From assembly GCA_049642065.1 (NCBI GenBank), contig JBAROK010000026.1, positions 1,868-65,867 of the forward strand: a stretch of DNA of 64,000 bases. Direction: 5' to 3'. The notes under the pieces are model-generated. The model did no database searches. It saw only the letters and a program-made list of their open reading frames with translations, and was not told the origin of the DNA. This document shows positions 1 through 64,000 of the stretch, piece by piece (the first letter of the stretch is position 1; each line of letters opens with the position of its first letter). Both the position numbers and the translations under genes were made by a program. The DNA comes from Candidatus Omnitrophota bacterium. GTDB lineage: Bacteria; Omnitrophota; Gorgyraeia; Tantalellales; Tantalellaceae.

Positions 1-1
1 C

Positions 2-421
2 CCTGCTTTTGGTGCGGGCATGGAATGCGAATATGGATGCATAGGGTTCGGGGATTGCACGCCGGTATGTCCGTTTGATGCTATCCACATGGAAAACGGG
101 TTGCCTAAAGTGGACGTTGAGAAATGCACCGGATGCGGTAAATGTGTTGAAGCGTGTCCCCGGGACATTATCAGTCTGCAGGAGAAGAAATTCAAAAATT
201 TATTTTATGTTGCGTGCAGCACGCATGATGGGGCGTTACGTGTAAGGCAGATCTGTTCAGTTGGTTGTATAGCATGCGGTATATGCCAGAAACTTTCGCC
301 GGAAGGATACTTTGAGGTCGTCGATAGTCTTTCCTGTCCGAATTACGATAAACAAGGCAAGCAGGAAGAAGTGGAAAAACTGGTCCAAAAGTGTCCGACT
401 AAGGTTATCAAAAAAACATAG
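2..421 (+). CDS. 4Fe-4S ferredoxin-domain protein, C-terminal part (RnfB-like). 5' end runs off the window.
   Basis: The frame is open from position 2. It carries two Cys clusters typical of 4Fe-4S binding: CTGCGKCVEACP and CSVGCIACGICQ. Confidence 0.55.
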   Translation, partial: PAFGAGMECEYGCIGFGDCTPVCPFDAIHMENGLPKVDVEKCTGCGKCVEACPRDIISLQEKKFKNLFYVACSTHDGALRVRQICSVGCIACGICQKLSPEGYFEVVDSLSCPNYDKQGKQEEVEKLVQKCPTKVIKKT

Positions 422-428
422 GCTTAAT

Positions 429-1037
429 ATGAACATTGCAGTTTTTGTTTCAGGGAACGGAAGCAATCTTCAGGCTTTGATAGACGCGGAAGCCAGGGGG
501 GAGCTTGCCACTGGCAAGATAACCCTTATTGTATGCGACCAGCCCGAAGCTTTCGCTTTAAAAAGGGCGGAGAAAGCTGAGATAAAGACTTTTGTGCTTG
601 AAGCGGCCGGAGTCGCATCAAGAGAAGAATACGATAAAAAAGTCGCAAAAGAGCTGGAAAAAGAAAATATAGAGCTTATCGTACTTGCTGGTTTTATGCG
701 CATCTTAAGTGGTGACTTTGTCGATAAGTATCAAGGCCGCATCATGAACATACACCCCGCGCTCCTGCCGTCATTCAAGGGCACTCACGGGATACGTGAC
801 GCGGTAGAGTATGGGGTGAAAGTTACCGGAGTCACGGTTCACTTCGTGGATCAGGGGCTTGATTCCGGACCGGTGATCCTGCAAAAGTGCGTGCCTATTG
901 AAAAGGAAGATACGATGGATACTCTGGAAGAGAAGATCCATAGCGAAGAACATAAAATGTATCCTGAGGCTGTAAGGTTATTCACCGAGAACAGGCTTAG
1001 GATTAACGGAAGAAGAGTTGATATCCTGGACAAATAA
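429..1037 (+). CDS. purN: phosphoribosylglycinamide formyltransferase
   Basis: N-terminus MNIAVFVSGNGSNLQALID plus a HPALLPSFKG-type motif; about 200 aa, the GART length. ATG at 429 is preferred over the overlapping upstream ORF-track start at 312. Confidence 0.88.
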   Translation: MNIAVFVSGNGSNLQALIDAEARGELATGKITLIVCDQPEAFALKRAEKAEIKTFVLEAAGVASREEYDKKVAKELEKENIELIVLAGFMRILSGDFVDKYQGRIMNIHPALLPSFKGTHGIRDAVEYGVKVTGVTVHFVDQGLDSGPVILQKCVPIEKEDTMDTLEEKIHSEEHKMYPEAVRLFTENRLRINGRRVDILDK

Positions 1038-2595
<1,558 letters not shown>

Positions 2596-2596
<1 letters not shown>

Positions 2597-3096
2597 TGCG
2601 TCTTCTTGACCAAAAATTCCGTAGCAATAAGTTAAAGTATATCGGCCAGGCGCTGCTTGGCGGTTTGGCTGTTGGCATAGCGCTTCAAACCTTTGATGTT
2701 GTCAATAAGCCGGTCATCATAGCTTCTTTTGGAGCCAGTGCGTTCATAGCGTTCACGATGCCAAATCAACCGATATCCCGCCCGAGATGTCTTATTGGCG
2801 GGTATGCGGTAGGATTGGTCGTGGGGGTTCTGATGAACACCCTTACGTTCTTGCCCGCTGAAGCATACATATTACAGAAAGAAATCGAGATCACAGGAGG
2901 AGCAATAGCTGTGGCTTTAGCGATGTTCTTGATGTCTATAACCAATACTGAGCATGCACCTGCTACTGGAGTAGCTTTGGGTCTTGTGATAAACGAATGG
3001 AGTCTTCTTACGCTGGGTCAGATAATGGCTGGAATAGTTGTTATCTCTGCGATACAGAGATTGCTCAGGCCTTGGATGATGGATCTCATCGAGTAG
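2596..3096 (+). CDS. HPP-family integral membrane protein
   Basis: Four hydrophobic helices. SFGASAFIAFTMPNQPISRPR resembles the HPP-family core, with PNQP in place of HPP. Confidence 0.55.
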
Positions 3097-4054
3097 CGTG
3101 AGATCTGAGGAAATCGTTAACTTGCCTTAACCCGGTTAATCCCTGCACCGCGCCATGTCCCGAACATATCAGAGCTGAGACAGCTGATGCGAATTCCAGA
3201 TTTCTCTTCATGTTTTTTAGAAATGCGTCTTTTCCGTCTGCCGAGTACCTGTAGATAAGTCCTGCAGTAAAACCGTCACCAGCACCGATAGTATCTTTTA
3301 TGCGTACCTTGAAAGCAGGTTGTGTTATCTTTTTCTTTCCGTTCCAATAGAACGCGCCTTTTGTTCCTAGGGTAACGATTATATCTCCCTTAAGATGTTT
3401 CTTAATCTTTTCAAGCGCCTTATTAAGGGTTTTTGCTTGTGTGATGTGCAAAGCATCATCTTCGCTGAGTTTCACAAGGTCGACATACGCAAGTATCTTT
3501 TTTATCCTTTGCCGTGCTTTGGCTTTATTCGGTATTTTGCTCTCACGCCAGTTCGGATCATATGTAATAAAAACGTTTCTTTTTTTAGCCAGCCGCAACC
3601 GTTTCATTACCGATCGGAAAAACACATCGCTATACGAGAAGAAAGAACTAGCATGAAACACCACCGCGGATTTAAAGGGGGTTTCGCAAAGATGTTGAGC
3701 CTTGTCTTTATGGGGAACTTCTTTCCCGTAAAAGATGTAAGAAGAGTTGCCTTTGGAATCTATGCTTGCGAGCGCAAGAGGTGCGTTTATGTTCTTATCC
3801 TTTATGATATGGCGGGTATCTATGCCTTTATCCTTGAGTATGCTTATAAGAGACTGGCTAAGAGAATCGGTTCCCAGTCGAGACATTAGAGCAACAGGCA
3901 GGTCGAGTAGGGCAAGGATCATTGAAGTATTTGTAGCAGATCCTCCGGGATAGGCATGCAGGGTTAAGGGCTTACCCTTAGAGGACTTTTTTGCCACAAG
4001 GTCAAAAAGCGTCTCTCCGCAACATATGATTTTTTTAGGTATATTCTTGCCCAT
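3086..4054 (-). CDS. PfkB-family carbohydrate kinase (ribokinase/fructokinase-like)
   Basis: N-terminal GETLFD and C-terminal GAGDGFTAGLIY (the PfkB anion-hole/ATP motif); 322 aa. Confidence 0.8.
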   Translation of the reverse strand: MGKNIPKKIICCGETLFDLVAKKSSKGKPLTLHAYPGGSATNTSMILALLDLPVALMSRLGTDSLSQSLISILKDKGIDTRHIIKDKNINAPLALASIDSKGNSSYIFYGKEVPHKDKAQHLCETPFKSAVVFHASSFFSYSDVFFRSVMKRLRLAKKRNVFITYDPNWRESKIPNKAKARQRIKKILAYVDLVKLSEDDALHITQAKTLNKALEKIKKHLKGDIIVTLGTKGAFYWNGKKKITQPAFKVRIKDTIGAGDGFTAGLIYRYSADGKDAFLKNMKRNLEFASAVSALICSGHGAVQGLTGLRQVNDFLRSHATR

Positions 4055-4153
4055 GCAATATTAATAATAACATACAACCCCCGTATCAACAACCCGGGAC
4101 GTAAATATGTCTATATGGCCAAAAAGAGGGAAATGGCCCATACAAGCTTTTTA

Positions 4154-4183
4154 TTGACATAACTGGCTTTTTCATGGTATAAT
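4154..4183 (+). promoter_or_regulatory. sigma70-type promoter: TTGACA, 18-nt spacer, extended -10 TGgTATAAT, upstream of the giant ORF
   Basis: Hexamers read directly: TTGACA 4154-4159, TG 4175-4176, TATAAT 4178-4183. They point toward the ORF at 4289. Confidence 0.6.
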
Positions 4184-4288
4184 CTGGCTTCCACTGTATA
4201 TAAATGATAGGGGCTAAGTAGATAAATCAACATATAAGACTAAAGATAAATACTATATAGAAGTGGCGCGTAAATAATATAAAAGAAT

Positions 4289-4381
4289 ATGGGAAACTTA
4301 TTTATCAAGCACAAAACATGGGTCAGGATAGTGGCAATAGGCGTAGTGTGCCTATTTCTTCTCAATGATTTTGCGTTCGCT
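4289..4381 (+). other. N-terminal signal peptide / membrane anchor of the giant protein (MGNLFIKHKTWVRIVAIGVVCLFLLNDFAFA|VED)
   Basis: A positively charged n-region, a hydrophobic core, and an AFA|V signal-peptidase-I-like site. Confidence 0.55.
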
Positions 4382-7300
4382 GTTGAGGATGTGGCACTGA
4401 GGAAAAATGCGTATACCCTTTCTCCGGTTTCCCGCATAAGGCCGATTATCACAATTGAGGATAATGACGGTGAGCTTACCATAGTCGAGGATGAACAGGA
4501 AAGATCCAGACTGATCGAAGGTTTTCAGGAAGACGCCGGTTTCATATACCTGAACACTCTCATAGCCCAGGTGCTTCAAAAGTTCGGCTCTAGGATAAGC
4601 GCCGAAGGGTTGAAAGAACTTATCTCCAAACATCTTTCCCACGTAGATTTCACTAATTTTAAATGGCAAGAGATTTACAAAGAAGGAGACGTCTTCTGCC
4701 TTCCATATGCTAGAAAAGATGATGGCCGTACACAGATATTAAAATTCTACCTTCCGAAAGACAAAGAAGTACAGTTTCCCCACGAGGTTGCTTTAAAGTT
4801 TGATGACGGTTCAACTGCCATATTAGAAGACCCGATGGCCGAGCTTCCGGAGCATCTTAAGAAAATCCGTGAGACCGCTGCCAGTATCGCAGGGCAAGGA
4901 ATATTGTCTGGGATGGAGCTAGCGGAAAGAGGGATTAAGGGGAGCGCCTCAGCGGACGTAAAGGATCTTTCAAAAGACGGCAGGCTTTCATGCAATATGA
5001 TCTTGGTGGAGAAGTCTGAGAGGGACAGGGAAGCTTTAGACAGAACACTTTATGATAAATACCAGGGAAGTTTTCAGGTAGTTGCCGAAAGAAGAGAAGA
5101 CGTAGAAGACAGAATCTTGCGTTGGCCGCAGAAAGAACTTGAAAGAATTCTTGGAGAAAGAGCTTCTCATAATTTTATCGTAATAATCGATCCGGCAAAA
5201 CTTCATCCTGTCAGCAGAGAAGATGTTAAGAGAGTGCCCCAGGGTGCCTATCGTTCATATATTGAGATGCGTTTCAGTTACGGGATAAGACCTGAAGCTT
5301 TCAAAGCCGTGCTAATACCTAAAGAACTTGTTCCCATTATAGGGAATGTCTTTCCGCCACATGTAAAGATCATTGAAGTAAACGGCACAAGGCAAAAAGA
5401 GTTGGAAGTGCTGAGGCAGGAACCGATGATGGTAGGAGAGCGTCGTATAGGGGAAGAATCTAGAACGCGTATGGTTAACATGGAATTGCCGGACTATGAA
5501 ACTGCCCTTAGCGATTATTTAAGAGGCATGTCTAGAGGAGATAAACTCCTGACCCATATCGTAAGGCTTACTGCTCCGTCTGATGTCGAGCCTGAAAAAT
5601 CCGAAAACGAAAAGAAACATATACAAGGAGATAGTTCTGGGGATGATGGGAATCCTTCAGCTAAAGGTTCGGGTGGCCCCGTAACGTTAATGAGTGTAGC
5701 CTTACCTGCCCTTGCTACAGCATTTTTAAACACAGGCGAAGCGATAGATCCACTGATACCTGTGCTTTTTGGGATTGTTGCATTAGTCGCGATACCTATA
5801 GCGCTTTATCATGCATACAGATTTTGTATCGGGATAATGACAGTGGCCTTAGGGGTCAGAGAAAGAATAGCGACTGAGTTTGTTTTGGGAGGCGGCCTTA
5901 TCGCTGCCGGGATCCATTTGGGGTTCGGTCAAGTTGTACCGTCTTTTACGGAATATATAGCATCACCACTTTTATGTAGTGCCGGGGCGTGCCTCATAAC
6001 TTTTGGTGCGTACGAACTCGTAAAAGGTCTCATCATAAAATGGTCAAAAAAACAGGAAGACACACCGAACTTGGGTTCAGTCAACTCTTATGATCTAGCG
6101 TCTCACGAACTTCTTCGGGAGCATCTTAGGTATGCGGGGCAGTTACAGGCATGGGGACAGGAAGTAGAAGGTACAGACTTTTCGCAATATTATCACGACA
6201 GGCTAACTGAAGCCGGGATAACTCTACCAGATGATCTTAATCTGATCGTAATAAAACATAATCATGGGCCCCAAGGATCGCTAGAACAGAAATTTCTTTA
6301 TTTTGAGCCTATGGCTGAAAAATGGATATTCTCTCATTCTGGAACGCGCAAAGGAACCGGTAAATTCGTATATCTTACTGAGGAATCTTTATATCTTCTT
6401 ACGCATAACGTAAGCAGACATCCTGATTGCAAAAAGTTTCTTGAAGAACTTTTAATGGAAGAATACGAACACGCTACCCTTAAGCTGGAAGGCCGCTGGG
6501 CACAGGATTCACATAAGCTTGGCGATTCGCATCTTAAGGAATATGTGGAAAAAAACTTTAAGCTAAGACAACTCAGGTTAGCGGAACCCGTAGCGACAGC
6601 TATAGCCGATAACTGGACAATATCCGGAAGCATAATAGAACTATTTATTGATTTTCACCTTAAGGAAAAAGTTCCGCTAGATATTGAAGCGAGGTTTCAT
6701 AGAGAAGCAACTGAAGCAACAGACCTGGGGGGAATAGCCCGCATAATGGCTAGCAGCGCCAAGAGTCCGGACCACGCGAGAGAAAGAGTGCTTGAAGATG
6801 TACAAGTGATGGTTAGGTATAACTTGGCACAGGCGCGCAAGACAATAGATTTTATGGACGAAATGGCGGCAAAAGTTTCGCCTGAAATAAGAGAAGGACA
6901 AGAGTTTAAGAATCTCGTTGCTTTCTTTGTGGAGAATTTGAGTGACGCAGAGCTATACAAGGAAATCATAGACGATGAGCACATTCAATATGACGAGATA
7001 AATATAGGTTATCTGGCAAGGGATACGATCAGGTTCCTTAAGTCCCTGAAACAGTTCGAGCACACCGATATTGTTTTTAAGAATGATACGCCGGAGACGA
7101 CCATTTTGGGTGAGCCATATCTTATACGCTGGGAATTTATCGGTGCAGTGTTGAGGGAGGTTGATAATCTGCCAAGAGGAAGCGGCAAGATAGAAATCGG
7201 ATATCGGCAAGATTCATCAAGGATAGGGATCGAATTCATAGCGGAAAACCCGGCAGAACGCGCGAGGTGGATCGAAAGCGTAAAAGATAAATGCGCTGAT

Positions 7301-10300
7301 CTGAACGGTGCTTTTTATCGCGAGCTTAGGAAAGAATATAGAAGGGATGCGGGATCATGTTTTGATGCTTCTTACGTTCTTTCCCGAGTGCTGGCGGAAC
7401 ATCTTGGTCTTCCGATCGATGGTGATTCTCCCGATAGGATAGAGATAGAGGTGGGAGAGTACCCGTCTACGAGGCTTCTTAAGCCTTCTATTCACGCTTG
7501 GGTAATTGTGTACAGAAAAGGGGAGAGAACTCTTCTTATCGACCCGACCAGAGGGCAGTATGACAAGGGACAGTATAACAAAATATTTGTTGGAGAGTAT
7601 GCGAAGGCGATGGAAGAGCTGGAGCTAATAGGTCCGGATGAGCTGAGAGGAAAAGATGACTATAGGGATATAAACGATATCTTATTCAGCCATACGAGCA
7701 AGGAACCCCTGGACCTGATGTCAAGCCGCGTGTTGGAGAATATGGAGCTAGTCAGCATACTCAGAAACAGGTTGGATCTCAGTATAGGAAACGCAAGTCT
7801 TGGTCTGACCGAGCGGTTTGATTTTCTGGTGGGTGCTAATAAAGAGAAAATAATCAAGGAAACTGCTTTTACTGTTGCGGAGATTAAAAGAAGTACAGGC
7901 AAAAATACTAGAATGGGAGTACGCGTGGGCTACAAGGATGAAAGCACGGGTACGCAGTTTGACCTTGTCCTGGATATTGCTTATTACGGGGACGTCGAAA
8001 AAGTCGAAATAGTCATAAAAGTGTCAACCTCAGATATCTCAAAAGTGTTCCTCCTCCCGGAGCCCAATACTGTTGATATGGTCTTTCTTGGCGGAGGTAA
8101 AGCTTCGCTAAAACCAGCAGCGAAAGAGGCACATCCCGTTAGGCGAGGGGGAGAAAAAAACATACGAACTGACGAAGAAGCCAATGAGATCATACCAGGA
8201 ATTTTCAAAGCGCTAGGTATTGAATCGGAAAAACTGGAATGGCGCGAAGAGGATGGGTTGGTAGTAGCCGACATGCCGGTAGAGATGCTTAAAGAGCAGG
8301 AGGTAAAATTAGCGTTTGATCTTCCCGAGAAGGCACCTGTTGCAGGAGAGCTATTGATAGCGTGTCACGGAAGCTCACCGATGTTTTTATGCTTAAGAGG
8401 TAAAAAGCAGCTCGTGAAGATCATCAATTTAATGCCCTATTACGAGGATCTTCCCGAAGAAACCGCATTACGCATTATGGGCAGACTGGACGCTAAATTC
8501 CCAATAATGGAATTCGTGGGACACTCGCCATATTCATATGCGGTATTCAATGAGTGGGGAGGGTTGATCGAAATAACATCCGGATATCCGAACACAAAAA
8601 AATACCGTATTCCGATACATGTTACGCGCATACCCATACTCCCAGGGGTGTACGGAGGATCCCACTCATCGAGCGAGATAAGTGCCCGCGCTACAGTCGA
8701 ATATGCTAAACCAGGCATGAAAGTGCTTGTTGTCGGAACCGGCAAAGGTCTTGAGGCTCGAATAGCGGCGCTGCGGGGTGCTACTGTAGATGCCGTGGAC
8801 ATAAGAGAACTTGCAGTCGCGAACACTAAAATAACCTGTTATCAAGCGGGCGTGTCGGATAAAGTGAACGCATTCTGCAACGATCTTTTTAACGGGCTCG
8901 GGAAATATGATCTTATTATCTTTAACATGCCGCATGCCTCCGATGAACCGCTGGTTCACGATCTAGTTACAAGTAAAGACCGTAATACCAGTGATTTCGG
9001 AGGAGCATTGCTTGACAGGGTAGCCGATGAGATAGCAAAACACATGGCGCTGGGAGGTAAAGCCGTTCTTATCAATAGTGAATCTTTTATTACGGAAAAG
9101 AAACTGAAAGAAAGAACAGGGTTTAGCGTTAGATCGGACTTCTTTGATGTTGCCGGAGGATCAAAAGCGTACATTATAGAGAGGCCCGATTCAGATAGGG
9201 AAAAATCTGCCGGGATTTTACGTCTTCCTTCGCCGCGCGGGCATGTTCCCGATATACAGGGAAACATTGAAAGGGCTAAAAGGAATATGTGCCAGCCTTT
9301 AGAGCAGGACAATTCTACTATAGTTAGTGAAAAAGATATCGACTGGACGGCGATAAACGCGTACATGCGCCAGAAGAAACTGAAGGTATACCCCAAAAAA
9401 GACAGGCCTGTCGTACATGTAGTGGACATACAAGGCGAGAACGGAAAAGACCTTTTCGGGTTTCCGCTTGTACCGGGCCATGAGGAGTTTGAGGGAATTG
9501 TACCGGTCATATCGTACAGGTCCTTAAAGGACGACCGGTTGCACGTGTTCATGACAGCCGGCCTTTATGACGACTATCTTGAAGTATCCCACATGAGAGC
9601 GACTAGAAGCGCGAAAACGCTTCGTATTGTCCGGCTCGCCGAAATACTTGATCACGAGATCTTTGAACATTCCGAGGAAGCTCTTGCTGAGCCCGAAGAA
9701 GAAAGGCACCATCTTGCTGCGCTCCGCGCCGGGCATTTTATCCCGCGTGGCCAGAAAATAAGCGCGTTCCACAAATGGGTCTTGGACAATATGGCGCTTA
9801 CAGAAAACGGACGCGAACATATAATGCTTATGCTTGACGAAGAGAGGCCAGAGCCGGAGAGGTCCAGCCAGCGTAAATACGAAAGGAATTTTTATAATTA
9901 CGCCAAGAGCGTGTTACCAAGGGAAAAATATTCAGGCAAAGTGCAGCGTGCCGCTCATCATCTTTTGAGAGTATACGGGCACGGAGATGTACACGCTTTT
10001 GAAGAATTGTGCGTAAAAGTCGGAGTAGACCCCAAAGCGCTTAGTAAAGCGATCGAGCAAGAGGAGAAAAAACACGTGTTGAACGCCGTTGAAGGGTTTA
10101 AGCCGGATATAGTTATTACGGAGACGAGTGAGACGAATGTGGAGATAGATAACACAAAAGCCATTGTAAGAAAGCTGCTCAAGAACCAATACGCTGATTT
10201 TGTATGGAACGCGCTGATGAAAGCCAAACACGGGCCGGAATGTATGACGGTGCTGTTGGAGGTACTTGCTAAACACGGTAAAGATGTCTTCTGCAGCGAG

Positions 10301-13300
10301 AAGATGGAGCCTGTTATAGAGTATGCGTTCAGGGAACTAAAACGGTACGATAAAGAGAAATACGAGAGAGTAAGCGATAAGGCCGGTACAGTACTTGAGG
10401 TAGTTTCAGATTATATGGATCAGCTGGCGATACTTGCCAGTTATCTTCTTGCCCAGGAAAGGTTGGGAGGGCTTATAGCGGACTTTACGATAATCGACGG
10501 CCAGATATACCAAGAAAAGGTGACCCCTCTTACAGTTTATCTTCAGCAGCTTATTAGCGGAACGGGCCCCTTCGAAGACCTTAAAGATAAATCTTACGAG
10601 AACAAAGTAAGGATAGGGTGGGACGTTCTGGAAAAATATATCGAATGTATTCAAGAGATAGCTAAAAGGGGAGCAGTAATATGTAACGTTAAGTTAACTA
10701 ATTTTGGTATAAGAGAGAACGGTGAAGTGGTTCTTTTTGACCTGGGAAGGTCGTCTTTGGGGTGGCATGACAGAGGAGAGATAAACCAGGAGTTCGCGCT
10801 TACCCTGCTTGGTACGAAAATAGCAATGGATGCCAGGCGACTTGAGAACTTGAATGCCGAAGGTGTTTTTGAAGAAACGGGCATACGTCATGATTTTGGA
10901 GATGATGAGCAAGCCCAAAAACTTCAAACGGAACTAGCGCGGATATGGACAGAACTAATCTCCGCAAGACCCATTGCGGAGGGTGACGAGGAGGCCGTGA
11001 AGATACTGGATGGCAGGGAGTTTGTTGAGAGGGTCAAGACCATTCTCCCAAAAACACCGGAAGAAGCTGAACCCGAATACAGGAGGATAACGTTCATCCC
11101 AAACGAAATAGCGGGGGAAGAGATCTTACAGGTAATAATGAAGGAGATAGATGACAGTAAAACAGAAACAACGTCCTCGCTTCCACAAGGATCCATACAT
11201 GGCGTTTTCACATATCTATGTGAAAATAATGTTATAAATCCTGAAACTAGTTTACCGGGCGATCTGATAGCTAATGGTCTTGACCGCCAGTTTGGAACGA
11301 TAAAGTATGACCTGAGAGCTTTATTTTACCATTTGCATCTTATTGAAAAAGCGGATGTCAAGGAGACCGGCAAGAGCGCCAGATACTACGTACCGGAAAG
11401 GGTAAAGAAGAAAGCCGCCAGGATATTACCTGTTCTTACCCGTTTTGTTGGAGAAGACCGTGTGCCCAAAGTAACACTTCTTGATAAAGTTTACGAAGAA
11501 GAGATAGCCCCCATTCTGCAAGCCCTGCCCCAAACAAGATGCAGACCCAAGCCCATTGAAGGAAAAGCGCCGATAATCCTTATCCTGGGATGGCCCGGAT
11601 CAGGTAAGACTACCCTTGGAAGATCTTTGAGCCAGGAGCTGGGAGTGCCTCATATCTCAATAGGTACATTGATAGCGCAAGAAAGGGAACGCAACCCTGA
11701 TTTTGATCCGGCGCTTCTTAACAGTAACGACTACGTCTATGGTGAGCTTCTTGAGAATGCGCTTGGGGAGTGCGATCTTACAGGAGGTGTTATTATTGAC
11801 AATTCTCCACGTACACCTGATGCGATAAACGCATTAAAAGAAATACTCGAAGCCAAAGGTCTCAAGCTCGGGGCGATAATAGAGCTTACTATTAGCAGGA
11901 GAACTGCCGGTTCACGTATGGTAAAAAGGTCCAGAGAAGAGGGAAGAAACTGGGACAGGAGCAGGAAAGTAAGGCGCAAAAAAATGGACATGTACCGGAA
12001 GATGGCGATGCCGCAGCTTGATCAGTGGCGCAAGAAAGGACTTGTATGTTCGCTGGACGCGGAAGTGGAACCGTGGATCCTGGAAGCCAGAGCGCTTGGA
12101 AGGTTGAATGAGAAAGGCGTGGTTTCGCTGCATCCGCAAAGTGACGAACAGACACATAAGCCACTCACTCCGATTAAAGAAGAGGGCTCCATAGAGTTAG
12201 CTGGCAAGAAATTCCGTTTAGCGACTATAGCAATAAGTGATACCTATAAATCACTTGAAGTGTTTGATGAAGAGACCGGCAAGCGTGTGGGTTTCTTTTA
12301 CGCTATGGTGGGAGACGAAACTAGTCCTCATTGTGCTGATGTTTGCGGAATAAGGGGAATACACCTCAAGCCCCAATACAGGGGGCTAGGATTATCAGCG
12401 AAGATGATGGAAATATTTTTCCAGAAGTTTAGAGAAGTTAATCTGCTTCTTGATGAGATAATGAACCCCATGCTAATTCACATGGCAAAAGAACATTTTG
12501 GGTTTTTGCCTGTTAACCCGGTCCCGGAGAACAGGGTGTACATAAACCTTAAGCAGGGAAGATCCAGCAAGCCAAAGATATGGATACCTGAAGATTTTCT
12601 GAGGCGTTCATACAGTATGGGTCCACCGGAAACTATGCGCAAAGAGTTCGAAGTGCTTCAGGAAGAGCCGGACAATCTAGACGATTTTGAAAAGGTATAT
12701 TTCCGTACTGCGTACAAACGGGTTTACCATCCAGGACTTAGGCTGGAAGGTGTAGATGCTGTTATTACTGATTTTGATGGCGTGGATAGAGACCACAGCA
12801 TGGATGTCGTGAGCGAAGAAACCATTGCGGCAAAGAGAGGACTATCAAGAAGAGGTGTTCATAACATAACGATTACAGGACTCGAACAGGGCAAGCTTTT
12901 CAGGCGTTTCGGCGGGGCAAAAAGAGCCGGGAAGATAAGTACCCGAGATGATTATATCGCTCTTAGCTGTTCCGGGGCTGTTGCTAACCAGGTAACAAAA
13001 GATGGCCAGATAAAACCGCTTGCAGGGTTTAAGGGTGTTTCGTTGGGAGACAGAAAGACAAAACAGGATATTGCAAGGATAGCTAGAAAGGCTTTACTTA
13101 TAGCTTGCCGAGAAGCGGGCATACCACAGGAAGCTGCCGATAATGTCGAAGAATCGATCAGGGAAGAGCAGGTATCTCTTATTGCGAGGGGCGATGAAAG
13201 AATTAGTGCGATACGTTACAGAGTAGCGGAGATTATCCGTAAAGAGCTAAAAAAACAAGGCTTTCCAAAGAATATTGAAGTTTCAGCTTCATTCGTGGCA

Positions 13301-14776
13301 GTGGACATTACCAGTACGTCCAAGGGCAAGGCCGCGATCCAGATGATTAAGCTTTTGAAGCTTACGAAAGTAGTACTAATAGGTGATTCCGTTGGTACTG
13401 AAGAGAAGCCCGGCAATGATAGGAGCTTACTTGTTTTGACTAAAAAAGATATCCGGGCCGCCGGGATAGACTGGGAAGTTGAGCTCATACCTGTTTATGT
13501 AGGACGAGAGGAGAATTATACTCTTCCGGAGAACGTTATTATCTCTCCTCAGGGCGAAAGAGAAATCGATCCTGCACTCAACCTGTACAACGCTGTTATA
13601 AGGGCACAGGACGAGGTAGCGCTACGCGAACTAGCAAAAGAAAAGACCATGAGAGTATGGGGATCGCTTGATAAGAAGAGATTGACCAAATGGTTACAGG
13701 AATGGAAGAAGATATATAAGATCCAAGGTAAGATAGATATAAAACGCCTTTTCAAGGACAGGGTCGGCAGGACACTGTCTTTCAGTATCGGTGAGCACAA
13801 TTGTACGGTTACGTTCGATGTAACAAAAAGCATGAATACCGGCAAAGTGCGGCTGACGATAATGGGCATGCATCTTGACGGAAAACTCAGGGAAAAGCGG
13901 CTTATGTCCATGTTGACCCTGTATCTTATTCAGCCTTATAAGTGCGATGAAGTTTATCACGACAGGATGAACGAGAAATTCGGAGAAAAATTCTTCAAAG
14001 GCTTGAAAAAGCTTGGTATTTACAGCGATATTACATATTCTGAAAAACAGAAAGGTAAATACAGGAACGGGCTGGGGATAATAGATAAAAAGCGCGTCAA
14101 AGAAATCACACATAACACAGAAGCTCTTAAGAAGTTTATCTCAAAAGACGAGGATAGCCGAGGCAAGGAAGGTTTATCTAATGAGGTAAAGGGCAGTCAG
14201 GAGGCAGCTGGCAGATTCGTTGACGAGATAATTATAAGAGCTTTTGAAGCGCAAAAAGAAGGGCAGGATATTATTATTGGTGTAGATACCAGCTGGATAC
14301 CTGATATGCAGGGAGTGCAGCTAGTGTTAAATGAACTATCCCGCATTTCAAGACGTAAAGGGTTTAAGAATATCCATTTTATAAGAGGCAGGGGAGCCGA
14401 ACTGGCGGAGCTTATTTCAAAAAGAGTAGAGAAGACAGGAACCGCACTTTCAAACGTTATAGTGCTTGCTGAAGAACATGTTTTGCAGGCGGATCAGTTT
14501 AATGGTCTGAGAAGTACTGAAGATGAAGAAAAAGCTTTTCTGGTGGGGGTTGATCCAAAGCATCTTACCGACAAAAGTTATACTAGAATACTTGAGATGC
14601 TGACCTTGGCGGTTAAGCTCGCTTTCAGCGAGCAGGAAAAAGCTGAAATTTTTGGAGTATCGGCTACCCGTATTGGTCCAAGAACGTGGATATTTATTCC
14701 CGAGGCGTGTCCGATGGACTTTGAGGAAAGAAAAGCTATTTATAAAGCCCAGATGCAGGCGCTAATCGCAGCCTAA
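4289..14776 (+). CDS. giant multidomain membrane-anchored protein (3,495 aa); motifs are detailed in the sub-features
   Basis: Single uninterrupted frame of 10,488 nt, with a promoter upstream and a hairpin terminator downstream. Multiple independent catalytic motifs occur in the same frame. All ORF-track antisense ORFs across this span are short. Confidence 0.85.
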   Translation: MGNLFIKHKTWVRIVAIGVVCLFLLNDFAFAVEDVALRKNAYTLSPVSRIRPIITIEDNDGELTIVEDEQERSRLIEGFQEDAGFIYLNTLIAQVLQKFGSRISAEGLKELISKHLSHVDFTNFKWQEIYKEGDVFCLPYARKDDGRTQILKFYLPKDKEVQFPHEVALKFDDGSTAILEDPMAELPEHLKKIRETAASIAGQGILSGMELAERGIKGSASADVKDLSKDGRLSCNMILVEKSERDREALDRTLYDKYQGSFQVVAERREDVEDRILRWPQKELERILGERASHNFIVIIDPAKLHPVSREDVKRVPQGAYRSYIEMRFSYGIRPEAFKAVLIPKELVPIIGNVFPPHVKIIEVNGTRQKELEVLRQEPMMVGERRIGEESRTRMVNMELPDYETALSDYLRGMSRGDKLLTHIVRLTAPSDVEPEKSENEKKHIQGDSSGDDGNPSAKGSGGPVTLMSVALPALATAFLNTGEAIDPLIPVLFGIVALVAIPIALYHAYRFCIGIMTVALGVRERIATEFVLGGGLIAAGIHLGFGQVVPSFTEYIASPLLCSAGACLITFGAYELVKGLIIKWSKKQEDTPNLGSVNSYDLASHELLREHLRYAGQLQAWGQEVEGTDFSQYYHDRLTEAGITLPDDLNLIVIKHNHGPQGSLEQKFLYFEPMAEKWIFSHSGTRKGTGKFVYLTEESLYLLTHNVSRHPDCKKFLEELLMEEYEHATLKLEGRWAQDSHKLGDSHLKEYVEKNFKLRQLRLAEPVATAIADNWTISGSIIELFIDFHLKEKVPLDIEARFHREATEATDLGGIARIMASSAKSPDHARERVLEDVQVMVRYNLAQARKTIDFMDEMAAKVSPEIREGQEFKNLVAFFVENLSDAELYKEIIDDEHIQYDEINIGYLARDTIRFLKSLKQFEHTDIVFKNDTPETTILGEPYLIRWEFIGAVLREVDNLPRGSGKIEIGYRQDSSRIGIEFIAENPAERARWIESVKDKCADLNGAFYRELRKEYRRDAGSCFDASYVLSRVLAEHLGLPIDGDSPDRIEIEVGEYPSTRLLKPSIHAWVIVYRKGERTLLIDPTRGQYDKGQYNKIFVGEYAKAMEELELIGPDELRGKDDYRDINDILFSHTSKEPLDLMSSRVLENMELVSILRNRLDLSIGNASLGLTERFDFLVGANKEKIIKETAFTVAEIKRSTGKNTRMGVRVGYKDESTGTQFDLVLDIAYYGDVEKVEIVIKVSTSDISKVFLLPEPNTVDMVFLGGGKASLKPAAKEAHPVRRGGEKNIRTDEEANEIIPGIFKALGIESEKLEWREEDGLVVADMPVEMLKEQEVKLAFDLPEKAPVAGELLIACHGSSPMFLCLRGKKQLVKIINLMPYYEDLPEETALRIMGRLDAKFPIMEFVGHSPYSYAVFNEWGGLIEITSGYPNTKKYRIPIHVTRIPILPGVYGGSHSSSEISARATVEYAKPGMKVLVVGTGKGLEARIAALRGATVDAVDIRELAVANTKITCYQAGVSDKVNAFCNDLFNGLGKYDLIIFNMPHASDEPLVHDLVTSKDRNTSDFGGALLDRVADEIAKHMALGGKAVLINSESFITEKKLKERTGFSVRSDFFDVAGGSKAYIIERPDSDREKSAGILRLPSPRGHVPDIQGNIERAKRNMCQPLEQDNSTIVSEKDIDWTAINAYMRQKKLKVYPKKDRPVVHVVDIQGENGKDLFGFPLVPGHEEFEGIVPVISYRSLKDDRLHVFMTAGLYDDYLEVSHMRATRSAKTLRIVRLAEILDHEIFEHSEEALAEPEEERHHLAALRAGHFIPRGQKISAFHKWVLDNMALTENGREHIMLMLDEERPEPERSSQRKYERNFYNYAKSVLPREKYSGKVQRAAHHLLRVYGHGDVHAFEELCVKVGVDPKALSKAIEQEEKKHVLNAVEGFKPDIVITETSETNVEIDNTKAIVRKLLKNQYADFVWNALMKAKHGPECMTVLLEVLAKHGKDVFCSEKMEPVIEYAFRELKRYDKEKYERVSDKAGTVLEVVSDYMDQLAILASYLLAQERLGGLIADFTIIDGQIYQEKVTPLTVYLQQLISGTGPFEDLKDKSYENKVRIGWDVLEKYIECIQEIAKRGAVICNVKLTNFGIRENGEVVLFDLGRSSLGWHDRGEINQEFALTLLGTKIAMDARRLENLNAEGVFEETGIRHDFGDDEQAQKLQTELARIWTELISARPIAEGDEEAVKILDGREFVERVKTILPKTPEEAEPEYRRITFIPNEIAGEEILQVIMKEIDDSKTETTSSLPQGSIHGVFTYLCENNVINPETSLPGDLIANGLDRQFGTIKYDLRALFYHLHLIEKADVKETGKSARYYVPERVKKKAARILPVLTRFVGEDRVPKVTLLDKVYEEEIAPILQALPQTRCRPKPIEGKAPIILILGWPGSGKTTLGRSLSQELGVPHISIGTLIAQERERNPDFDPALLNSNDYVYGELLENALGECDLTGGVIIDNSPRTPDAINALKEILEAKGLKLGAIIELTISRRTAGSRMVKRSREEGRNWDRSRKVRRKKMDMYRKMAMPQLDQWRKKGLVCSLDAEVEPWILEARALGRLNEKGVVSLHPQSDEQTHKPLTPIKEEGSIELAGKKFRLATIAISDTYKSLEVFDEETGKRVGFFYAMVGDETSPHCADVCGIRGIHLKPQYRGLGLSAKMMEIFFQKFREVNLLLDEIMNPMLIHMAKEHFGFLPVNPVPENRVYINLKQGRSSKPKIWIPEDFLRRSYSMGPPETMRKEFEVLQEEPDNLDDFEKVYFRTAYKRVYHPGLRLEGVDAVITDFDGVDRDHSMDVVSEETIAAKRGLSRRGVHNITITGLEQGKLFRRFGGAKRAGKISTRDDYIALSCSGAVANQVTKDGQIKPLAGFKGVSLGDRKTKQDIARIARKALLIACREAGIPQEAADNVEESIREEQVSLIARGDERISAIRYRVAEIIRKELKKQGFPKNIEVSASFVAVDITSTSKGKAAIQMIKLLKLTKVVLIGDSVGTEEKPGNDRSLLVLTKKDIRAAGIDWEVELIPVYVGREENYTLPENVIISPQGEREIDPALNLYNAVIRAQDEVALRELAKEKTMRVWGSLDKKRLTKWLQEWKKIYKIQGKIDIKRLFKDRVGRTLSFSIGEHNCTVTFDVTKSMNTGKVRLTIMGMHLDGKLREKRLMSMLTLYLIQPYKCDEVYHDRMNEKFGEKFFKGLKKLGIYSDITYSEKQKGKYRNGLGIIDKKRVKEITHNTEALKKFISKDEDSRGKEGLSNEVKGSQEAAGRFVDEIIIRAFEAQKEGQDIIIGVDTSWIPDMQGVQLVLNELSRISRRKGFKNIHFIRGRGAELAELISKRVEKTGTALSNVIVLAEEHVLQADQFNGLRSTEDEEKAFLVGVDPKHLTDKSYTRILEMLTLAVKLAFSEQEKAEIFGVSATRIGPRTWIFIPEACPMDFEERKAIYKAQMQALIAA
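5675..6050 (+). other. internal block of 4-5 predicted transmembrane helices (aa ~463-587) in the giant protein
   Basis: Consecutive hydrophobic stretches: LMSVALPALATAFL, LIPVLFGIVALVAIPIALY, FVLGGGLIAAGIHLGFG, IASPLLCSAGACLITFGAY. Confidence 0.6.
7300..7600 (+). other. transglutaminase-like cysteine-protease core (Cys1024-His1069-Asp1085) in the giant protein
   Basis: GSCFDASYVLSRVLAEHLGLP (Cys codon 7358-7360), SIHAWVIVY (His codon 7493-7495) and LLIDPTRG (Asp codon 7541-7543). This matches the C...HAW...DPT pattern of the transglutaminase-like superfamily. Confidence 0.6.
8700..9120 (+). other. class I SAM-dependent methyltransferase-like domain with an N-M-P-H motif IV (amino-group MTase type) in the giant protein
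   Basis: Motif I VLVVGTGKG at 8723-8749; acidic beta-2 end AVDI; motif IV DLIIFNMPH with NMPH at 8924-8935, where N6-adenine and protein Gln/Lys methyltransferases have (D/N)PP(Y/F). Confidence 0.55.
10660..10760 (+). other. protein-kinase-like catalytic-loop/DFG-like signature (possibly degenerate) in the giant protein
   Basis: VICNVKLTNFG aligns to HRDLKPxN with Asn in the Asp position. It is followed 10 aa later by VVLFDLGRS (DLG 10739-10747). Confidence 0.35.
11560..11960 (+). other. adenylate-kinase-like (NMP kinase) P-loop domain in the giant protein
   Basis: Walker A ILILGWPGSGKTT (11588-11614); GVIIDNSPRTPDAINAL resembles the adenylate kinase GFLLDGFPRT segment; ISRRTAGSRMVKR resembles the LID arginines. 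Confidence 0.6.
12200..12520 (+). other. GNAT-type N-acetyltransferase-like domain in the giant protein
   Basis: VGFFYAMVGDE...VCGIRGIHLKPQYRGLGLSAKMMEIF matches GNAT motif A (R/Q-x-x-G-x-G/A). Confidence 0.5.
12746..13470 (+). other. HAD-superfamily phosphatase-like domain (Cof/SPP type) in the giant protein
   Basis: Motif I VITDFDGVD (Asp 12770, Asp 12776), a conserved Lys region SKGKAAIQ, and motif IV VVLIGDSVGTEEKPGND (Asp 13385, Asp 13418). Confidence 0.5.
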
Positions 14777-14805
14777 TTTCGATCCAGAACATGCAACAAT
14801 TGACA

Positions 14806-14840
14806 AAAAGCCCGGGTAATTTAATAACCGGGCTTTTTAT
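14806..14840. terminator. bidirectional rho-independent terminator for the giant ORF (+) and tRNA-Met (-)
   Basis: Stem agcccgg / ccgggct with a 12-nt loop. A T-run follows on the + strand and an A-run precedes it, which reads as a T-run for the - strand. Confidence 0.7.
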
Positions 14841-14845
14841 ATATT

Positions 14846-14920
14846 TGGTTGCGGGGGACGGAATCGAACCGCCGACCTTGAGGTTATGAGCCTCACGAGC
14901 TACCCCTGCTCCACCCCGCG
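14846..14920 (-). tRNA. tRNA-Met (anticodon CAT), initiator-like
   Basis: The reverse complement reads CGCGGGGTGGAGCAGGGGTAGCTCGTGAGGCTCATAACCTCAAGGTCGGCGGTTCGATTCCGTCCCCCGCAACCA. It has a cloverleaf, a CAT anticodon, three G-C pairs in the anticodon stem, an unpaired C1 as in fMet tRNAs, and an encoded CCA. Confidence 0.9.
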
Positions 14921-15050
14921 TCAATAACTATTTAGAGTGAGTGATTATAGCAAATAAAACTAACACAGGCAAGGAGTTTTTGACAAAAACACAAGAGCCT
15001 ATCGGTACAGCGGTTTAATACCTATATATTGTGTAGTTACCCCATAATAA

Positions 15051-15079
15051 TTGACAGTAAGTATTATATATGTTATAAA
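15051..15079 (+). promoter_or_regulatory. sigma70-like promoter (TTGACA, 17-nt spacer, TATAAA) upstream of purB
   Basis: Hexamers read directly, 55 nt upstream of the purB ATG. Confidence 0.45.
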
Positions 15080-15133
15080 AAATATCTCTGATTCAAGTAA
15101 TCACTAATTTTCCCTAAAATCAGGAGAGAAAAT

Positions 15134-16426
15134 ATGATAGAAAGATACTCACGCCCGGAAATGGCCAGAATATGGACGGATGAAAATAAGTTTCGCAAAA
15201 TGCTCGAGGTAGAGATACTTGCCTGTGAAGCTTTCGCGAAATTAGGTGAAATTCCCAAAGATGCGGTCAAAGTCATCAGGAAAAAAGCCGATATTGACGT
15301 TCAGCGGATAAAAGAGATAGAAGAAGTTACCAATCACGACGTGGTCGCGTTCATAAAGAACGTATCTGAGAACGTGGGTGAGGAAGCTAAATATTTTCAC
15401 TACGGGCTCACTTCCAGCGATATACTTGATACGGCTCTTTCGGTGATGATGGTGGAAGCTATAGATATTATCGAAAAAAGCCTTGCTGAATTCGTCGAAG
15501 TGCTCAAAAAGAAAGCTCTCGAGTATAAGAAGACACCGATGATGGGTCGTTCCCACGGTGTGCACGCAGAACCGATATCATTCGGGTTGAAACTGGCGGT
15601 TTATTACAAAGAGATGCAGAGGAACCTTGAACGGGTTCGGGATGCAAGAGAGACCATCGCTGTAGGTCAAATGTCCGGTTCTGTAGGAACTTTCGCGAAT
15701 GTTGACCCTTATGTGGAAGAGTATGTCTGTAAGAAACTGGGGCTTAAACCCGCGGGTGTTTCCAGTCAGATCATCCAGCGTGATCGTCACGCATATTACC
15801 TGAACGTACTAGCTATTGTAGGAGCGTCATTGGAAAAGATAGCTCTTGAAATAAGGGGTCTTCAGAAAACAGAAATAGGCGAGGTACAAGAATACTTTGC
15901 TAAGGGCCAAACCGGTTCATCAAGCATGCCCCATAAAAAGAACCCTATCATATGCGAACGTATAGTCGGTATGGCAAGGCTTTTGAGGGGGAATGCGACA
16001 GCGGCACTTGAGAATGTGGCTCTCTGGCATGAGCGCGATATCTCACATTCTTCGGTGGAACGTGTGATAATACCGGATTCCACGATACTCTTGGATTATA
16101 TGCTCGCAAAAGCCAAACCTCTCATTGAGAAACTGGTAGTTAACGAGGAAAAGATGCTGGAGAATATTGGTGCTACCAAAGGGCTGGTCCATTCTCAGCA
16201 CATCATGCTCGAGCTTATCAAACGAGGTGCTACTCGCATGAAAGCTTACGAGATAGTCCAGAAAGCGGCCCTTGAAGCTTACAACAGCGGGAAGGATTTC
16301 CAAAGCCTCATGCTTGAGGATGCTAGGATGAACGAGTACATGTCGCGGGAAGAAATAGAAAACTGTTTCGACTTAGAGTATCATCTTCGTCAGATCGATA
16401 AAATTTTCAAGAACATAGGTCTGTAA
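15134..16426 (+). CDS. purB: adenylosuccinate lyase
   Basis: N-terminus MIERYSRPEMARIW; 430 aa; fumarase/ASL family SSxMPxKxNP signature GSSSMPHKKNP. Confidence 0.95.
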   Translation: MIERYSRPEMARIWTDENKFRKMLEVEILACEAFAKLGEIPKDAVKVIRKKADIDVQRIKEIEEVTNHDVVAFIKNVSENVGEEAKYFHYGLTSSDILDTALSVMMVEAIDIIEKSLAEFVEVLKKKALEYKKTPMMGRSHGVHAEPISFGLKLAVYYKEMQRNLERVRDARETIAVGQMSGSVGTFANVDPYVEEYVCKKLGLKPAGVSSQIIQRDRHAYYLNVLAIVGASLEKIALEIRGLQKTEIGEVQEYFAKGQTGSSSMPHKKNPIICERIVGMARLLRGNATAALENVALWHERDISHSSVERVIIPDSTILLDYMLAKAKPLIEKLVVNEEKMLENIGATKGLVHSQHIMLELIKRGATRMKAYEIVQKAALEAYNSGKDFQSLMLEDARMNEYMSREEIENCFDLEYHLRQIDKIFKNIGL

Positions 16427-16430
16427 ACTT

Positions 16431-17435
16431 ATGGCAAAACGAAAAGTCACTTATAAGCAAGCTGGTGTTGACATTGACCGGGCCAACCGTCTTGTAGGCA
16501 CCATAAAAAACCTTGTCAAATCAACGAATGTTCCGGGATGTGTGGGTGCTATCGGTGGGTTTGGTGGGCTGTTTGACACCTCGAAGTCTGGAATAAAAGA
16601 TCCGCTGTTAGTATCCTCAACGGACGGGGTGGGCACGAAACTTAAAGTAGCCCAAGTCTCCGGCGTACATGACACTATCGGGATTGATCTAGTAGCTATG
16701 TGCGTGAACGATATAATTTGTCTTGGCGCAAAACCTCTATTCTTCCTTGACTATTTTTCTACAGGTAAGCTGGAAGACGAGCAGCTTACTGCGATTATAA
16801 AAGGCGTGGTCAAAGGATGTCGAGATGCCGGGTGTGCTCTTTTAGGAGGCGAGACGGCCGAGATGCCGGGAGTTTATCCAAAAGGCGAGTACGACCTTGC
16901 CGGGTTCTGTGTAGGGGCAGTTGACAGGAAAAAAGTAATAGATGGAAGGCGCATCAAAGCCGGTGACGTTATACTCGGGGTAGCTTCAAGCGGCCTACAT
17001 TCGAACGGATATTCACTTGCTAGAAAGGTTTTCACTAAAAGACAGCTTAAAAAGCATTACAAGATGCTTCTCAAACCCACAACCATTTACGTTAAACCCA
17101 TTCTAGAGGTCTGTAAAAAAACGAAGGTAAAAGGCATAGTCAATATTACGGGTGGCGGGTTTTACGATAATATACCGAGAGTGTTACCTGCTGGAGTAAA
17201 AGCAGTCATAGAAAAGGGAAGCTGGAAAGCTCCCAAGGTATACGATCTTATCAGGGAAATCGCCAATATAAGAGAAAAAGAGCTTTACAGGACTTTTAAT
17301 ATGGGAATAGGCATGACGCTGATGCTTTCCGAGGCGGAGGCGCAAAAAGCTATAAAGATCCTGAAAAAACATAAACTAAAAAGCTGGATCATAGGTGACG
17401 TCATTAAAGGCAAAGGGGACGTAGAAATAATTTAA
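16431..17435 (+). CDS. purM: phosphoribosylformylglycinamidine cyclo-ligase (AIR synthetase)
   Basis: MAKRKVTYKQAGVDID N-terminus; PurM-like GGFGGLF and DGVGTK motifs. Confidence 0.93.
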   Translation: MAKRKVTYKQAGVDIDRANRLVGTIKNLVKSTNVPGCVGAIGGFGGLFDTSKSGIKDPLLVSSTDGVGTKLKVAQVSGVHDTIGIDLVAMCVNDIICLGAKPLFFLDYFSTGKLEDEQLTAIIKGVVKGCRDAGCALLGGETAEMPGVYPKGEYDLAGFCVGAVDRKKVIDGRRIKAGDVILGVASSGLHSNGYSLARKVFTKRQLKKHYKMLLKPTTIYVKPILEVCKKTKVKGIVNITGGGFYDNIPRVLPAGVKAVIEKGSWKAPKVYDLIREIANIREKELYRTFNMGIGMTLMLSEAEAQKAIKILKKHKLKSWIIGDVIKGKGDVEII

Positions 17436-17454
17436 GTGGTGGAGGATAAATTCG

Positions 17455-18732
17455 ATGAATGTACTAGTTATCGGTTCAGGTGGAAGGGAGCATGCTCTTT
17501 GTTGGAAGTTGAAGCAAAGCCCGCTAGTGAACGACTTGTATTGTGCGCCTGGTAACGGAGGCACGGCACTGGATGCGGTTAACGTTGATGTTAACGTTTT
17601 CGAGCACCAAGAGGTTATAGAGTTCTGCAAGGAAAAGAACATAGACCTGGTCGTTGTAGGTCCGGAAGCGCCTTTGGCGGTAGGGATAACTGACGACTTG
17701 GAAAAAGAAGGTATAAATGTTTTCGGACCTTCTTATGCAGCCGCAAGAATGGAGTCCAGCAAGATATTCTCCAAGGAGCTTATGGGCCGGTATAACATAC
17801 CCACAGCTGCTTTTCGCATATTCGATGATTTTGATAAGGCCGAAGAGTATATAAGGTCAAAAGGCGCTCCGATAGTGGTCAAGGCATACGGTCTTGCTGC
17901 CGGCAAGGGTGTTGTAGTGACCGATAACGTCGAAGAGGCGGTTGCCGCAGCTAAAGATATGCTTGTTGAGAAAAAATTTGATGCAGCTGGCAGCAAGATC
18001 ATAGTAGAAGAATGCCTTTTTGGTGAAGAAGCTTCCATATTGGTTTTAACTGATGGAGAGAATATAATACCTCTTGCGACCAGTCAGGACCATAAGCGCG
18101 CTTATGACGGGGATAGTGGGCCCAATACCGGTGGCATGGGCGCGTATTCGCCGGCACCTGTTATAGACGATGCGCTTTTTGAAAAGATCATAGAGACGAT
18201 CATACGGCCTACCATAGAAGCTTTAGGCAAAGAAGACATCGTTTACAAAGGGGTGCTTTATGCCGGTCTTATGATGACCGAAGATGGTCCGAAAGTGCTC
18301 GAGTATAATGTCCGTTTTGGTGACCCGGAAACGCAGGTCATACTTCCGCGCATGAGATCAGATCTTGCAGATTTGTTAATGGCGACCGCAAAAGGCGAAC
18401 TTTCGGGGAAGACGGCTGAATGGGACCAGGACGAATGTGTTTGTGTGGTACTCGCTGCAGGTGGATATCCGGCAAGCTACGAAAAAGGGAAAAAGATAAC
18501 GGGGCTTGAGGAGGCGGCAGAAGAAGGTGCAGTGGTCTTTCATGCAGGCACCCGCGCGGAAGGCGATGATATAGTTACTTCGGGCGGCAGGGTGCTTAAC
18601 GTGACAGGCAAAGGCCATGGCATAAAAGAAGCAGTAGCCAACACGTATAAGGCCGCAGGAAAAATACATTTTGACGGTATGCATTACCGTAAAGATATCG
18701 GATATAAAGCTATCGCGCGCGTAAACGCATAA
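17455..18732 (+). CDS. purD: phosphoribosylamine--glycine ligase
   Basis: MNVLVIGSGGREHALCWKL N-terminus; ATP-grasp motifs; 425 aa. Confidence 0.95.
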   Translation: MNVLVIGSGGREHALCWKLKQSPLVNDLYCAPGNGGTALDAVNVDVNVFEHQEVIEFCKEKNIDLVVVGPEAPLAVGITDDLEKEGINVFGPSYAAARMESSKIFSKELMGRYNIPTAAFRIFDDFDKAEEYIRSKGAPIVVKAYGLAAGKGVVVTDNVEEAVAAAKDMLVEKKFDAAGSKIIVEECLFGEEASILVLTDGENIIPLATSQDHKRAYDGDSGPNTGGMGAYSPAPVIDDALFEKIIETIIRPTIEALGKEDIVYKGVLYAGLMMTEDGPKVLEYNVRFGDPETQVILPRMRSDLADLLMATAKGELSGKTAEWDQDECVCVVLAAGGYPASYEKGKKITGLEEAAEEGAVVFHAGTRAEGDDIVTSGGRVLNVTGKGHGIKEAVANTYKAAGKIHFDGMHYRKDIGYKAIARVNA

Positions 18733-18753
18733 CTTGTAAAAGAGAGGAAATAC

Positions 18754-19248
18754 ATGAAAAAGAAACCGTTGGTAAGCATAATAATGGGAAGCGATTCGGA
18801 TCTTCCCGTAATGAGCGAAGCGTCAGCAGTTCTTAAAAAGTTCGGTATAGCCCATGAAGTGAAGATACTTTCGGCGCATCGTTCACCTGACAAGACTTCC
18901 AGTTTTGCGAAGTCCGCAAGGAAAAGAGGCGTAAAAGTTATCATCGCAGGAGCCGGCGGAGCAGCTCATCTGGCGGGTGTTGTAGCAGCCCACACTACGC
19001 TTCCTGTTATCGGTGTTCCCATGGAGAGCAAGCTTGATGGTTTGGACTCACTTCTTTCTACGGTACAGATGCCTTCGGGTGTGCCCGTTGCTACTGTTTC
19101 GATCGGTAAAGCCGGAGCCGTCAACGCGGGGATACTTGCAGCAGAGATCATAGGCGTAAACAGCAGCGCCATAAACAAAAAAATACAACAGCACAAAAAG
19201 GAACTTGTGCGCAAGATAGACGCAAAGAACCGCAAAATAAAAGGATGA
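18754..19248 (+). CDS. purE: N5-carboxyaminoimidazole ribonucleotide mutase
   Basis: [12 protein letters not shown] and the SAHRSP motif typical of PurE. Confidence 0.93.
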
Positions 19249-19709
19249 TGGAAGACGTGCAGAAAATACTTTTTGTGTGCACTGGCAACAGCTGTCGAAG
19301 TATAATGGCTGAAGCCTATATGAAAAAACGCGCACAGGAAGAAAGTTTATCCCTCGAAGTGAAATCCGCGGGGACGCTTGGTATTAACGACATGCCGCCT
19401 ACGCAACAGGCCCTTAAAGTTCTTGCTGATGAAGGTATCGATACAGAAGGATATCAATCGAAAGCTCTTTCGAAAGAGCTGATAGACTGGGCGGATCTTA
19501 TACTGGTCATGGAACCCTTACATAAGAGCAGGATACTGGAAGACGTGCCGGAAGCTGAAGGCAAAGTACGATATCTCGCGGAATTCAATCCCGAAAAGAA
19601 CGACGTTATGATCCCAGATCCCATAGGAAGACCCGTAGCGTTCTATAAGACATCTTTCGGGCTTATACGTTACTCGATAGAGGAGCTGATAAAATGGCTA
19701 AAAAAATAG
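19245..19709 (+). CDS. low-molecular-weight protein (Tyr/Arg) phosphatase, YwlE-like
   Basis: P-loop [16 protein letters not shown] (CX5R). It sits directly before rpiB and glyA, as in the Bacillus ywlE-ywlF(rpiB)-glyA arrangement. Confidence 0.8.
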
Positions 19710-20158
19710 TTATCGGCGCGGATCACGGCGGATTTGCGCTAAAGAAAAAAATAATAGAACAGCTTAAAAAAGCGCGTTACCATGTCGACGATGTGGGAGC
19801 GCATGCCGCTGAGGCCAGCGACTATCCGGGATATGGGTTCAGTGTTGCTAGCAAAGTTTCTCAGAAGAAAGCGTTCAGGGGTATAGTCATATGCAAGTCC
19901 GGGATAGGCATGTCCATAATAGCCAATAAGATGCCGGGAGTAAGAGCTGCTCTTTGCGGTTCCGTGCAGGACGCGGTATCGTCACGAAAACATAACGATG
20001 CGAACGTACTGGTTCTCTCAGCGACGAAGGCCGGCCCTAAAAAATCCGAAGAGATAATTAAAGCATGGCTAAAGACAAAAGCTCTTAAAGGCAGGCACGC
20101 AAGACGTGTTAACCAGATTAAAAAGCTCGAAAAGAAAGTGTTCAAAAAAATAAAATAG
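19694..20158 (+). CDS. rpiB: ribose-5-phosphate isomerase B
   Basis: RpiB/LacAB family; N-terminus [14 protein letters not shown] and the active-site region ICKSGIGMSIIANK. Confidence 0.88.
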   Translation: MAKKIVIGADHGGFALKKKIIEQLKKARYHVDDVGAHAAEASDYPGYGFSVASKVSQKKAFRGIVICKSGIGMSIIANKMPGVRAALCGSVQDAVSSRKHNDANVLVLSATKAGPKKSEEIIKAWLKTKALKGRHARRVNQIKKLEKKVFKKIK

Positions 20159-20179
20159 AAGCACGAAAGGAAACATGAA

Positions 20180-21451
20180 ATGAGATTCCTGAAAAAATCC
20201 GATCCTGTGATATTTAAATCTGTTTTGGGCGAGACAAAAAGGCAGAGCGACGGTATTGAGCTTATCGCCAGCGAGAATTTTGCCAGCCGCGCTGTGATGG
20301 ATGCGGTATCTTGCTCTATGACCAACAAGTATGCCGAAGGGTATCCGCACGCCCGTTACTATGGAGGATGCGAGTTTGTTGACCAGGTCGAAGATATAGC
20401 GATAGAGAGGGCAAAAGAACTGTTCGGTGCCGAACACGTGAATGTGCAGCCTCATTCTGGCTCGCAGGCTAACATGGCGGTCTACTTCGCCATGGTGGAT
20501 ATCGGAGATACGGTAATGGCTATGGACTTGGCGTGTGGCGGGCACTTAACACACGGACATTTCAAGAACTTTTCCGGGAAATACTATAACATGGCCTTTT
20601 ACGGAGTTAACAAAAACACTGAAAAATTAGATTACAATGAGATACAAAAGCAGGCTAAAAAACACAAACCCAAAATGATCATCGCGGGAGCTTCAGCGTA
20701 TCCGCGCACGATAGATTTCAACAAGTTCAGGCAGATCTGTGATGAGGTCGGGGCCATACTTATGGTTGATATGGCGCATATAGCCGGACTTGTTGCGGCA
20801 GGAGTCCATCCCAGTCCGGTTCCCGTATCGGAGTTTGTTACCACAACAACGCATAAGACTTTGAGGGGACCGCGTTCCGGCATGATATTGTGTAAGAAAG
20901 AATACGCGAAAAAAATAAATTCCGAAATATTCCCCGGGATACAGGGTGGGCCGCTTATGCACGTTATAGCCGGTAAAGCGGTGGCTTTTAAGGAAGCGCT
21001 TCAGCCGGGGTTTAAAACGTATCAGGAAAACGTCGTAAAGAATGCCGCAAAACTGGCGGAAGAACTTCTTTCCAGGGGGTACCGGTTGGTGTCGGGCGGT
21101 ACGGATAACCATCTTATGCTGGTTGACCTTTCAGATAAGGGGATTACGGGCAAAGAAGCTGAAACCTGCCTGGATAAAGCAGGGATAACCGTTAACAAGA
21201 ACCTTATTCCTTTTGACGAAAAGAGTCCTTTTGTGACCAGCGGTATTCGTATCGGCACTCCCGCGGCTACGACAAGAGGCGTTAACGAAAAAGGCATGGT
21301 GAGAGTGGCCGAGTTTATGGATGCTGCGATCAAAGCCCGTGATGACGAGAAACAGCTCGCTTTCATACGGGGAGAAGTTAAAGAGTTCTTGAGAGAGTTC
21401 CCGCTTTACAAAGAATGGATAGACGAGATGGAAGAGCTGGAGGGAAATTAA
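20180..21451 (+). CDS. glyA: serine hydroxymethyltransferase
   Basis: ELIASENF and the [17 protein letters not shown]-lysine motif; 423 aa. Confidence 0.97.
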
Positions 21452-21452
21452 A

Positions 21453-21935
21453 ATGGCTAAAGAGTCTGGAGCGAAAAACGTACAACATATTGAAAGACCA
21501 TCCTGGGACGAATATTTTATGAGGATAGCCCATCTTGTTTCCACGCGGTCTACGTGTATGCGCAGGAAAGTGGGAGCTGTTATCGTTAAGAACAAACAGG
21601 TGCTTGCTACTGGATATAACGGGGCTCCGACAGGGATAACCCATTGCGATAAGGTAGGTTGCTTAAGAGAAGAGCTTGGTGTGCCTTCCGGGCAGCGGCA
21701 TGAACTGTGTCGGGCTCTGCATGCTGAACAGAACGCGTTTTTGCAAGCCGCAAGGCACGGGGTAAGTTTAGACGGGTCTATACTGTACATAACTACTCAA
21801 CCCTGCAGCATCTGCGCGAAGATGATAATAAACGTTGGTATACGGAAAATAATCATAGAAGGGGAGTATCCCGATGAGTTCGCCCTTAAATTCATTACTG
21901 AAGCCGGGGTCGAAATGGAGGTAAGAAAACCATGA
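21453..21935 (+). CDS. deoxycytidylate (dCMP) deaminase
   Basis: Zinc-binding HAEQNA and PCxxC (PCSICAKMI) deaminase motifs; 160 aa. Confidence 0.88.
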
Positions 21936-22384
21936 GGTGTCCGTATTGCAACAACATAGAAGACAAGGTTATAGACTCGCGGATGAGTGGTGAAGGGCTA
22001 AGCATCAGAAGAAGAAGAGAATGTCTGAAATGCGGCAAAAGGTTCACTACGTACGAGTATGTGGAAAAAGCACAGCTGATGGTAGTTAAAAGAGACGGGA
22101 CTCGCAAAAAATTTGATAGGGAAAAGATAAAAACCGGTATCATGAAAGCGTGCGAGAAACGTTCGGTCAGCATGGATAAGATAGACGAGATAGTCGACGC
22201 TATCGAAAGAAAAATCCAAAAAAAAGCGGACAAAGAAGTCAAATCAACCGATATCGGCAACAAGGTAATGGAAGAGTTATACGATCTTGATGAGGTGGCT
22301 TATGTCCGATTCGCCTCTGTTTACAGGCGATTCAAGGACATATCACACTTTAAAGAAGAGCTTGAAAAATTCTTGAGTGATTGA
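21932..22384 (+). CDS. nrdR: transcriptional repressor NrdR
   Basis: [17 protein letters not shown] zinc ribbon followed by an ATP-cone; 150 aa. Confidence 0.95.
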
Positions 22385-22400
22385 TTTATTGCTCATACAT

Positions 22401-22432
22401 AAAAAAGGCCGGGATTTTCCCGGCCTTTTTTA
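22401..22432. terminator. bidirectional rho-independent terminator between nrdR (+) and the convergent PpiD-like gene (-)
   Basis: An A-run, stem ggccggg / cccggcc with loop atttt, then a T-run. Confidence 0.7.
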
Positions 22433-22455
22433 TGTTATACACGTTAGTGATTATT

Positions 22456-23913
22456 TTACAGTTCGTCCAGCGGCTTGTTTAGCTTAGTTTTAGTGCGATT
22501 TTGTTTGAACCAGTTGTCCATTACGTTCATCTGTTTGTTCGCCAGAAGTTCCTGCCGTAAAGTTTTCTTTTGTTTCTCGAAAGTTTTTTCATCAGCCGGG
22601 ACGATTTTTCCCACCCGTCCGATGAAAACGCCTTTTTTGACCGGCACAGGAGCCATCACGTTACCTTCACCGGTTTCATGCGCTACCAGGACTATGGTGC
22701 CCGCTGGACCGATATTCTCAATATAATCGTTCACAGAAATTGTTCCGGTAGAACTTATCTTTATATCCATGGTTTCGGCTGTTTCTTCTAGTGTCGTCTC
22801 GCCGGAAGAAAGTTTTTTGGATAGGGCTTCTGCGACCTTTCCAGCGGCAAGCATTTTCTTTTCATCTTTTATGCCGGATGTTATCTTATCGCGGACCTCT
22901 TCGAATTTCATGGGCCGAGGCGGCACATATCCTGTTTTGCGCAGTATGTACCCAGCGCCTTTATCCGGAGATGAGAATACGGGAGTTCCGATCTCACCTT
23001 CTTTAAGTGCGAAAGCTGCTTCGTGGAACCCTGTAAAGAAAACGACCCCCGGGACAACTTCTTCGCGGGAGAAGGGGGGAGTCTTGCCGTACTGGAAACC
23101 ATATTTCTTGGCTATTTCCCGGAATTTTGACGGATCTTTAGCAAGTTCCGCGTATACTTTTTCTATCTTACGCATTGCCGAATCTCTTTGAGATGAGTCT
23201 TCATATGGAAATTCAATATACTCTACTGTTGACTTGGCTGGTTCCATAAAGTTGCCTTTATTTGTTTCATAAGCGGAGAGAATCTCATCTTCAGTTATAA
23301 TTGCCTCATCGCCCATAGAATCTTTGTCTATTAGCATGTAAGATATTTCCACTTTATCGTTTCGTTTCTTGTAAACATCCAGCACCTCGTCTTCTGAAAC
23401 AGTAACACCCTTAAGGAGATTTTGCCGGAAAGCCCTTATTTTAAGGTTATCCCGGACAATCTCTTCGAATTGATGCGGATCCATAGAGAGGTTATTCTTA
23501 AGAATGTAAGCGTAGATGTTCTTATCGAAAACACCTTTTCTCTGGAAAAGAGGGTGACGGGTGATAAACGTTAAGAGGTCGTCGTTAGATACTTTTACTT
23601 TCATGTTCTTAAGCGCATCCAGGAGCATGAGTCTTTCCCAGGCCATGAAGTTCACCAGGGTACGGTTCTGCAGGATGGTATTGAGAGTATTGGTGTCCCC
23701 AAAATATGAAAAAAGTATCTGTACTTTTATGCCCTGACGGCTCTTGACGAATTCTTCGGCAGATATTTTGTGGCTACCTATTTGGCCTACGGGACCCGGT
23801 CTTGACGCCAGGTTCCCGACTCCCCACAGGACAAAAGCGGGGATTATAACAATGAGCAGGCCGATAAGAACTCTTTTAGCGAATTTTTTACTTCGAAGTA
23901 TGTGCATTACCAT
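22456..23913 (-). CDS. periplasmic chaperone / peptidyl-prolyl isomerase, PpiD/SurA family
   Basis: An N-terminal TM anchor, a SurA-N-like domain, and a PpiC-type rotamase-like segment (FREIAKKYG...GEIGTPVFSSPDKGAGYILRK). Assigned by overall architecture only. Confidence 0.55.
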   Translation of the reverse strand: MVMHILRSKKFAKRVLIGLLIVIIPAFVLWGVGNLASRPGPVGQIGSHKISAEEFVKSRQGIKVQILFSYFGDTNTLNTILQNRTLVNFMAWERLMLLDALKNMKVKVSNDDLLTFITRHPLFQRKGVFDKNIYAYILKNNLSMDPHQFEEIVRDNLKIRAFRQNLLKGVTVSEDEVLDVYKKRNDKVEISYMLIDKDSMGDEAIITEDEILSAYETNKGNFMEPAKSTVEYIEFPYEDSSQRDSAMRKIEKVYAELAKDPSKFREIAKKYGFQYGKTPPFSREEVVPGVVFFTGFHEAAFALKEGEIGTPVFSSPDKGAGYILRKTGYVPPRPMKFEEVRDKITSGIKDEKKMLAAGKVAEALSKKLSSGETTLEETAETMDIKISSTGTISVNDYIENIGPAGTIVLVAHETGEGNVMAPVPVKKGVFIGRVGKIVPADEKTFEKQKKTLRQELLANKQMNVMDNWFKQNRTKTKLNKPLDEL

Positions 23914-24085
23914 TAGGTATCGTCTCCTTTTACTTGTTAAGTTGGCCCGGGCTTAAGGTAAGGCCGGGTTGTAAGAATTGAGCATATATTATAAGGGAAT
24001 CTTACGGATAAACAAAGCAAATTTATACAGCGTTGACTACACGATGGGCCTATGTTAAACTGACTTTTGAAAAAAGGAGACGCTA

Positions 24086-24663
24086 TGGAAAAAATGGACA
24101 GGATCATCAAATATGGTAAATTGGCGCATTCTGACGGGTTGGTTATAGGTGCTGGCGGGAATATAAGTGAAAGAGACGACGACTTTATCATCATAAAGAG
24201 AAAAGGGGCGGATATGTCTACCGGAGAGGAAAGCTCGTATGTCCGTTTGCTTTTTGAAGAAGTGGAGAAACGGCTTAAGGATCCGGCATACGAAAAAGAA
24301 GAAGGTGACGTGCTGAGTTCAGAGACGCCTCTACATATTGCATGTTACGGTGTTAGTCATGATATAGGTGCTGTTGTACACGTTCATCCGCCTTACACTA
24401 TAGCTGCTTCCGGGAAAGTAGACCATCTTGAGGATATCTCTTATGAGTTCGAGTGTATACTTGGCAAAAATGTGCCCGTTATAGATTATTTACAGCCGGG
24501 ATCCCATGATCTGGCCTCAGCGGTAGCCGAGAAGGTCAAAAAAGGAGCGAAAGCGGTCATGTTAAGAAAACATGGGGCGATTTCGGTCGGAAAAGACCTT
24601 GAAGAGGCGTATATCCGCATTCTTGCTCTGGAAAGAGCGTGTATCACTTACCTCAACAGCTGA
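24086..24663 (+). CDS. class II aldolase/adducin-family protein
   Basis: GAVVHVHPPYTIAASG metal-binding His motif. ATG at 24086 follows the RBS aaaggag; the ORF-track start at 24067 is a TTG. Confidence 0.7.
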
Positions 24664-24707
24664 TATACCCCCTTGAAACCACTGGATTCGTATATAAATA
24701 AATATAA

Positions 24708-24736
24708 TTGACACGCAATATACCGTATATTATAAT
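24708..24736 (+). promoter_or_regulatory. consensus sigma70 promoter (TTGACA, 17-nt spacer, TATAAT) upstream of hisG, leaving a ~115-nt leader
   Basis: Both hexamers are perfect: TTGACA 24708-24713 and TATAAT 24731-24736. Confidence 0.6.
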
Positions 24737-24855
24737 AGCTCGCTACTATATGGTAAATCCCGACGTGAGCTAAATATTTGCGACGGTTAACTTTGCGTTA
24801 AAAATAGCGCTAGGTAAGGGTATTTTTTTGTCAAACACGAATAAGCGAGGGGAAA

Positions 24856-25734
24856 ATGGGAGAGAATAAACTTAAGCTTGGTGTTCCCAAGGGAAGCCTT
24901 CAGGAAACGACATTAAGGCTTTTTGAAAAGGCCGGATATAAAATAAAAGTCTCTTCAAGGTCGTATTTCCCGAGCATAGATGACGAGGATATCGAAGTGG
25001 TGCTTTTCAGGGCACAGGAGATGTCTCGTTACGTTGAAGATGGGATAATAGACTGCGGTATAACCGGGAACGACTGGATCGAAGAGAACGCTTCTGATGT
25101 AGAGAGAGTGGCTGAACTTGTGTACGCGAAGGCGAGCATGAGACCCGTAAGATGGGTTTTGGCTGTTCCGAATGCATCGAAGATAAAGAGCGTTAAGGAC
25201 CTTCAGGGAAAACGGGTGGCAACTGAGCTTGTAAAAGTCACAGAAAAATACCTGAAAGAAAACGGTGTGACCGCTGAAGTGGAATTCAGTTGGGGGGCCA
25301 CTGAAGTTAAATGTAAGATGGGCATCGACGCTATAGTCGAGGTGACCGAAACGGGGTCGAGCTTGCGAGCCAACGATTTAAAGATAGTCGATACTTTATG
25401 CGAATCCACGACTCAGTTCATAGCCAATAAAGACGCATGGAAGGACAAATGGAAGAAAGAGAAGATGAGCCGTATAGCCATGCTACTTGAAGGCGCTATA
25501 CAGGCTGAAGGCAAAGTCGGCCTTAAAATGAACGCTAAAAAGGAAGATGTCGAGAAGATAATAGCTCTGCTTCCTGCCATAAACACGCCAACTGTTTCGC
25601 AGCTTTTTGATAAGGAATGGGTAGATATAGATACTGTGATAGACGAAGAAGAAGTAAAGAGACTGATCCCCGACCTCAGAGAGGCCGGAGCCACGGGTAT
25701 AATAGAGTATCCGCTGAATAAAGTGATCTATTAA
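24856..25734 (+). CDS. hisG: ATP phosphoribosyltransferase (long form)
   Basis: [13 protein letters not shown]-terminus; 292 aa including the C-terminal regulatory domain. Confidence 0.9.
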
Positions 25735-25778
25735 GACAACAAACAACGAAACGCATAAATTGGAGGTGACAAGAGGAT

Positions 25779-25874
25779 ATGCCCTGCGGGAGAAAAAGAA
25801 AGCTTAAAAAAGTAAAGCGCCATAAACGTAAGAAGAGGATGCGAAGGGATAGACATAAAAAGAGGAAGGTATGA
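25779..25874 (+). CDS. 31-aa hyper-basic peptide (MPCGRKRKLKKVKRHKRKKRMRRDRHKKRKV), possibly bS22-like ribosomal protein
   Basis: Strong RBS tggaggtg 10 nt upstream. Its stop overlaps the downstream ATG (ATGA). Below the ORF-track size cutoff; found by eye. Confidence 0.45.
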   Translation: MPCGRKRKLKKVKRHKRKKRMRRDRHKKRKV

Positions 25875-27412
25875 CGTCCATACGTTCGTTCGTCCTTACC
25901 GTTTTTTATATCTTATATATTTTTATTCCCGTGCTCGTTACGGGAACATGTGCTTACGGTGCTCCCGCAAAGGTGGCCATCGATGAGTCCAGAGCTGAAG
26001 ATTCTGAAACCAAAGCGTTGTCAGGGGCCCTTGCCCATTACATAATGGGCGCTATTTACGACAACTATGGCGATCCGGAAACGGCCGTTATCGAATACGA
26101 TAAAGCTCTGGAAGATAAAGCGGATATAAGCGATATTTACCTTAAACTTGGTTCGAGTTATTTGCTCCTTGGCAAACTTGATGAATCGGCTGCGAAATTA
26201 CAGACGGCTATCGATATGTCCCCAGAAGATATTAAAGCTTATCTTCTTTTGGCCATCATCCATACAGCGAAAGGCGAGTTCGATATTGCGCAGAAGCAGT
26301 ATGATGAAGCTCTTAAGTACGATCCTGACAATGTTAAAGTGCTAACCTTCCTGTCGGATCTTTATATCGTCCAGCAGGACCTGGACAAAGCCGCAGGGGT
26401 ATACGAAAAGATCCTCCAGATAAAACAGGATGATGCGTTCATATATTTCAATCTTGGGATTATTTACAGTAAACTTAATCTGCTGGATAAAGCCGAGGAA
26501 AACCTGAAAAAAGCGATTGAAGTGGACAAGAGCTATCTTGAAGCCCAGATGGTTCTCGGGTTTGTCTACGAGATCGACGGGAAGTACCCGGAAGCGGTAG
26601 AACAATACAAAAAGGTCACCGGGATCGATTCGCTGAACAGGGAAGCCTACGTTCGTTTGGGGCAGCTTTATTACAGGATGGGGGATACGGAGAAAGCTCT
26701 TCAGCAAAACCGCATCCTGATGCGATTAGATATATATTCTCCCGAACCGTATCTGAGGAACTTCAGCATATATCTGGCTGAAAAGAAATACGATAAGGCC
26801 GAGGAGCTCCTGAGAGAGGCTTTACGGAACGGCATTTCGGATGCTGTTATTTACGCGAGCCTAGGATACTTGGCGACGCAGGAGAAGGACCATAAAAAAG
26901 CGATCGATTATTACGAAGTCGCCGCGGAAAAGGATCCGGAGAACTATAGCTACAAGTTTTATCTTGCGGTAGCGACTGATCAGGCCGGAAAAAGAAAAGA
27001 AGCCATAAAGGTTCTGGAGAAAAGCGTTTCCGAAGGGGCGGATTTGCCCGAGATTTATAATTATCTTGGATACTTGTACGTAGAAGAAGGACAGGATCTA
27101 GATAAGGCGATCAGCCTCATTAAAAAATCTATCGCGAAAGATCCTGATAACGGCGCTTACATCGATAGCCTGGGATGGGCATACTATAAAAAAGGCATGC
27201 TGCCTGAAGCTGTAGTAGAGATAGAAAGGGCAGCACATTTTCTGCCGGAAGACCCTGTAGTAAGGGACCATCTCGGCGAAGTATATTACACGATGGGTGA
27301 ATGGGAAAAAGCCCTTGTGCAATGGAAACTATCGTTTAAGTTGTATCCAGCGAACATCAAGATCCTGAACAAGATACGCGCGGTTGAACGAAAAATAAAA
27401 AATGGGAAATAA
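25871..27412 (+). CDS. secreted tetratricopeptide-repeat (TPR) protein
   Basis: N-terminal signal peptide followed by many 34-aa TPR-like repeats (AxxYxxLGxxY patterns). Confidence 0.75.
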   Translation: MTSIRSFVLTVFYILYIFIPVLVTGTCAYGAPAKVAIDESRAEDSETKALSGALAHYIMGAIYDNYGDPETAVIEYDKALEDKADISDIYLKLGSSYLLLGKLDESAAKLQTAIDMSPEDIKAYLLLAIIHTAKGEFDIAQKQYDEALKYDPDNVKVLTFLSDLYIVQQDLDKAAGVYEKILQIKQDDAFIYFNLGIIYSKLNLLDKAEENLKKAIEVDKSYLEAQMVLGFVYEIDGKYPEAVEQYKKVTGIDSLNREAYVRLGQLYYRMGDTEKALQQNRILMRLDIYSPEPYLRNFSIYLAEKKYDKAEELLREALRNGISDAVIYASLGYLATQEKDHKKAIDYYEVAAEKDPENYSYKFYLAVATDQAGKRKEAIKVLEKSVSEGADLPEIYNYLGYLYVEEGQDLDKAISLIKKSIAKDPDNGAYIDSLGWAYYKKGMLPEAVVEIERAAHFLPEDPVVRDHLGEVYYTMGEWEKALVQWKLSFKLYPANIKILNKIRAVERKIKNGK

Positions 27413-27434
27413 AACAGAGAGGAAAAAGATCTAA

Positions 27435-28274
27435 ATGAAAAAGATCGATACCATCAAAGGACTGGAGAAAAAATCTATCGATATAAGACGCGATATATTG
27501 ACTATGCTAGAGAAAGCCGGAAGCGGGCATACTGGGGGTTCATTGTCGATAGTTGAAATACTTGTATCTTTGTATTATGGAAGGTTGAATGTAAACCCCA
27601 AAGATCCTGACAATAGAGATCGCGACAAGTTCGTACTTTCCAAAGGCCACGGGTGTCCGGCGCTTTACGCGGTACTAGCGGACCAGGGCTTCTTCCCAAA
27701 AGATGAATTATGGACGCTGAGAAAAATTGGGTCACGTCTCCAGGGTCATCCGCAGCATGGTCTGCCGGGGCTGGAAATATCCAGCGGGTCTTTAGGTCAA
27801 GGTCTATCCGTAGCTATTGGCATGGCGCTTGGCGACAAAATGGACGGAGTGGACGCCAAGATATATTGCCTGATGGGTGATGGTGAGACCAACGAGGGTC
27901 AGGTATGGGAAGCGGCCATGACAGGCGCGCATTATAAACTGGACAACCTGTGCGGTATAGTGGATTTCAATAAACTTCAGATAGATGGTTTGTGCTGTGA
28001 AGTAATGGATATGGCTGAATACTGCAAGAAATGGGAATATTTCGGTTGGTATACCATAGAAATAGACGGTCATGATTTCGAACAACTGAACAAGGCGTTT
28101 GATGAAGCTGCTTCAGTAAAAGGTAAACCACAGATCATAATAGCGCATACCGTTAAGGGGAAGGGAATCTCGTTCATCGAGAACAAGGTGGACTGGCACG
28201 GAGTAGCCCCGAAACCTGATGAACTGGAAAAAGCGCTTGCTGAATTGGATGAACAAGAAAAGGCTTTGGGATAG
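27435..28274 (+). CDS. transketolase, N-terminal (thiamine-diphosphate-binding) subunit
   Basis: GSGHTGGSLSIVEIL, GHGCPALYA and GSLGQGLSVAIGMAL, the transketolase N-terminal section motifs; 279 aa. Confidence 0.9.
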   Translation: MKKIDTIKGLEKKSIDIRRDILTMLEKAGSGHTGGSLSIVEILVSLYYGRLNVNPKDPDNRDRDKFVLSKGHGCPALYAVLADQGFFPKDELWTLRKIGSRLQGHPQHGLPGLEISSGSLGQGLSVAIGMALGDKMDGVDAKIYCLMGDGETNEGQVWEAAMTGAHYKLDNLCGIVDFNKLQIDGLCCEVMDMAEYCKKWEYFGWYTIEIDGHDFEQLNKAFDEAASVKGKPQIIIAHTVKGKGISFIENKVDWHGVAPKPDELEKALAELDEQEKALG

Positions 28275-28301
28275 TTTGCAGTCCGAAATAAGGAGATAAA
28301 C

Positions 28302-29975
28302 ATGCTCAGTAGAAAAATTAAGATGCACATAAGGCAGCACAAGGTAAAGATCATACTCTTCTTTGTGGTCTTTATACTGCTAATCCTTTCTGTCGTGGGC
28401 CTCATGTCGCTGGAGTCCTTTTACCGGAAGATGACTCTTGCCACGATGCCCGTACAGTTCATTATGGCCGGCATCCACGCCGGTATATTCGTTTTCATGT
28501 ACCTTACATTCATGCGCGGAGGGTTTGCTAAACTCGACAAAGCCCCCATAAAGGGAAGAGATGTTGATATTACCTGGGATGATGTTATCGGGATGGAAGA
28601 TGCGAAGATAGAAGCCCTGGAGGTGGTGCAGCTCATAAAGGACAGGGCCACCGTTACGAGGATGGGTGGAAGCGTTGTGAAAGGGCTTCTTATGCTGGGG
28701 CCCCCCGGATGCGGAAAAACTTATATGGCCAAAGCCATAGCGACCGAAGCCGATATGCCGTTTATTTCGATGTCGGGAAGTGAATTCGTGGAAGTCTTTG
28801 TCGGAGTCGGTGCCTCGCGTGTGCGGAAACTCTTTAAAAAAGCGAGGGATCTTGCGTACGGTTACGGCGGATGCATACTGTTCATCGACGAAATAGACGC
28901 TATAGGAAGATCCAGGTCGTTCAGCATGGGTGGCGGGCAGGAGACCAACAGCACGCTAAACCAGCTTCTCGCTGAAATGGACGGGCTGAAGGGGAAGGAA
29001 GAGAACGTGATCGTCATCGGCGCTACCAACGCCATGGAAGAAAATCTCGATACGGCTCTTCTCAGGCCCGGAAGATTTGACAGAAAACTTATTGTTTCGG
29101 CCCCTTCCCAGGAAGACAGGGAAAAGCTGTTCGGGTTTTACCTGAAAAAAGTGAAGGCCGAAAAGGATCTTGACATGGGCCGCCTCGCAAGGCGCGCTGT
29201 GGGAAAGACACCTGCGGATATCGCCAATATAATTAAAGAATCAGCCCTTATAGCGACAAGGCACAAAAAGAATGCTATAGGGCTTAAAGAAATAAGTGAA
29301 GCCTTTGAAAGGGTGGATCTTGGTATAAAGTATCGATTGACAGTTACGCCCAAAGAAAAGGAGATGACCGCGTATCATGAGACAGGACATTTGATCACGA
29401 CATTTCTCAAGGCGCCTTCAAAAACGGTCTTCAAGGCCAGCATTATCCCTAGAAGGGGCACTCTTGGAGTTGTCTGGTCGCCCGAAAGAGAAGAGCTGCA
29501 TTCAAGGAGTAAGGAGCAGTTGTTATCTGAGATCATGATATCTCTTGGAGGATATGCCGCCGAAAAGATAAAATTCAACACAACGACCACAGGTGTCGGC
29601 GGAGGAGGGTCAGGAGATTTTGCCAAGGCGATGCGCGTAGCTCACGCTATGGTGTGGGGTTTCGGCATGGGAGAATCGGGGATGGTCGGAGATTATTCCG
29701 TCATTCCGAAAGAACAATTGTCAGAAGATGTGAGAGTTGCACTTAACAAAGATACGAATACCATTATGAACACGTGTATGAAGGAAGTAGAAGAGACACT
29801 CAAAGAAAAGGAAGAGATTCTTGACAGGTTCGCAAAAGAACTCTTACAGAGGGAAGAACTGGAATACGATGAGATAATTGCGATCTTTAAGGAATTTGGG
29901 ATAGAAGAATCTGTCGGACAGGAAAAAGCCCCGCCAGAAGAAACGCAATGGGACAATAAAAGTGAAACTGCTTAG
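28302..29975 (+). CDS. FtsH-family AAA+ zinc metalloprotease paralog with a minimal periplasmic loop
   Basis: Two N-terminal TM helices about 20 aa apart; Walker A GPPGCGKT; Walker B ILFIDEIDA; SRH; HETGH zinc site. Confidence 0.8.
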   Translation: MLSRKIKMHIRQHKVKIILFFVVFILLILSVVGLMSLESFYRKMTLATMPVQFIMAGIHAGIFVFMYLTFMRGGFAKLDKAPIKGRDVDITWDDVIGMEDAKIEALEVVQLIKDRATVTRMGGSVVKGLLMLGPPGCGKTYMAKAIATEADMPFISMSGSEFVEVFVGVGASRVRKLFKKARDLAYGYGGCILFIDEIDAIGRSRSFSMGGGQETNSTLNQLLAEMDGLKGKEENVIVIGATNAMEENLDTALLRPGRFDRKLIVSAPSQEDREKLFGFYLKKVKAEKDLDMGRLARRAVGKTPADIANIIKESALIATRHKKNAIGLKEISEAFERVDLGIKYRLTVTPKEKEMTAYHETGHLITTFLKAPSKTVFKASIIPRRGTLGVVWSPEREELHSRSKEQLLSEIMISLGGYAAEKIKFNTTTTGVGGGGSGDFAKAMRVAHAMVWGFGMGESGMVGDYSVIPKEQLSEDVRVALNKDTNTIMNTCMKEVEETLKEKEEILDRFAKELLQREELEYDEIIAIFKEFGIEESVGQEKAPPEETQWDNKSETA

Positions 29976-30987
29976 ATTAAATAAATACAGGGGGCTATTT
30001 GTCGCGATAACTATTGCCGGGATGTTGATGTCGGTTCCTGCGTGTACGCCGACCTATCCGAAAGAAAAACTTCCGGAAGCGGTACAATCGGTCTGCAAAA
30101 TAGAGTATGACATGGACGTGGACGTAACGGTACAAGGGTCCACGATGGGAATATACTATCCCATGAAAGGCCTGTTGGATGCGGGGCTTGGCATAAGCGA
30201 GGAAGCGTGGGACCAGATAAGCAACCTTATCCTTATTGCTTCACGTGTCGTTCTCTCCACGGATGCTGAGGTACAGTTTTATTGTGTGATAACGCAGGAC
30301 GCGCGCCTTCCGGAGCTTCAAGTCGTAATAATAAAATATGTCGAAGATATCAAGCGCGGAATGGTACGCAATATTTCAAGGAGCGAATCTTTTAAAAGGA
30401 CACTTTTCAGTATAAACCTTACGCCGCAGGCGAAAAAGGAAAGGTCCATAGAAAAAGTTTTCACCAAGCTGGGCGTGGGTGACGAGACGAGACAGAAAGT
30501 GATGGATGAGTTTTTCAGGAGCCCGCCTACAAGATTAAGTGACATAGGGTACTGGCGCGGCAATTTCTATTTGAAATCCATAAGCTTAGAAGAGTTCCTT
30601 GCAGCGCAGATAGCTAACAGGATAAAAATAGATTTCAGGCAAGACAAAGAACTGGCTGAAATGTTCCAGTACAAGGCGGCGGAGGGTGTTTACAGGACAA
30701 CGAAAACGAGAAAATCTTTTCTTGTAAAGTTCAAGATCGCTGATCAGGTTGCCGGCGATGAGATCGAAAACCCCCGAGTCAAAAAAATAGAAAAAATACT
30801 GAGAATAGCCAACACTGTCTTTTTTGGGTATAAGTTCCAGGATTTTGATATTCTTATACTTGAAGACCAGCTAGAGAACGCTAATATCAGTATAACCGAG
30901 CAGGATATATACAATCTTAATATCAAGAGATTCTCAGTGGAAGACGTAGTGAACGCTCCTGCGGGATATTTTACTCCCGTTAAGTGA
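29962..30987 (+). CDS. hypothetical lipoprotein/secreted protein
   Basis: N-terminal signal with Cys (LMSVPAC); no recognisable catalytic motif. Confidence 0.5.
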   Translation: MKLLRLNKYRGLFVAITIAGMLMSVPACTPTYPKEKLPEAVQSVCKIEYDMDVDVTVQGSTMGIYYPMKGLLDAGLGISEEAWDQISNLILIASRVVLSTDAEVQFYCVITQDARLPELQVVIIKYVEDIKRGMVRNISRSESFKRTLFSINLTPQAKKERSIEKVFTKLGVGDETRQKVMDEFFRSPPTRLSDIGYWRGNFYLKSISLEEFLAAQIANRIKIDFRQDKELAEMFQYKAAEGVYRTTKTRKSFLVKFKIADQVAGDEIENPRVKKIEKILRIANTVFFGYKFQDFDILILEDQLENANISITEQDIYNLNIKRFSVEDVVNAPAGYFTPVK

Positions 30988-31017
30988 GGTCTCAATACAC
31001 AGAAAGGGAAATGTTTC

Positions 31018-31968
31018 ATGGGCGATGAGAAAGTTAAAAAAGAAGCTACCAGGGACGGTTTCGGTAAAGCTTTACTGTATCTGGGAGAGAAGAACAAAGA
31101 TGTAGTCGTGTTATCAGCGGATCTTACTGAGTCGTGCAGGGCGCATTGGTTCAAAGACAAGTATCCGGATCGGTTCGTCAGTCACGGTGTTGCCGAACAG
31201 GACATGATAAGCGCGGCTGCAGGTCTTGCGCTTGCGGGAAAAATACCTTTTGCCGTTACCTTCGGGGCTTTCGCAAGCGGAAGAGCCTGGGATCAGGTGA
31301 GAGTATCGGTAGCTTATATGAACCTTAACGTCAATATTGCTGGAAGTCACGGCGGTATATCTGTAGGCGGCGATGGTGCGACTCACCAAGCGCTTGAAGA
31401 AATAGCTTTGATGCGGATAATCCCTAACATGACGGTTGTAGTGCCCGCTGATTCTGAAGAAGCTTATCAGGCAACAATACAGGCAACACAGATAGATGGC
31501 CCGGTATATATCAGGTTAGGCAGAGAGAAGGTGCCACTGCTGGAGACTAAGACTCCGTTCAAGATCGGCGAAGCGTCCGTTCTTACCGAAGGGGATGACC
31601 TTACTATTGTTGCTTGCGGTCACATGGTATTCAAGGCATTGGAAGCGGCATACAGGCTCAAGGCCAAGAATATACAAGCAAGAGTTATAAACTTACATAC
31701 ACCCAGTCCGATAGACAGGGAAACCCTGGCTAAAGCGGCTCGTGAAACGGGTGCGATACTGACGGTGGAAGAGCATACTGTTTATGGCGGTATGGGAAGT
31801 GCTGTTGCCGAAGTGATCGTGGAAGAATGTCCTGTCTTGATGAAGATGATGGGATTAAAAGATGAGTTCGGTGTAAGCGGAGAGCCAGCGGAACTCTTCA
31901 AACTTTTTGGGCTTACTGAAGATGATATAGTGAAAGAAGCGGAAACGTTGGTCGCCAGAAAGAAATAA
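31018..31968 (+). CDS. transketolase, C-terminal (pyrimidine-binding) subunit
   Basis: Transketolase central/C-terminal motifs DGFGKAL, VSHGVAEQDM, GSHGGISVGGDGATHQ; 316 aa. Confidence 0.9.
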   Translation: MGDEKVKKEATRDGFGKALLYLGEKNKDVVVLSADLTESCRAHWFKDKYPDRFVSHGVAEQDMISAAAGLALAGKIPFAVTFGAFASGRAWDQVRVSVAYMNLNVNIAGSHGGISVGGDGATHQALEEIALMRIIPNMTVVVPADSEEAYQATIQATQIDGPVYIRLGREKVPLLETKTPFKIGEASVLTEGDDLTIVACGHMVFKALEAAYRLKAKNIQARVINLHTPSPIDRETLAKAARETGAILTVEEHTVYGGMGSAVAEVIVEECPVLMKMMGLKDEFGVSGEPAELFKLFGLTEDDIVKEAETLVARKK

Positions 31969-32001
31969 ACCGCCAGGGATATTCCTCGGCGGTTATCTTT
32001 T
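31968..32001 (+). terminator. terminator-like hairpin after the transketolase C subunit
   Basis: Stem aaccgcc / ggcggtt with a 13-nt loop, then atctttt. Confidence 0.4.
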
Positions 32002-32014
32002 ATATAATAGTAGG

Positions 32015-32881
32015 ATGGACACCATGGAAGTTACAGCACCTGCCAAGATTAATCTTTATCTTAGGGTGGTCAGAAAACTGGATGACGGTTACCATGAGAT
32101 AGAGACCCTTTTTGAGCGGATTTCCATATTTGATAGGATAGTAATAGAACCGTCACAGAACGGAACTATAATCCAGTGTGACGATCCCAAGGTGCCTACC
32201 GACGAAGAAAGCCTTCTTGGTAAAACCGTTAAGGCTTTCCGGGAGGAATCGGGGAAAAAGGAAGATTTTTACATATCTTTAGAAAAGAACATCCCCATAA
32301 GTGCTGGTATGGGTGGAGGTTCCAGCGATGCTGCCGCGCTGCTGAAAGGGATGAACGAGATGACGGGATCTCCCCTTGAAAAAGAGGCGCTTCTTAAGAT
32401 AGGACGCACCTTGGGAGCAGATATCCCGTTTTTCCTGTCCGGCTGCAGTTTCGGGCATGGAACGGGACGAGGGGATATTATAGAAAAGCTGGAAACCCCC
32501 CATGATTTATGGCATGTAGTGGTGAACCCTCCGTTCGAAGTGGCCACAAAAGATGTCTACAGCAAGACATCTGCTTTTGCCTTGACAAAAAATAGGGGGG
32601 TTGATAGAATGATTTCCGCTTTTTCAATAGGTAATAATATTAAAGAGATAGCGGAAAATCTTCGTAACGATTTACAGGATATAGTATTACGGGAATTTCC
32701 ATCGTTGGAACAGGTGTTTTCCGAGTTGCGGGAAGCGGGAGCTGAAGGGGTACTTTTATCCGGAAGCGGACCTACCGTTTTCGGTATTTTTACCCGGGGA
32801 AAAGCGGAGAAAACTGCGGAAGATATCAAACGCGTGTTTTCGGGAGAAAACTGGCGGGTTTATGTGGCCCGGACTTATTAG
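32015..32881 (+). CDS. ispE: 4-diphosphocytidyl-2-C-methyl-D-erythritol kinase
   Basis: GHMP kinase family: PAKINLYLRV and the ATP motif PISAGMGGGSSDAAA. The start may be the ATG at 32024 (MEVTAP). Confidence 0.88.
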   Translation: MDTMEVTAPAKINLYLRVVRKLDDGYHEIETLFERISIFDRIVIEPSQNGTIIQCDDPKVPTDEESLLGKTVKAFREESGKKEDFYISLEKNIPISAGMGGGSSDAAALLKGMNEMTGSPLEKEALLKIGRTLGADIPFFLSGCSFGHGTGRGDIIEKLETPHDLWHVVVNPPFEVATKDVYSKTSAFALTKNRGVDRMISAFSIGNNIKEIAENLRNDLQDIVLREFPSLEQVFSELREAGAEGVLLSGSGPTVFGIFTRGKAEKTAEDIKRVFSGENWRVYVARTY

Positions 32882-32935
32882 TGCAGGTAGAAAACCCACA
32901 GTAATGGGACGCATCCACAGAAAGGAGCAATTAAG

Positions 32936-33457
32936 ATGAAGATTACGGAAGTCAGGATCTTTCCTACGGAAAGTAAGGATGGTAAGCTTAAAGCTTTTGC
33001 TACCATGACATTTGATGACTGGTTCGTGGTGCGCAACGTCAAGGTAATACAGGGTAACAACGGTCTTTTCGTAGCAATGCCTTCCAGAAAGGCTATGGAC
33101 GCTTGCTCAAAATGTAACTTCAAAAATGTAAGAGGCTCAAGATATTGCAACCAGTGTGGCGCCCAGATGGGACAGGTAGAGATAGCAGACGATAATGCCG
33201 GTAAGAATTCAGGTAACCACATGGATATAGCGCACCCGATAACGCAGGAATGCAGAGTATACATACAAGATAGTATACTTACTGCGTATAAAAAGGATCA
33301 GGATAGACAGGAGCAGGAAGGGTCGTCCTATACACCCGCTTCGGATAATGACCTGAACGTAACAGCTGATCAGCTTTTAATGGGGAAAAGTGCTCCTAGT
33401 GAAGAACGCGTGGCAGAAGTTGCTGACGTAGAAGACGCCAAGGATATTGAGTTGTAA
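32936..33457 (+). CDS. spoVG: SpoVG-family protein fused to a C-terminal CxxC...CxxC zinc ribbon and an acidic tail
   Basis: MKITEVRIFPT...FVVRNVKVIQGNNGLFVAMPS is the SpoVG core. CSKCNFKNVRGSRYCNQCG then adds a zinc-ribbon extension, giving 173 aa against about 100 aa for typical SpoVG. Confidence 0.75.
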   Translation: MKITEVRIFPTESKDGKLKAFATMTFDDWFVVRNVKVIQGNNGLFVAMPSRKAMDACSKCNFKNVRGSRYCNQCGAQMGQVEIADDNAGKNSGNHMDIAHPITQECRVYIQDSILTAYKKDQDRQEQEGSSYTPASDNDLNVTADQLLMGKSAPSEERVAEVADVEDAKDIEL

Positions 33458-33479
33458 TACTTCGTCGATAAGCAGCAGC

Positions 33480-33553
33480 TGGCGGATAGTGTAATGGTAG
33501 CACCGCAGCTTTTGGAGCTGCTTGTCAAGGTTCGAATCCTTGTCCGCCAGCCA
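33480..33553 (+). tRNA. tRNA-Gln (anticodon TTG)
   Basis: Cloverleaf: acceptor TGGCGGA / TCCGCCA, anticodon loop TTTTGGA, T-loop GGTTCGAATCC, 3' GCCA. Confidence 0.85.
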
Positions 33554-33605
33554 GCTAAAACTAGGCTAGGAATAGAACGTTCGCGGAATAAACAAGGACA
33601 GGAGT

Positions 33606-34865
33606 ATGAAAAATATTACAGCGGTTATACTCGCTGCGGGGCTGGGGACCAGGATGAAATCAAGTGTTCCTAAGGTCCTGCACCGGGTCGGATCCGAGAC
33701 CATTCTCGGAAAGGTCGTTGCCAGTCTTAAAAAGGCCGGGGTAAACGATATAATCGCCGTGGTCGGGCACAAAGCCGAACAGGTTGAAGCTCTTTTTAAA
33801 GACGATATGAGGTTTGTAAGGCAACCGGAACTATTGGGTTCTGGGGACGCGTTAAAACGCGCCGCAGAAAAGATAACTGATACTGGCGGTGATGTACTTG
33901 TAACGTGCGGTGACGCACCGCTTATTACCGGTTCGATCTACAAGAAGCTTATTGACGCAAAGCTTACCGAGAAAGCTTCTTGTGCTATTCTGACGTGCCG
34001 GATGGAGGACCCTACTTCTTATGGCAGGGTCGTGCGGGGCGAAGATAACACCGTGCTTCGGATAGTCGAAGAGAAGGACGCTTCAGAAGAGGAAAGAAAG
34101 ATCGATGAGATAAACGTCGGCACCTATTGTTTTTCCAGGGCCGAGCTTAAAAAGCATATAAACGATATTGAGCTCAATGAAAATAAAAAAGAGTTTTATT
34201 TAACCGATATCGTTGAGGTACTTACGCGTAACGGGAAGAAAATAGTGTCCGAAAGCTGCAGCTCTACTGAAGCGATCGGCATAAACTCGAGAAAAGACTT
34301 GGCGGTGGCGAATAAAATGGCCTACAAAAAGAAGCTTGAAGAGCTGATGGATTCGGGCGTAACGATAATAGACCCTGATAATACCTACATAGACGATATG
34401 GCGGAAATAGGCAGGGATACGGTTATTTTCCCGAATACTGTTATAGAAAAAGACGTAAAAGTTGCTGAAGGCTGCAGGATCGGGCCTTTTGCGCGATTGA
34501 GGCCGGGAACGAGAGTTTCCGAAAGCGTGGAGATAGGGAATTTCGTGGAACTCTGCCGTACACAGATAGGTAAGAACACGAAAGTCAAGCACCATACTTA
34601 TCTAGGCGACACCGTTGTTGGTGAAGATGCTAATATAGGTGCCGGAACTATTACCGCGAATTATGATGGTAAAGATAAGTTCCAGACAGTTATTGAAGAT
34701 AACGCTTTTATCGGCGTAGGAGTTGTGCTTATCGCGCCTGTAAAAATAGGAAAGGGTGCCAAGGTCGGCGCGGGTAGCGTTGTGACCAAGAATAAGGATG
34801 TTCCTGCAGGGGGCACGGTAGTTGGTGTTCCGGCGAGACCGTTCGATCCGCAAAGGAAGGGATGA
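33606..34865 (+). CDS. glmU: bifunctional UDP-N-acetylglucosamine pyrophosphorylase / glucosamine-1-phosphate N-acetyltransferase
   Basis: Nucleotidyltransferase motif AVILAAGLGTRMKS. The C-terminal half carries left-handed beta-helix hexapeptide repeats. Directly followed by prs. Confidence 0.8.
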   Translation: MKNITAVILAAGLGTRMKSSVPKVLHRVGSETILGKVVASLKKAGVNDIIAVVGHKAEQVEALFKDDMRFVRQPELLGSGDALKRAAEKITDTGGDVLVTCGDAPLITGSIYKKLIDAKLTEKASCAILTCRMEDPTSYGRVVRGEDNTVLRIVEEKDASEEERKIDEINVGTYCFSRAELKKHINDIELNENKKEFYLTDIVEVLTRNGKKIVSESCSSTEAIGINSRKDLAVANKMAYKKKLEELMDSGVTIIDPDNTYIDDMAEIGRDTVIFPNTVIEKDVKVAEGCRIGPFARLRPGTRVSESVEIGNFVELCRTQIGKNTKVKHHTYLGDTVVGEDANIGAGTITANYDGKDKFQTVIEDNAFIGVGVVLIAPVKIGKGAKVGAGSVVTKNKDVPAGGTVVGVPARPFDPQRKG

Positions 34866-35806
34866 CATATATGGACAAGTTAACTATTTTCAGCGGTAAC
34901 AGTAATCCGGCGCTTGCCGAAAGTATATGTGAGAGCCTTGGCGTACCGATGGGTGAAAGCGCAGTGACCAGGTTCAGCGACGGTGAGGTCCGCGTTAAGA
35001 TCAAAGAAAACGTAAGAGGGAAGGATGTCTTTGTTATTCAGTCAACTTCCGCTCCGGCCAATGAGAACCTCATGGAGCTTTTGATAATGCTGGATGCGTT
35101 CAAGAGGTCCTCGGCCAAGAGGATAACGGCAGTTCTTCCGTATTTCGGATACGCGCGGCAGGACAGGAAAGATCAGCCCCGAGTGCCGATAACCGCCAAG
35201 CTTGTGGCGAATTTACTTACCCGGGCGGGAGCTGACAGGGTACTCACGATCGATCTGCACGCGGGCCAGATACAGGGTTTCTTTGACATACCGGTTGATC
35301 ATCTCTACGCGGTGAATATCTTTGAAGAATATTTCAAAGAGAAAAACATAAAAGATATCGCGATAGTTTCTCCGGACGTGGGAGGCATCAAGATGGCCCG
35401 GGCTTATGCTAAAAGGTTTGATGCGGGTCTGGCAATTGTCGATAAAAGACGTATAAGCGATGTGAAAGCGGAAGTGATGCATATCCTCGGTGATGTTGAG
35501 GGAAAGAACGTCATAATAGTTGACGATATGGTCGCGACAGCAGGCAGCATTACAGAAGCCGCTGCGGCACTTAAAAAGAACGGCGCTAAGGATATTTACG
35601 CGGCTATTACGCACCCGGTGCTTTGTGGGCCCGCGATAGAGAGGATAAAGGGTTCGCAGATAAAGCAGCTGGTAGTGGCCGATACTATACCACTTGATAA
35701 AGAGAAGAAAATAGATAACATCGCGCAACTCTCTGTTTCTGACCTCTTGGGTGAAGCAATACGACGCATACACAACGAAGAGACAGTAAGCGCTTTATTT
35801 GAATAA
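34862..35806 (+). CDS. prs: ribose-phosphate pyrophosphokinase
   Basis: LTIFSGNSNPALAE N-terminus and the PRPP-binding site VDDMVATAGS; 314 aa. Confidence 0.95.
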   Translation: MTYMDKLTIFSGNSNPALAESICESLGVPMGESAVTRFSDGEVRVKIKENVRGKDVFVIQSTSAPANENLMELLIMLDAFKRSSAKRITAVLPYFGYARQDRKDQPRVPITAKLVANLLTRAGADRVLTIDLHAGQIQGFFDIPVDHLYAVNIFEEYFKEKNIKDIAIVSPDVGGIKMARAYAKRFDAGLAIVDKRRISDVKAEVMHILGDVEGKNVIIVDDMVATAGSITEAAAALKKNGAKDIYAAITHPVLCGPAIERIKGSQIKQLVVADTIPLDKEKKIDNIAQLSVSDLLGEAIRRIHNEETVSALFE

Positions 35807-35835
35807 AATAGAAAAATAGAAAAGGAGCAAGATAA

Positions 35836-36531
35836 ATGGAAAAGATAATCTTAAAAGCTGAAGAGAGAGAAAGCACAGGGAAAGACGTGTGCAAACAGCT
35901 CAGACGAGACGGAAAGATCCCGGCTGTTGTGTATAAAGAAGGTAAAAAAGCCCTTAGCGTACAGGTAGAAAGTAAGGATCTGTGGCATGCGCTTCATACC
36001 GACGCAGGGGAGAACGCTATTATCACAATGGATATATCCGGAGATAAAGCGACCAAGAAAACCGTTATCGTTCAGGAAACGCAGCATGATCCTCTAAACG
36101 ATAAGTTCCTGCACGTTGATTTTCATGAGATATCCATGAAAGAAGCACTTAAGGTCAAGGTGCCTATACACCTTAAAGGCGAAGCTATAGGTGTGACGGA
36201 AGAAAGTGGCATCTTGAACCAGATCATATGGGAGATCGAGGTAGAATGTCTTCCGACATCTATACCGGAACGTATAGAGATTATTGTGGAAGAGCTTAAG
36301 ATAGGCGATGCGGTCCACATTCAGGAAGTTACACCTCCCGAAGGCGTAAAAATACTTGGTGATCCCGAAGACGTTGTAGTTACCGTGACTCCGCCGCAGG
36401 CCGAAGAGGAAGAAGAAGCGGTTGAAGGCGAAGAAGAGGCTGGCGCAGAGCCGGAGCTCATCCAGAAGGGCAAGAAAGAGGAAGAAGAAGAGGCTGAAGG
36501 CGAAGAATCTTCTGCCGAAGGTGGAGAATAG
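35836..36531 (+). CDS. rplY: 50S ribosomal protein L25 / general stress protein Ctc, with an E-rich C-terminal tail
   Basis: L25/Ctc family N-terminus (KAEERESTGKD...RRDGKIPAVVY). It sits in the conserved prs-rplY-pth order. Confidence 0.85.
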   Translation: MEKIILKAEERESTGKDVCKQLRRDGKIPAVVYKEGKKALSVQVESKDLWHALHTDAGENAIITMDISGDKATKKTVIVQETQHDPLNDKFLHVDFHEISMKEALKVKVPIHLKGEAIGVTEESGILNQIIWEIEVECLPTSIPERIEIIVEELKIGDAVHIQEVTPPEGVKILGDPEDVVVTVTPPQAEEEEEAVEGEEEAGAEPELIQKGKKEEEEEAEGEESSAEGGE

Positions 36532-36584
36532 TTTTTCGTCACTTGTGTCTTGATAGGTGAATGCAAGACACGGGCTAAGATACA

Positions 36585-37145
36585 ATGAAAATTATCGTAG
36601 GGTTAGGTAATCCGGGGTTAAGGTACAGAAGCACCAGACACAATGCGGGATTTCTGGTGTTAAAGGCACTTGCAAAAAAACACCGGATGTCGATACGAAA
36701 AAAAGGCTTCCAGGGGGTATACGGAATAGGGCGTATACTGGAGCAGGAAGTCATGCTCTTTGAACCACTCACGTTCATGAACCGTTCCGGTGGAGCCGTA
36801 AAAGCGGTTTGTTCTTCTAAGCTGGAAGATAAAAATGATCTTCTGGTGGTCGGCGATGATTTTAATCTTCCGCTGGGGACGATAAGGTTGAGAGAAAAAG
36901 GCTCTGCGGGAGGTCATAACGGCCTGCAGTCGGTAATAGAGATCATAGGTCCGGATTTTGCCAGACTGAGGCTCGGGATAGGTTCTGGTTCGGCGGCAGG
37001 AGACATGTCTTCATATGTACTGGCGCCTTTTCCCAGAGCTGAAAAGCCTGTCTTGAACGAAATGCTCGAGGCAGCCGTTGATGCGATCGAAATATGGCTC
37101 AAAAAAGGCACAAAAAAGGCCATGAATTTGCATAACTCTCGATAA
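36585..37145 (+). CDS. pth: peptidyl-tRNA hydrolase
   Basis: IVGLGNPG...RHNAGF and GHNGL motifs; 186 aa. Confidence 0.95.
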   Translation: MKIIVGLGNPGLRYRSTRHNAGFLVLKALAKKHRMSIRKKGFQGVYGIGRILEQEVMLFEPLTFMNRSGGAVKAVCSSKLEDKNDLLVVGDDFNLPLGTIRLREKGSAGGHNGLQSVIEIIGPDFARLRLGIGSGSAAGDMSSYVLAPFPRAEKPVLNEMLEAAVDAIEIWLKKGTKKAMNLHNSR

Positions 37146-37275
37146 AGACAGAGGTTAAACTAATGGGGCAGATTCAAGAAAACGTGTTCCATAAAACATA
37201 TTGAATATGCTTAGGATATATGTTAGTATCTATCAATTAAAATCAAATAAATATAAGGAAGTTCGGTGATAATTA

Positions 37276-37563
37276 ATGGAAAACACTAGATCGTATTCAG
37301 GATTATTCATCATTGTCCCGGAGCAACAGGACTCTATGGACGATATGAAAAAGACTATAAATACTGTTATTGGGGAGAATTCCGGCAATATAGTTAAAGA
37401 GAACATGATGGGTAAAAGGGTTCTTGCCTATCCGATCAAGAAGAAGACTGAAGGTATATATTACGAGGTCACTTTTGACGCTGCGCCTGAATCTATCGTG
37501 AACATGATGAAACTGTTCAGGATAAATACGGATATCCTCAGGACGTTGATCGATAAGAACTAA
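37276..37563 (+). CDS. rpsF: 30S ribosomal protein S6
   Basis: 95 aa; first gene of the S6-SSB-S18-L9 context. Confidence 0.85.
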   Translation: MENTRSYSGLFIIVPEQQDSMDDMKKTINTVIGENSGNIVKENMMGKRVLAYPIKKKTEGIYYEVTFDAAPESIVNMMKLFRINTDILRTLIDKN

Positions 37564-37597
37564 CATTTTTGCTGATTTCAACTTAGGAGAAGGAACA

Positions 37598-38047
37598 ATG
37601 GCTGCAAGTTTAAATAAAGTTTTTTTGATGGGCAACCTTACAAGGGACCCTGAATTACGTTATGTGCCCAGTGGGGCTGCGGTCGCTAATTTTACCCTGG
37701 CTGTTAACCGGCTTTACAAAGATAACGCGGGCGAAAAGAAAGAAGACGTGTCTTTCATTCGAGTAGTGGTCTGGGGCAAGATGGCAGAGATATGTGGCGA
37801 GTACCTTACAAAGGGTAGGCCAGTTTTGGTAGAAGGACGTCTGAAATCCCGTTCGTGGGAAGATCAGTCTGGCCAGAAAAGAAGTGCGTTGGATGTAGTT
37901 GCGGTAAACGTGCAGTTCATAGGGCCCAAGGGGCAGAGGCAGGATGCCACCGCGCCGCAGGCAACCGGGGACGTCGATAGCGGTTACGGCAGTGGTGTAG
38001 AAGCGATTGATGTTGAAGAAGGCGGGACGGACCAGCCTCCATTTTAA
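37598..38047 (+). CDS. ssb: single-stranded DNA-binding protein
   Basis: OB-fold N-terminus NKVFLMGNLTRDPELRY, a Gly-rich linker, and an acidic C-terminal tip (DQPPF). Confidence 0.92.
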   Translation: MAASLNKVFLMGNLTRDPELRYVPSGAAVANFTLAVNRLYKDNAGEKKEDVSFIRVVVWGKMAEICGEYLTKGRPVLVEGRLKSRSWEDQSGQKRSALDVVAVNVQFIGPKGQRQDATAPQATGDVDSGYGSGVEAIDVEEGGTDQPPF

Positions 38048-38068
38048 CCGATAGGATGAGAGAAGGAT

Positions 38069-38353
38069 ATGTCAAAAAAGAAAGTAATTACAAAAACAAG
38101 AAGAGTATTCAAGAAAAAACCTTGCCGGTTATGTAAAGACAAGGTAGAAAAGCTAGACTACAAGGATGTTGATCTTCTGAAGAGATTCATCTCCGACAGG
38201 GGCAAGATCACACCTCCGCGTCTTACGGGCAGCTGTGCGAAGCATCAGCGTATGATATCCAATGGTATCAAAAAAGCGCGGCTAGCGGCTTTATTGCCGT
38301 TCGTAAAAGTTAAAGAAGGGTTGGCACGCGGACGCGGGAGGAGACAATCGTGA
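38069..38353 (+). CDS. rpsR: 30S ribosomal protein S18
   Basis: [18 protein letters not shown]...RLTG, the S18 signature; 94 aa. Confidence 0.93.
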
Positions 38354-38793
38354 AAGTTATACTGATCAAAGACATAAATAAGCTGGGCGAGATCGGAGAC
38401 GAAGTGCAGGTAAAAGACGGTTATGCCCGGAATTACCTTATTCCCCAAAAGATAGCCATAGAATCTAATAAAGGCGCTTTACTGGTCATCGAACAGAAGA
38501 AGCGCGAGAAGGCCCACAAGGAGCAGAAGCTGAAGGAAGAATGCGAGCAGATGGCCGAAAAGATAAAATCGTTATCCTGTACGATTTCAATGGAAGCCGG
38601 TGAAGAAGACAAGCTTTTTGGGGCCGTTACTTCGGAGATGATCGCCGAGAACCTTCTGACAGAAGGCGTTGAAGTAGACAAAAAGAAAATCGTTCTTGAA
38701 GAACCGATAAAAGCGCTGGGCGTTTATAACGTCGATATCCGCTTACATCCGGAAGTTACGGCTCAAGCCCGGGTCTGGGTCGTTAAAAAATAA
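38350..38793 (+). CDS. rplI: 50S ribosomal protein L9
   Basis: [34 protein letters not shown]-terminus; 147 aa. Confidence 0.93.
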
Positions 38794-38815
38794 CTACGTT
38801 CTCCCGGTTTTTGAA

Positions 38816-40171
38816 ATGATTCCTAAAACTCTTATCGAAAAAGTACCTCCTCAGAATGCAGAGGCTGAGATCGCTGTTTTGGGATCAATGCTCTTGGACA
38901 GGGAAGCTATCTCAAGAGCCATTGAACTTCTAGAACAGTCCTCTTTCTATTCTGAATCCAACAAGAAGATATTTGAAGCCATAGTGAAACTATACGATAG
39001 CAACGAAGCCGTTGATATCGTTACCCTCATTGAAGAACTCAAGAAGAAGGACATACTGGACGAGGTGGGCGGTCCGTCCTATATCACGGCGCTTGCCAAC
39101 AGTATTCCTACAGCAGCCAATATAGAACATTACGCAAAGATAGTCCGGGAAAAGTTTCTGATCAGGTCCTTGATAAATACCGCCACACAGATAGCTGCTG
39201 AAAGTTACGAGCCTTCCTGCGAGGCGGAAGAGCTTTTGGACAGGGCCGAGAAATTGATATTCGATATCACTTCGAACAAAAAGAGAGAAATGTACGTTGC
39301 CGTAATGAAGGATATCGTCAAAGAAACTATCGAGACCATTGATCGCTTATATCAGAGAAAAGAGAATATAACGGGTATCCCCACGGGTTTTCATGATTTT
39401 GATGTAATGACGGCGGGTCTTCAGAAATCAGATTTCATTGTTCTTGCAGGACGTCCTTCCATGGGTAAAAGTGCGCTTGCTATATGCATGATGGAGTACG
39501 CGGGTGTAATAGAAAAAATACCGTGCGCGTATTTCAGCCTCGAAATGTCAAAAGACCAGCTGGCGCAAAGAATGTTGTGTTCCATTGCAGGCGTGAACGC
39601 GCACAAAGTAAGGACGGGGTTCCTTTCTCAGAACGATTGGCCGGAACTGGTAAAAGCCGCTCAAAAGCTTTCGGAAGCGCCTATTTACATAGACGATACT
39701 CCGGGCATAAGCGCGCTTGAGCTGCGCGCTAAAGCAAGAAGACTAAAAGCCAAACATGATATCAAGCTGATGGTGATTGACTATATGCAGCTTATGAGAG
39801 GGGCTTCCAGGTCAGAGAATCGTCAGCAGGAGATATCCGAGATATCCCGGTCGATGAAAGCTCTGGCGCGAGAACTTAACGTGCCGATAATAGCTATAAG
39901 CCAGCTTTCCAGGGCGGTCGAGCAGCGCCAGGATCACAGGCCGCAGCTTTCCGACTTGAGGGAGTCCGGCGCTATCGAACAGGACGCGGATCTGGTAGTA
40001 CTGCTTTTGCGTGAAGAGTATTACAGTCCTACCGAAGAGAATAAGGGCCTTGCGGAAGTTATAGTGGCCAAACAGCGGCACGGTCCCGTAGGGTCGATTA
40101 AACTGGCATTTATATCTGAGTTTACCAAATTCAGCAACTTATCCAGAATAGAAGAGGAAGAAGGCTTTTGA
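38816..40171 (+). CDS. dnaB: replicative DNA helicase
   Basis: N-terminal PPQNAEAEIAVLGSML, Walker A GRPSMGKS, and the RecA-like ISQLSR motif; 451 aa. Confidence 0.95.
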   Translation: MIPKTLIEKVPPQNAEAEIAVLGSMLLDREAISRAIELLEQSSFYSESNKKIFEAIVKLYDSNEAVDIVTLIEELKKKDILDEVGGPSYITALANSIPTAANIEHYAKIVREKFLIRSLINTATQIAAESYEPSCEAEELLDRAEKLIFDITSNKKREMYVAVMKDIVKETIETIDRLYQRKENITGIPTGFHDFDVMTAGLQKSDFIVLAGRPSMGKSALAICMMEYAGVIEKIPCAYFSLEMSKDQLAQRMLCSIAGVNAHKVRTGFLSQNDWPELVKAAQKLSEAPIYIDDTPGISALELRAKARRLKAKHDIKLMVIDYMQLMRGASRSENRQQEISEISRSMKALARELNVPIIAISQLSRAVEQRQDHRPQLSDLRESGAIEQDADLVVLLLREEYYSPTEENKGLAEVIVAKQRHGPVGSIKLAFISEFTKFSNLSRIEEEEGF

Positions 40172-42483
40172 TGATGAAAAAAATCTTTATTGCAGTACTT
40201 GTCTTAGTACTCTTCACTACCTTTACCGGCCTTTCTGTATGGGCGCAACCCGGATCCAAGCAGATAAGCGATATCAAGGTAAAAGGAAACTTCGCCATCA
40301 GCAAGACCACTATCCTGAACAGGCTCAAGATCAAGTCCGGTGACACATTTGATGAAACCGCGCTTAACAAAGAGCTAAAACGACTTTATGCTACAGGATA
40401 TTTCAGCGACGTTTTTGTAGAAACAGAGGATCGGCCCGAAGGTATAGTTATAATATTCACTGTTGTTGAGAAGCCTGTGGTCGAGAAGATAGAGTTCAGA
40501 GGTAATTCCAAGATAAGAAGCGGGCGACTGGCCAAAAAAGTCGCTACAAAAGAAGGTGTATTGCTCGACTTTAATCTTCTTTCACAGGATGCCAATGAGA
40601 TCCAGAACTTTTATATCGAGCAAGGTTACAGCCGCATATCTGTAGAGTACAAGATAGAAAAAGATCCGAAGACAGGTAAAGCAGTGGTCGTTTTCGTTGT
40701 TAACGAAGGAACGCCTCAGAGAATAAAAGATATATACTTTGAAGGGAATAAGAGCATAGCTTCCGGTGAGCTCCAGAAATACATGGCTACAAAAACGGCA
40801 TGGTGGTTCATTCGTAAAGGAGCTTTTAACCGGGAGGAATTCTCTGCAGACCTTGACCGCATAAGAGCCGTTTACAGAAACAAGGGGCTTCTGGATGCTA
40901 GGGTTAGCTATAAAGAAACTTTCTCTGAGGATGGCAGCGAGATATATCTTACGGTTATGATTACAGAAGGCGAACAGTATATGGTGGGGGAAGTAACCGT
41001 AGATGGCCAGCTTGCCTTCCCGGAAAAAGAGATCAAAGACCAGATTAAAGTAAAACCAGGAGACCCGTTCGATTATGAAAAAATAAAAGAAGATATGGAA
41101 CGCGTAAGGTCGTTGTATTATGACAGGGGATATATGAACGCCGAAGTGGACCTGCAGCATAAATACAACGCGACGAACGGGAGGATGGACCTTAAATACA
41201 AGATCATAGCTCATGATGAAGTATATGTTGGCAGGATAAACGTCATAGGTAACACCAGGACAAAGGACAAGGTTGTCCGCAGGGAGCTGAGGGTCTATCC
41301 GGGCGAAAAATATGACGGCAAGAAACTGAAGAAGAGTAAAGAGAGGATATATAATCTCGGGTTCTTTGAAGATGTTTATTTTGATACCATCCAGACAAAA
41401 GAAGGCGATATAAAGAATCTCAACGTAACGGTCAAGGAAACCAAGACCGGGGAACTGTCGTTCGGTGGTGGGTACAGTTCTGTAGATTCCTTTTTAGGGT
41501 TTGCTCAGGTAAGACAAAGAAACTTTGATATTCTGAACTTTCCGACCTTTACCGGCGGTGGTCAGGATCTTACGATAAGAGGGGAAATGGGAACCGCTCG
41601 GACGAACTATTTTCTGAGCTGGACGGATCCGTGGATATTTGATTATCCGTTTCTTTTTGGGTTTGATATCTATCGTAACGAACAAGACAGGTACGGAAAA
41701 GCCGGATGGGGATATGACGAAAGAAGAGTGGGGGGATCCCTCAGGCTGGGCAAAGAGATAACAGACGAACTTAGTACGGGTCTTGTTTATAACCTTGAAG
41801 AGGTAAAGATATCGAATATACCCGATAATGCTACTAACGCTCTCAGAAGAGAGCTTGGTGAGAACTGGTTAAGCCGTCTTACCTGGAACACCGCGTATGA
41901 CGTAAGAGACAACAAGTATTCACCGACCAAAGGATGGCTCGCTACCATCGCGCTTGAGAACGCGGGCGGTTTTCTGGGCGGAGATAGAGATTTTGTTAAA
42001 GGATTCGGTAGCCTCAGCTGGTACCATAGCCTAATGGAGCAGGTCGTGCTTGAACTCAAGGCGCGTGCCGGTGGGGTAGAGCCTTACGGTGATTCAGATG
42101 AAGTGCCTATCTATGAAAGGTTCTTTGCCGGTGGAGCGACGACCATACGCGGATATAAGCAAAGAGGTGTAGGCCCCAGGGATCAGGGGACTAACTCCGC
42201 GATTGGTGGAAGAGCTCTGGTTATCGGTAACGTGGAGGTGACCTTCCCGATATGGAAGAACCTTATCAAGGGTGCGGTCTTCTACGATATTGGTAATGTC
42301 TGGGAAAAATTCGATTTTGCAGGAACTAAAGATGATACGGGATTCAAGTCAGGTACCGGTATAGGCGTAAGGGTTAAAACGCCTATAGGTCCCGTAAAAC
42401 TTGATTATGGATACCCACTTAGTGATAATTATGGCGACAAAAAGAACGGTGAATTTTACTTTAGCGTTACCCACGGTTTCTAA
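40168..42483 (+). CDS. bamA: outer membrane protein assembly factor BamA
   Basis: Signal peptide, five POTRA-like repeats and a C-terminal Omp85 beta-barrel ending in the F-x-F-like TDPWIFDYPF motif; 771 aa. Confidence 0.9.
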   Translation: MMMKKIFIAVLVLVLFTTFTGLSVWAQPGSKQISDIKVKGNFAISKTTILNRLKIKSGDTFDETALNKELKRLYATGYFSDVFVETEDRPEGIVIIFTVVEKPVVEKIEFRGNSKIRSGRLAKKVATKEGVLLDFNLLSQDANEIQNFYIEQGYSRISVEYKIEKDPKTGKAVVVFVVNEGTPQRIKDIYFEGNKSIASGELQKYMATKTAWWFIRKGAFNREEFSADLDRIRAVYRNKGLLDARVSYKETFSEDGSEIYLTVMITEGEQYMVGEVTVDGQLAFPEKEIKDQIKVKPGDPFDYEKIKEDMERVRSLYYDRGYMNAEVDLQHKYNATNGRMDLKYKIIAHDEVYVGRINVIGNTRTKDKVVRRELRVYPGEKYDGKKLKKSKERIYNLGFFEDVYFDTIQTKEGDIKNLNVTVKETKTGELSFGGGYSSVDSFLGFAQVRQRNFDILNFPTFTGGGQDLTIRGEMGTARTNYFLSWTDPWIFDYPFLFGFDIYRNEQDRYGKAGWGYDERRVGGSLRLGKEITDELSTGLVYNLEEVKISNIPDNATNALRRELGENWLSRLTWNTAYDVRDNKYSPTKGWLATIALENAGGFLGGDRDFVKGFGSLSWYHSLMEQVVLELKARAGGVEPYGDSDEVPIYERFFAGGATTIRGYKQRGVGPRDQGTNSAIGGRALVIGNVEVTFPIWKNLIKGAVFYDIGNVWEKFDFAGTKDDTGFKSGTGIGVRVKTPIGPVKLDYGYPLSDNYGDKKNGEFYFSVTHGF

Positions 42484-42499
42484 AATGAAGGGAGTCAAA

Positions 42500-43000
42500 A
42501 TGACTAAAAAAACGATAGTGGTTCTAATAGCAGTTTTCATGATATTAAGTCTTCTTGTGCCTGCCGCTCAAGCCAAGGATGGGAAGATGGGATACGTTGA
42601 TCTAAGAAAAGCGTTCTACGAATACGAAAAGACCAAGACCATGGAATCGCAGCTTACCGACGAAACGGAAAGCCGGCAGACAGAACGCACGAAAATGATC
42701 GAGAAGATCAATAAGATTAGAGACGAAGTTGAACTGCTTAGCGGCAAGGCAAAGACAAGCAAACAAGCCGAGATCGATAATGGGCTGGCTGCGTTGCAGG
42801 AATTTGACAGAGAGACCAGGCAGACCTTGCTCAACAAAAAGAATGATATGTTCCGCGAAGTTATAGAAGATATCCAGAAGGTCGTTGAAACGATAGGCGA
42901 GAAAGACGGATACGATTATGTGATGGACTCAAGGAACATAATGTACGCGAAACCTGAATTTGATCTTACGGAGCGGGTGATCAAAGAGCTGAATAAATAA
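42500..43000 (+). CDS. skp: periplasmic chaperone Skp (OmpH)
   Basis: Signal peptide followed by a coiled-coil-rich body; GYVDLRKAF is a Skp-type start. ATG at 42500 follows the RBS gggag, and the gene sits directly after bamA. Confidence 0.8.
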   Translation: MTKKTIVVLIAVFMILSLLVPAAQAKDGKMGYVDLRKAFYEYEKTKTMESQLTDETESRQTERTKMIEKINKIRDEVELLSGKAKTSKQAEIDNGLAALQEFDRETRQTLLNKKNDMFREVIEDIQKVVETIGEKDGYDYVMDSRNIMYAKPEFDLTERVIKELNK

Positions 43001-43082
43001 GCTGGTAGCCGTAAACTATAAGGTATAAATTTTTTGTAGGCCGGGCACTCCCGGCCTACAAGCGTTAAGGGGCGCGATATAA

Positions 43083-43928
43083 ATGACAGAGAGCCAGAGA
43101 ACCATCAAAAACGAGGTACAGTTTTCAGGAAAGGCCCTTCAGACAGGGCGTTCTGTTGATGTAGTTTGCAGGCCTGGTGGTCTGGACTCCGGCGTGATCT
43201 TTAAAAGAACTGATATCCCAGGCGCCCCGGCGTTACATCTAAAAGATGTTGCGCTATCTGATGAGCATGATAGAAGAACCACGATAGGCGCAGGACCTGT
43301 AGCGATACAGACGGTCGAGCATTTTCTTGCGGCGTTATGGTGTCTTGGTATAGATAACCTGGAGGTCGAAGTGAACGCTCCCGAACTTCCGGCAACGGAT
43401 GGTAGCGCTCTCGGGTTCCTTGAAAAGTTAAAAGAAGCAGGTATTGTAGAACAATCTGCTACGCGCCGCATAATCAAGATCCAGGAGATTATCGAGGTAA
43501 AGGACGGGGATCGGTCACTTACGATATCACCCGACGAAAAGTTCCGCGTCTCGTATCTTATCGATTACAAGGTCAAGTGTATTGGACGGGAAGTTTTTGA
43601 GATAGATCTGGACCCGGCAGTTTTTGAAAAAGAGATAGCTCCAGCGAGGACTTTTTGTACGAAAAGAGAAGCTCTTTTTCTTTTCTTGGCAGGGTTTGGG
43701 CGCGGCGCCAATTTAAGCAATACTCTCGTTCTCGGGAACAAGGGCCCGTTCGGGACAAAGTTCAGGTTCCCGAACGAGCCGGTAAGGCATAAAGTGCTGG
43801 ATCTGGTGGGAGACCTTTATATGCTCGGGATGCCGGTTCTTGGCAGGGTCGTTGCCGAAAAATCGGGACATAAGCTTAACGGCAAGTTAGTGGAAGAAAT
43901 ATACAAAAGATATATAGAGAGCTCATAA
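43083..43928 (+). CDS. lpxC: UDP-3-O-acyl-N-acetylglucosamine deacetylase
   Basis: QRTIKNEVQFSGKALQTG N-terminus; 281 aa, the LpxC length. Confidence 0.9.
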   Translation: MTESQRTIKNEVQFSGKALQTGRSVDVVCRPGGLDSGVIFKRTDIPGAPALHLKDVALSDEHDRRTTIGAGPVAIQTVEHFLAALWCLGIDNLEVEVNAPELPATDGSALGFLEKLKEAGIVEQSATRRIIKIQEIIEVKDGDRSLTISPDEKFRVSYLIDYKVKCIGREVFEIDLDPAVFEKEIAPARTFCTKREALFLFLAGFGRGANLSNTLVLGNKGPFGTKFRFPNEPVRHKVLDLVGDLYMLGMPVLGRVVAEKSGHKLNGKLVEEIYKRYIESS

Positions 43929-43943
43929 AGGAAAGGAAACGAC

Positions 43944-44399
43944 ATGGGCGAAAAAACAATGAATATCAAACAGATAATGGAGCGAATACCGCACAGGTAC
44001 CCGTTCCTCTTGGTTGACAGAGTGCTGGATTATGAAGAAAAGAAATGGATAAAAGCTATAAAGAACGTGACAATGAACGAGCCTTTCTTCCAGGGACATT
44101 TTCCAGCGGAACCTATTATGCCCGGGGTGCTTCAGCTAGAGGCTTTGGCGCAGACAGGCGGGATACTGGCTATGCTGGGTGAATCCCAGAGCGATAAGCT
44201 GGCGTTCTTTATGACCATAAACAACGCTAAGTTCCGTAAGCCTGTTGTTCCCGGAGATCAGCTTCTTTTTTATGTTACGTTCGAAAAGATCGTTCGCGGA
44301 AGCATTATCCAGACTCATGGAGAAGCTTCGGTTGACGGCAACCTGGTCTGTGAAGCGGACCTTATGTTCAGCATAGTTGATAAGGGTAAACTCAAATAA
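43944..44399 (+). CDS. fabZ: 3-hydroxyacyl-[acyl-carrier-protein] dehydratase
   Basis: LPHRYPFLLVDRV and the hot-dog-fold active site FFQGHFP...PGVL. Confidence 0.95.
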   Translation: MGEKTMNIKQIMERIPHRYPFLLVDRVLDYEEKKWIKAIKNVTMNEPFFQGHFPAEPIMPGVLQLEALAQTGGILAMLGESQSDKLAFFMTINNAKFRKPVVPGDQLLFYVTFEKIVRGSIIQTHGEASVDGNLVCEADLMFSIVDKGKLK

Positions 44400-45199
44400 T
44401 GGATAAAGTAGCTTTGATCGCCGGTGGAGGAATTCTGCCGCTTGAATTCATAAGGTCTGCCAAGAAGACCGATGATAAGGTAGTGGTTTTTGCGCTTAAT
44501 AAAATGGCTTCACCGGAACTGGACAAAGAAGCCGATAAGATCTATTGGCTGGATATCGGGCAGTATGCCAAGTTCGTATTCTTTATTATGAAGGAAAGGG
44601 TTCGCAAACTGGCTTTTATTGGCAAGGTCGATAAAAGTATTATTTACAAAGAGAAGAAGCAGGACGACCAGACCCGTGAAGGGCTGAAAACCCTGAAGGA
44701 TAAAAAAGATTATTCTATTATGGAGGAAATCACAAGAAGGCTCAAGCAAGTAGGAATAGAAGTAATAGATGGTAAGAAATACTTATCCCATCTTTTAGCA
44801 GAAAAAGGCCTTTTAAGCAAAACAACTCCTGATGAGCGCATAGAAGAAGATATAGAATTCGGGTTCGAAACCGCCAAAAAATTAGCCGGTATGGATATAG
44901 GCCAGACAGTGGTCGTAAAGAATAAGACCATTGTGGCGGTAGAGGCGATGGAGGGGACCGATGCGACGATTGACAGAGCCGGATCCATTGCCGGAGATGG
45001 CTGCGTCATGATAAAAGTGAGCCGTCCGCAGCAGGACATGAGATGGGATGTACCGACAGTTGGTCTTGAGACAATGAAAAAACTTGCCGAAAACAATTTC
45101 AGCGCTCTTGCCATAGAAAGCGGCAGGATGTATTTGGTGGAAAAGGATAAATTCATCGAAATGGCAGATTCCAGCAATATAGCCGTAAAGGCGCTGTAA
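44399..45199 (+). CDS. lpxI: UDP-2,3-diacylglucosamine hydrolase LpxI (DUF1009 family)
   Basis: VALIAGGGILP N-terminus; 266 aa; positioned between fabZ and lpxB. Confidence 0.7.
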   Translation: MDKVALIAGGGILPLEFIRSAKKTDDKVVVFALNKMASPELDKEADKIYWLDIGQYAKFVFFIMKERVRKLAFIGKVDKSIIYKEKKQDDQTREGLKTLKDKKDYSIMEEITRRLKQVGIEVIDGKKYLSHLLAEKGLLSKTTPDERIEEDIEFGFETAKKLAGMDIGQTVVVKNKTIVAVEAMEGTDATIDRAGSIAGDGCVMIKVSRPQQDMRWDVPTVGLETMKKLAENNFSALAIESGRMYLVEKDKFIEMADSSNIAVKAL

Positions 45200-45217
45200 C
45201 CTCATATTGATCTAGTC

Positions 45218-46345
45218 ATGAACAAGAATATTCTTATAATAGCGGGAGAAGCTTCGGGGGATGTACGCGGGAGTGAACTCTTAAGAGAGCTGGTCCCTTT
45301 GCTTAGCGGTACGCACTTTTGGGGTGTTGGTGGAAATCGCATGGAAGAAGAAGGGGTAGAGCTTATAGAACATATACGCGACCTTTCTATGGTAGGCATT
45401 GTTGAGATACTCAAAAAACTCCCACAGATACGAGCTCATTATAACAACATTACTTCGCAGGTCATAAAAAGGAAACCGGAGCTGGCGATACTTATAGATT
45501 ATCCTGGATTTAACCTGAAAATAGCTAAATTCCTTAAGAAGCAGGGTATCCCGGTTATCTATTACATAATACCGCAGGTATGGGCATGGGGCCCTTGGAG
45601 AATAAAGACAATAAAAGAACGTGTCTCAAAAGCGCTTGTTCTTTTTGATTTTGAAGAAAAGTTATTAAAAGAATCCGGCGTGGATTGTGAATTCGTCGGA
45701 CATCCTCTGGTAGACGAAGCGCCATCGGCGTCAGATCGTAGCGGAAAGGAGCACTTGAGAGTAGCTCTTCTTCCGGGATCCAGGAACAATGAGATAAATG
45801 CGATACTTCCCGTAATGCTTGATGCAGCTGAAAAGATACGGTCCGTCCGTAGCGATACGCATTTCATCGTTGCCGAAAGTTCAAACATCCAAAAAGACAC
45901 GTACGATGCCATGCTTTCTCGGCATGAAAACCTTGATATAGAGCGGGTTACGAACGATACGTTCAGTTGTCTTGACAAATGTGATTTCGCTATTGTTGCT
46001 TCCGGAACAGCTACTCTTGAGACAGCCGTCATGGAGAGGCCAATGGTTATCACATACAAGGTATCGCCGGTTACGGCGTTTATTGCCCGGCTCTTGCAAA
46101 CGGTACCGTTTTTGGGGCTTGTCAACATAATCGCCGGGAAGGAAGTCGCGCCGGAACTTCTTCAAGAAGACGCCACTAGCGAGAAATTATCCGGGAAAGC
46201 CTTGGAAATACTAGGTAATAGCTCAATGATGGACGGCATGAAAAAAGAGCTGCGTGAGGTGAAACATCACCTTGGAGAAAAAGGCGCTGCAAAACGTGCC
46301 GCACTCGCCGTAAAAAACTTCATTAATAAAAAATCCGGAACTTAG
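45218..46345 (+). CDS. lpxB: lipid-A-disaccharide synthase
   Basis: ILIIAGEASGD start, a GT-B fold, and LLPGSR; 375 aa. Confidence 0.9.
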   Translation: MNKNILIIAGEASGDVRGSELLRELVPLLSGTHFWGVGGNRMEEEGVELIEHIRDLSMVGIVEILKKLPQIRAHYNNITSQVIKRKPELAILIDYPGFNLKIAKFLKKQGIPVIYYIIPQVWAWGPWRIKTIKERVSKALVLFDFEEKLLKESGVDCEFVGHPLVDEAPSASDRSGKEHLRVALLPGSRNNEINAILPVMLDAAEKIRSVRSDTHFIVAESSNIQKDTYDAMLSRHENLDIERVTNDTFSCLDKCDFAIVASGTATLETAVMERPMVITYKVSPVTAFIARLLQTVPFLGLVNIIAGKEVAPELLQEDATSEKLSGKALEILGNSSMMDGMKKELREVKHHLGEKGAAKRAALAVKNFINKKSGT

Positions 46346-47289
46346 AGAAAAGAAACCTGATTGCTATTTATCTTATCAAGTATAGCAAGGGCGACTTCTA
46401 AGGCTTGCCTGCCTTCATGGCCGGAAACGATCGGTTTTTTATTTTTACGGACGCAATCGATGAACGATTTAAGTTCGACTTTGAGTGCGTCCTTTTTTCT
46501 TATCCGTATTCTCTGTTTATCAAGCTCTTCGTCGGATTTCAAGAAAAGGAACGCTTCCTGATGCTGGAAGTCCAGTAGGATATAGGACTGTTCCTGGAAG
46601 ATGCGTATTTTACGTGTTTCTTCCTTGGTAACACGGCTGGCAGTGATATCAGCGATAACGTTATTATGAAAAGTCAGGCGAACGTTCGCGAGGTCTTCAT
46701 GGTCTGAGACCGTGCTTATGCCTACCGCTTCGATCTCTTTTACCGTGGAGTTGACTAACCCCAGGATGATATCAATATCGTGTATCATAAGATCGAGTAC
46801 CACGCCTACGTCCTTGATACGTTTTTTTCTTTTTATGGATCCAAGCCTCTGGCATTCGATGAACTTGGGTTTAAGCATTAAGGGTTCGATAGCCCTTACG
46901 GCGGAATTAAACCTCTCAATATGGCCTACCTGTAGGATAAGGTCTTTATCTTCGGCGAGTTGAATAAGTTCATCCGCTTCTTCCAGGGTTTTAGCCATGG
47001 GTTTTTCTACAAGCACATGGACACCGGCTTTCAGGAAATCTCTGGCAACTTCATGGTGAAGGGTGGTCGGCACGACTATACTTACGGCGTCTACCTTATC
47101 CAAGAGTTCATGGTAGTTCGTGTAGTAAGGCACGTTATATCTTTTACCGACTTCTTTAGCAGCTTTTTTATTCTTATCGCAGACACCGATAAGTTCTATG
47201 CCTGATTTTTTGGCAATATTAGAGTAGACTTTGGCATGGAATGAGCCAAGGTGTCCGGTACCTATAACAGCTATACGTATTTTATCCAT
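46342..47289 (-). CDS. Gfo/Idh/MocA-family NAD(P)-dependent oxidoreductase (possibly a UDP-GlcNAc 3-dehydrogenase GnnA-like enzyme)
   Basis: Rossmann fold IAVIGTGHLG, EKP motif, 315 aa. Convergent with lpxB, overlapping by 4 nt. Confidence 0.75.
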   Translation of the reverse strand: MDKIRIAVIGTGHLGSFHAKVYSNIAKKSGIELIGVCDKNKKAAKEVGKRYNVPYYTNYHELLDKVDAVSIVVPTTLHHEVARDFLKAGVHVLVEKPMAKTLEEADELIQLAEDKDLILQVGHIERFNSAVRAIEPLMLKPKFIECQRLGSIKRKKRIKDVGVVLDLMIHDIDIILGLVNSTVKEIEAVGISTVSDHEDLANVRLTFHNNVIADITASRVTKEETRKIRIFQEQSYILLDFQHQEAFLFLKSDEELDKQRIRIRKKDALKVELKSFIDCVRKNKKPIVSGHEGRQALEVALAILDKINSNQVSFL

Positions 47290-47471
47290 GATTTATGCGA
47301 TATTATTGTTATAGTTAATATAAATATCCAGAAGATTATAGCACTATTAGGTCGCAAGGGCAAGCTTTTCAAGGGCTATAGCGCAGTATAGGCCATTCCC
47401 TGAATACCTCGACAAAGAGGGGCACATATGCTAAAATCTTCACTTACATTGCTTAAAAAGGCTAACTTTAT

Positions 47472-49304
47472 ATGAAGAATTACTTTAGGTTCATGAAACT
47501 TATGCTCCCGCACGGGGGTGTTTTCGCTCTGGCGATACTGTGTATGGTCCTGGCGACGGCTTTCAGTGCGTCACCTTTAGGGCTTATTATACCCTTGGTA
47601 GATAAGATCATTAGTGGCAAAGATATCCTTATACCTGCCGGGGTAAATGCGCCCCAGATACTGGTCGATGCGGTACAAAAAATTAACGCATTGCCACCAT
47701 TAAAACTGCTTAACATAATGACGGTAATGGTGGTGTTTCTATTTATTCTTAAGGGTATTTTTGAGTTTTTTCAGACGTATCTGATGAGTGACGTAAGCCA
47801 GCGGGTTATTCGGGATCTTAAGGACACCATCTACAAGAAACTTCAGCAGCTCTCAATGGATTTTTACAGCCACAACCCCACAGGGCATCTTATGTCACGT
47901 ATTACATATGATGCCGCCGTGATACGGGACGCTATCGGTACGGGTATTGCAGACACGTTTTACCAGCCGATACAGCTTATTGTATATGCAGGTCTTCTTA
48001 TAAGCGTTAAAGTGTTTTTTGGCGTGCCATGGAGCCTCATATTAGTAAGTTTTGTGATTTTCCCGCTGATACTTTTTCCGGTGGTAAAGATCGGCAAGAG
48101 GCTTCGTAAGATCAGCCAGAGTTCTCAGGAAAAAATAGGCGATATTAATAACATGCTTCTTGAAACGATAGTAGGCATGAAGCTTGTAAAATCGTTTTGC
48201 ATGGAAGACTACGAGTGGAGAAGGTTCAAAGAACACAACAGAATATTTTATAAACTTAACATGAAATCCGTAAAGAGGACAAAGATAGTCAGCCCTCTTA
48301 CTGAAGCCATGGGTGTTCTGTGTGTTGCGATAATATTGTGGATGGCCGGTAAAAGTATTGTTTCCGGGGCGCTTTCAGCGGGTGTTTTCACGGCTTTCCT
48401 GGCGGCGATCTTTTCGATGATGAAACCTTTGAAAAAGCTAAGTAACGTTTACGGTATAAACCAGCAAGCCCTTGCGGCCGCTGACAGGATCTTCCATCTT
48501 CTAGATGAACCGGTAACCATCAAAGAAAAACCGGAAGCAATTGAACTGTCAACGTTCGATAAAGAGATAACCCTCGAAGGCGTACATTTCAGCTATGACC
48601 AGAAAGAGGAAGAGGTGCTTTCGGGAATAGACCTTACTATTAAAAAAGGAGAGGTCGTGGCGCTGGTGGGACCTTCCGGCGGGGGAAAGAGCACGTTGGT
48701 TAATCTTATCCCGAGGTTTTATGATCCCGAAAAAGGTACGGTGCGGATAGACGGGATAGATGTCAGGGATACTAAAGTAGCTTCTCTCCGCGGGCAGATC
48801 GGACTTGTAACACAAGAGACGTTACTTTTTAATGATTCGGTTAAGAACAATATCAGTTACGGTCATGAGGATGTTGATGAAGAGCAGCTAGAGAGTGTTG
48901 CTAAAGCGGCTAACGCGCACAGGTTTATCAAAGATTTTCCAAAAGGATATGATACCATCATCGGCGAAAGAGGCCTGAAAGTTTCGGGTGGCCAGAGGCA
49001 GAGGATAGCTATTGCCAGGGCCGTGTACAAAAATCCGCCTATTCTCATATTTGATGAGGCTACTTCACAGCTTGATACTGAAAGCGAAAAGCTCGTACAG
49101 GAAGCTATCAATAACCTCATGAAAGGCCGTACGGTCATCATGATAGCCCACAGGCTGAGCACGATAACCCATGCTGATAAAATAGTGGTAATTGACAAGG
49201 GCAGGATCGTCGAATCCGGCACTCACGATGAGCTTCTTTCTACAAGTCCTTTGTATAAAAGGCTTTACGAAATGCAGTTCATGAATCAATCACAGCATTC
49301 CTGA
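47472..49304 (+). CDS. msbA: ABC transporter permease/ATPase, MsbA-like lipid A exporter
   Basis: Six TM helices plus a nucleotide-binding domain with Walker A GPSGGGKST, the LSGGQRQRIAIARA signature and Walker B ILIFDEATS. Confidence 0.8.
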   Translation: MKNYFRFMKLMLPHGGVFALAILCMVLATAFSASPLGLIIPLVDKIISGKDILIPAGVNAPQILVDAVQKINALPPLKLLNIMTVMVVFLFILKGIFEFFQTYLMSDVSQRVIRDLKDTIYKKLQQLSMDFYSHNPTGHLMSRITYDAAVIRDAIGTGIADTFYQPIQLIVYAGLLISVKVFFGVPWSLILVSFVIFPLILFPVVKIGKRLRKISQSSQEKIGDINNMLLETIVGMKLVKSFCMEDYEWRRFKEHNRIFYKLNMKSVKRTKIVSPLTEAMGVLCVAIILWMAGKSIVSGALSAGVFTAFLAAIFSMMKPLKKLSNVYGINQQALAAADRIFHLLDEPVTIKEKPEAIELSTFDKEITLEGVHFSYDQKEEEVLSGIDLTIKKGEVVALVGPSGGGKSTLVNLIPRFYDPEKGTVRIDGIDVRDTKVASLRGQIGLVTQETLLFNDSVKNNISYGHEDVDEEQLESVAKAANAHRFIKDFPKGYDTIIGERGLKVSGGQRQRIAIARAVYKNPPILIFDEATSQLDTESEKLVQEAINNLMKGRTVIMIAHRLSTITHADKIVVIDKGRIVESGTHDELLSTSPLYKRLYEMQFMNQSQHS

Positions 49305-49530
49305 TCTATTTCAACAGGCAGTCAATCCTCAAAAATACCGTAAAATACGCATATAATAATGAATTTTATAAAAAATATTATAAAATACTTGAATTTATAT
49401 GCATTTTCTATATAATAATCGTTCAGTATGTGTTTTATTTAAACGAGGTTAAACCGTCGCGCGCAATGGCCTTAGAGGGTTTTTAATTGTGCAATGCAAG
49501 GCTTAGCCGAAAAACAGGAGGAAAGCGAAA

Positions 49531-50419
49531 AATGGCAGCAGGAACAAAAATAATAAGAGAGCTATTGGAGAATGGTGTTCATTTTGGGCATCAGACCAAC
49601 AAGTGGAATCCGAAAATGGAGAGATATATTTTCGGGGCAAAAAGCGGTATCTACATAATCGATCTGAAGAAGACAGAAGAAGCACTTAAAAAAGCTTCAG
49701 ATTTCGTTTACGAACTTGCCGCAGCAGGCAAAAGGGTACTTTTTGCAGGCACGAAAAAACAAGCCAAACAGATCATCAGAGAAGAATCCCAGAGATGCGA
49801 GATGTTCTTTGTGGATGAAAGATGGCTGGGAGGATGTCTCACCAACTTCAGTACGATCATGAAAAGCGTGAAAAAGCTGGACCAGCTTCAGGAGATGAAA
49901 GCCGGCGAAATGTACGAAGCACTAACAAAAAAAGAAAAAGCTCGCCTAGACAGGGAAGAGTATAAGCTGCTCAAGAACCTTGAAGGCATAAGGGACATGA
50001 AACAGCTTCCGGACTGCGTGGTAATAATTGATGCCGAAGCTGAACATATAGCAGTCGCCGAAGCCAGGAAGATAGGTGTACCCGTGATCGCGCTGGTAGA
50101 CACTAACTGCAATCCGGAAATCATCGACTATCCTATACCCGGTAACGACGATGCTATAAGATCCATAAGATACATAGTCACCACACTTGCCGACGCCGCA
50201 GCAAAAGGCCGTAGCGAGTTTATGGGCACGACTATAGGAGAGAGAAAAGAAGAGGCGCCTGTCGAAGTCGAAGAAACTCCCGAGGAAAAAGAAGAAGAGA
50301 AAGAGGCCGAAATAGAGAAAGCTCTTGATGAGGTAGAGGAAGAAGCCGCTGCCGAAGAGGAGACGGCCACAGAAATAGACGATGTTATAGAAGGCGACAT
50401 AAAACTTAACGACGAATAA
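49531..50419 (+). CDS. rpsB: 30S ribosomal protein S2 with an acidic C-terminal extension
   Basis: [30 protein letters not shown]-terminus. RBS aggagg lies 11 nt upstream of the ATG at 49531; the ORF-track start at 49487 is an upstream extension. Confidence 0.93.
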
Positions 50420-50436
50420 AAAAGAGGAGAATATAA

Positions 50437-51027
50437 ATGAGTTTGATGGATGCAGTAAAAAAATTAAGATTCAAGACTTCAGCGGGCATGATGGAGTGTA
50501 AAGATGCTCTTAAGGAGGCGAACGGCGACATAGACAAAGCCGTTGATATACTCAGGAAAAAAGGTATAGCCAAAGCAGCGAAAAAGTCCACACGTGTTGC
50601 CGAACAGGGGGTCGTAGAAAGTTACATACATATGGGCGACAGGATTGGCGTGCTTATAGAAGTGAACTGCGAAACGGATTTTGTCGCGCGGAATCACGAC
50701 TTCAGGAAAATGACCAAAGATCTTTCTATGCAGGTAGCTGCAGCTAACCCGCTTTATGTGGCAAGGGACGATGTGCCGGCTGATGCTATTGAAAAGGAAA
50801 GAGATATTTTCCGCACGCAGATTAAAGACAAGCCGGATAACGTGATCGAAAAGATCGTTGACGGGAAGCTAGAAAAATATTTCTCAGAAGTATGTCTTCT
50901 TGAGCAACCTTTTATAAAGGACCCGAACGTCAGGATAAAGGATCTTGTAACCCAGATCATAGCTACGCTAGGTGAGAACATCAAGGTCAAGAGATTCGTA
51001 CGGTTTGAGGTTGGCGAAGAAGAGTAA
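50437..51027 (+). CDS. tsf: elongation factor Ts (short form)
   Basis: [37 protein letters not shown]-like N-terminus; 196 aa. Confidence 0.92.
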
Positions 51028-51053
51028 AGCATTAACCTACAGGCAGGGTCATT

Positions 51054-51770
51054 ATGGCAAAGAAGAAGAAAGCTAAAAGAGTCGTTCTGAAAATAAGCGG
51101 AGAAGCTTTAATGGGCGACCTCGGTTTCGGTATTGACCCGGATGTCAACGCTTCAATAGCTGCTCAGGTAAAAGAAATACGCATGGACGGGGTTGAGATA
51201 TCGCTTGTAATAGGCGGGGGCAATATCTTCCGCGGGCTCGCAGCTGCTAGTGACGGGATGGAAAGATCTAACGCCGACTATATGGGGATGCTTGCCACGA
51301 TGCTTAACGGCCTTGCTCTTCAGGACGCTCTTGAAAGAATAGGTGTCAAAACAAGAGTTATGACGGCGATCGAGATGAGAGAACTTGCTGAGCCATATAT
51401 ACGCCGCAGAGCTGTAAGACACCTTGAGAGAGGCCGTGTGGTTATATTTGTATGTGGAACGGGTAACCCTTATTTCACTACGGATACCGCGGCAGCTTTA
51501 AGGGGTACGGAGATCGGTGCGGATATGATACTCAAGGCCACTAAAGTGGACGGCGTCTATTCCAAAGACCCCGTCAAGTACAAGACCGCTAAAAAATTCG
51601 ATAAACTCACCTATATGGAAGTGCTTAAGAATAAGCTAAAAGTTATGGATGCTACGGCAGTAAGTCTTTGCATGGATAACGACATGCCGATAGTAGTCTT
51701 TAATATAAAGAAAAAAGGTAATATCAAGAAGGCTATCGACGGGAAGAAGATCGGGACGATAATTAGTTGA
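51054..51770 (+). CDS. pyrH: UMP kinase
   Basis: [10 protein letters not shown] and GGGNIFRG motifs; 238 aa. Confidence 0.95.
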
Positions 51771-51781
51771 GAGGTGAACTT

Positions 51782-52348
51782 ATGTATGAGACCGAAGTCG
51801 ACAGGATCGTGAAGGAAACAAAGGGCAGGATGGATTCTGCAGTAGAAGCCGTACAGAAACAGTTCTCGACAATACGTACTGGTAGAGCCCATCCGCGTCT
51901 TGTAGAGGCAGTAAGGGTTGACTATTACGGAACGAAGACGCCGCTTAAGCAGCTTGCGAATATCACGGCACCTGAACCGAGGATGATAGTGATACAGCCG
52001 TGGGATAAAGGCTCAATGGAAATGATCGAAAAAGCCATAATGGTCTCTGATATCGGCATAACACCCGCGAACGACGGAAAAGTCATACGCTTGTCCATGC
52101 CGCAGCTTACTCATGAGAGAAGGGAAGAGCTCGCCAAGGTACTTCACAAGGTAGCTGAAGAAGGTAGGGTATCTGTAAGAAATTCGCGTCATCAGGCGAA
52201 CGACGAAGCTGCCAAGCTTGAAAAAAATAATCAGATGACTGAAGACGACAAGTTCGAGACCAAAGACAGAGTCCAGAAACTGACTGATGAATACATCAAG
52301 AAGATCGATGGCGCTCTGAAAGATAAAGAAACGGAAATAAAAGGTTAA
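51782..52348 (+). CDS. frr: ribosome recycling factor
   Basis: RRF family, 189 aa, directly after pyrH. ATG at 51782 follows the RBS gagaggtg; the ORF-track start at 51767 is an extension. Confidence 0.93.
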   Translation: MYETEVDRIVKETKGRMDSAVEAVQKQFSTIRTGRAHPRLVEAVRVDYYGTKTPLKQLANITAPEPRMIVIQPWDKGSMEMIEKAIMVSDIGITPANDGKVIRLSMPQLTHERREELAKVLHKVAEEGRVSVRNSRHQANDEAAKLEKNNQMTEDDKFETKDRVQKLTDEYIKKIDGALKDKETEIKG

Positions 52349-52354
52349 TTTTCC

Positions 52355-52430
52355 GGGCCGCTAGCTCATCCGGTAGAGCAACGCCCTTTTAAGGCGTGGG
52401 TGCTTGGTTCGAGTCCAAGGCGGCTCACCA
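52355..52430 (+). tRNA. tRNA-Lys (anticodon TTT)
   Basis: GGGCCGCTAGCTCATCCGGTAGAGCAACGCCCTTTTAAGGCGTGG...GGTTCGAGTCC...CACCA with anticodon loop CTTTTAA. Confidence 0.88.
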
Positions 52431-52438
52431 CTTTAGTT

Positions 52439-52470
52439 CCCCCTGGGGTACCCCAGGGGGATTTTTTATT
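52439..52470 (+). terminator. rho-independent terminator after tRNA-Lys (end of the rpsB-tsf-pyrH-frr-tRNA unit)
   Basis: Stem ccccctgggg / ccccaggggg with a 2-nt loop, followed by attttttatttc. Confidence 0.8.
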
Positions 52471-52600
52471 TCTTCCTTGAGGTCCGCGACCTCTACGATA
52501 CCACACGCACGCTGCGCTTTAGTGCGTAAGATTCGCTACAATCCTATTATTTTAAAAGCATTATTGAAAATAGATACAAACCCTGTATAATTAAGGGGTT

Positions 52601-53824
52601 ATGATGAGATCTGACGGCGCGAAAGTCTTCCCGGTCCTCTCTTGGTCACTCTATGACCTAGCGAATCAATTTTTTGCCTTAAATGTAGTGTCATTATATT
52701 TCCCTCGTTGGTTAACACTAGAGAAAAACACTCCCGAGATATTTTACAGCCTGACTTTCGGTCTTTCCATGCTGTTTGTAGCTATCTGCGCGCCTTTTCT
52801 GGGTACTATGTCTGACAGAAAAGGTAAACACAAGATATTTCTTATTATTCTTACCGTTATTTCCGTAATATTTACCGCGGCTCTTGGTATATCTAATAAT
52901 GTATTTATAGCGCTAGTATTTTTTGCGATAGCTAATTTCGGGTGCCAGGAAGCCATTATCTTTTATAACGCTTTGATGGTGGATATAGCGCCTCGCGGGA
53001 AAATAGGATTAGTTTCCGGGTTAGGGAGGATGTTCGGGTACACCGGTGCGATAGTAGCTCTAATGGTCACCAAACCGGTAGTAATGAAAGCGGGGTATCA
53101 GCCGGCTTTTTTGGTGACAGCTGCGCTATTTTTAGTGTTTGCATTACCGTGCATGATCTTTGTAAAAGAAAAGCGACGGGAAGAAAGACCCTCAGCAGGT
53201 ATTTTCAGCGGTGAAAATTTTTCTTCGGTTCTTGAAGACATGAAAAAGATCTGCAGGGTTAAGGGGTTTAAATATTTTTTACTGGCATCGTTTTCCGTGA
53301 TATGTGCGGTAAGCGCTACTATGCTTTTCATGGGAGTTTATGCGAGCAAGGTTTTCGCTCTTGCGGAAAACAAGATCATAGATCTTATCGCTTTTTCGAC
53401 GGTTTTCGCGATCATCGGTAGCATAGTGTCGGGATACATAAGCGATATCGTAGGGCACCGTAAATCGCTTATGGGTGTCTTCCTTCTTTGGGGAGTTTGC
53501 CTTATAGGCGCAGGGGTTCTTAAAGCGCCTTTTCATTGGGCGATTGGAGCTCTTATAGGATTATGCTTAGGAGCTACTTGGGTCATTCTGCGGGCTGTGG
53601 TCGTACGGCTTATCCCGCCGGAAAATATAGGAAAAGCTTTCGCTCTTTTTAACCTGGTTGGTTATTCTGCAGGAATCGTAGGGCCAATGTTCTGGGGTTT
53701 GAACATATTGTATCTCTCAAGATTAGGAGCGACAGGGTACAGGCTGGGTTTGCTTAGTCTGATAATATTTATTGTGATGGGTATTATTTTTCTCCAGCGG
53801 ATGAGGACAGAGGACCAAAAGTGA
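52601..53824 (+). CDS. MFS transporter (Atg22/UMF1-like)
   Basis: Twelve predicted TM helices and the SWSLYDLANQFF motif characteristic of Atg22-like MFS proteins. Confidence 0.7.
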   Translation: MMRSDGAKVFPVLSWSLYDLANQFFALNVVSLYFPRWLTLEKNTPEIFYSLTFGLSMLFVAICAPFLGTMSDRKGKHKIFLIILTVISVIFTAALGISNNVFIALVFFAIANFGCQEAIIFYNALMVDIAPRGKIGLVSGLGRMFGYTGAIVALMVTKPVVMKAGYQPAFLVTAALFLVFALPCMIFVKEKRREERPSAGIFSGENFSSVLEDMKKICRVKGFKYFLLASFSVICAVSATMLFMGVYASKVFALAENKIIDLIAFSTVFAIIGSIVSGYISDIVGHRKSLMGVFLLWGVCLIGAGVLKAPFHWAIGALIGLCLGATWVILRAVVVRLIPPENIGKAFALFNLVGYSAGIVGPMFWGLNILYLSRLGATGYRLGLLSLIIFIVMGIIFLQRMRTEDQK

Positions 53825-56529
53825 CAAAAAGTCTTAGCGAAAGATTCAAGCAGACGGTACAGGAATTTCCTGATGATATTGCTATAAGGTATAAAGGCAA
53901 AGGCGGCTGGACTGATATTTCATATAGCGAACTCGGAAGAAATGTTAGATCGCTTTCAGCTTTTTTGTCTAAAGAAGGTGTTGTAAAGGGAGATAGGGTA
54001 GCTATTCTGGCAGAGAACCGGCCGGAATGGCCGCTTGTGTTTTTTGCTGCGGTTTCTATCGGTGCGGTTTGTGTGCCGCTTAACCCCGTAACCGTACCCG
54101 CTGAAATAGAGAGTTTTGTAAAAGATTCTGGATGTAAAATAGTTTTTACGGACAAAAGCTCAAATTCTCTTACAAGCGAACTTCAATCAAAATGTTCGTC
54201 TGTAAAAAAAGTTATTTCCGTTGATTCGGACATCTTTAAAAAAACGCTTTTACATCCGACCGGAACTGAAAAAACGTGCGAAATCTCAGGCAACGCTTCG
54301 GCATGTATAATGTATACTTCCGGGACCACTGCAGTCCCCAAAGGCGTGGTACTATCGCACTGCAACCTTGTGTCAAACTGTGATTCCCAATACAAATGTG
54401 ACATGGGTACCCGTAAGGACAGCGCAATATCTATACTTCCGTTGCATCATACATATCCCTTGACCGCGACAATGATACTCCCGATCTTGAACGGAGCAAA
54501 AATAATTTATTCTAAAAGCATGCGGCCGGAAGATATATCAGAAGCTATGAGAGAGTCGGGCGGAACCATTTTTATGGCCGTTCCGCAGATATTTTCTTCG
54601 TTTCACCATAGAATAACGGAAGCGGTCAAAAAAATACCGTTCCCTTTTAATCTTCTATTCAATCTTGTTATTACTGGGTTAAGCAAGATAAGACAAAAAA
54701 CTGGGCTTAATCCTGCAAAGTATTTTCTCCATGCTATTCACAGTAAGTTCGGGAAGTCCATGCGTATTTTTGTAAGCGGCGGTGCGAAACTCGATGAGAA
54801 TGTTGCAAGGGATTTGTATAAATTTGGGTTTACCATTTTAGAAGGGTATGGGCTCACGGAGACTTCGCCTGTTTTGACGTTCAACCCTATCAAACGCCCT
54901 AAGATAGGGTCGGTGGGGCTGCCGATACCGGATGTAGAGCTCGAGATAAAGGATATAGATAAAGATGGTATAGGGGAGGTTATAGCACGCGGACCTAATA
55001 TTATGCAGGGTTATTACAAAAGAGAGGACCTAACGGAAGAGGCGATAAAAGATGGGTGGTTTCATACGGGTGATCTCGGGTATCTTGACGAAGATGGGTA
55101 CCTTTTCTTGACGGGCAGGCTCAAAGATGTGATCGTGCTTAGTTCCGGCGTTAATGTATATCCCGAAGAGGTCGAAGAAGCTTATATGCGTGATGCGCCG
55201 GTCAAGGAGATGTGCGTATTTGAAGTCCCGCTTACCGAAGGCAAAAAGGTAATGGAGCTCTGGGCTGTTGTAGTGCCTGATCTTGAATTTTTCAGAAAAT
55301 ACGGTGAAATAAACCTTAGGTCCGTCATTAAGGAAAGGTTTGATAACGTTTCAAGAGGCTTGCCCAGTCACATGAGGCTTATGGGTTTTACAATAACGCT
55401 GGAAGAGTTGCCGCGTACACTGCTCGGTAAAGTAAAAAGGTTTGCTGTTAAAGAAGAATATGCTTCAAAAGCAACCGAAGAGAAAGGTCCTCAAATACCG
55501 AAAGAGATCTCGGAAGAAGATATGGAAATGATGGAAAAGTCTTCAGGTAAGAGGATAATAGACTACCTTAAGAAACAAACGGGAGTAAAAAGGGATATCG
55601 TACCGGCAGACCTTCTGGAACTGGACCTTGGTATAGATTCTCTTGGCAGAGTAGAGCTTCTTTCAGGCCTTGAAAAGGTTTTTGGTATTGAGATAAAAGA
55701 CAAGATTGTTGGTGATGCTTTTACTGTCAGGGATCTGATCGCGGGTCTTGGGCCGCTTTTACCGGAAGGGACAGCTTACCGTGTGCACGATAAAGATGTG
55801 ATGTTCGAGCTAGCACAGTGGAAAGAGACTCTGGAGGAACTTCCGAAGAAAGAAAACCTTGATAGAATAGACTTCTCTCCCGGGTTCTGGACGTGGTTGG
55901 GGTGTTTTATATTCGTCTCTATCCATTATTTGGTTTACAGGGTATTCTATAACCTTAAAGTGGAAGGGAAAGAGAACGTACCGGAAAAAGGTCCGTATAT
56001 ACTTTACGCGAATCATACGAGCTATTTTGACGGGTTTCTAGTTGCTGTATCGTTGCCGCGGTTTCCTAAGTTGGATCTTTTTTTCGTGGGGTTCAGGCCG
56101 TATTTTACCGTGCCGATTATCCGTAACTTGGTTAGGATCGGCAGGATAATACCGCTGGATTTTTCGTCACATCTACTTGAAGCACTGAGGAGCTGTTATT
56201 ATGTTCTGAAAAATGGGAGGAACCTGTGCCTTTTTCCGGAAGGGATACGGACTCTCGATGGTAACGTGGGCAAGTTTAAAAAAGGGTTTGGGATACTTGC
56301 GAAAGAAACAGGAGCTAAACTTGTTCCTGTAGTCCTTGAAGGCACGTATGAAGCCTGGCCCAGGACATCTAAGTTCCCGCGTCGCCATCCTATAAAGGTA
56401 AGTTTCGGAAAAGCTATTACACCAGAAGAAGCGGAACGAGTTGGGTGGGATCTGAATGCTAAAGACGATTACGAAGCGGTTTGCCTTGGCGCAAGAGAGA
56501 CGCTGGTAAAACTCAAGGAGCAAAAATGA
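53821..56529 (+). CDS. tri-domain fusion: AMP-dependent acyl-CoA/ACP synthetase, an ACP-like carrier domain and a PlsC-type lysophospholipid acyltransferase (Aas-like)
   Basis: YTSGTTAVPKGV, GYGLTETS and GWFHTGDLGY are AMP-binding motifs. DLGIDSLGRVEL is a phosphopantetheine-attachment-like DSL. YANHTSYFDG (HX4D) and FPEGIRT are PlsC motifs. GTG start. Confidence 0.75.
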   Translation: MTKSLSERFKQTVQEFPDDIAIRYKGKGGWTDISYSELGRNVRSLSAFLSKEGVVKGDRVAILAENRPEWPLVFFAAVSIGAVCVPLNPVTVPAEIESFVKDSGCKIVFTDKSSNSLTSELQSKCSSVKKVISVDSDIFKKTLLHPTGTEKTCEISGNASACIMYTSGTTAVPKGVVLSHCNLVSNCDSQYKCDMGTRKDSAISILPLHHTYPLTATMILPILNGAKIIYSKSMRPEDISEAMRESGGTIFMAVPQIFSSFHHRITEAVKKIPFPFNLLFNLVITGLSKIRQKTGLNPAKYFLHAIHSKFGKSMRIFVSGGAKLDENVARDLYKFGFTILEGYGLTETSPVLTFNPIKRPKIGSVGLPIPDVELEIKDIDKDGIGEVIARGPNIMQGYYKREDLTEEAIKDGWFHTGDLGYLDEDGYLFLTGRLKDVIVLSSGVNVYPEEVEEAYMRDAPVKEMCVFEVPLTEGKKVMELWAVVVPDLEFFRKYGEINLRSVIKERFDNVSRGLPSHMRLMGFTITLEELPRTLLGKVKRFAVKEEYASKATEEKGPQIPKEISEEDMEMMEKSSGKRIIDYLKKQTGVKRDIVPADLLELDLGIDSLGRVELLSGLEKVFGIEIKDKIVGDAFTVRDLIAGLGPLLPEGTAYRVHDKDVMFELAQWKETLEELPKKENLDRIDFSPGFWTWLGCFIFVSIHYLVYRVFYNLKVEGKENVPEKGPYILYANHTSYFDGFLVAVSLPRFPKLDLFFVGFRPYFTVPIIRNLVRIGRIIPLDFSSHLLEALRSCYYVLKNGRNLCLFPEGIRTLDGNVGKFKKGFGILAKETGAKLVPVVLEGTYEAWPRTSKFPRRHPIKVSFGKAITPEEAERVGWDLNAKDDYEAVCLGARETLVKLKEQK

Positions 56530-57326
56530 ATTTTCTTATATATCTGGTTATTTTTATTGTTCTTCTCGTTGTCTCGGTAAGGTATATCGAAAAACGGAGC
56601 CTGTTTTTTCCGATGAAAGAAGTTACTTCCGATCCCGGATCGGTAGGCCTGCCGTACGAAGAGATTTATTTCGATACGATAGATAATAAACGCCTGAACG
56701 GGTGGTTTATCTCTAATCATGACGCAAGGTTTACGGTTATTTTTTCTCACGGGAACGCTGGTAATATTGCCCACAGGCTAAGCAAGTTGTGTGTTCTGTA
56801 TGACTTGGGGCTCAGTATATTTGTTTATGATTACCGGGGATTCGGGAAAAGCGAAGGAAGCCCTTCCGAAGCGGGGTTATATAAAGACGTGCGTGCTGCA
56901 TATAATTACTTAACTAAAGAACGTAACATTCCCAAAGAGAACATCATTCTTTATGGGGAATCTTTAGGCGGTGCAGTTACGATCGATCTTGCTCGGGAGA
57001 TAGCGCCGCGGGCGTTTATTACCGAAGAAGCTTTTACGTCTATCCGGGATATGGCAAAGATAGCATATCCGGGGATGCCTCATTTTGTGTTCTCATCCAG
57101 GTTTAATGGTGCTAGCAAGATAAAAGATATCGATTGCCCGAAACTTATCATCCACAGTATAGATGATGAGATAGTGTTCTACCGTTTAGGCGAAAAACTC
57201 TTTAATGAGGCGAAACCGCCGAAAGAGTTCCTTCAAATAAGAGGTACTCATACCACGGCTTTTATGGATTCAAATGAACGGTTTAAGCAGGGGTTAGGCT
57301 CTTTTTTAGACGGGCTGAAAAAATAA
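56526..57326 (+). CDS. alpha/beta-hydrolase (serine hydrolase, hydrolase_4/S33-like)
   Basis: N-terminal TM helix, nucleophile elbow GESLGG, and the catalytic His region near the C-terminus. ATGA overlap with the upstream gene. Confidence 0.75.
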   Translation: MNFLIYLVIFIVLLVVSVRYIEKRSLFFPMKEVTSDPGSVGLPYEEIYFDTIDNKRLNGWFISNHDARFTVIFSHGNAGNIAHRLSKLCVLYDLGLSIFVYDYRGFGKSEGSPSEAGLYKDVRAAYNYLTKERNIPKENIILYGESLGGAVTIDLAREIAPRAFITEEAFTSIRDMAKIAYPGMPHFVFSSRFNGASKIKDIDCPKLIIHSIDDEIVFYRLGEKLFNEAKPPKEFLQIRGTHTTAFMDSNERFKQGLGSFLDGLKK

Positions 57327-57390
57327 ATGCACAAATATCCCGCTCTTGAAAAGAGTTGGAAAAGCGTTATTTAAGCAATATAATTAAGGC

Positions 57391-57807
57391 ATGATGAGAT
57401 ACGAACAGGTGCCACATACAGCTGACTTAGCGGCTAAAATATATGGGAAAAATTTGCCGGAGCTTTTTGAGAACGCAGCTTTTGCCATGATGGATATGTC
57501 CGTGGACCTGGAAGGGGTAACATCTGATGAGACGATAACTCTTGAGCTTGAAGCGCCCGACAATGAAAGTTTGCTCATCTGTTGGTTGAACGAGGTATTA
57601 TATGCTTCCATTTCAGAGAAGATTCTTTTCTTTGAGTTTCATGTGCTTTCGGTAGAAGAGAACAAGATGGTAGCTGAGGTTAGAGGGCAGCGCATAGGTG
57701 AGGATTCAGGAAGGATCCACACAGAGATCAAGGCAGCTACATACCATGATGTTGAAATAAAACATACAGAAACCGGTTATGAGGTCACTGTAGTGTTTGA
57801 TGTGTAG
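57391..57807 (+). CDS. archease (RtcB activator)
   Basis: Archease family: N-terminal HTADLAAKIYG and C-terminal TEIKAATYHDVEI. Confidence 0.8.
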   Translation: MMRYEQVPHTADLAAKIYGKNLPELFENAAFAMMDMSVDLEGVTSDETITLELEAPDNESLLICWLNEVLYASISEKILFFEFHVLSVEENKMVAEVRGQRIGEDSGRIHTEIKAATYHDVEIKHTETGYEVTVVFDV

Positions 57808-57816
57808 GGAGTAGTT

Positions 57817-59274
57817 ATGACAAAAGCTTTTACGGGACAACTTGAAAAAATAGGTGATTACCAGTGGCGCATTCCTAAGAGCTATCTACCGGGGATGAAA
57901 GTACCGGGTATCATATATTCCGACGAGAAGATGCTGGTAAGCATCCTCAAAGATAATGCTCCCCAGCAGGTTGCGAACGCGGCGCATCTTCCCGGTATAG
58001 TAAAAGCTTCCATGGCGATGCCTGATATACATTGGGGTTACGGGCTTCCCATAGGGGGAGTGGTCGCTACTGACGTAGAGGCTGGCGGCGTGATAACGCC
58101 GGGTGGTGTTGGATACGACATAAACTGCGGAGTACGTCTTATAAAGACGGAACTTGAAGCTAGCGATGTGCGGTCACATGCTAAGGAACTGGTAGACGCT
58201 TTGTTTAGGATAGTACCGACCGGGGTTGGTTCGAAAGGTAAGATAAAGGTCGATATCACTGAAGAGAAGAACATGCTGCTGAATGGCGCGAAATGGGCCG
58301 TTCAAAAAGGTTATGGATGGCAGAGCGATATAGAAAACTGCGAAGAGAACGGGGCTATAGGCGATGCGGATCCTTCAGCCGTTTCTCAAAGAGCGTACCA
58401 GCGTGGACGCGACCAGTCCGGGACACTTGGGTCAGGTAATCATTTTTTAGAAGTGCAGGAAGTCGATGAAATTTACCATGAAGATATCGCAAAAGCGTTC
58501 GGTATAAGAAAAGGCCAGGTCACGTTGATGGTGCATACCGGAAGTAGAGGTGTAGGTCATCAGATATGTGGTGATTATGCGACAAAAATGGTCAAACTGC
58601 TTTTCAAATACAAAATAAACATCCCGGATAGGCAGCTTTCATGTGTACCGGTAAACAGCGAAGATGGCCAGGCGTATCTTGGGGCGATGAGGTGTGCCGC
58701 GAATTACGCGTGGGCTAACCGGCAGGTAATAACGCATTTGTGCCGGCAGGCTTTTGAACAGGTTTTAGGGGAAAAGGCCGAGTCTTTGGGGATGCATCTG
58801 GTTTATGACGTGGCGCATAACATAGCGAAACTGGAAGAGTACGAGATCAACGGTAAGAAACGTCTTCTTTGCGTGCACCGTAAAGGAGCTACACGAGCTT
58901 TTCCGCCCGGGCACAAGGATCTACCGGATAAGTATAGGGCGACAGGACAACCGGTGATAATACCAGGAGACATGGGCAGGTGCTCTTATCTACTGGCGGG
59001 GACTCTTGGGGCGGAAGAGACGTTCTATTCCACATGTCACGGGGCTGGCAGGCTTATGTCACGTACCGCGGCAAAGAAAGCTACAAGAGGCAGGCAGATA
59101 GTCCAGGAACTTGCCCAGAAGGGGATAGCTATAAGGTTTACGGGCCGGGATACCCTGCACGAGGAAGTTTCTGAGGCGTATAAGAACGTAACGGATGTAG
59201 TAGATATAGTACAAGGCGCCGGGATATCGGTAAAAATAGCTCGCATGAAGCCGCTTTGTGTTGTAAAGGGCTGA
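57817..59274 (+). CDS. rtcB: RNA-splicing ligase RtcB
   Basis: Metal-binding GYDINCGVR, GSGNHF and HTGSRG motifs; 485 aa. Confidence 0.92.
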   Translation: MTKAFTGQLEKIGDYQWRIPKSYLPGMKVPGIIYSDEKMLVSILKDNAPQQVANAAHLPGIVKASMAMPDIHWGYGLPIGGVVATDVEAGGVITPGGVGYDINCGVRLIKTELEASDVRSHAKELVDALFRIVPTGVGSKGKIKVDITEEKNMLLNGAKWAVQKGYGWQSDIENCEENGAIGDADPSAVSQRAYQRGRDQSGTLGSGNHFLEVQEVDEIYHEDIAKAFGIRKGQVTLMVHTGSRGVGHQICGDYATKMVKLLFKYKINIPDRQLSCVPVNSEDGQAYLGAMRCAANYAWANRQVITHLCRQAFEQVLGEKAESLGMHLVYDVAHNIAKLEEYEINGKKRLLCVHRKGATRAFPPGHKDLPDKYRATGQPVIIPGDMGRCSYLLAGTLGAEETFYSTCHGAGRLMSRTAAKKATRGRQIVQELAQKGIAIRFTGRDTLHEEVSEAYKNVTDVVDIVQGAGISVKIARMKPLCVVKG

Positions 59275-59369
59275 GGTTGCATAATAACAGTCTAGAATAT
59301 ATAATTAAATATAAATATATAGGGGCAACCCCCTGTGGTTGCCCTTTAAATTAAAGAGAGGACACATAT

Positions 59370-60659
59370 ATGCTAGATCCGAAATTTATAAGGGAAAACC
59401 CGGATGTTGTAAGAAAGTCTTTGGAAGACAGGGGCGATAAGGTAGAGCTCCTTGATAAGTTCCTCAAGCTGGACGATGAAAGAAGAAAAGTTATCCAGGA
59501 GGTAGAGGATCTTAAATGCAAAAAGAACGAGTCTTCAAAAAAAATAGGCGAACTTATCAAGCAGAAAGCTGATGTTACTGAAGCTAAAGCCGAGGTAAAA
59601 GAACTTTCAGAGAAAATATCCGCGCTTGATGAAAACCTCCGTCAAATAGACGAAGGTTACCAGGGCGCACTCGACAGGATACCTAACGTGCCACATGAAA
59701 GCGTCCCGGTAGGTTTGGATGAAAGTGCCAACACGCTTGTCAAAGAATGGGGCGAGAAGAAAGAGTTCTCTTTTGAGGCACGGGATCACCTGGAGCTGGG
59801 AGAACTTAATAGTCTTTTTGATCTTGAAAGAGCCGCCAAGATAACAGGGTCCTTTTTCCCGCTGTTTACAGGAGCAGGGGCAAAGCTGGAGAGGTCGCTG
59901 ATAAATTTCATGCTGGATGTGCACATCAAAGACCACGGGTACACGGAGATCTTCCCGCCAGTTCTGGTAAACCGTAAAAGCATGTACGGTACGGGACAGA
60001 TTCCCAAACTGGAAGAGGATATGTACAGGATAAATGAAGAAGATTTATTCCTGATACCCACCGCGGAAGTTCCGGTTACTAATTTTCGTGCAGACGAGAC
60101 TATAGACGAAGAGAGGCTCCCCATATATTACACCGCGTATACCGCGTGTTTCCGCAGAGAAGCCGGCACTTACGGTAAGGATACGAAAGGTCTTATCCGT
60201 GTGCACCAGTTCGATAAGGTAGAGATGGTGAAATTTACTACTCCTGAAACTTCAATGGAAGAACACGAAAAGCTCTTAAAAGACGCCGAAGATATCATTC
60301 AGCGGCTTGAGCTTCCGTATCGCGTGCTTATACTATGTACGGGAGACATGAGCTTTGCCGCTCACAAATGTTATGATATCGAGTTATGGGCTCCGGGCTC
60401 TAAACGGTGGCTGGAAGTATCCAGCTGTTCGGTATTCACCGATTTCCAGGCAAGAAGAGCCAACATCAAGTACAGACCTTCGGATAAATCTAAAAAACCT
60501 GGATATCTCCATACGTTGAACGCTTCCGGTGTGGCTCTTCCGAGGCTCGTGATATCCATCATGGAGACATACCAGAACAAAGACGGTTCTATCACTATCC
60601 CGGAAGCAATAAGACCGTATTTCGGCGCAGACATAATAGAACCGAGCTCACTGTCATGA
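59370..60659 (+). CDS. serS: serine--tRNA ligase
   Basis: MLDPKFIRENPD start, an N-terminal coiled-coil arm, and class II motifs FRRE and GSGVALPRLVISIME; 429 aa. Confidence 0.95.
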   Translation: MLDPKFIRENPDVVRKSLEDRGDKVELLDKFLKLDDERRKVIQEVEDLKCKKNESSKKIGELIKQKADVTEAKAEVKELSEKISALDENLRQIDEGYQGALDRIPNVPHESVPVGLDESANTLVKEWGEKKEFSFEARDHLELGELNSLFDLERAAKITGSFFPLFTGAGAKLERSLINFMLDVHIKDHGYTEIFPPVLVNRKSMYGTGQIPKLEEDMYRINEEDLFLIPTAEVPVTNFRADETIDEERLPIYYTAYTACFRREAGTYGKDTKGLIRVHQFDKVEMVKFTTPETSMEEHEKLLKDAEDIIQRLELPYRVLILCTGDMSFAAHKCYDIELWAPGSKRWLEVSSCSVFTDFQARRANIKYRPSDKSKKPGYLHTLNASGVALPRLVISIMETYQNKDGSITIPEAIRPYFGADIIEPSSLS

Positions 60660-61336
60660 AATTTCTTAAGACCATAATAGGCATATTTCTTATTCCGATA
60701 GTCATCGGTGTAGGTAAATCTTTTTATGTCAATATTTCTGGGATAAGCATTTTTAGCGGGACCCTTCATATACTGGAAAGAGGTGTTCTTGTCTATCTTG
60801 CGGTACATGTAATGGTGTTTCGGCCGGCGTATTTATACGTATTAGGGCATGAATTCGTCCATGTTCTTGCTACGTGGCTTTGTGGCGGCAGGGTGGTATC
60901 CTTTAACGTAAGGCCTTCAGGCGGCAATGTGGTGACATCCAAATCGAACATCTTCATTGAACTTAGCCCGTATTTCGTGCCGATTTATACAATAGTCCTT
61001 GGGCTGGTCTTTCTTGTCCTTAAAGCGATCGGGCAGGAAACCCCGTTCATGTCGGAAATATTCATTTTTCTTGTTGGCCTTACCCTGGCGTTTCATTTTG
61101 TTATGACATCAGAAGTTCTCAGGATGGAGCAGCCGGATATCATCAAGTCGGGACTCATTTTTTCGCTTGTTTTTATACTTTTATGCAACCTTATAATAAC
61201 CATGGCTGTAGTGTCCCCGGTATTTGACGGTATCTCGTTCGTGGATTTCATAAAAGAGGGTATTGATAACTCAAAGGATATTTACGTTCTGATATACGAA
61301 AAAGCACTTGGATTTGTAAATAAAATACAAATTTGA
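60656..61336 (+). CDS. polytopic membrane protein with an HExxH motif (putative intramembrane zinc metallopeptidase-like, DUF3267/M50-like)
   Basis: Six hydrophobic helices; LGHEFVHVLATWLCGG lies at a membrane boundary. Confidence 0.4.
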   Translation: MKFLKTIIGIFLIPIVIGVGKSFYVNISGISIFSGTLHILERGVLVYLAVHVMVFRPAYLYVLGHEFVHVLATWLCGGRVVSFNVRPSGGNVVTSKSNIFIELSPYFVPIYTIVLGLVFLVLKAIGQETPFMSEIFIFLVGLTLAFHFVMTSEVLRMEQPDIIKSGLIFSLVFILLCNLIITMAVVSPVFDGISFVDFIKEGIDNSKDIYVLIYEKALGFVNKIQI

Positions 61337-61370
61337 TAGAATAAGAATCCTCAAAAGAAGATTTTTGGGT

Positions 61371-61458
61371 GGAGGAGTGGCTGAGCGGTCGAAAGCGGCG
61401 GTCTTGAAAACCGTTGTCCTTCACGGGACCGTGGGTTCGAATCCTACCTCCTCCGCCA
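61371..61458 (+). tRNA. tRNA-Ser (anticodon TGA)
   Basis: GGAGGAGTGGCTGAGCGGTCGAAAGCGGCGGTCTTGAAAACCG...GGTTCGAATCC...CCA, with a long variable arm and anticodon loop CTTGAAA. Confidence 0.85.
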
Positions 61459-61464
61459 TATTTT

Positions 61465-61496
61465 AGCCCTTATCCTTACAGGATAAGGGCTTTTTA
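61465..61496 (+). terminator. rho-independent terminator after tRNA-Ser
   Basis: 10-bp stem agcccttatcc / ggataagggct with loop ttaca, followed by ttttt. Confidence 0.8.
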
Positions 61497-61507
61497 TTGG
61501 GCCTCTA

Positions 61508-63163
61508 GTGTTGGTGGCAGAACATCTGCAGGTAGTGTATACTAAAGATTGTCTGTATATTTTGAAACGGAGAGAAATAGTGACTGAAATAAAAACATAC
61601 ACCGATGAGATAGATTTTGAAGGTGCCTATTTTGAGTCCCTGGACCTATTAAGAAGTCTTATGACCGGGGCCGAACAGGGCGCGATCGGGTACGTGGCCT
61701 CTTCGGAAAATATTGATAATTATAAACGTCTTTTCACCAGAGATGCTTTCTGGATCGGTATGGCTGCTATTCTTTCAGAGGACGAAGAACTGATAGGAGC
61801 CTTTAGAAGCAGTCTTGAAGTTTTAATGAACACCCAGAGGGAAGACGGGGCTATACCAAGCAACGTATCCCCCGGCGGAGAAATAAGCTACGGGGTCATA
61901 AACCCGCGGGTGGATCCCACTACTCTTTATGTGATCGGATGCATAGAGTATTGCAGGTGCAGGGGAGGCAAAAAGGACCTGGAATATTTCAAAAGGTCCA
62001 TAGAGAAGGCCATGAAATACCTGGAAAACACCTGGGAAAATAAAATCTGCGGACTTTTATATATTCCACGGGCAGGCAACTGGGCGGACGAATATTTTCA
62101 GAAAGGTTTTGTATTATATGACGAAGTACTGTGGCATATTGCATTGAAAAAAGCGGCGTACGCGCTTAAAGTGCTTGGAAACAAGCGCGCAAGCGAATAT
62201 CTGACAAAATCCGGTACCGTAAAGAATACTATAAGAGACAAGTTCTGGCTGAAGAACAACGAGTCGAAAGAGGACCCGGTGTATCTGACCATGAGAAAAA
62301 AGATCGACATGGATCGCATGGGGTACCTTATGCATTTTTACTATGCGAACCGCCGCACCAAAGCGTGTTTTGCCAAGTCCCACTGCATATTTGATGCTTT
62401 CGGCAATAGCTTGGCGGTATTAGCGGGGGTTGCGTCAAAGAAACAGATAGAGAGCATATTGCGGTTCGTGGACATGATATCGGTTAACTGGTATCCGCTT
62501 GTCCCTGCGCATTACCCGTTTTTCAGAGAAAATACTTTTAAGACAAAAAAGCTTTCCCAATACCGGTTCAAGGAGTTTATAGGCCATTACCATAACGGCG
62601 GACTCTGGCCATGGTATACGGGCGCATATGTTGCGGGGTTAGTAAGAGTGGGGGAAGAGAAAAGGGCCATACGGTTTTTGCACGGTATACTCAGGGCTAA
62701 TGCGTCAGAAAAAAACGGCAAGAAATTTTATGAGTATCATACCGCCCAGAAATCCACTGCGGTGCTTGAAATAGTGCATCCGCACGGGCTGGATCTCTAT
62801 TTCTCAGAAAAGCTATGTACATTTATGACACCGCAGAAATCCAATCTCCGGATAAAATTCAAGAACCGGAAGATCGATGTTACCGACGGTATGTGCGTGC
62901 GAACTTTAAACGCTAAAAAAGGCGATAAGATACAGATCAGCACGGTAGGCCCTGATGCTAAGGATGTGCTGCTTACGATAGCCTTTTTCAAGGACAAGGA
63001 AGGCAACAGGTATTTCAGGAACATAGAGATGAATAAAGTAAAGAGCGAGCCTGACGGCACGCCGAATCTTGGGGTAAGCGCTGCCGCGTATGTTATTGCG
63101 TATAAAGCTGTCGCTGAAAATAAAATACTTTTTGAACAGAAAGAAGAAAAAGATGAAAAATAA
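61508..63163 (+). CDS. six-hairpin (alpha/alpha)6 glycoside hydrolase, GH100 neutral-invertase / GDE_C-like
   Basis: HYHNGGLWPW (the YHNGGxWP signature), FTRDAFW and EDGAIPS motifs. The true start may be the in-frame GTG at 61580, which follows ggagag; 61508 lies inside the upstream terminator. Confidence 0.6.
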   Translation: MLVAEHLQVVYTKDCLYILKRREIVTEIKTYTDEIDFEGAYFESLDLLRSLMTGAEQGAIGYVASSENIDNYKRLFTRDAFWIGMAAILSEDEELIGAFRSSLEVLMNTQREDGAIPSNVSPGGEISYGVINPRVDPTTLYVIGCIEYCRCRGGKKDLEYFKRSIEKAMKYLENTWENKICGLLYIPRAGNWADEYFQKGFVLYDEVLWHIALKKAAYALKVLGNKRASEYLTKSGTVKNTIRDKFWLKNNESKEDPVYLTMRKKIDMDRMGYLMHFYYANRRTKACFAKSHCIFDAFGNSLAVLAGVASKKQIESILRFVDMISVNWYPLVPAHYPFFRENTFKTKKLSQYRFKEFIGHYHNGGLWPWYTGAYVAGLVRVGEEKRAIRFLHGILRANASEKNGKKFYEYHTAQKSTAVLEIVHPHGLDLYFSEKLCTFMTPQKSNLRIKFKNRKIDVTDGMCVRTLNAKKGDKIQISTVGPDAKDVLLTIAFFKDKEGNRYFRNIEMNKVKSEPDGTPNLGVSAAAYVIAYKAVAENKILFEQKEEKDEK

Positions 63164-64000
63164 AAACTTAAGAAGAATATTTGTCGGTATCACTGTTTTC
63201 ATGTTTGTGATAACTGTTGTTAACACTTCTTATGGAGAGGGGCGGGTTACTAAAACCTATGATATTGGAGGCGCGACCGTCAAGGTAAAGATAATCAGCT
63301 CCCTTATGCCTACCATGCTGGAAGGACGGATAAAAGAAGAATCAGGGTTTTATTTTCTTAAGATGAATTTCATGGACAACTTTTTTAGTATTAATGTACC
63401 GCAGAGGTCCTATGAGAAGATGACGGAGCAGCAGCAGAACGATCTAGTGGCAGCGGTACTGCAGCTGTATGGAAGATCCTTCGAGGTTTCTAGGGCTATG
63501 CTTGGTTATATGCCCAAGGGATACCGCTTCAACGTCACTTTCGGCGAAACCCAGTCAGGGCACCCTTTTAACAGAGTGTATGCCTATAGCAAGACGTCCA
63601 ATATATATCCGGATTTTCTGCCATTTGAAAGTAAGATGATTCCAGGTGAGACAATAAACACGCCTATGATAGGGCTTGAAGAATCGACAATGTTGCATGA
63701 GATAGGACACAGTATTTTTGCTATAGTCATTGGAAATATAAAGAATCCCAAGAACAAATACATGGAAGAAGGGTTCGTTGATTATTTCGCAGACAAAGTT
63801 CTCGGCAGGAAAAGCCCCCACAGGGAAGCTATCGAAAAAATAACCATAACGAACGCTCAGGCCGCGAACATTAATGGATTGTCTCAGCTGGACGTGGATG
63901 TGAGTATATGGGGTGAAGAAGAGGCACTTAATTCTTCTACCATGGAAGGGTATGCCGGTATAACTCACCATCATTTTGGGTATGAGTTTATTAGAACATA
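63153..64000 (+). CDS. secreted HExxH zinc-metallopeptidase-like protein, 3' end beyond the window
   Basis: ATG at 63153 with a hydrophobic N-terminus (IFVGITVFMFVITVV). The frame is open to the window end. ESTMLHEIGHSIF HExxH at about 63696-63710. Not in the ORF track because no stop falls inside the window. Confidence 0.5.
   Translation, partial: MKNKNLRRIFVGITVFMFVITVVNTSYGEGRVTKTYDIGGATVKVKIISSLMPTMLEGRIKEESGFYFLKMNFMDNFFSINVPQRSYEKMTEQQQNDLVAAVLQLYGRSFEVSRAMLGYMPKGYRFNVTFGETQSGHPFNRVYAYSKTSNIYPDFLPFESKMIPGETINTPMIGLEESTMLHEIGHSIFAIVIGNIKNPKNKYMEEGFVDYFADKVLGRKSPHREAIEKITITNAQAANINGLSQLDVDVSIWGEEEALNSSTMEGYAGITHHHFGYEFIRT

Follow-up and report, generated by a model that had tools for sequence, protein, structure and literature searches.

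A 64,000-nucleotide stretch of DNA from a Candidatus Omnitrophota bacterium (the window) holds one very long open reading frame, which a first-pass annotation read as a membrane-anchored protein combining a protease, a phosphatase and ATP-, SAM- and acetyl-CoA-dependent enzymes. This raises the questions of whether the frame is one genuine gene, what its relatives are, and on which side of the membrane its enzyme-like modules would act. All features described below lie on the forward strand of the window.

Gene integrity and expression signals

The frame (4289..14776) opens with the ATG at 4289, has no stop codon before its terminal one at 14776, and codes for 3,495 aa plus the stop. Three independently made assemblies of a Candidatus Omnitrophota MAG contain this product. 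On two NCBI/ENA contigs, of 27.7 and 107 kb, the 3,495-aa protein is identical, while a 45-kb JGI contig differs from the window by 3 SNPs in 14.8 kb, two of them synonymous and the third changing Glu2948 to a stop. As three assemblies agree this closely, an assembly chimera, one caveat placed on the original call, is very unlikely. At the site of the third SNP (13130..13130) the window has G and JGI assembly 3300060480 has T (GAA to TAA), a natural or assembly variant. The GC content of the frame is that of its flanks, its neighbours are housekeeping genes, and the protein has an ordinary composition with neither low-complexity bias nor internal repeats, so that a repetitive product, the other caveat, is not what we found. 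Together with a collinear relative described below, the stop-free frame and its three assemblies bear out the annotation: this is a genuine single gene.

The annotation had also given the gene its own promoter and terminator, and candidate signals for both were located. A sigma-70-type promoter-like site (4154..4183), with TTGACA, an 18-nt spacer and a TG-extended TATAAT, matches the consensus at 12/12 positions and ranks above all other promoter-like sites in the 11.3 kb scanned (3900-15200). Upstream of the ATG at 4289 there is no Shine-Dalgarno sequence. Downstream of the frame, an intrinsic-terminator-like hairpin (14805..14838) has an 11-bp stem between an A-run and a U-run, formed by AAAAAGCCCGG and CCGGGCUUUUU around a 12-nt loop; its folding energy is -17.8 kcal/mol (z -3.35), and none of 200 shuffled sequences was equally stable. 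It was overlooked by the terminator scan because of the length of its loop.

A family with a constant head and tail

The first-pass annotation knew of no characterised protein with this architecture, a view that did not hold once relatives were sought. One of the two closest, the orthologue P0006, is collinear with the protein over 2,846 aa (aa 489-3350) at 51% identity and keeps every catalytic-type motif. The enzyme cores are the most similar parts: the methyltransferase reaches 69% identity and the kinase-like aa 2051-2150, the best-conserved stretch, 83%. The other, P0005, has most modules in common with the protein in a different arrangement. With aa 1-1200 as the query, an exhaustive HMMER search returned 187 hits, of which 149 were retrieved, and the family comprises at least 100 clusters with lengths from 663 to 7,094 aa. 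All nine members with a named source are Candidatus Omnitrophota, as is the syntenic locus L003, and dozens more family ORFs of 2-7 kAA were recovered repeatedly from independent assemblies. The search for orthologues in related genomes that the annotation proposed has thus yielded P0006, P0005 and L003.

At the N-terminus, aa 1-31 (4289..4381) form a predicted Sec-type signal peptide with an n-region containing K7, K9 and R13, a hydropathy maximum of 2.43 at aa 14-32, a C-L-F-L-x-N-D motif in the h-region that is conserved in the family, and a predicted cleavage at AFA|VE. In an alignment of 85 family N-termini, the net charge of the n-region averages +3.3; 75 sequences have A/S/V/T/G at position -3 and 79 have A/S/G/T at position -1, so that about 90% obey the -3/-1 small-residue rule. 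This alignment supports a canonical signal-peptidase I pattern conserved family-wide, in line with the signal peptide originally proposed. The adjoining N-domain, or family head (aa 32-190, 4382..4858), comprises ~150 aa with the motifs TLSPxSRF, F-x-E-D-A-x-F-x-Y-L, H-x-D-F-x-R-F, C-L-P-Y and L-R-Y-Y-L, and the C-domain, or tail (aa 3296-3495, 14174..14773), is an alpha/beta unit of ~200 aa with IIIG-x-D-T-S-W-I-P, G-L-x-N, S-N-x-I-V-L-G, A-F-L-x-G-V-D-P and L-E-M-L-T. Both are real domains as judged from confident AF2 models (pLDDT 84.9 and 93.3, respectively), and for neither was a close solved homologue found. The modelled fold of the C-domain is Rossmann-like and corresponds to no known translocator or sorting domain.

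The N-domain is present at residues 1-15 in 108 of the 149 retrieved members, the C-domain within 38 aa of the C-terminus in 71, and 69 have both, whereas the interior modules reappear in differing order and copy number. At the syntenic locus purN-eno-divIC-HPP(-pfkB), other species have different cargo between the same head and tail, as seen in L003 and P0009. Elsewhere in the family the cargo includes His-kinase phosphorelays, sigma-70 region 2, DnaJ, PTS EIIA and SecA motor domains, as well as Fic and Pkinase (P0126, P0011). It is therefore well supported that in this family a conserved head and tail enclose enzymatic and regulatory modules, strung together in exchangeable combinations.

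Enzyme-like modules

Profile searches recovered four of the enzyme types named in the first-pass annotation, and two others stay at the level of motifs. The firmest is an adenylate/NMP-kinase-like domain (aa 2430-2592, 11576..12064) with the P-loop GWPGSGKTT, which sequence profiles confirm: Pfam ADK scores 48.9 bits (cut-off 26.8, E 9.9e-13), AAA_17 is above its cut-off at 1.8e-13, PDB adenylate kinases match at 1e-13, and the NCBIfam adenylate kinase model matches at 4.9e-22, yet far under its equivalog cut-off. GenBank names the whole protein from this one domain, as 'nucleoside monophosphate kinase'. A HemK/MTS-like class I SAM methyltransferase core (aa 1452-1614, 8642..9130), part of a recurrent unit at aa ~1270-1650, is supported by NCBIfam PRK14968 (1.7e-14) and HemK2/MTQ2 (8e-12), with Pfam MTS just under its cut-off (20.8 bits versus 23). 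Its motifs, VLVVGTGKG (motif I), the acidic loop VDAVDI and NMPH instead of NPPY (motif IV), are the same in P0006. The GNAT acetyltransferase-like module (aa 2630-2815, 12176..12733; motif A QYRGLGLS at 2696-2703) is a borderline call: in a scan of the protein piece by piece, aa 2659-2739 match Pfam Acetyltransf_1 at 21.2 bits (E 3.7e-4; cut-off 20.7). P0005, P0041 and P0045 have the module too.

Module F (aa 1633-2301, 9185..11191) has an N-terminal part with conserved DHE-x-x-EN and RHH motifs followed by a putative protein-kinase-like core (aa ~2060-2160), and in L003 it is duplicated in tandem. The kinase-like assignment of aa ~2090-2160 is supported at profile level by matches to MSK1 (7e-4), OSR1, BIKE and PLK3, besides Pfam PIP49_C (0.0076) and AceK_kinase (0.017). 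In the catalytic loop, NVKLTN, Asn2133 occupies the position of the catalytic Asp, which P0045 and P0095 retain, and a Mg-binding motif D2151-L-G follows. Given this Asn and the NMPH of the methyltransferase, some modules may be inactive or changed in function.

The proposed transglutaminase-like core corresponds to a module at aa 990-1150 (7256..7738) with C1024, H1069 and D1085 as well as R1050, E1052 and Q1090. Among 11 relatives all of these are invariant except D1085, which is nearly so; the module has no Pfam or PDB match and is, at motif level only, a candidate papain/transglutaminase-like hydrolase. The HAD call likewise stands at motif level only: the HAD-IIB-like set in aa 2820-3060 (12746..13468), namely D2828-F-D2830-G-V, ITITG, TSK3012G and GDS...GND, is invariant in P0005 and P0006, and the region has no Pfam or PDB match.

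More than 1,500 aa had been described as without any recognisable motif. Judging from their recurrence in the family, these are mostly explained as the N-domain, modules B and C, a pre-methyltransferase extension, F1, module G and the C-domain. Module B (aa 190-445, 4856..5623) recurs at varying positions in ~20 other long proteins and module C (aa 588-770, 6050..6598) in ~8 relatives, both without a Pfam hit. Module G (aa 2290-2420, 11156..11548), a possible winged-helix unit, occurs as 2-3 repeats in other members, where it gives weak hits to TrmB, LexA_DNA_bind and HTH_27. Three stretches alone are limited to the two closest relatives, P0005 and P0006: aa 770-990, aa 1150-1270 and region X (aa 3070-3295, 13496..14173).

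Membrane block and topology

A Kyte-Doolittle scan places a hydrophobic membrane block at aa 460-580 (5666..6028), kept in P0005 and P0006; in P0005 it is preceded by an insert of ~200 aa in which GNAT-type motifs were recognised by eye, a point against the cytoplasmic reading given below. The four or five helices first annotated correspond to four clear segments (starting near aa 462, 489, 532 and 556) and a short one at 512-523. K/R-rich stretches lie in the loop at aa 508-530 and in KWSKK, directly after the last span, and there are acidic loops at 479-488 and 551-556. With hydropathy and the positive-inside rule applied by hand, three or five of the segments, an odd number, would therefore truly span the membrane in the simplest topology. 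If only the four clearest segments span the membrane, the enzyme string would be periplasmic.

Possible modes of action

We favour, with a probability of roughly 0.6, a Sec-targeted, membrane-embedded modular Omnitrophota protein whose enzyme string serves as a membrane-tethered hub in the cytoplasm. The signal peptide would take the first ~430 aa (N-domain and module B) over the inner membrane, the hydrophobic block would anchor the chain, and three or five spans would leave a string of ~2,900 aa on the cytoplasmic face, comprising the Cys-His-Asp, methyltransferase, kinase-like, winged-helix-like, NMP kinase, GNAT and HAD-like modules and the C-domain, with ATP, SAM and acetyl-CoA within reach. 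The cytoplasmic hub is the part that we infer from sequence; it might couple protein- or small-molecule-modifying activities to a ligand of the periplasmic head, and may be connected with the dependence on hosts that has been proposed for Omnitrophota.

A tentative second reading, clearly the weaker one, is that the signal peptide exports the whole chain, the hydrophobic block being a tether or conduit, and that the modules target a host or prey cell, from without or within, ATP, SAM and acetyl-CoA being present there. Such an array would be a functional analogue of MARTX or Legionella-type effectors, with head and tail serving export, anchoring or delivery. Kinase-like, GNAT, methyltransferase, Cys-His-Asp and phosphatase-like modules are typical of host-modifying effectors, and the Fic and Pkinase cargo of relatives fits the same pattern. 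Export is also consistent with the conserved signal-peptidase I pattern, with a C-terminal string placed outside by four spans, and with the many members that have no stop-transfer segment: P0085 (cargo Hpt-HisKA-HATPase-PAS-REC) and P0098 (sigma-70 region 2) share the cleavable-looking signal peptide but lack any further hydrophobic span, and the family, taken together, speaks against a simple rule by which cargo stays inside. Omnitrophota have moreover been proposed to be episymbionts or predators, and a giant protein of V. archaeovorus is up threefold in attached cells (Seymour 2023, West-Roberts 2023). However, secretion-system genes adjoin neither this gene nor two other loci examined, phosphorelay, sigma-70 region 2, DnaJ, PTS EIIA and SecA motor cargo is ill-suited to a place outside the cytoplasm, the C-domain does not resemble a translocator, and the placement of K/R residues about the membrane block speaks for a string in the cytoplasm.

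It is improbable that the product is a polyprotein, translated once and then cut into separate enzymes, possibly by its own Cys-His-Asp module, an idea with precedent as a hypothesis for giant Omnitrophota proteins carrying C39 or S8 peptidase domains (West-Roberts et al.). The conserved Cys, His and Asp and the less conserved linkers between independent, shufflable modules would suit it; yet this module, a protease at motif level only, occurs in just ~10-17 of the ~150 retrieved members and therefore cannot be a general processing device. Nor was a recurrent inter-module motif found, the candidate [LIVMC]EDP being limited to the end of the N-domain (15 of 69 members) and elsewhere at chance frequency. 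Least probable by far, and largely refuted, is a chimera, a fusion of neighbours or a functionless, pseudogene-like accretion of domains. The premature stop at codon 2948 in one assembly, the start codon without a Shine-Dalgarno sequence and two non-canonical catalytic motifs point that way, but are outweighed by the near-identical assemblies, the flank-like composition, the collinear P0006 and rearranged P0005, motif residues conserved at 51% overall identity, and the many long family ORFs assembled independently.

Comparison with known systems

A resemblance to MARTX toxins had been suggested, and, as a point for the export reading, the layout does echo theirs in its conserved termini and variable central enzymes. 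We reject a MARTX-like assignment: the 3,495-aa protein has no glycine-rich terminal repeats, or repeats of any kind, and no detectable MARTX-type cysteine protease domain, and no type I secretion genes adjoin the gene. The other comparison drawn at the outset, with giant ORFs of candidate phyla, proved correct. Giant Omnitrophota proteins have been described as a wider phenomenon (Seymour 2023, West-Roberts 2023), and among very long proteins Nielsen & Lui 2026 define a class 1 of 'multi-enzyme' proteins (Pfam module 1, MTase/HATPase/GNAT/HAD), 39% of which have a signal peptide and TM helices. The protein described here shows the same mix of methyltransferase, GNAT, HAD-like and kinase/ATPase types with a signal peptide and TM helices, while at 3.5 kAA it is shorter than the minimum lengths set in the published catalogues. 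Its type has thus already been reported from Omnitrophota, which makes it less exceptional than at first sight, and it is well supported as a mid-sized family member, a scaled-down form of the phylum's very long 'multi-enzyme' proteins. The main new result is the family itself, in which a constant head and tail enclose shuffled cargo and all named members are Omnitrophota.

A single long reading frame and its expression signals

By far the longest ORF in our listing for the window is a stop-free frame running from an ATG at 4289 to a stop codon ending at 14776 (+), with a predicted product of 3,495 aa. The first-pass annotation had described it as one uninterrupted 10.5-kb ORF with its own promoter and terminator, while naming misassembly and a repetitive or low-complexity product as possible sources of error. 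The identical 3,495-aa sequence is found in two NCBI/ENA contigs of 27.7 and 107 kb, and a 45-kb JGI contig (assembly 3300060480) differs from the window at 3 positions in 14,844 bases. Two of these differences, at 9229 and 9272, are synonymous; the third is a G to T change at window position 13130 (11842 in the JGI locus, L002), which converts the GAA codon of Glu2948, within the HAD-like module, to TAA, so that the JGI annotation splits the frame into genes of 2,947 and 493 aa. Either the stop codon is an allele present at low frequency, or the consensus is wrong at this base. With three concordant assemblies a chimera is ruled out in practice, and the single frame stands. Low complexity and internal repetition were excluded as well: the composition of the translation is ordinary (E 9.4%, L 9.6%, K 7.4%, C 0.9%), it has no biased 250-aa block, and sensitive self-BLAST of the protein returned no internal repeats. 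We also rejected a horizontal-transfer island, since the GC content (0.43-0.47) and skew of the ORF are the same as those of its flanks and housekeeping genes lie on either side.

Both of the expression signals claimed for the ORF were recovered. A promoter-like TTGACA-18-TATAAT site with a TG-extended -10 element lies at 4154-4183, a 12/12 match and the top site within the 11.3 kb scanned, and a terminator-like 11-bp hairpin with an A-run and a U-run at its sides lies 3′ of the stop codon at 14805-14838 (-17.8 kcal/mol, z = -3.35). From the -10 box to the start codon there is a leader of ~105 nt. A Shine-Dalgarno-like sequence is absent upstream of the ATG (window 4260-4291, aaaagaatATG), unlike at the start of the next gene, purB (15134), which has AGGAGA; the start at 4289 is supported despite this because homologues align from residue 1. 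A tRNA-Met gene (CAT; 14846-14920, minus strand) abuts the hairpin and has a 10/12 promoter-like site of its own at 14944-14972 (-). Having an A-run on one side and a U-run on the other, the hairpin could act as a terminator for transcripts arriving from either direction.

Database sources for the protein give the organism as Candidatus Omnitrophota bacterium (GCA_049642105.1; record title 'MAG: ... [Candidatus Omnitrophota bacterium]'), and its GenBank name, 'nucleoside monophosphate kinase', is taken from one domain. Upstream of the ORF are purN, eno, divIC, a gene for an HPP membrane protein and pfkB (minus strand); downstream are the tRNA-Met gene, purB, purM, purD, purE, a low-molecular-weight phosphatase gene and glyA. 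Farther along the window we found a surA-like gene, ftsH, dnaB, bamA, an ABC transporter, an aas-like gene and rtcB, and bamA implies that the cell is diderm. The genes neighboring the ORF include no secretion system, and 33 kb separate it from the closest ABC transporter. A 551-aa ORF at 61508-63163 (+) combines a weak match to Glyco_hydro_100 (invertase-like) with a PTS HPr domain, an unusual fusion that fits the domain-fusion habit of this genome.

A family with conserved ends and a variable interior

An exhaustive HMMER search over 1.84 billion representatives, with aa 1-1200 as query, gave 187 matches, and 149 of the sequences were retrieved. When the whole protein was compared with these 149, aa ~1-185 matched the extreme N-terminus and aa ~3296-3495 the extreme C-terminus of its relatives, with patchy matches of differing order and copy number in the middle. 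Among the retrieved sequences, an HMM of the N-terminal domain (the head) found 108 proteins, beginning at or before residue 15 in nearly all, and an HMM of the C-terminal domain (the tail) found 71, ending at most 38 aa from the C-terminus. Both domains occur in 69 proteins, which range from 663 to 7,094 aa, and proteins with the head alone are mostly short fragments; the longest family member retrieved has 7,572 aa. Against the window ORF the two HMMs match aa 3-188 (E 1e-89) and aa 3297-3497 (E 4e-86). Head and tail are each predicted from modeling to form a compact single globular domain, Rossmann-like in the case of the tail, and neither has a close solved homologue. All family members with a named source come from Candidatus Omnitrophota, and their names follow their different cargo (GNAT, HTH, 6-phosphogluconolactonase, pentapeptide repeat). 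Each locus examined has one such gene, with no second copy elsewhere in the window or the fetched loci. A weak N-domain match (E 3.5e-4, HMM positions 27-61) to an 82-aa frame at 31785-32030 (-), antisense to an ORF at 32015-32881, is probably noise from a hydrophobic segment.

The number of relatives sharing each stretch was used to set the borders of the interior modules, giving module B (aa 190-445), module C (aa 588-770), a Cys-His-Asp unit (aa 1000-1150), a methyltransferase unit (aa 1270-1650), module F (aa 1633-2301), module G (aa 2290-2420) and a GNAT unit (aa 2630-2815). Across the 19 family members scanned with Pfam, the cargo includes HATPase_c, HisKA, REC, Hpt, PAS, GAF and SecA_DEAD/P-loop_SecA, together with sigma-70 region 2, HTH_8, DnaJ, PTS EIIA, alpha-amylase, Fic, GNAT and methyltransferases.

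The first-pass annotation had recommended looking for orthologous long ORFs in related genomes and knew of no characterized protein built in this way. The search returned a large family across Omnitrophota and, in P0006 (3,866 aa, N-terminally truncated), an Omnitrophota relative collinear with aa 489-3350 at 51% identity, so that the architecture is not unique. P0006 keeps every catalytic-type motif, its identity is highest in the enzyme cores, and it has ~790 extra aa ahead of the shared C-domain. Its collinearity, kept motifs and identity peaks argue for purifying selection along the entire chain.

Three Omnitrophota genomes have the gene order purN-eno-divIC-HPP(-pfkB) in common: the window (312-4054, followed by the ORF), locus L003 (7082-13531) and locus L006 (6201-21343). 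At this site the long gene has the N-domain in 3/3 genomes and the C-domain wherever the contig reaches the 3′ end, with a wholly different interior. In L003 the order is eno-divIC-HPP-gene, pfkB being absent, and module F stands in tandem duplicate directly after the N-domain. The order purN-eno-divIC-HPP-pfkB-gene is found for P0009 (3,780 aa), which combines the same head and tail with Glycos_transf_1, HATPase_c_2, a methyltransferase and two G modules as cargo. This comparison of gene orders and coding sequences shows swapping of cargo between species at a fixed chromosomal site. P0126 (7,094 aa; GNAT, methyltransferases, Fic and Pkinase) is encoded at another housekeeping locus, between lepA-lepB-pgsA-plsY and rimP-nusA-infB. 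Its gene (L005 10001-31285) has the signal peptidase I gene lepB (L005 8068-8673) three genes upstream, a closeness that is probably coincidental.

Enzyme-like modules of the protein

For the interior, the first-pass annotation had listed an adenylate-kinase-like P-loop, a methyltransferase, a kinase-like signature, a GNAT motif, a transglutaminase-like Cys-His-Asp core and a HAD phosphatase. Profile searches support the first four of these, GNAT as a borderline case, whereas the Cys-His-Asp and HAD-like modules gave no Pfam or PDB match. The best supported is the adenylate-kinase-like domain (aa 2430-2592), which scores over the Pfam cut-offs for ADK (9.9e-13) and AAA_17 (1.8e-13) and is matched by PDB adenylate kinases at 1.3e-13. 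It fits the ADK fold and has a P-loop and a PRT motif, as in stand-alone Adk, but it makes up 5% of the protein. Assignment as an NCBIfam adenylate kinase equivalog calls for a score over the cut-off of 187 bits in a stand-alone protein of ~180-220 aa, and the domain falls below it at 78.6 bits. Adenylate kinases have a GxGKGT P-loop and a GDxxR segment; here the P-loop is GSGKTT, and the Arg of the GDxxR segment is replaced.

The class I SAM methyltransferase (aa 1452-1614) matches NCBIfam PRK14968 (1.7e-14) and HemK2/MTQ2 (8e-12), significant as regards the fold but both under the family cut-offs, and Pfam MTS at 20.8 bits against a cut-off of 23. Its motif IV is NMPH, which is kept in P0006, where HemK/MTQ2/PrmA-type (MTS) enzymes have (N/D)PPY. 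The GNAT domain (aa 2659-2739) scores 16.4 bits for Pfam Acetyltransf_1 in the whole-protein scan and 21.2 bits when searched as a piece, against a cut-off of 20.7; with a motif A of RGLGLS, in agreement with the pattern R/Q-x-x-G-x-G/A, it can be regarded as a borderline member judging by its sequence. The kinase-like module gave Pfam matches to PIP49_C (0.0076) and AceK_kinase (0.017), and a six-sequence profile of the module matched the catalytic loop and DFG of MSK1 (E 7e-4), as well as OSR1, BIKE and PLK3. The stretch aligned to MSK1 reads RG-x-x-x-x-N-V-K-L-T-N-F-G ... V-V-L-F-D-L-G, which places the Mg-binding Asp of the DLG at D2151. The position of the catalytic Asp (D-x-K-x-x-N in kinases) is Asn2133 here and Asn also in P0006, and Asp in the family members P0045 and P0095. 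ADK/AAA_17, the MTS-type methyltransferase, GNAT and the kinase-like module are present in one copy each. The protein contains at least four recognizable nucleotide-, SAM- or acetyl-CoA-binding folds.

In the Cys-His-Asp module (aa 990-1150), C1024, R1050, E1052, H1069 and Q1090 are invariant in 11 relatives and D1085 nearly so. No transglutaminase or other Pfam profile matched the module in 11 members, apart from a faint Tox-PLDMTX match (0.19) in one, and its profile found nothing relevant in the PDB; a transglutaminase- or papain-like hydrolase is a candidate at the level of motif only. The same grading applies to the HAD-like module, a putative HAD by its motif set: motifs I-IV (DFDGV, ITITG, TSKG, GDS...GND) are invariant in three orthologues, whole-protein and windowed scans gave no Pfam match, and a three-sequence profile found no HAD in the PDB.

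In the first half of module F (window 9206-10258, aa 1640-1990), the motifs D-H-E-x-x-E-N and R-H-H are strictly conserved, which suggests a metal site. Pfam scans of a piece covering aa 1600-2000 and of two relatives gave no match for this half, and aa 1751-1950 share 69-72% identity with P0006. Module G (window 11156-11548, aa 2290-2420) is a unit of ~125 aa whose relatives show weak winged-helix matches (TrmB 0.007, LexA_DNA_bind 0.04, HTH_27 0.09). It is present 2-3 times inside the family members P0012, P0009 and P0098, as though it were a spacer or binding unit.

Signal peptide, membrane block and localization

The first-pass annotation had proposed a signal peptide, a membrane block and, from these, a secreted or membrane protein; the first two hold, and for the third we are left with two readings that are nearly level. 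In the 85 N-termini compared from the family, the net charge of the n-region averages +3.3 and apolar or small residues make up 87% of the h-region; A/S/V/T/G stands at position -3 in 75/85 and A/S/G/T at position -1 in 79/85. By hydropathy, the membrane block (aa 460-580) comprises hydrophobic segments starting from ~aa 462, 489, 532 and 556 plus a brief stretch at 512-523 with R on its flanks. K/R residues are concentrated in the 508-530 loop (YR...RER) and in the KWSKK that follows the last span, and the loops at 479-488 and 551-556 are acidic. In the simplest topology, the signal peptide would be cleaved, the N-domain and module B would be periplasmic, and the enzyme string of 2,900 aa would stay on the cytoplasmic side of the membrane block. 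Such a protein would work as a modification hub tethered to the membrane, with its periplasmic head as the input.

Another reading is that of a phylum-specific 'cassette carrier', in which the Sec-signal head and Rossmann-like tail are fixed, the modules between them are swapped, duplicated and reordered, and the leader, if it works in members lacking a stop-transfer segment, would export cytoplasmic-type machinery. We give this reading a probability of roughly 0.3 and hold it as tentative. Two family members are instructive here, each with a signal-peptide-like N-terminus and no further hydrophobic span: P0085 carries a full hybrid His-kinase relay (Hpt, HisKA, HATPase, 8 PAS, GAF, REC) and P0098 two sigma-70 region 2 domains. 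Such cargo seems incompatible with export. The cytoplasmic hub is preferred over export, though barely. Some relatives in which this leader is the sole hydrophobic stretch carry cargo that requires the cytoplasm. Published work on giant Omnitrophota proteins meets the same localization paradox. No general processing site was found between modules; [LIVMC]EDP was considered as a cleavage motif and rejected, its enrichment being confined to the end of the N-domain (15/69 members).

If the carrier reading is true, an ultra-small episymbiotic cell would export kinases, Fic, GNAT and methyltransferases, with His-kinase relays and sigma-factor domains among the cargo as well, by a new route for the delivery or display of multi-effector arrays, and members of 660-1,000 aa would be tractable experimental models of giant Omnitrophota proteins. 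Very long proteins with many domains are characteristic of Omnitrophota, and the 3,495-aa protein alone is one more example. The family provides two HMM-definable marker domains with which to find and classify such proteins, and evidence of cargo exchange at one fixed locus. Its small members, down to 663 aa, could be expressed for localization and activity tests. Taken together, the markers, the cargo exchange and the small members make the role of giant proteins, and the side of the membrane on which their enzyme domains lie, more directly testable. The head-and-tail organization renders the 3,495-aa protein moderately interesting and experimentally approachable.

Comparison with known systems

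A likeness to MARTX toxins had been proposed from the mixture of enzyme motifs. The protein resembles them in layout only, as a large single polypeptide with conserved ends and variable enzymes that include a putative cysteine hydrolase, and every defining MARTX feature failed. It has no glycine-rich A/B/C repeats, no RTX-type Pfam match and no repeat of any kind, and its head and tail are predicted compact globular domains instead of glycine-rich repeat blocks. Whole-protein and windowed Pfam scans gave no match to Peptidase_C80, the inositol-hexakisphosphate-dependent cysteine protease domain. In place of the C-terminal type I secretion signal of MARTX toxins, this protein has a Sec signal peptide, and no rtxBDE-type or acyltransferase genes adjoin the ORF. 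With polymorphic toxins, Rhs and CdiA the family shares conserved trafficking-type end(s) and a remainder replaced cassette-wise between strains at a conserved chromosomal position. It differs from them in that both ends are conserved around a variable middle, the ORF is followed by tRNA-Met and purB and not by an immunity gene, and the cargo is not of the typical nuclease or deaminase toxin kind; Rhs/YD, FHA and PT-domain gave no Pfam match in the protein.

The proposed likeness to the giant ORFs of Omnitrophota, which are common in the phylum (West-Roberts et al. 2023; Seymour et al. 2023), is upheld by the organism and the domain mix, with a size below that of the catalogues. Nielsen & Lui 2026 (bioRxiv 10.64898/2026.06.07.730766) describe 916 proteins of at least 10 kAA, among which class 1 is a 'multi-enzyme' metabolic cluster and Pfam module 1 consists of methyltransferase/HATPase/GNAT/HAD; 39% have a signal peptide and TM helices, and singletons make up 80% of the sequence clusters. 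West-Roberts et al. 2023 report numerous TM regions, SecA-like domains and possible self-cleavage in giants ('Archaeovorin-type'), N-terminal regions with no identifiable domains except C39/S8 peptidases, and divergent SecA DEAD/preprotein-binding domains in most of them. The 3,495-aa protein differs in having a single membrane block in place of dozens of helices and in giving no Pfam match to SecA, HEAT, TPR, C39 or dockerin; SecA_DEAD, P-loop_SecA and SecA_PP_bind occur in 1/19 scanned family members. It is also 3-40x shorter than the catalogued proteins, for which the size thresholds were at least 10 kAA (Nielsen & Lui), at least 20 kb (Seymour) and at least 30 kAA (West-Roberts). A text search of Nielsen & Lui 2026 and West-Roberts 2023 found no mention of a conserved terminal domain pair or of syntenic cargo replacement, and the head-and-tail organization itself is possibly undescribed so far. 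Like the giants, the protein comes from Omnitrophota, has a signal peptide and TM helices, is poorly conserved in sequence across species, and is tiled with unrelated, mostly cytoplasmic-type enzyme domains, none dominant by copy number. The domain types are shared as well, with methyltransferase, GNAT, HAD-like, kinase and ATPase here and SecA_DEAD, HATPase_c, PAS and REC in the family. In all but size it fits the class 1 multi-enzyme kind, and it is a smaller member of an already known Omnitrophota protein type.

Follow-up and report, generated by a model that had tools for sequence, protein, structure and literature searches.

In which compartment does a long chain of cytoplasmic-type enzymes act when its N-terminus looks like an export signal? 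The question is raised by a gene in the window, i.e. the whole 64-kb stretch of DNA analysed here.

4289..14776, + strand: whole gene, 3,495 aa; NCBI MGB2601467.1, 'MAG: nucleoside monophosphate kinase [Candidatus Omnitrophota bacterium]'

The sequence-only reading of this locus had described a signal-peptide-like leader ending in AFA|V, a block of four transmembrane (TM) helices about 430 aa past it, and ATP- and SAM-dependent domains further downstream. It had reasoned that, with a cleaved signal and four helices, the ~2,900-aa enzymatic region would lie outside the cytoplasm, which would make sense only for a delivered effector or toxin; as a way out it named an anchor that stays uncleaved, or five helices. 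All three features are present, and the step from a leader plus an even helix count to enzymes outside is correct as a textbook reading. We consider the extracytoplasmic placement probably wrong, and helix counting leaves the conflict in place because the conflict sits in the leader, which opens the protein together with a short motif and a globular domain.

4289..4384, + strand: leader, aa 1-32, with n-region, hydrophobic run, N26-D27 and F-A-F-A; sequence-conserved across the family
4415..4444, + strand: TLSPxSRFxP motif, aa 43-52, after a variable linker of 0-12 aa behind the leader
4448..4843, + strand: globular alpha/beta N-cap domain, aa 54-185

The n-region of the leader (aa 1-13, MGNLFIKHKTWVR) is basic, with three K/R, and is followed by a hydrophobic run of 12 residues (aa 14-25, IVAIGVVCLFLL), by N26-D27 and by F-A-F-A, with helix breakers at -6/-5 and the small residues A29 and A31 at -3/-1 of V32. 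Like Sec/SPase I signals, it thus has the n-region, the h-region (7-15 residues with a polar end) and the -3/-1 residues that define the class. The same anatomy holds family-wide, with the consensus ..K/R-AIAIGVVCLFLLND-I-[SA]-[FY]-A. K or R is found at alignment position 13, just ahead of the hydrophobic helix, in 93/97 sequences, and the N-terminal tail carries a mean of 3.45 K/R vs 1.38 in the following 15 residues, being the richer side in 87/93. F23 is kept in 79/102 sequences; the N26-D27 site has N in 73/102 and D, N or E in 81/102; S, A, V or T occupies -3 in 88/102 and A, S, G or T occupies -1 in 94/102, with an aromatic residue at -2. As a sequence pattern, this i/i+2 spacing of small residues is better explained by an extended SPase substrate than by helix packing. 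The leader is N-terminal in 100 copies and internal in one, and in the motif that follows L44 is conserved in 101/105 sequences and S48 in 90/105. Unlike ordinary signal peptides, which are not conserved in sequence, this leader is conserved and precedes a conserved motif, and its passengers are of cytoplasmic type. It is with the passenger that the likeness to a Sec/SPase I signal fails, both here and family-wide, since the domains identified by sequence would need ATP, SAM, acetyl-CoA or DNA. The N-cap has no family in Pfam or NCBIfam and no significant fold match in the PDB. An AF2 helix within it (aa 77-102) was considered as a hidden second TM helix; this was rejected in favour of an ordinary amphipathic helix, as the median dG17 is 7.9 with just 2% of members below 3.5. 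Had it been a TM helix, it would have reconciled the leader with cytoplasmic cargo.

Homologous-protein searches with aa 1-650 and with the N-cap alignment gave no matches; the relatives discussed here (P-numbered) were all drawn from an exhaustive search of cluster representatives, ~100 of which contain the leader and the N-terminal domain. A second conserved domain, the C-cap (~210 aa), whose loci were searched with a degenerate DNA pattern of its motif, accompanies them: 70 of the 72 C-cap carriers have the leader, and the C-cap is the extreme C-terminus in 59/68 leader-bearing proteins with 1,000 aa or more. These large proteins with common N- and C-terminal domains apparently form an undescribed family, the range of which appears to be Omnitrophota and a few related MAGs only. 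The family is multi-copy, with several paralogs per genome and members of up to 7,094 aa. In our protein, the following segments lie behind the N-cap, in addition to the hydrophobic block listed further below.

4856..5608, + strand: module aa 190-440, found again within other large proteins and as small proteins of its own, the latter with an N-terminal hydrophobic helix plus an xL[SA]P motif
6050..6598, + strand: recurrent module aa 588-770
7286..7738, + strand: recurrent module aa ~1000-1150, with a Cys...His...Asp pattern seen by eye only and no family match
8642..9130, + strand: SAM-dependent methyltransferase, HemK/PrmA-like, aa 1452-1614 (NCBIfam E 1.7e-14)
10568..10744, + strand: weak protein-kinase-like match, aa 2094-2152, far below the Pfam cut-offs
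11576..12064, + strand: NMP/adenylate-kinase-like P-loop domain, aa 2430-2592 (Pfam ADK 1e-12, NCBIfam 5e-22)
12263..12505, + strand: GNAT-like domain, aa 2659-2739 (E 0.011, under the Pfam cut-off), homologous to better-scoring GNATs of relatives
14141..14773, + strand: alpha/beta C-cap, aa ~3285-3495, IIIGxDTSWIP ... RGxG ... SNxIxL ... FIPxAxP

Neither cap is covered by a Pfam or NCBIfam model, nor are the modules 190-440, 588-770 and 1000-1150. The predicted structure of the C-cap (pLDDT 89.7) has a Rossmann-like three-layer alpha/beta fold, and by this model the domain is not a beta-sandwich or beta-barrel as in C-terminal secretion domains. The cargo between the caps varies widely. P0085 and P0106 contain Hpt, HisKA, HATPase_c, REC, PAS and GAF domains, some members are hybrid histidine kinases with as many as 8 PAS domains, and further domains in the census are Sigma70_r2, HTH_24, PTS_EIIA_2, Radical_SAM, Fic, Pkinase, HAD, methyltransferases, DnaJ, GNAT and chorismatase. 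Neither typical extracellular nor toxin domains were present in this census, which contained no nucleases, deaminases, ADP-ribosyltransferases, lipases or pore-formers. Furthermore, 41-49 of 70 full-length members (about two thirds) have no hydrophobic segment beyond the leader, yet their cargo likewise comprises histidine-kinase cores, REC, sigma-70 region 2, radical SAM, PTS-EIIA, Fic, GNAT and methyltransferase domains. Neither escape offered by the sequence-only reading, an anchor left uncleaved or five helices, would therefore remove the conflict, as these members are helix-free after the same leader.

The hydrophobic block of our protein spans aa 465-583.

5681..5731, + strand: helix A, aa 465-481, first helix of hairpin 1; marginal (dG17 +3.4, dG19 +4.6), Ala/Leu/Pro-rich
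5753..5809, + strand: helix B, aa 489-507, strong (dG19 +0.4), followed by a conserved YHAxR motif
5822..5857, + strand: short stretch aa 512-523, flanked by R511 and R524/R526, read as interfacial in a cytoplasmic loop
5879..5935, + strand: helix D, aa 531-549, first helix of hairpin 2; dG17 +2.9, Gly-rich
5957..6037, + strand: helix E, aa 557-583, second helix of hairpin 2; dG17 +2.75, conserved PLLCSAGAC motif
6038..6052, + strand: basic flank KWSKK, aa 584-588, directly after the block

Helices were called from hydropathy on the Hessa 2005 and Kyte-Doolittle scales. The caller is crude; in controls it called one helix wrongly in 7,484 aa of soluble proteins from the window and found 6/6 helices of MsbA, 2/2 of FtsH and 8/12 of an MFS protein. 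Because of this low false-call rate, four segments within 120 aa are not due to chance, and no later hydrophobic segment exists, the remaining ~2,900 aa having no further 19-residue window with dG below 3. The stretch aa 512-523 was considered as a fifth helix and rejected: it has 12 hydrophobic residues between R511 and R524, and 9-10 in two homologs, too few to span a membrane.

Flanking charges speak against the C-out topology of the sequence-only reading, in which all seven flanking K/R would be outside and none inside. The inside:outside tally is 7:0 for four TM helices with N-in/C-in, 6:1 for three and 5:2 for five, and all these alternatives, which obey the positive-inside rule, put the enzymatic region in the cytoplasm. 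Controls from the same window (PpiD-like, FtsH and MsbA-like proteins) obey the rule. In 27 hairpins of leader-bearing relatives, the mean K/R number is 3.07 in the first flank, 0.85 in the loop and 2.22 in the second flank, and the loop has fewer K/R than the flanks in 25/27 hairpins and a lower K/R density in 22/27. A test of the first helix after the leader was clear at a permissive setting (20 vs 5) and weak at strict settings (11-12 vs 7-8), and with the crude caller 12 of the 70 members had a non-zero even number of helices and 12 an odd number.

Of these topologies, only that with three TM helices satisfies every textbook rule for this single protein. The leader would be a real signal peptide or an N-in anchor, residues 33-488 (the N-cap, the 190-440 module and helix A) would be periplasmic, helix B would cross back, D and E would form a hairpin, and the enzymes would be cytoplasmic. 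The N-in leader, the 6:1 charge ratio and the marginal hydrophobicity of helix A agree with such a layout, which resembles that of classical sensor kinases (TM1, periplasmic domain, TM2), and the small stand-alone homologs of module 190-440 likewise start with a hydrophobic helix. What makes this topology unlikely in our view is its fit to the relatives. P0005 is a syntenic ortholog with the same neighbours, purN-eno-ftsB-HPP-pfkB, and an enolase 86% identical to that of our locus. Between its N modules and its block lies a GNAT (Acetyltransf_1, E 1.9e-15, R-x-x-G-x-G motif intact), beyond the block lie GNAT and methyltransferase domains, and it has an extra, third hairpin composed of a weak and a strong helix. 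Owing to this hairpin and GNAT layout, the helix number shifts by two and acetyl-CoA enzymes stand on both sides of the block. The relative P0008 also has a real GNAT ahead of the block, and in both proteins this would-be periplasmic segment would thus hold an acetyl-CoA enzyme. Furthermore, many relatives pair a strong helix with a weak partner like helix A, a sign that the hairpins are genuine, and the N-cap would have to switch sides between paralogs, because helix-free members force N-cap and cargo into one compartment. P0085 and P0106 are a case in point: like sensor histidine kinases they have an N-terminal helix, a domain of ~150 aa and PAS/HisKA/HATPase_c, but unlike these kinases, in which a periplasmic sensor is followed by TM2 and a cytoplasmic core, they lack TM2.

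Taken at face value, a signal peptide plus four helices means that the enzymes act outside, in the periplasm or a surface coat, on nucleotides and cofactors of lysed prey, e.g. as an ecto-adenylate kinase feeding nucleotide uptake. ATP/ADP translocases are reported from some Omnitrophota (PMC10066038), and published analyses of giant proteins from the phylum predict mostly extracellular domains and discuss extracellular pre-processing of substrates (10.1101/2023.11.21.568195). The authors of that giant-gene study themselves call such localisations probably unreliable. The charge tally of 0 inside and 7 outside, the K/R-rich hairpin flanks throughout the family, and radical SAM, sigma-70 region 2, HTH, phosphorelay and J-domains, for which an extracellular function is implausible, make enzymatic work outside the cytoplasmic membrane very improbable.

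Genuine export followed by delivery breaks no sequence rule and has to be weighed more seriously. In this scenario the leader would be a cleaved Sec signal, the motif and caps would be trafficking modules, and the cargo would act inside a host or prey cell, in its cytoplasm; the hairpins would enter the target membrane from its cytoplasmic face, with their K/R-rich flanks facing the target cytoplasm, and the effector idea would extend to the whole family. The leader has all features of a signal peptide, including its restriction to the N-terminus, and constant ends, cargo that varies greatly, multiple paralogs in one genome and fast turnover suit an effector family, as do the Fic and protein-kinase domains; syntenic orthologs of the large protein are 37-57% identical, vs 86% for enolase, and differ in their domain sets, i.e. 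turn over fast in a modular way. Some known effectors look alike in part. Chlamydial Inc proteins have a bilobed hydrophobic hairpin, and the PEXEL, RxLR and CRN effectors of parasites combine a signal peptide, a short conserved targeting motif and variable cargo. By analogy, the one-sided hairpin flanks, the motif within ~30 residues of the signal peptide, the variable cargo and the multi-copy family in host-dependent organisms may be compared to both groups; unlike them, our family has both ends conserved, regulatory or metabolic cargo and no known secretion route. Omnitrophota have been reported as host-dependent or predatory nanobacteria (PMC10066038), and type II/IV secretion-like loci are reported to adjoin giant genes (10.1101/2023.11.21.568195).

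The genes around our locus do not support delivery. Upstream are purN, eno, ftsB-like, HPP and pfkB genes, and downstream purB, purM, purD, purE, LMW-PTP and glyA; the remaining genes of the window are housekeeping genes or serve general envelope biogenesis. A neighbourhood check, which the sequence-only reading had proposed, found no dedicated secretion system within the 64 kb, and neither a type II/IV secretion-like locus upstream, nor pilZ or sugar-import genes downstream, nor a second leader-bearing ORF in the window. Near the gene and near P0005 alike, there is no secretion system, immunity gene or chaperone. In this the protein differs from self-translocating and polymorphic toxins, as does the family in its cargo, which is mostly regulatory or metabolic (hybrid histidine kinases, REC, sigma-70 region 2, HTH, PTS-EIIA, radical SAM, chorismatase), with none of the toxin-type domains sought in the census. 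A possible counterpart of the autoprocessing protease of such toxins would be the Cys...His...Asp-like module at aa ~1000-1150, for which Pfam gave no match. The idea of a delivered effector or toxin finds no support in the window. Member size also speaks against export, since 7,094 aa exceeds all known self-translocating toxins, and the modelled C-cap matches no known secretion-domain fold. We consider export and delivery unlikely, and slightly more doubtful the specific version in which leader, TLSPxSRFxP and caps would be a dedicated host-delivery signal that sends a polymorphic arsenal of enzymes and regulators into the host, anchored there from inside by the hairpins.

The reading we prefer, to which we give about an even chance, is that these are membrane-tethered cytoplasmic polyenzymes whose leader leaves most of the chain unexported. 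The ~2,900-aa enzymatic region would reside in the producer's own cytoplasm, and the helices would form two hairpins, A+B and D+E, entering the inner membrane from the cytoplasmic side, with the short acidic loops TGEAID and PSFTEY outward and the basic residues K459, R511, R524, R526 and K584/K587/K588 inward. A fixed N-cap (leader, TLSPxSRFxP and alpha/beta domain) and a fixed ~210-aa C-cap enclose freely exchangeable cargo of cytoplasmic type, which optional hairpins would pin to the membrane. The leader is most likely an N-terminal membrane-targeting or tethering element that does not take most of the protein through the membrane. We infer the cytoplasmic compartment because the K/R tally is 7:0 vs 0:7 for C-out and flanks are K/R-rich in the 27 hairpins of relatives, because the P0005 GNATs flank the block while the helix number changes by two, because helix-free members carry phosphorelay, sigma and radical SAM cargo and no extracellular or toxin domain, and because the C-cap fold is unlike C-terminal secretion domains and the syntenic neighbourhood is housekeeping, with no secretion system in 64 kb.

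Against a cytoplasmic placement stands, above all, the leader itself, which in form is a textbook Sec/SPase I signal. By the standard rules such a leader inserts N-in/C-out and translocates what follows, and the N-cap offers no second membrane crossing. DeepTMHMM signal-peptide calls on ~48% of long Omnitrophota proteins, given in a recent preprint (10.64898/2026.06.07.730766), also count against it. There is a precedent on the other side: the N-terminal helices of PglC and LpxM are predicted to be transmembrane yet are re-entrant, with basic residues ahead and a polar break inside, and the domain after the helix stays cytoplasmic (Entova et al. 2018, PMC6133551). Our leader, too, is a hydrophobic N-terminal helix with a conserved polar break and with basic residues conserved ahead of it, and by analogy with such monotopic proteins it could possibly be a re-entrant helix-break-helix at N26-D27. 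It differs in having Asn-Asp at the break in place of Ser-Pro or Ile-Pro and a second arm of only ~5 hydrophobic residues, and the protein has no phosphoglycosyl-transferase domain. The absence of the PglC Ser-Pro motif and of any conserved Pro argues against re-entrance, as does AF2, which gives the leader as a single continuous, straight helix (residues 3-39, pLDDT above 90), unlike PglC.

The same localisation puzzle has been noted for the giant proteins of Omnitrophota ('Archaeovorins', with a 'Module 1' of methyltransferase, HATPase, GNAT and HAD; West-Roberts et al. 2023, 10.1101/2023.11.21.568195; 2026 preprint 10.64898/2026.06.07.730766). In these two studies, most enzyme domains are predicted to be extracellular, which is the basis of a predation or cell-surface story, and the extracellular predictions are termed unreliable. 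The giants share with our protein the phylum, a mix of cytoplasmic-type enzymes on one chain, and a predicted signal peptide and/or TM helices. Our protein, at 3,495 aa, falls short of the 10,000 aa or more that these studies set as thresholds (above 10,000-30,000 aa for the Archaeovorin type), and its gene, unlike theirs, has neither a type II secretion-like locus nor pilZ genes beside it. The searchable text of both sources contains no mention of the conserved leader, TLSPxSRFxP, the N-cap or the C-cap. Our gene is a small, tractable instance of the giant-protein contradiction, and it locates the contradiction in a conserved N-terminal leader of ~100 protein clusters rather than in helix counting. 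If this leader does not export, it would be a new kind of membrane-targeting signal, misread by current predictors, and the localisation calls for many long Omnitrophota proteins may need revision; if it does export, these bacteria would deliver an unprecedented range of cytoplasmic machinery to other cells.

The idea that giant members are concatenations of capped units, each with its own leader, was rejected, as just one internal leader-like segment was seen (in P0077); internal N-cap copies are without the helix. The P-loop domain at aa 2430-2592 scores 78.6 bits with the housekeeping Adk equivalog model NF001381, vs a cut-off of 187, and judged from its sequence it is an NMP-kinase-like domain only.

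The giant-protein ORF (4289..14776, + strand) encodes 3,495 aa, with the feature of interest within its first 587 codons, and an identical protein is deposited in GenBank as MGB2601467.1 ('MAG: nucleoside monophosphate kinase [Candidatus Omnitrophota bacterium]', contig JBAROM010000079.1). The sequence-only reading had described a signal-peptide-like leader and then a block of four helices, and a residue and hydropathy check found this anatomy to be accurate.

Features of the giant protein (4289..14776, + strand)
aa 1-13: leader n-region, MGNLFIKHKTWVR, basic
aa 14-25: leader hydrophobic run, IVAIGVVCLFLL
Leader end: N26-D27 and F-A-F-A, directly ahead of V32; positions -3 and -1 are alanines
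aa 465-481: helix A, marginal
aa 489-507: helix B, the only strongly hydrophobic segment of the block
aa 531-549: helix D, marginal
aa 557-583: helix E, marginal
aa 1452-1614: SAM methyltransferase, downstream of the block
aa 2430-2592: NMP/adenylate-kinase-like P-loop domain, downstream of the block
aa 2659-2739: GNAT, weak, downstream of the block

Helices A, D, and E have a summed Hessa-scale dG of about +2.8 to +3.4 per 17 residues, and a whole-protein hydropathy scan found no further segment strong enough beyond the leader and the block. The helix caller, a simple one that overlooks marginal helices, called 1 helix falsely across 7,484 aa of soluble window proteins and recovered 6/6 helices of MsbA, 2/2 of FtsH, and 8/12 of the MFS protein. 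A candidate fifth helix at aa 512-523 was rejected as too short for a bilayer: the arginines on either side enclose only 12 hydrophobic residues, and the two closest homologs have 9-10 there.

K+R inside : outside in the loops and 15-residue flanks of the block
Four helices, N-in/C-in: 7 : 0 (K459; R511, R524, R526; K584, K587, K588)
Leader and three helices, A not spanning: 6 : 1
Five helices: 5 : 2
Leader and four helices, C-terminus out (sequence-only reading): 0 : 7

The loops TGEAID and PSFTEY, which would face outward in the four-helix N-in/C-in model, are acidic. Since control membrane proteins of the window follow the positive-inside rule normally, KWSKKQED..., right after the block, is marked cytoplasmic whatever the leader does. 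This flank and the tally argue against the C-terminus-out topology, in which a cleaved signal and four helices would place the enzymes outside the cytoplasm. Truly extracellular enzymes, at odds with the charge pattern and with biochemistry, are highly improbable. For the giant protein taken alone, the sole model obeying every rule is the classical one, with three spanning helices behind an N-terminal region in the periplasm; we nevertheless regard it as unlikely, as it is contradicted by family members without other helices and by a GNAT before the block in the ortholog P0005.

P0005 (3,510 aa, GCA_964565425.1) lies behind the same purN-eno-ftsB-HPP-pfkB genes as the giant protein. Enolase is 86% identical between the two loci, whereas the giant proteins share only 37-57% identity and differ partly in cargo, the domains between the conserved ends. 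In P0005 the N-terminal modules are followed, ahead of the block, by a genuine GNAT (Acetyltransf_1 in Pfam, E 1.9e-15) that retains an intact acetyl-CoA loop, R-x-x-G-x-G, and GNAT and methyltransferase domains are also present downstream of the block; acetyl-CoA-dependent domains are thus predicted on both sides of it. Past the shared block, P0005 has an extra unit: the weak helix GLFPMFVMGNSGLAGSF is joined through the acidic loop ESLDLTDAE to a strong helix, with NPRARASRLVKKF coming next. This unit is a predicted third hairpin with the same plan as A+B, and the helix number shifts by twos between the two proteins. Helix steps of two, together with acetyl-CoA domains on either side, argue for an even helix count and the same compartment on both sides.

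An exhaustive search of 1.84 billion cluster representatives with aa 1-1200 gave 187 matches, and 104 of the best 150 carry the same leader at their own N-terminus, although these 50%-identity representatives are phylogenetically non-independent. The N-cap consensus comprises a basic tail, K/R, AIAIGVVCLFLL, N-D, and I-[SA]-[FY]-A in the leader, followed by a 0-12-residue linker, TLSPxSRFxP, and an alpha/beta domain to about residue 185. Ordinary signal peptides are conserved far less than this leader and motif (F23 in 79/102, N26 in 73/102, L44 in 101/105, and S48 in 90/105), and the leader is a family element rather than a generic signal peptide. AlphaFold2 on the N-cap alignment confidently models residues 3-39 as a helix, which a floppy linker connects to an alpha/beta domain that is well predicted (mean pLDDT 81.5) and for which there is no significant PDB match and no model in Pfam or NCBIfam. 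A leader-only profile found 100 N-terminal copies and 1 internal copy (P0077, aa 254-286); the latter, IVVKCSILMIVCFLFVNGIACAFNPALKP, has a K-rich stretch before it, and P0077 thereby has two consecutive segments, both N-in-looking. In some giant relatives the globular part of the N-cap recurs internally with no adjacent hydrophobic helix: P0013 (aa 2462-2557, 3665-3749, 4402-4505, and others), P0037 (485-611), and P0092 (222-323). Stand-alone relatives of the aa 190-440 module (P0072, P0076, P0096, P0144, P0148; 340-680 aa) begin with a hydrophobic helix and then xL[SA]P but lack the N-cap domain, and therefore the helix-plus-LSP signal may be broader than the two-capped family.

The other cap, first seen as a conserved C-terminal block in the alignment of 25 relatives, spans aa ~3285-3495 of the giant protein (IIIGVDTSWIP ... 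RGRG ... SNVIVL ... FIPEACP). Searching the retrieved proteins iteratively turned up this C-cap in 72 of them, 70 of which have the leader, and this co-occurrence is an independent observation because the retrieval query did not contain the C-cap. Of the 68 proteins that carry the leader and reach 1,000 aa or more, 59 end exactly with it; the other 9, some of which may be truncated at contig ends, lack it. Its AF2 model is very confident (pLDDT 89.7, pTM 0.84), and the fold is three-layer alpha/beta and Rossmann-like; similarity to SIS, flavodoxin-like, and HAD folds was below significance, and no sequence relative was found in PDB. Family members range from 663 to 7,094 aa, and those named are all from Candidatus Omnitrophota, several per MAG. 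A degenerate DNA pattern of the C-cap motif gave 21 loci among 185,579 species genomes, labelled Omnitrophota (14), 'uncultured Planctomycetia' MAGs (6), and Methanocellaceae (1); true C-caps are encoded at 20 of them, and the Methanocellaceae locus was rejected as a chance match. The five 'uncultured Planctomycetia bacterium' loci checked (L008, L011, L012, L016, L019) have genuine C-caps, and two have N-caps too, which reflects either imprecise labels or a family extending beyond Omnitrophota within the PVC group. At another locus, L013 (Candidatus Tantalella remota, JAVCCB010000080.1), a 1,413-aa ORF with the N-cap and a separate 898-aa ORF with the C-cap may represent one family member broken by a split or a frameshift, or else two partial genes.

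In 41-49 of the 70 two-capped full-length representatives, the leader is the sole hydrophobic segment, and the cargo of such leader-only members is uniformly cytoplasmic in type. For example, P0085 contains Hpt, two HisKA-HATPase_c cores, two receiver domains, many PAS, and one GAF, and P0106 contains PAS-GAF-HisKA-HATPase_c and then receiver domains. Other members carry Sigma70_r2, HTH_24, PTS_EIIA_2, Radical_SAM, Fic, Pkinase, HAD, methyltransferases, histidine phosphatase, GDPD, alpha-amylase, chorismatase, and DnaJ, and in P0008, as in P0005, a GNAT immediately follows the N-terminal modules. Toxin-type domains were absent from this cargo census. Where hydrophobic segments are present, they are mostly hairpins, and 27 of these have mean K/R values of 3.07 (upstream flank), 0.85 (loop), and 2.22 (downstream flank). 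By count the flanks exceed the loop in 25/27, and by density in 22/27. With a permissive caller, 20 of 25 informative cases have more K/R ahead of the first post-leader helix than behind it; strict settings give 11-12 vs 7-8. The bulk of the family proteins is thus marked as cytoplasmic-face.

The leader, with 3.45 K/R before its helix vs 1.38 after and a richer N side in 87/93, is marked N-in/C-out just as clearly. It also shows the complete SPase I signature, in which the small residues have the i/i+2 spacing that characterises extended cleavage sites. No hidden return crossing was found within the N-cap, and therefore one of two rules must be broken family-wide: either a textbook-looking signal leaves its passenger untranslocated, or cytoplasmic-type machinery is exported. 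Delivery into host cells would break no sequence rule, and it suits the constant-ends/variable-cargo design, the rapid modular turnover, and the host-dependent lifestyle reported for Omnitrophota; however, the cargo is regulatory and metabolic, members reach 7 kaa, and no associated machinery was found, which makes such delivery doubtful. Housekeeping genes flank the giant gene on both sides (5' purN, enolase, DivIC/FtsB-like, HPP membrane protein, and PfkB kinase; 3' purB, purM, purD, purE, LMW phosphatase, and glyA). Elsewhere the window encodes HisG, transketolase, FtsH, GlmU-like, Prs, DnaB, BamA, LpxC, LpxB, an MsbA-like ABC exporter, a SurA/PpiD-like chaperone, RtcB, and others; its envelope genes indicate a diderm organism, and general envelope machinery is present with no dedicated secretion system among the 64-kb window genes. 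Cargo census, hairpin charges, ortholog, housekeeping synteny, and the absence of toxin domains outweigh the form of the leader, and we favor a cytoplasmic location. That the enzymes of the giant protein are cytoplasmic, as the three-helix layout would also imply, is probable; that the protein is a cytoplasmic polyenzyme tethered to the membrane by hairpins, with a leader that does not export the bulk, is held with moderate confidence.

A precedent is provided by PglC and LpxM, in which an N-terminal hydrophobic helix predicted to be transmembrane is re-entrant and the enzyme stays cytoplasmic, which needs conserved basic residues and a polar helix break (PMC6133551). Conserved K/R13 and N26-D27 of the family leader may be the counterparts of these. 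Unlike PglC, the leader has no Ser-Pro motif and is a straight helix in AF2; PglC-type re-entrance is thus offered as a lead, with no membership claimed.

The localisation puzzle in general is already on record. In the searched text of West-Roberts et al. (10.1101/2023.11.21.568195), most domains of Omnitrophota giant proteins are predicted extracellular, with some localisations 'highly unlikely', and in that of a 2026 preprint (10.64898/2026.06.07.730766), DeepTMHMM classes of 39% SP+TM and 9% SP-only are taken as secreted; neither searched text mentions either cap. What appears to be new here is that the predicted signal peptide is a single conserved, family-specific leader, that a conserved motif and an N-terminal domain accompany it, along with a C-terminal domain that is obligatory, that other membrane segments are missing from most members, and that the secreted reading is contradicted by the hairpin charge pattern.

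In a JGI/IMG copy, the giant gene is called as two proteins, of 2,947 aa and a 493-aa C-terminal piece from VAVDITS, which points to a frameshift, stop, or assembly difference near aa 2947-3002 (window 13130..13300) in that assembly. A 341-aa ORF with no Pfam match at E <= 1e-5 (29962..30987) lies between FtsH and the transketolase C-terminal subunit, separating the two transketolase halves. A 902-aa Aas-like ORF (53821..56529), with an MFS transporter directly 5' of it, has AMP-binding, phosphopantetheine-binding, and acyltransferase domains, and a 551-aa ORF (61508..63163) is an unusual fusion of a weak Glyco_hydro_100 (invertase-like) match and a PTS HPr domain. Nearly all genes of window 1..64000 are on the + strand. 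Every 2-kb bin has a positive GC skew (0.04-0.21), and the cumulative skew climbs steadily; the window resembles one replichore arm whose genes are strongly biased in strand.

Follow-up and report, generated by a model that had tools for sequence, protein, structure and literature searches.

A recurrent papain/transglutaminase-like Cys-His-Asp domain, probably an enzyme, in a long membrane protein of Omnitrophota

Some of the longest proteins known from bacteria are encoded by Omnitrophota, and their function is debated between attack on the cell wall of prey, a cytoplasmic multi-enzyme scaffold and a polyprotein. Published analyses of these long proteins rely on Pfam, and most of the sequence is left without annotation. 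The window analysed here, a stretch of 64,000 nucleotides, contains an ORF of 3495 aa (nt 4289-14776, frame +2; this and all features below are on the plus strand), and a Cys-His-Asp motif within its translation raises the question of whether it marks a thiol-enzyme domain and, if so, of which chemistry. Our analyses indicate, with a probability of about 0.78, that aa ~989-1129 are an independent domain of the papain/transglutaminase-like Cys-His-Asp superfamily, probably functional as a thiol enzyme and belonging to a family missed by current profile libraries. A thiol-enzyme module in a large multidomain bacterial protein is unsurprising per se.

The carrier protein is encoded by a Candidatus Omnitrophota MAG (NCBI entry MGB2601467.1, labelled 'nucleoside monophosphate kinase'). 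It has an exact match on contig JBAROM010000079.1 of GCA_049642105.1, and two orthologues (P0002 and P0003) share 45% identity with it across ~550-800 aa. Hydropathy scans showed an N-terminal hydrophobic segment at aa 10-33 (nt 4316-4387), which by direct reading rather than by a dedicated predictor would be a signal peptide or signal anchor with an A-F-A|V-E site. Four to five transmembrane helices are predicted at aa 464-578 (nt 5678-6022), N-terminal to the Cys-His-Asp domain. Their number is ambiguous, and thus the membrane side on which the domain resides is ambiguous as well. Three further modules were recognised. A HemK/PrmC-like SAM-dependent methyltransferase module (aa 1452-1614, nt 8642-9130) matches NCBIfam PRK14968 at 1.7e-14 and HemK2/MTQ2 at 8e-12, both under the curated cut-offs, and Pfam MTS at 3e-4. 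An adenylate/NMP-kinase module (aa 2430-2592, nt 11576-12064) matches Pfam ADK at 1e-12, AAA_17 at 2e-13 and adenylate kinases of the PDB at 1e-13. A weak GNAT acetyltransferase-like module (aa 2659-2739, nt 12263-12505) has a Pfam Acetyltransf_1 E-value of 0.011, under the cut-off; orthologue P0002 carries a clear GNAT module (4e-17) at a different place in the protein. Judged by its Omnitrophota origin (from the NCBI name), the two hydrophobic regions and the methyltransferase, ADK and GNAT matches, the carrier fits the class of long multi-enzyme membrane proteins of Omnitrophota with 'Module 1' content (preprint 10.64898/2026.06.07.730766), which are marked by a signal peptide, transmembrane helices or both and by a series of methyltransferase, GNAT, HAD and kinase-type modules.

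The motif consists of three peptides, all in the frame of the carrier: GSCFDASYVLSRVLAEHLGLP (aa 1022-1042, nt 7352-7414), SIHAWVIVY (aa 1067-1075, nt 7487-7513) and LIDPTRG (aa 1083-1089, nt 7535-7555). The residue numbers given for the triad in a preliminary description of this DNA, namely Cys1024, His1069 and Asp1085, are exact. The interval assigned to it there (nt 7300-7600) contains the motif and is slightly short, since the conserved, confidently modelled domain of ~140 aa extends over nt 7253-7675. Direct reading shows the motifs G-x-C, H-x-W and D-P-T, looked for as features of PF01841. The order, spacing and flanking residues had been described as those of the superfamily. The loose pattern C-x(34-59)-H-x(13-23)-D occurs 14 times in the carrier against 11.2 ± 4.5 times in shuffled sequences, and the spacing alone is thus uninformative. 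In contrast, the fuller signature G.C..[ASG] ... H.W ... [ILV]DP[TSA] has one match in the carrier and none in 20,000 shuffles, a count that is only indicative, as the pattern was chosen post hoc. A BLAST self-comparison and an HMM scan of all six frames with the family alignment A1 (described below) revealed no further copy of the domain in the window.

The decisive evidence for the motif is comparative and lies in its conservation across homologous copies. An exhaustive HMMER search of 1.84 billion representatives with the single sequence as the query gave 37 matches, ~23 of which cover aa ~994-1126 only. The carriers of these domain-only matches are 221-7572 aa long, with two to three copies in P0013 and P0019, and all other carriers with an organism name are from Omnitrophota. 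Comparison of the domain flanks across the other carriers showed nothing in common outside orthologous subgroups, indicating that aa ~989-1129 represent a shuffled domain; Pfam scans of 19 carriers revealed no constant partner domain. In an alignment of 25 domain copies (A1; 21-62% identity to the copy of the carrier), the predicted nucleophile Cys1024 (codon nt 7358-7360) and the predicted general base His1069 (nt 7493-7495) are the only invariant columns, each present in 25/25 copies. The predicted third triad residue, Asp1085 (nt 7541-7543), is kept in 23 of the 25 copies. Near-invariance also applies to Glu1052 (23/25), Gln1090 (23/25; nt 7556-7558) and Tyr1104 (24/25; nt 7598-7600). Gln1090 lies five residues after the Asp in a family motif G-Q-[FY]-D, and one of the two copies missing the Asp also misses this Gln. 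Glu1052 ends a signature loop and strand, L-P-I-[GD]-G-x-S-P-D-R-I-E (aa 1041-1052, nt 7409-7444; consensus LPIGGxSPDRIE), in which Gly1045 and Arg1050 are each conserved in 22/25 copies. Thus, Cys, His and Asp occur in the order typical of the superfamily and are conserved among homologues.

A search of genome loci with the four closest domain copies (A2) gave four loci, each from a MAG with the label Omnitrophota or 'Planctomycetia', and no related locus in viral contigs. Homologue searches of a 15-billion collection with the fragment or A1 gave no match although the family occurs there; the index is seemingly blind to the family.

The AlphaFold2 model of the domain (pLDDT 90.6, pTM 0.86) shows the arrangement typical of the superfamily, with the Cys at the N terminus of a helix, an antiparallel sheet, and the His and Asp on adjacent strands. 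In the numbering of the model, the Cys opens helix 36-51, the His lies within strand 79-88 and the Asp ends strand 91-97 on the opposite arm of the hairpin; Tyr1104 is located at strand 112-115. The register of the hairpin and the capping of the helix suggest that the side chains of the three residues are juxtaposed. Together with the conservation in 25 copies, this canonical topology bears out the earlier assignment of the triad to the transglutaminase-like/papain-fold superfamily, for which a structure prediction had been proposed as a check. The closest three-dimensional likeness is to SseI and the C3 domain of Pasteurella multocida toxin (PMT-C3), which are the top two neighbours and both deamidases, with weak Foldseek E-values (0.019). 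Structures of the arylamine N-acyltransferase and cell-wall isopeptidase types rank under SseI, PMT, TglA and LapG. The viral structures of BFVD gave nothing significant. Neighbours in the PDB are skewed to pathogen effectors by the choice of what is crystallised, and nearness to deamidases is thus a weak guide to the chemistry.

Profile libraries do not recognise the domain. Pfam scans of the whole carrier (E<=1) and of three sub-fragments (E<=10) showed no match in aa 1-1450, and no Pfam or NCBIfam model detects aa 989-1129 at E<=10. The check proposed in the preliminary description, a Pfam match to PF01841 (Transglut_core), failed even at E<=10, with no match in the whole carrier, the three sub-fragments or any of the 25 family members. 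Membership in PF01841 was rejected as the HMM of that family misses the domain. Identity with Peptidase_C39 was likewise rejected because PF03412 is silent on the domain; it is absent from every Pfam scan of the carrier, the sub-fragments, the 25 members and the 19 carriers, and other peptidase profiles are also without a match. The HMM of PF15645 (Tox-PLDMTX) matches one of the 25 members weakly (E 0.16) and does not match the copy of the carrier. Neither the single sequence nor the A1 profile found anything beyond chance-level matches among PDB sequences, and none of these was relevant. Profile alignment of A1 by hhalign places His216, Asp231 and Gln236 of SseI on His1069, Asp1085 and Gln1090, pairing DVSAHQFE with DPTRGQYD, and His335 and Asp358 of the TG2 core on His1069 and Asp1085. 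Both alignments are non-significant (probabilities of ~0.6% and 0.5%, respectively), and these residue equivalences are thus only suggestive. When the catalytic domain of SseI served as the seed of a homologue search, near-identical Salmonella SseI alone was returned and no useful Tox-PLDMTX profile resulted; a phmmer search of the PDB with SseI did not reach PMT. The Cys-His-Asp domain of the carrier defines a new, previously unannotated sequence family within a known superfamily, and it is probably active as an enzyme.

By analogy with the superfamily, His1069 of the facing β-strand would deprotonate Cys1024 at the helix N terminus, and Asp1085, on the next strand of the hairpin, would orient His1069. 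Attack of the resulting thiolate on the carbonyl of an amide in a protein substrate would then yield a thioester, which could be resolved by water, resulting in deamidation or hydrolysis, or by an amine, resulting in transamidation. Tentatively, the preferred chemistry is deamidation or transamidation directed at glutamine in a target protein, because the closest structures are two toxins that deamidate Gln, SseI and PMT-C3, and the Gln at Asp+5 is found as in SseI. The suggestion of the preliminary description that the giant protein may modify target proteins agrees with the activities of these nearest neighbours in structure. Cleavage of a peptide or isopeptide bond comes next and is somewhat less likely. 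On the periplasmic or outer side of the membrane, a free catalytic thiol would be less comfortable.

The alternatives differ mainly in the substrate. With the same fold and triad, the domain may have a proteolytic role, as a papain-like protease that releases separate enzyme modules from the long polyprotein, in cis or in trans, or cleaves other proteins; it could be the missing self-processing protease that dismantles Omnitrophota polyproteins. This reading is a credible alternative although less likely than not, as the top two structural neighbours are deamidases instead of peptidases and the peptidase profiles, that of C39 included, are silent. Moreover, none of the A1 columns N-terminal to the Cys reaches 80% conservation, and nothing in the alignment therefore resembles the classical oxyanion-hole residue of the papain type. 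The presence of up to three copies per protein also exceeds the need of a single processing activity, an argument that is not decisive. The same fold may instead act on a non-protein or cell-wall substrate, either as an acyl-CoA-dependent N-acyltransferase similar to the arylamine N-acetyltransferases or as a (pseudo)murein isopeptidase (PeiW, NlpC/P60) directed at prey envelopes. This is improbable given the lower structural ranking of such proteins, the size of the domain (~140 aa vs. ~250-290 aa for the three-domain arylamine N-acyltransferases) and the absence of any match between the domain and the Pfam families NAT, NlpC/P60, CHAP and those of the PeiW type.

A chance resemblance, or a non-catalytic structural or binding module, would agree with the silence of every profile library, with the abundance of the loose C/H/D spacing in shuffled sequence and with the loss of the Asp in two family members. 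However, the nucleophile is normally lost in non-catalytic relics, whereas the Cys and the His here are the sole invariant columns at identities down to 21%, the Asp and three more residues are kept in at least 92% of the copies, and the confident model shows the catalytic topology of the superfamily. A chance motif was rejected on the basis of this conservation and the predicted fold, leaving chance or a non-catalytic module very improbable. The thiol-enzyme reading thus defines one recurrent, Pfam-invisible module with clear predicted catalytic residues and a confident fold, turning an unannotated block into a testable enzyme for which the probes and assays of the superfamily exist already; A1 could seed a model of the new family within the papain/transglutaminase-like clan. 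A bolder extension, which we consider unlikely, is that the domain is a Gln deamidase or transglutaminase of the SseI/PMT type, displayed on or delivered by a membrane-anchored mega-protein and directed against another prokaryote by an Omnitrophota cell that is ultra-small and lives as a predator or in dependence on a host. If true, bacterial or archaeal targets would be a first for toxin domains of this class, and the domain would provide a handle on the function of the Omnitrophota long proteins.

The superfamily corresponds to the Pfam clan Peptidase_CA and to 'cluster III' of PMC10318531. Within it, the catalytic domain of SseI (SrfH; PDB 4G29, PF15645), a Salmonella SPI-2 effector, has ~12% identity to the domain with no significant sequence or profile match. 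The triad spacing is 45/16 in the carrier domain, 38/15 in SseI (C178/H216/D231) and 40/15 in PMT (C1165/H1205/D1220). The Gln at Asp+5 is common to the new family and SseI according to the non-significant hhalign alignment, whereas LPIGGxSPDRIE is a signature of the new family alone. SseI, originally classed just as an 'acyl hydrolase or acyltransferase', is described in PMC6107295 as deamidating the eukaryotic Gαi. It is a type III-secreted effector, in contrast to the carrier, a membrane-anchored protein of 3495 aa from an uncultured member of Omnitrophota, for which the Gα targets of SseI and PMT would have no obvious counterpart. PMT-C3 (PDB 2EBF), a Gln deamidase of Gαq/i, has 11% identity to the carrier domain, which shows no sign of an equivalent of the regulatory disulfide of PMT; Pfam detected no PMT-like translocation or targeting domains in the carrier. 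The transglutaminase core of PF01841 (TG2, factor XIII, and bacterial and archaeal transglutaminase-like proteins such as TglA and the LapG type) serves as a comparison group. The Cif family deamidases (PDB 4FBJ), named earlier as an example, are protein-modifying effectors that have the superfamily and the type of triad in common with the domain; a Cif-like identity was rejected, as neither sequence similarity nor close structural similarity to Cif/CHBP was found.

The words papain, cysteine, deamidase and transglutaminase are absent from the two studies of Omnitrophota giant proteins (West-Roberts et al. 2023; 10.64898/2026.06.07.730766). At 3495 aa, the carrier is far under the 'giants' of at least 10-30 kAA that are central to both. 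Peptidase C39 and other protease modules are reported there in proteins that also bear methyltransferase, GNAT, HAD and HATPase content. In common with these C39 modules, the domain described here is a papain-fold cysteine module inside long, membrane-associated, multi-enzyme proteins of Omnitrophota.

The domain under study lies within a long open reading frame on the forward strand (4289..14776; 10,488 nt, 3495 aa). Translation of this carrier frame recovered all three peptides that the preliminary description had quoted as a transglutaminase-like triad, with exact residue numbering: GSCFDASYVLSRVLAEHLGLP (aa 1022-1042; nt 7352-7414), SIHAWVIVY (aa 1067-1075; nt 7487-7513) and LIDPTRG (aa 1083-1089; nt 7535-7555). 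The codons of C1024, H1069 and D1085 are at 7358-7360, 7493-7495 and 7541-7543, all on the forward strand. The bare spacing of the three residues is no evidence, because the loose pattern C-x(34-59)-H-x(13-23)-D occurs 14 times in the carrier protein, close to the 11.2 +/- 4.5 in shuffled sequences. The fuller signature G.C..[ASG]...H.W...[ILV]DP[TSA] occurs once in the protein and in 0/20,000 shuffles, a count that is indicative only, as the signature was picked after the sequence had been seen.

With aa 600-1400 as the query, HMMER was run exhaustively against 1.84 billion representatives and yielded 37 matches. Two of these (P0002 and P0003) are long and orthologue-like, with 45% identity over 550-800 aa, and ~23 are confined to aa ~994-1126, in proteins of 221-7572 aa. 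The domain flanks are conserved only within small orthologous subgroups, no constant partner domain was found by Pfam among 19 carriers, and two proteins contain several copies (three in P0019, two in P0013), indicating that the domain is an independently shuffled module. The carriers with organism names are all Candidatus Omnitrophota. When genomes were scanned with the four closest copies, four loci were recovered: Omnitrophota MAGs hold two, and the other two are in MAGs that carry the label 'uncultured Planctomycetia'. A viral-contig scan showed none; the 64-kb window holds one copy. An index-based homologue search with a fragment or a 25-sequence profile gave no matches. Both the family and the query protein are nonetheless present in the same underlying collection, as the exhaustive search and an exact look-up show, so the index negatives are not readable as absence of the family.

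Alignment of 25 domain copies (21-62% identity to the window copy) showed C1024 and H1069 as the sole invariant columns. D1085, E1052 and Q1090 are each retained in 23 of the 25 copies and Y1104 in 24, within the consensus C-x2-A-S-Y-x-L-A-x2-L-S-x4-L-P-I-G-G-x-S-P-D-R-I-E ... H-x-W-x-A-x-Y ... L-L-I-D-P-x-Y-G-Q-F-D ... G-x-Y. Retention of precisely the putative nucleophile and base would not be expected of a non-catalytic relic.

The AlphaFold2 model of the domain, calculated with the same alignment, is confident (mean pLDDT 90.6, pTM 0.86; 5/5 models >=87). In model numbering (residue n is protein residue n+988), a helix at 2-28 is followed by a helix at 36-51 whose first residue, Cys36, is C1024. 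The predicted strands are at 62-70 (holding E1052), 79-88 (holding H1069 at position 81), 91-97 (after a two-residue turn, ending on D1085) and 112-115 (beside Y1104). The papain/transglutaminase fold is defined by a Cys at a helix N-terminus and by adjacent antiparallel strands that carry the His and the Asp. As the turn comprises two residues, position 97 would pair with 82, placing the Asp diagonally beside His81; this adjacency in the predicted hairpin is read from the strand register. Thus, the superfamily assignment of the preliminary description is supported at the levels of fold and conservation.

Membership of PF01841, which had been proposed as a check, was not borne out: three fragments around the motif matched no Pfam family at E<=10. 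The motif region has no NCBIfam match, and a PDB sequence search with it returned nothing relevant. One family member matches PF15645 (Tox-PLDMTX, the SseI/PMT family) at E 0.16. By those families' own profiles, the domain is not placed in PF01841, PF15645, Cif or C39.

In a Pfam scan of the entire carrier protein, the only four matches were an adenylate-kinase module at aa 2430-2585, weak matches to a small methyltransferase (aa 1452-1554) and to GNAT (aa 2659-2739), and a faint kinase-like stretch. NCBIfam extends the methyltransferase to a HemK/PrmC-like module (aa 1452-1614; 8642-9130), which matches HemK2/MTQ2 and ribosomal-protein L3 glutamine-methyltransferase type models under their cut-offs. 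The occurrence of a protein-glutamine methyltransferase-like module and a putative glutamine-directed thiol enzyme in one polypeptide could be coincidence or functional pairing. HAD-phosphatase-like motifs, 'ITDFDGV' (motif I) and 'GDSVGTEEKPGND' (motif IV), were read by eye from the translation at ~12650-13500 (aa ~2790-3070), with no Pfam report at E<=1. Just upstream of the domain (aa ~870-988; 6900-7250), 'ILGEPYLIRWEFIGAVLREVDNLPRGSGKIEIGYRQDSSRIGIEFIAEN' resembles by eye the N-box/G1 region of GHKL (histidine-kinase-type) ATPases; this stretch has no supporting Pfam match and is conserved only in P0002 and P0003.

Two further recurrent modules are Pfam-negative. The one at aa 600-775 (6086-6613) matches eight other long proteins (P0005-7, 9, 10, 14, 16, 24) at 33-41% identity. 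Its conserved motifs, 'WIFSH.GTR..GKF.YL' and 'E..H...K..G.W..D.H', look like metal ligands; a small metallo-hydrolase domain is a possible identity. The other, at aa 1285-1395 (8141-8473), has the conserved core 'W[RQ]...[AV]FD[LI]' and is common to P0004, P0025, P0029, P0031 and P0037 (proteins of up to 6480 aa).

An identical carrier protein is encoded on JBAROM010000079.1 of GCA_049642105.1 (exact look-up) and is named 'MAG: nucleoside monophosphate kinase [Candidatus Omnitrophota bacterium]' at NCBI. The surroundings of the gene are ordinary chromosomal genes, with formyltransferase, enolase and PfkB kinase upstream. Downstream, a tRNA-Met (CAT) gene (14846-14920, reverse strand) lies 70 nt past the stop codon in the opposite orientation, followed by adenylosuccinate lyase, an AIR-synthase-related (PurM-type) protein, GAR synthetase and AIR carboxylase and, farther away, by SHMT, DnaB, BamA, an FtsH-like protease, RtcB and SerRS. 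A poorly conserved long gene adjoining a tRNA gene amid purine-biosynthesis genes could mark an insertion point. Elsewhere in the window, an MFS transporter directly precedes a 902-aa fusion protein (53821-56529, forward strand) that joins an AMP-binding enzyme to an acyl-carrier (PP-binding) domain and to a 1-acyl-glycerol-3-phosphate-type acyltransferase and resembles Aas-type acyl-ACP synthetase/acyltransferase. A 551-aa frame (61508-63163, forward strand) weakly matches GH100 (alkaline/neutral invertase) and also the PTS HPr phosphorylation-site domain, in each case inside its C-terminal half (aa 290-492), an unusual combination.

Hydropathy analysis of the carrier showed an N-terminal hydrophobic segment (aa 10-33) with an AFA|VE site. 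The side on which aa 600-3495 reside is set by the parity of the hydrophobic helices clustered at aa 464-578, which is ambiguous at 4-5 in a crude scan. A cytoplasm, either the cell's own or that of a target cell, would better suit a catalytic thiol and the modules that depend on ATP, SAM and acetyl-CoA. For such Omnitrophota proteins, SP+TM and TM-only topologies are both described and sidedness is left open (10.64898/2026.06.07.730766).

The conserved module thus has a confidently predicted papain/transglutaminase-like fold, nearest to SseI and PMT-C3, and we infer that it functions as a thiol enzyme. His1069 and Asp1085 would activate the thiolate of Cys1024 for attack on an amide carbonyl, and the resulting thioester would be resolved by water or an amine. 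Given a thiol enzyme, deamidation or transamidation of a protein glutamine is the leading candidate (probability about 0.4), based on the nearest neighbours, the Gln at Asp+5 in common with SseI and the lack of conserved columns before the Cys. The second candidate, somewhat less likely, is cleavage of peptide or isopeptide bonds, which would include polyprotein self-processing as put forward by West-Roberts et al. for the C39 and S8 modules in Omnitrophota giants (10.1101/2023.11.21.568195), and acyl transfer or a cell-wall isopeptidase activity is improbable; this ranking is soft, because the PDB is biased to pathogen effectors.

Methyltransferase, GNAT, HAD, HATPase, NUDIX, C39 and S8 content is described for Omnitrophota long and giant proteins (10.1101/2023.11.21.568195; 10.64898/2026.06.07.730766), in inventories drawn mainly from Pfam/HMM searches; for unannotated regions, West-Roberts et al. 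additionally used AlphaFold2 folding (10.1101/2023.11.21.568195). Neither report mentions papain, cysteine, deamidase or transglutaminase, and the present module appears to be unreported in the literature searched. That a large bacterial protein contains a thiol-enzyme module is unsurprising in itself. The most fitting description of the domain is that of a new sequence family inside a well-known enzyme superfamily, within a class of long multi-enzyme Omnitrophota proteins that is already known, and an unannotated block thereby becomes a testable enzyme.

Structural comparisons of the domain model gave the highest score for the SseI catalytic domain (8.8; 113/141 residues aligned), followed by Pasteurella multocida toxin C3 (7.5), Atu2299 (7.4), the S. 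pyogenes transglutaminase-like TglA (7.0) and LapG (6.8). Lower scores were obtained for arylamine N-acyltransferases (4.5-6.2), Ceg10 (5.8), PeiW (5.5), protein glutaminases (5.0-5.4), RavJ (5.2), C8orf32 (5.1), vasohibins (4.8), SpvD (4.7), factor XIII, TG2 and TG3 (4.0-4.5) and Cif (4.0). In hhalign alignments, with the SseI sequence extracted from phage Gifsy-2 and the TG2 core verified against the PDB, SseI H216, D231 and Q236 fall on H1069, D1085 and Q1090 (segments 'NHFAVVGNKEGKDYVFDVSAHQFE' and 'IHAWVIVYRKGERTLLIDPTRGQYD', respectively), and TG2 H335 and D358 on H1069 and D1085; both alignments are statistically non-significant (probability ~0.5%) and show compatibility, not homology. 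The triad spacing of the Omnitrophota domain is 45/16, compared with 38/15 in SseI (C178/H216/D231; PMC3498931) and 40/15 in PMT (C1165/H1205/D1220; PMC3202810), whose family, PF15645, is classed in the transglutaminase-like cluster of papain-like enzymes (PMC10318531).
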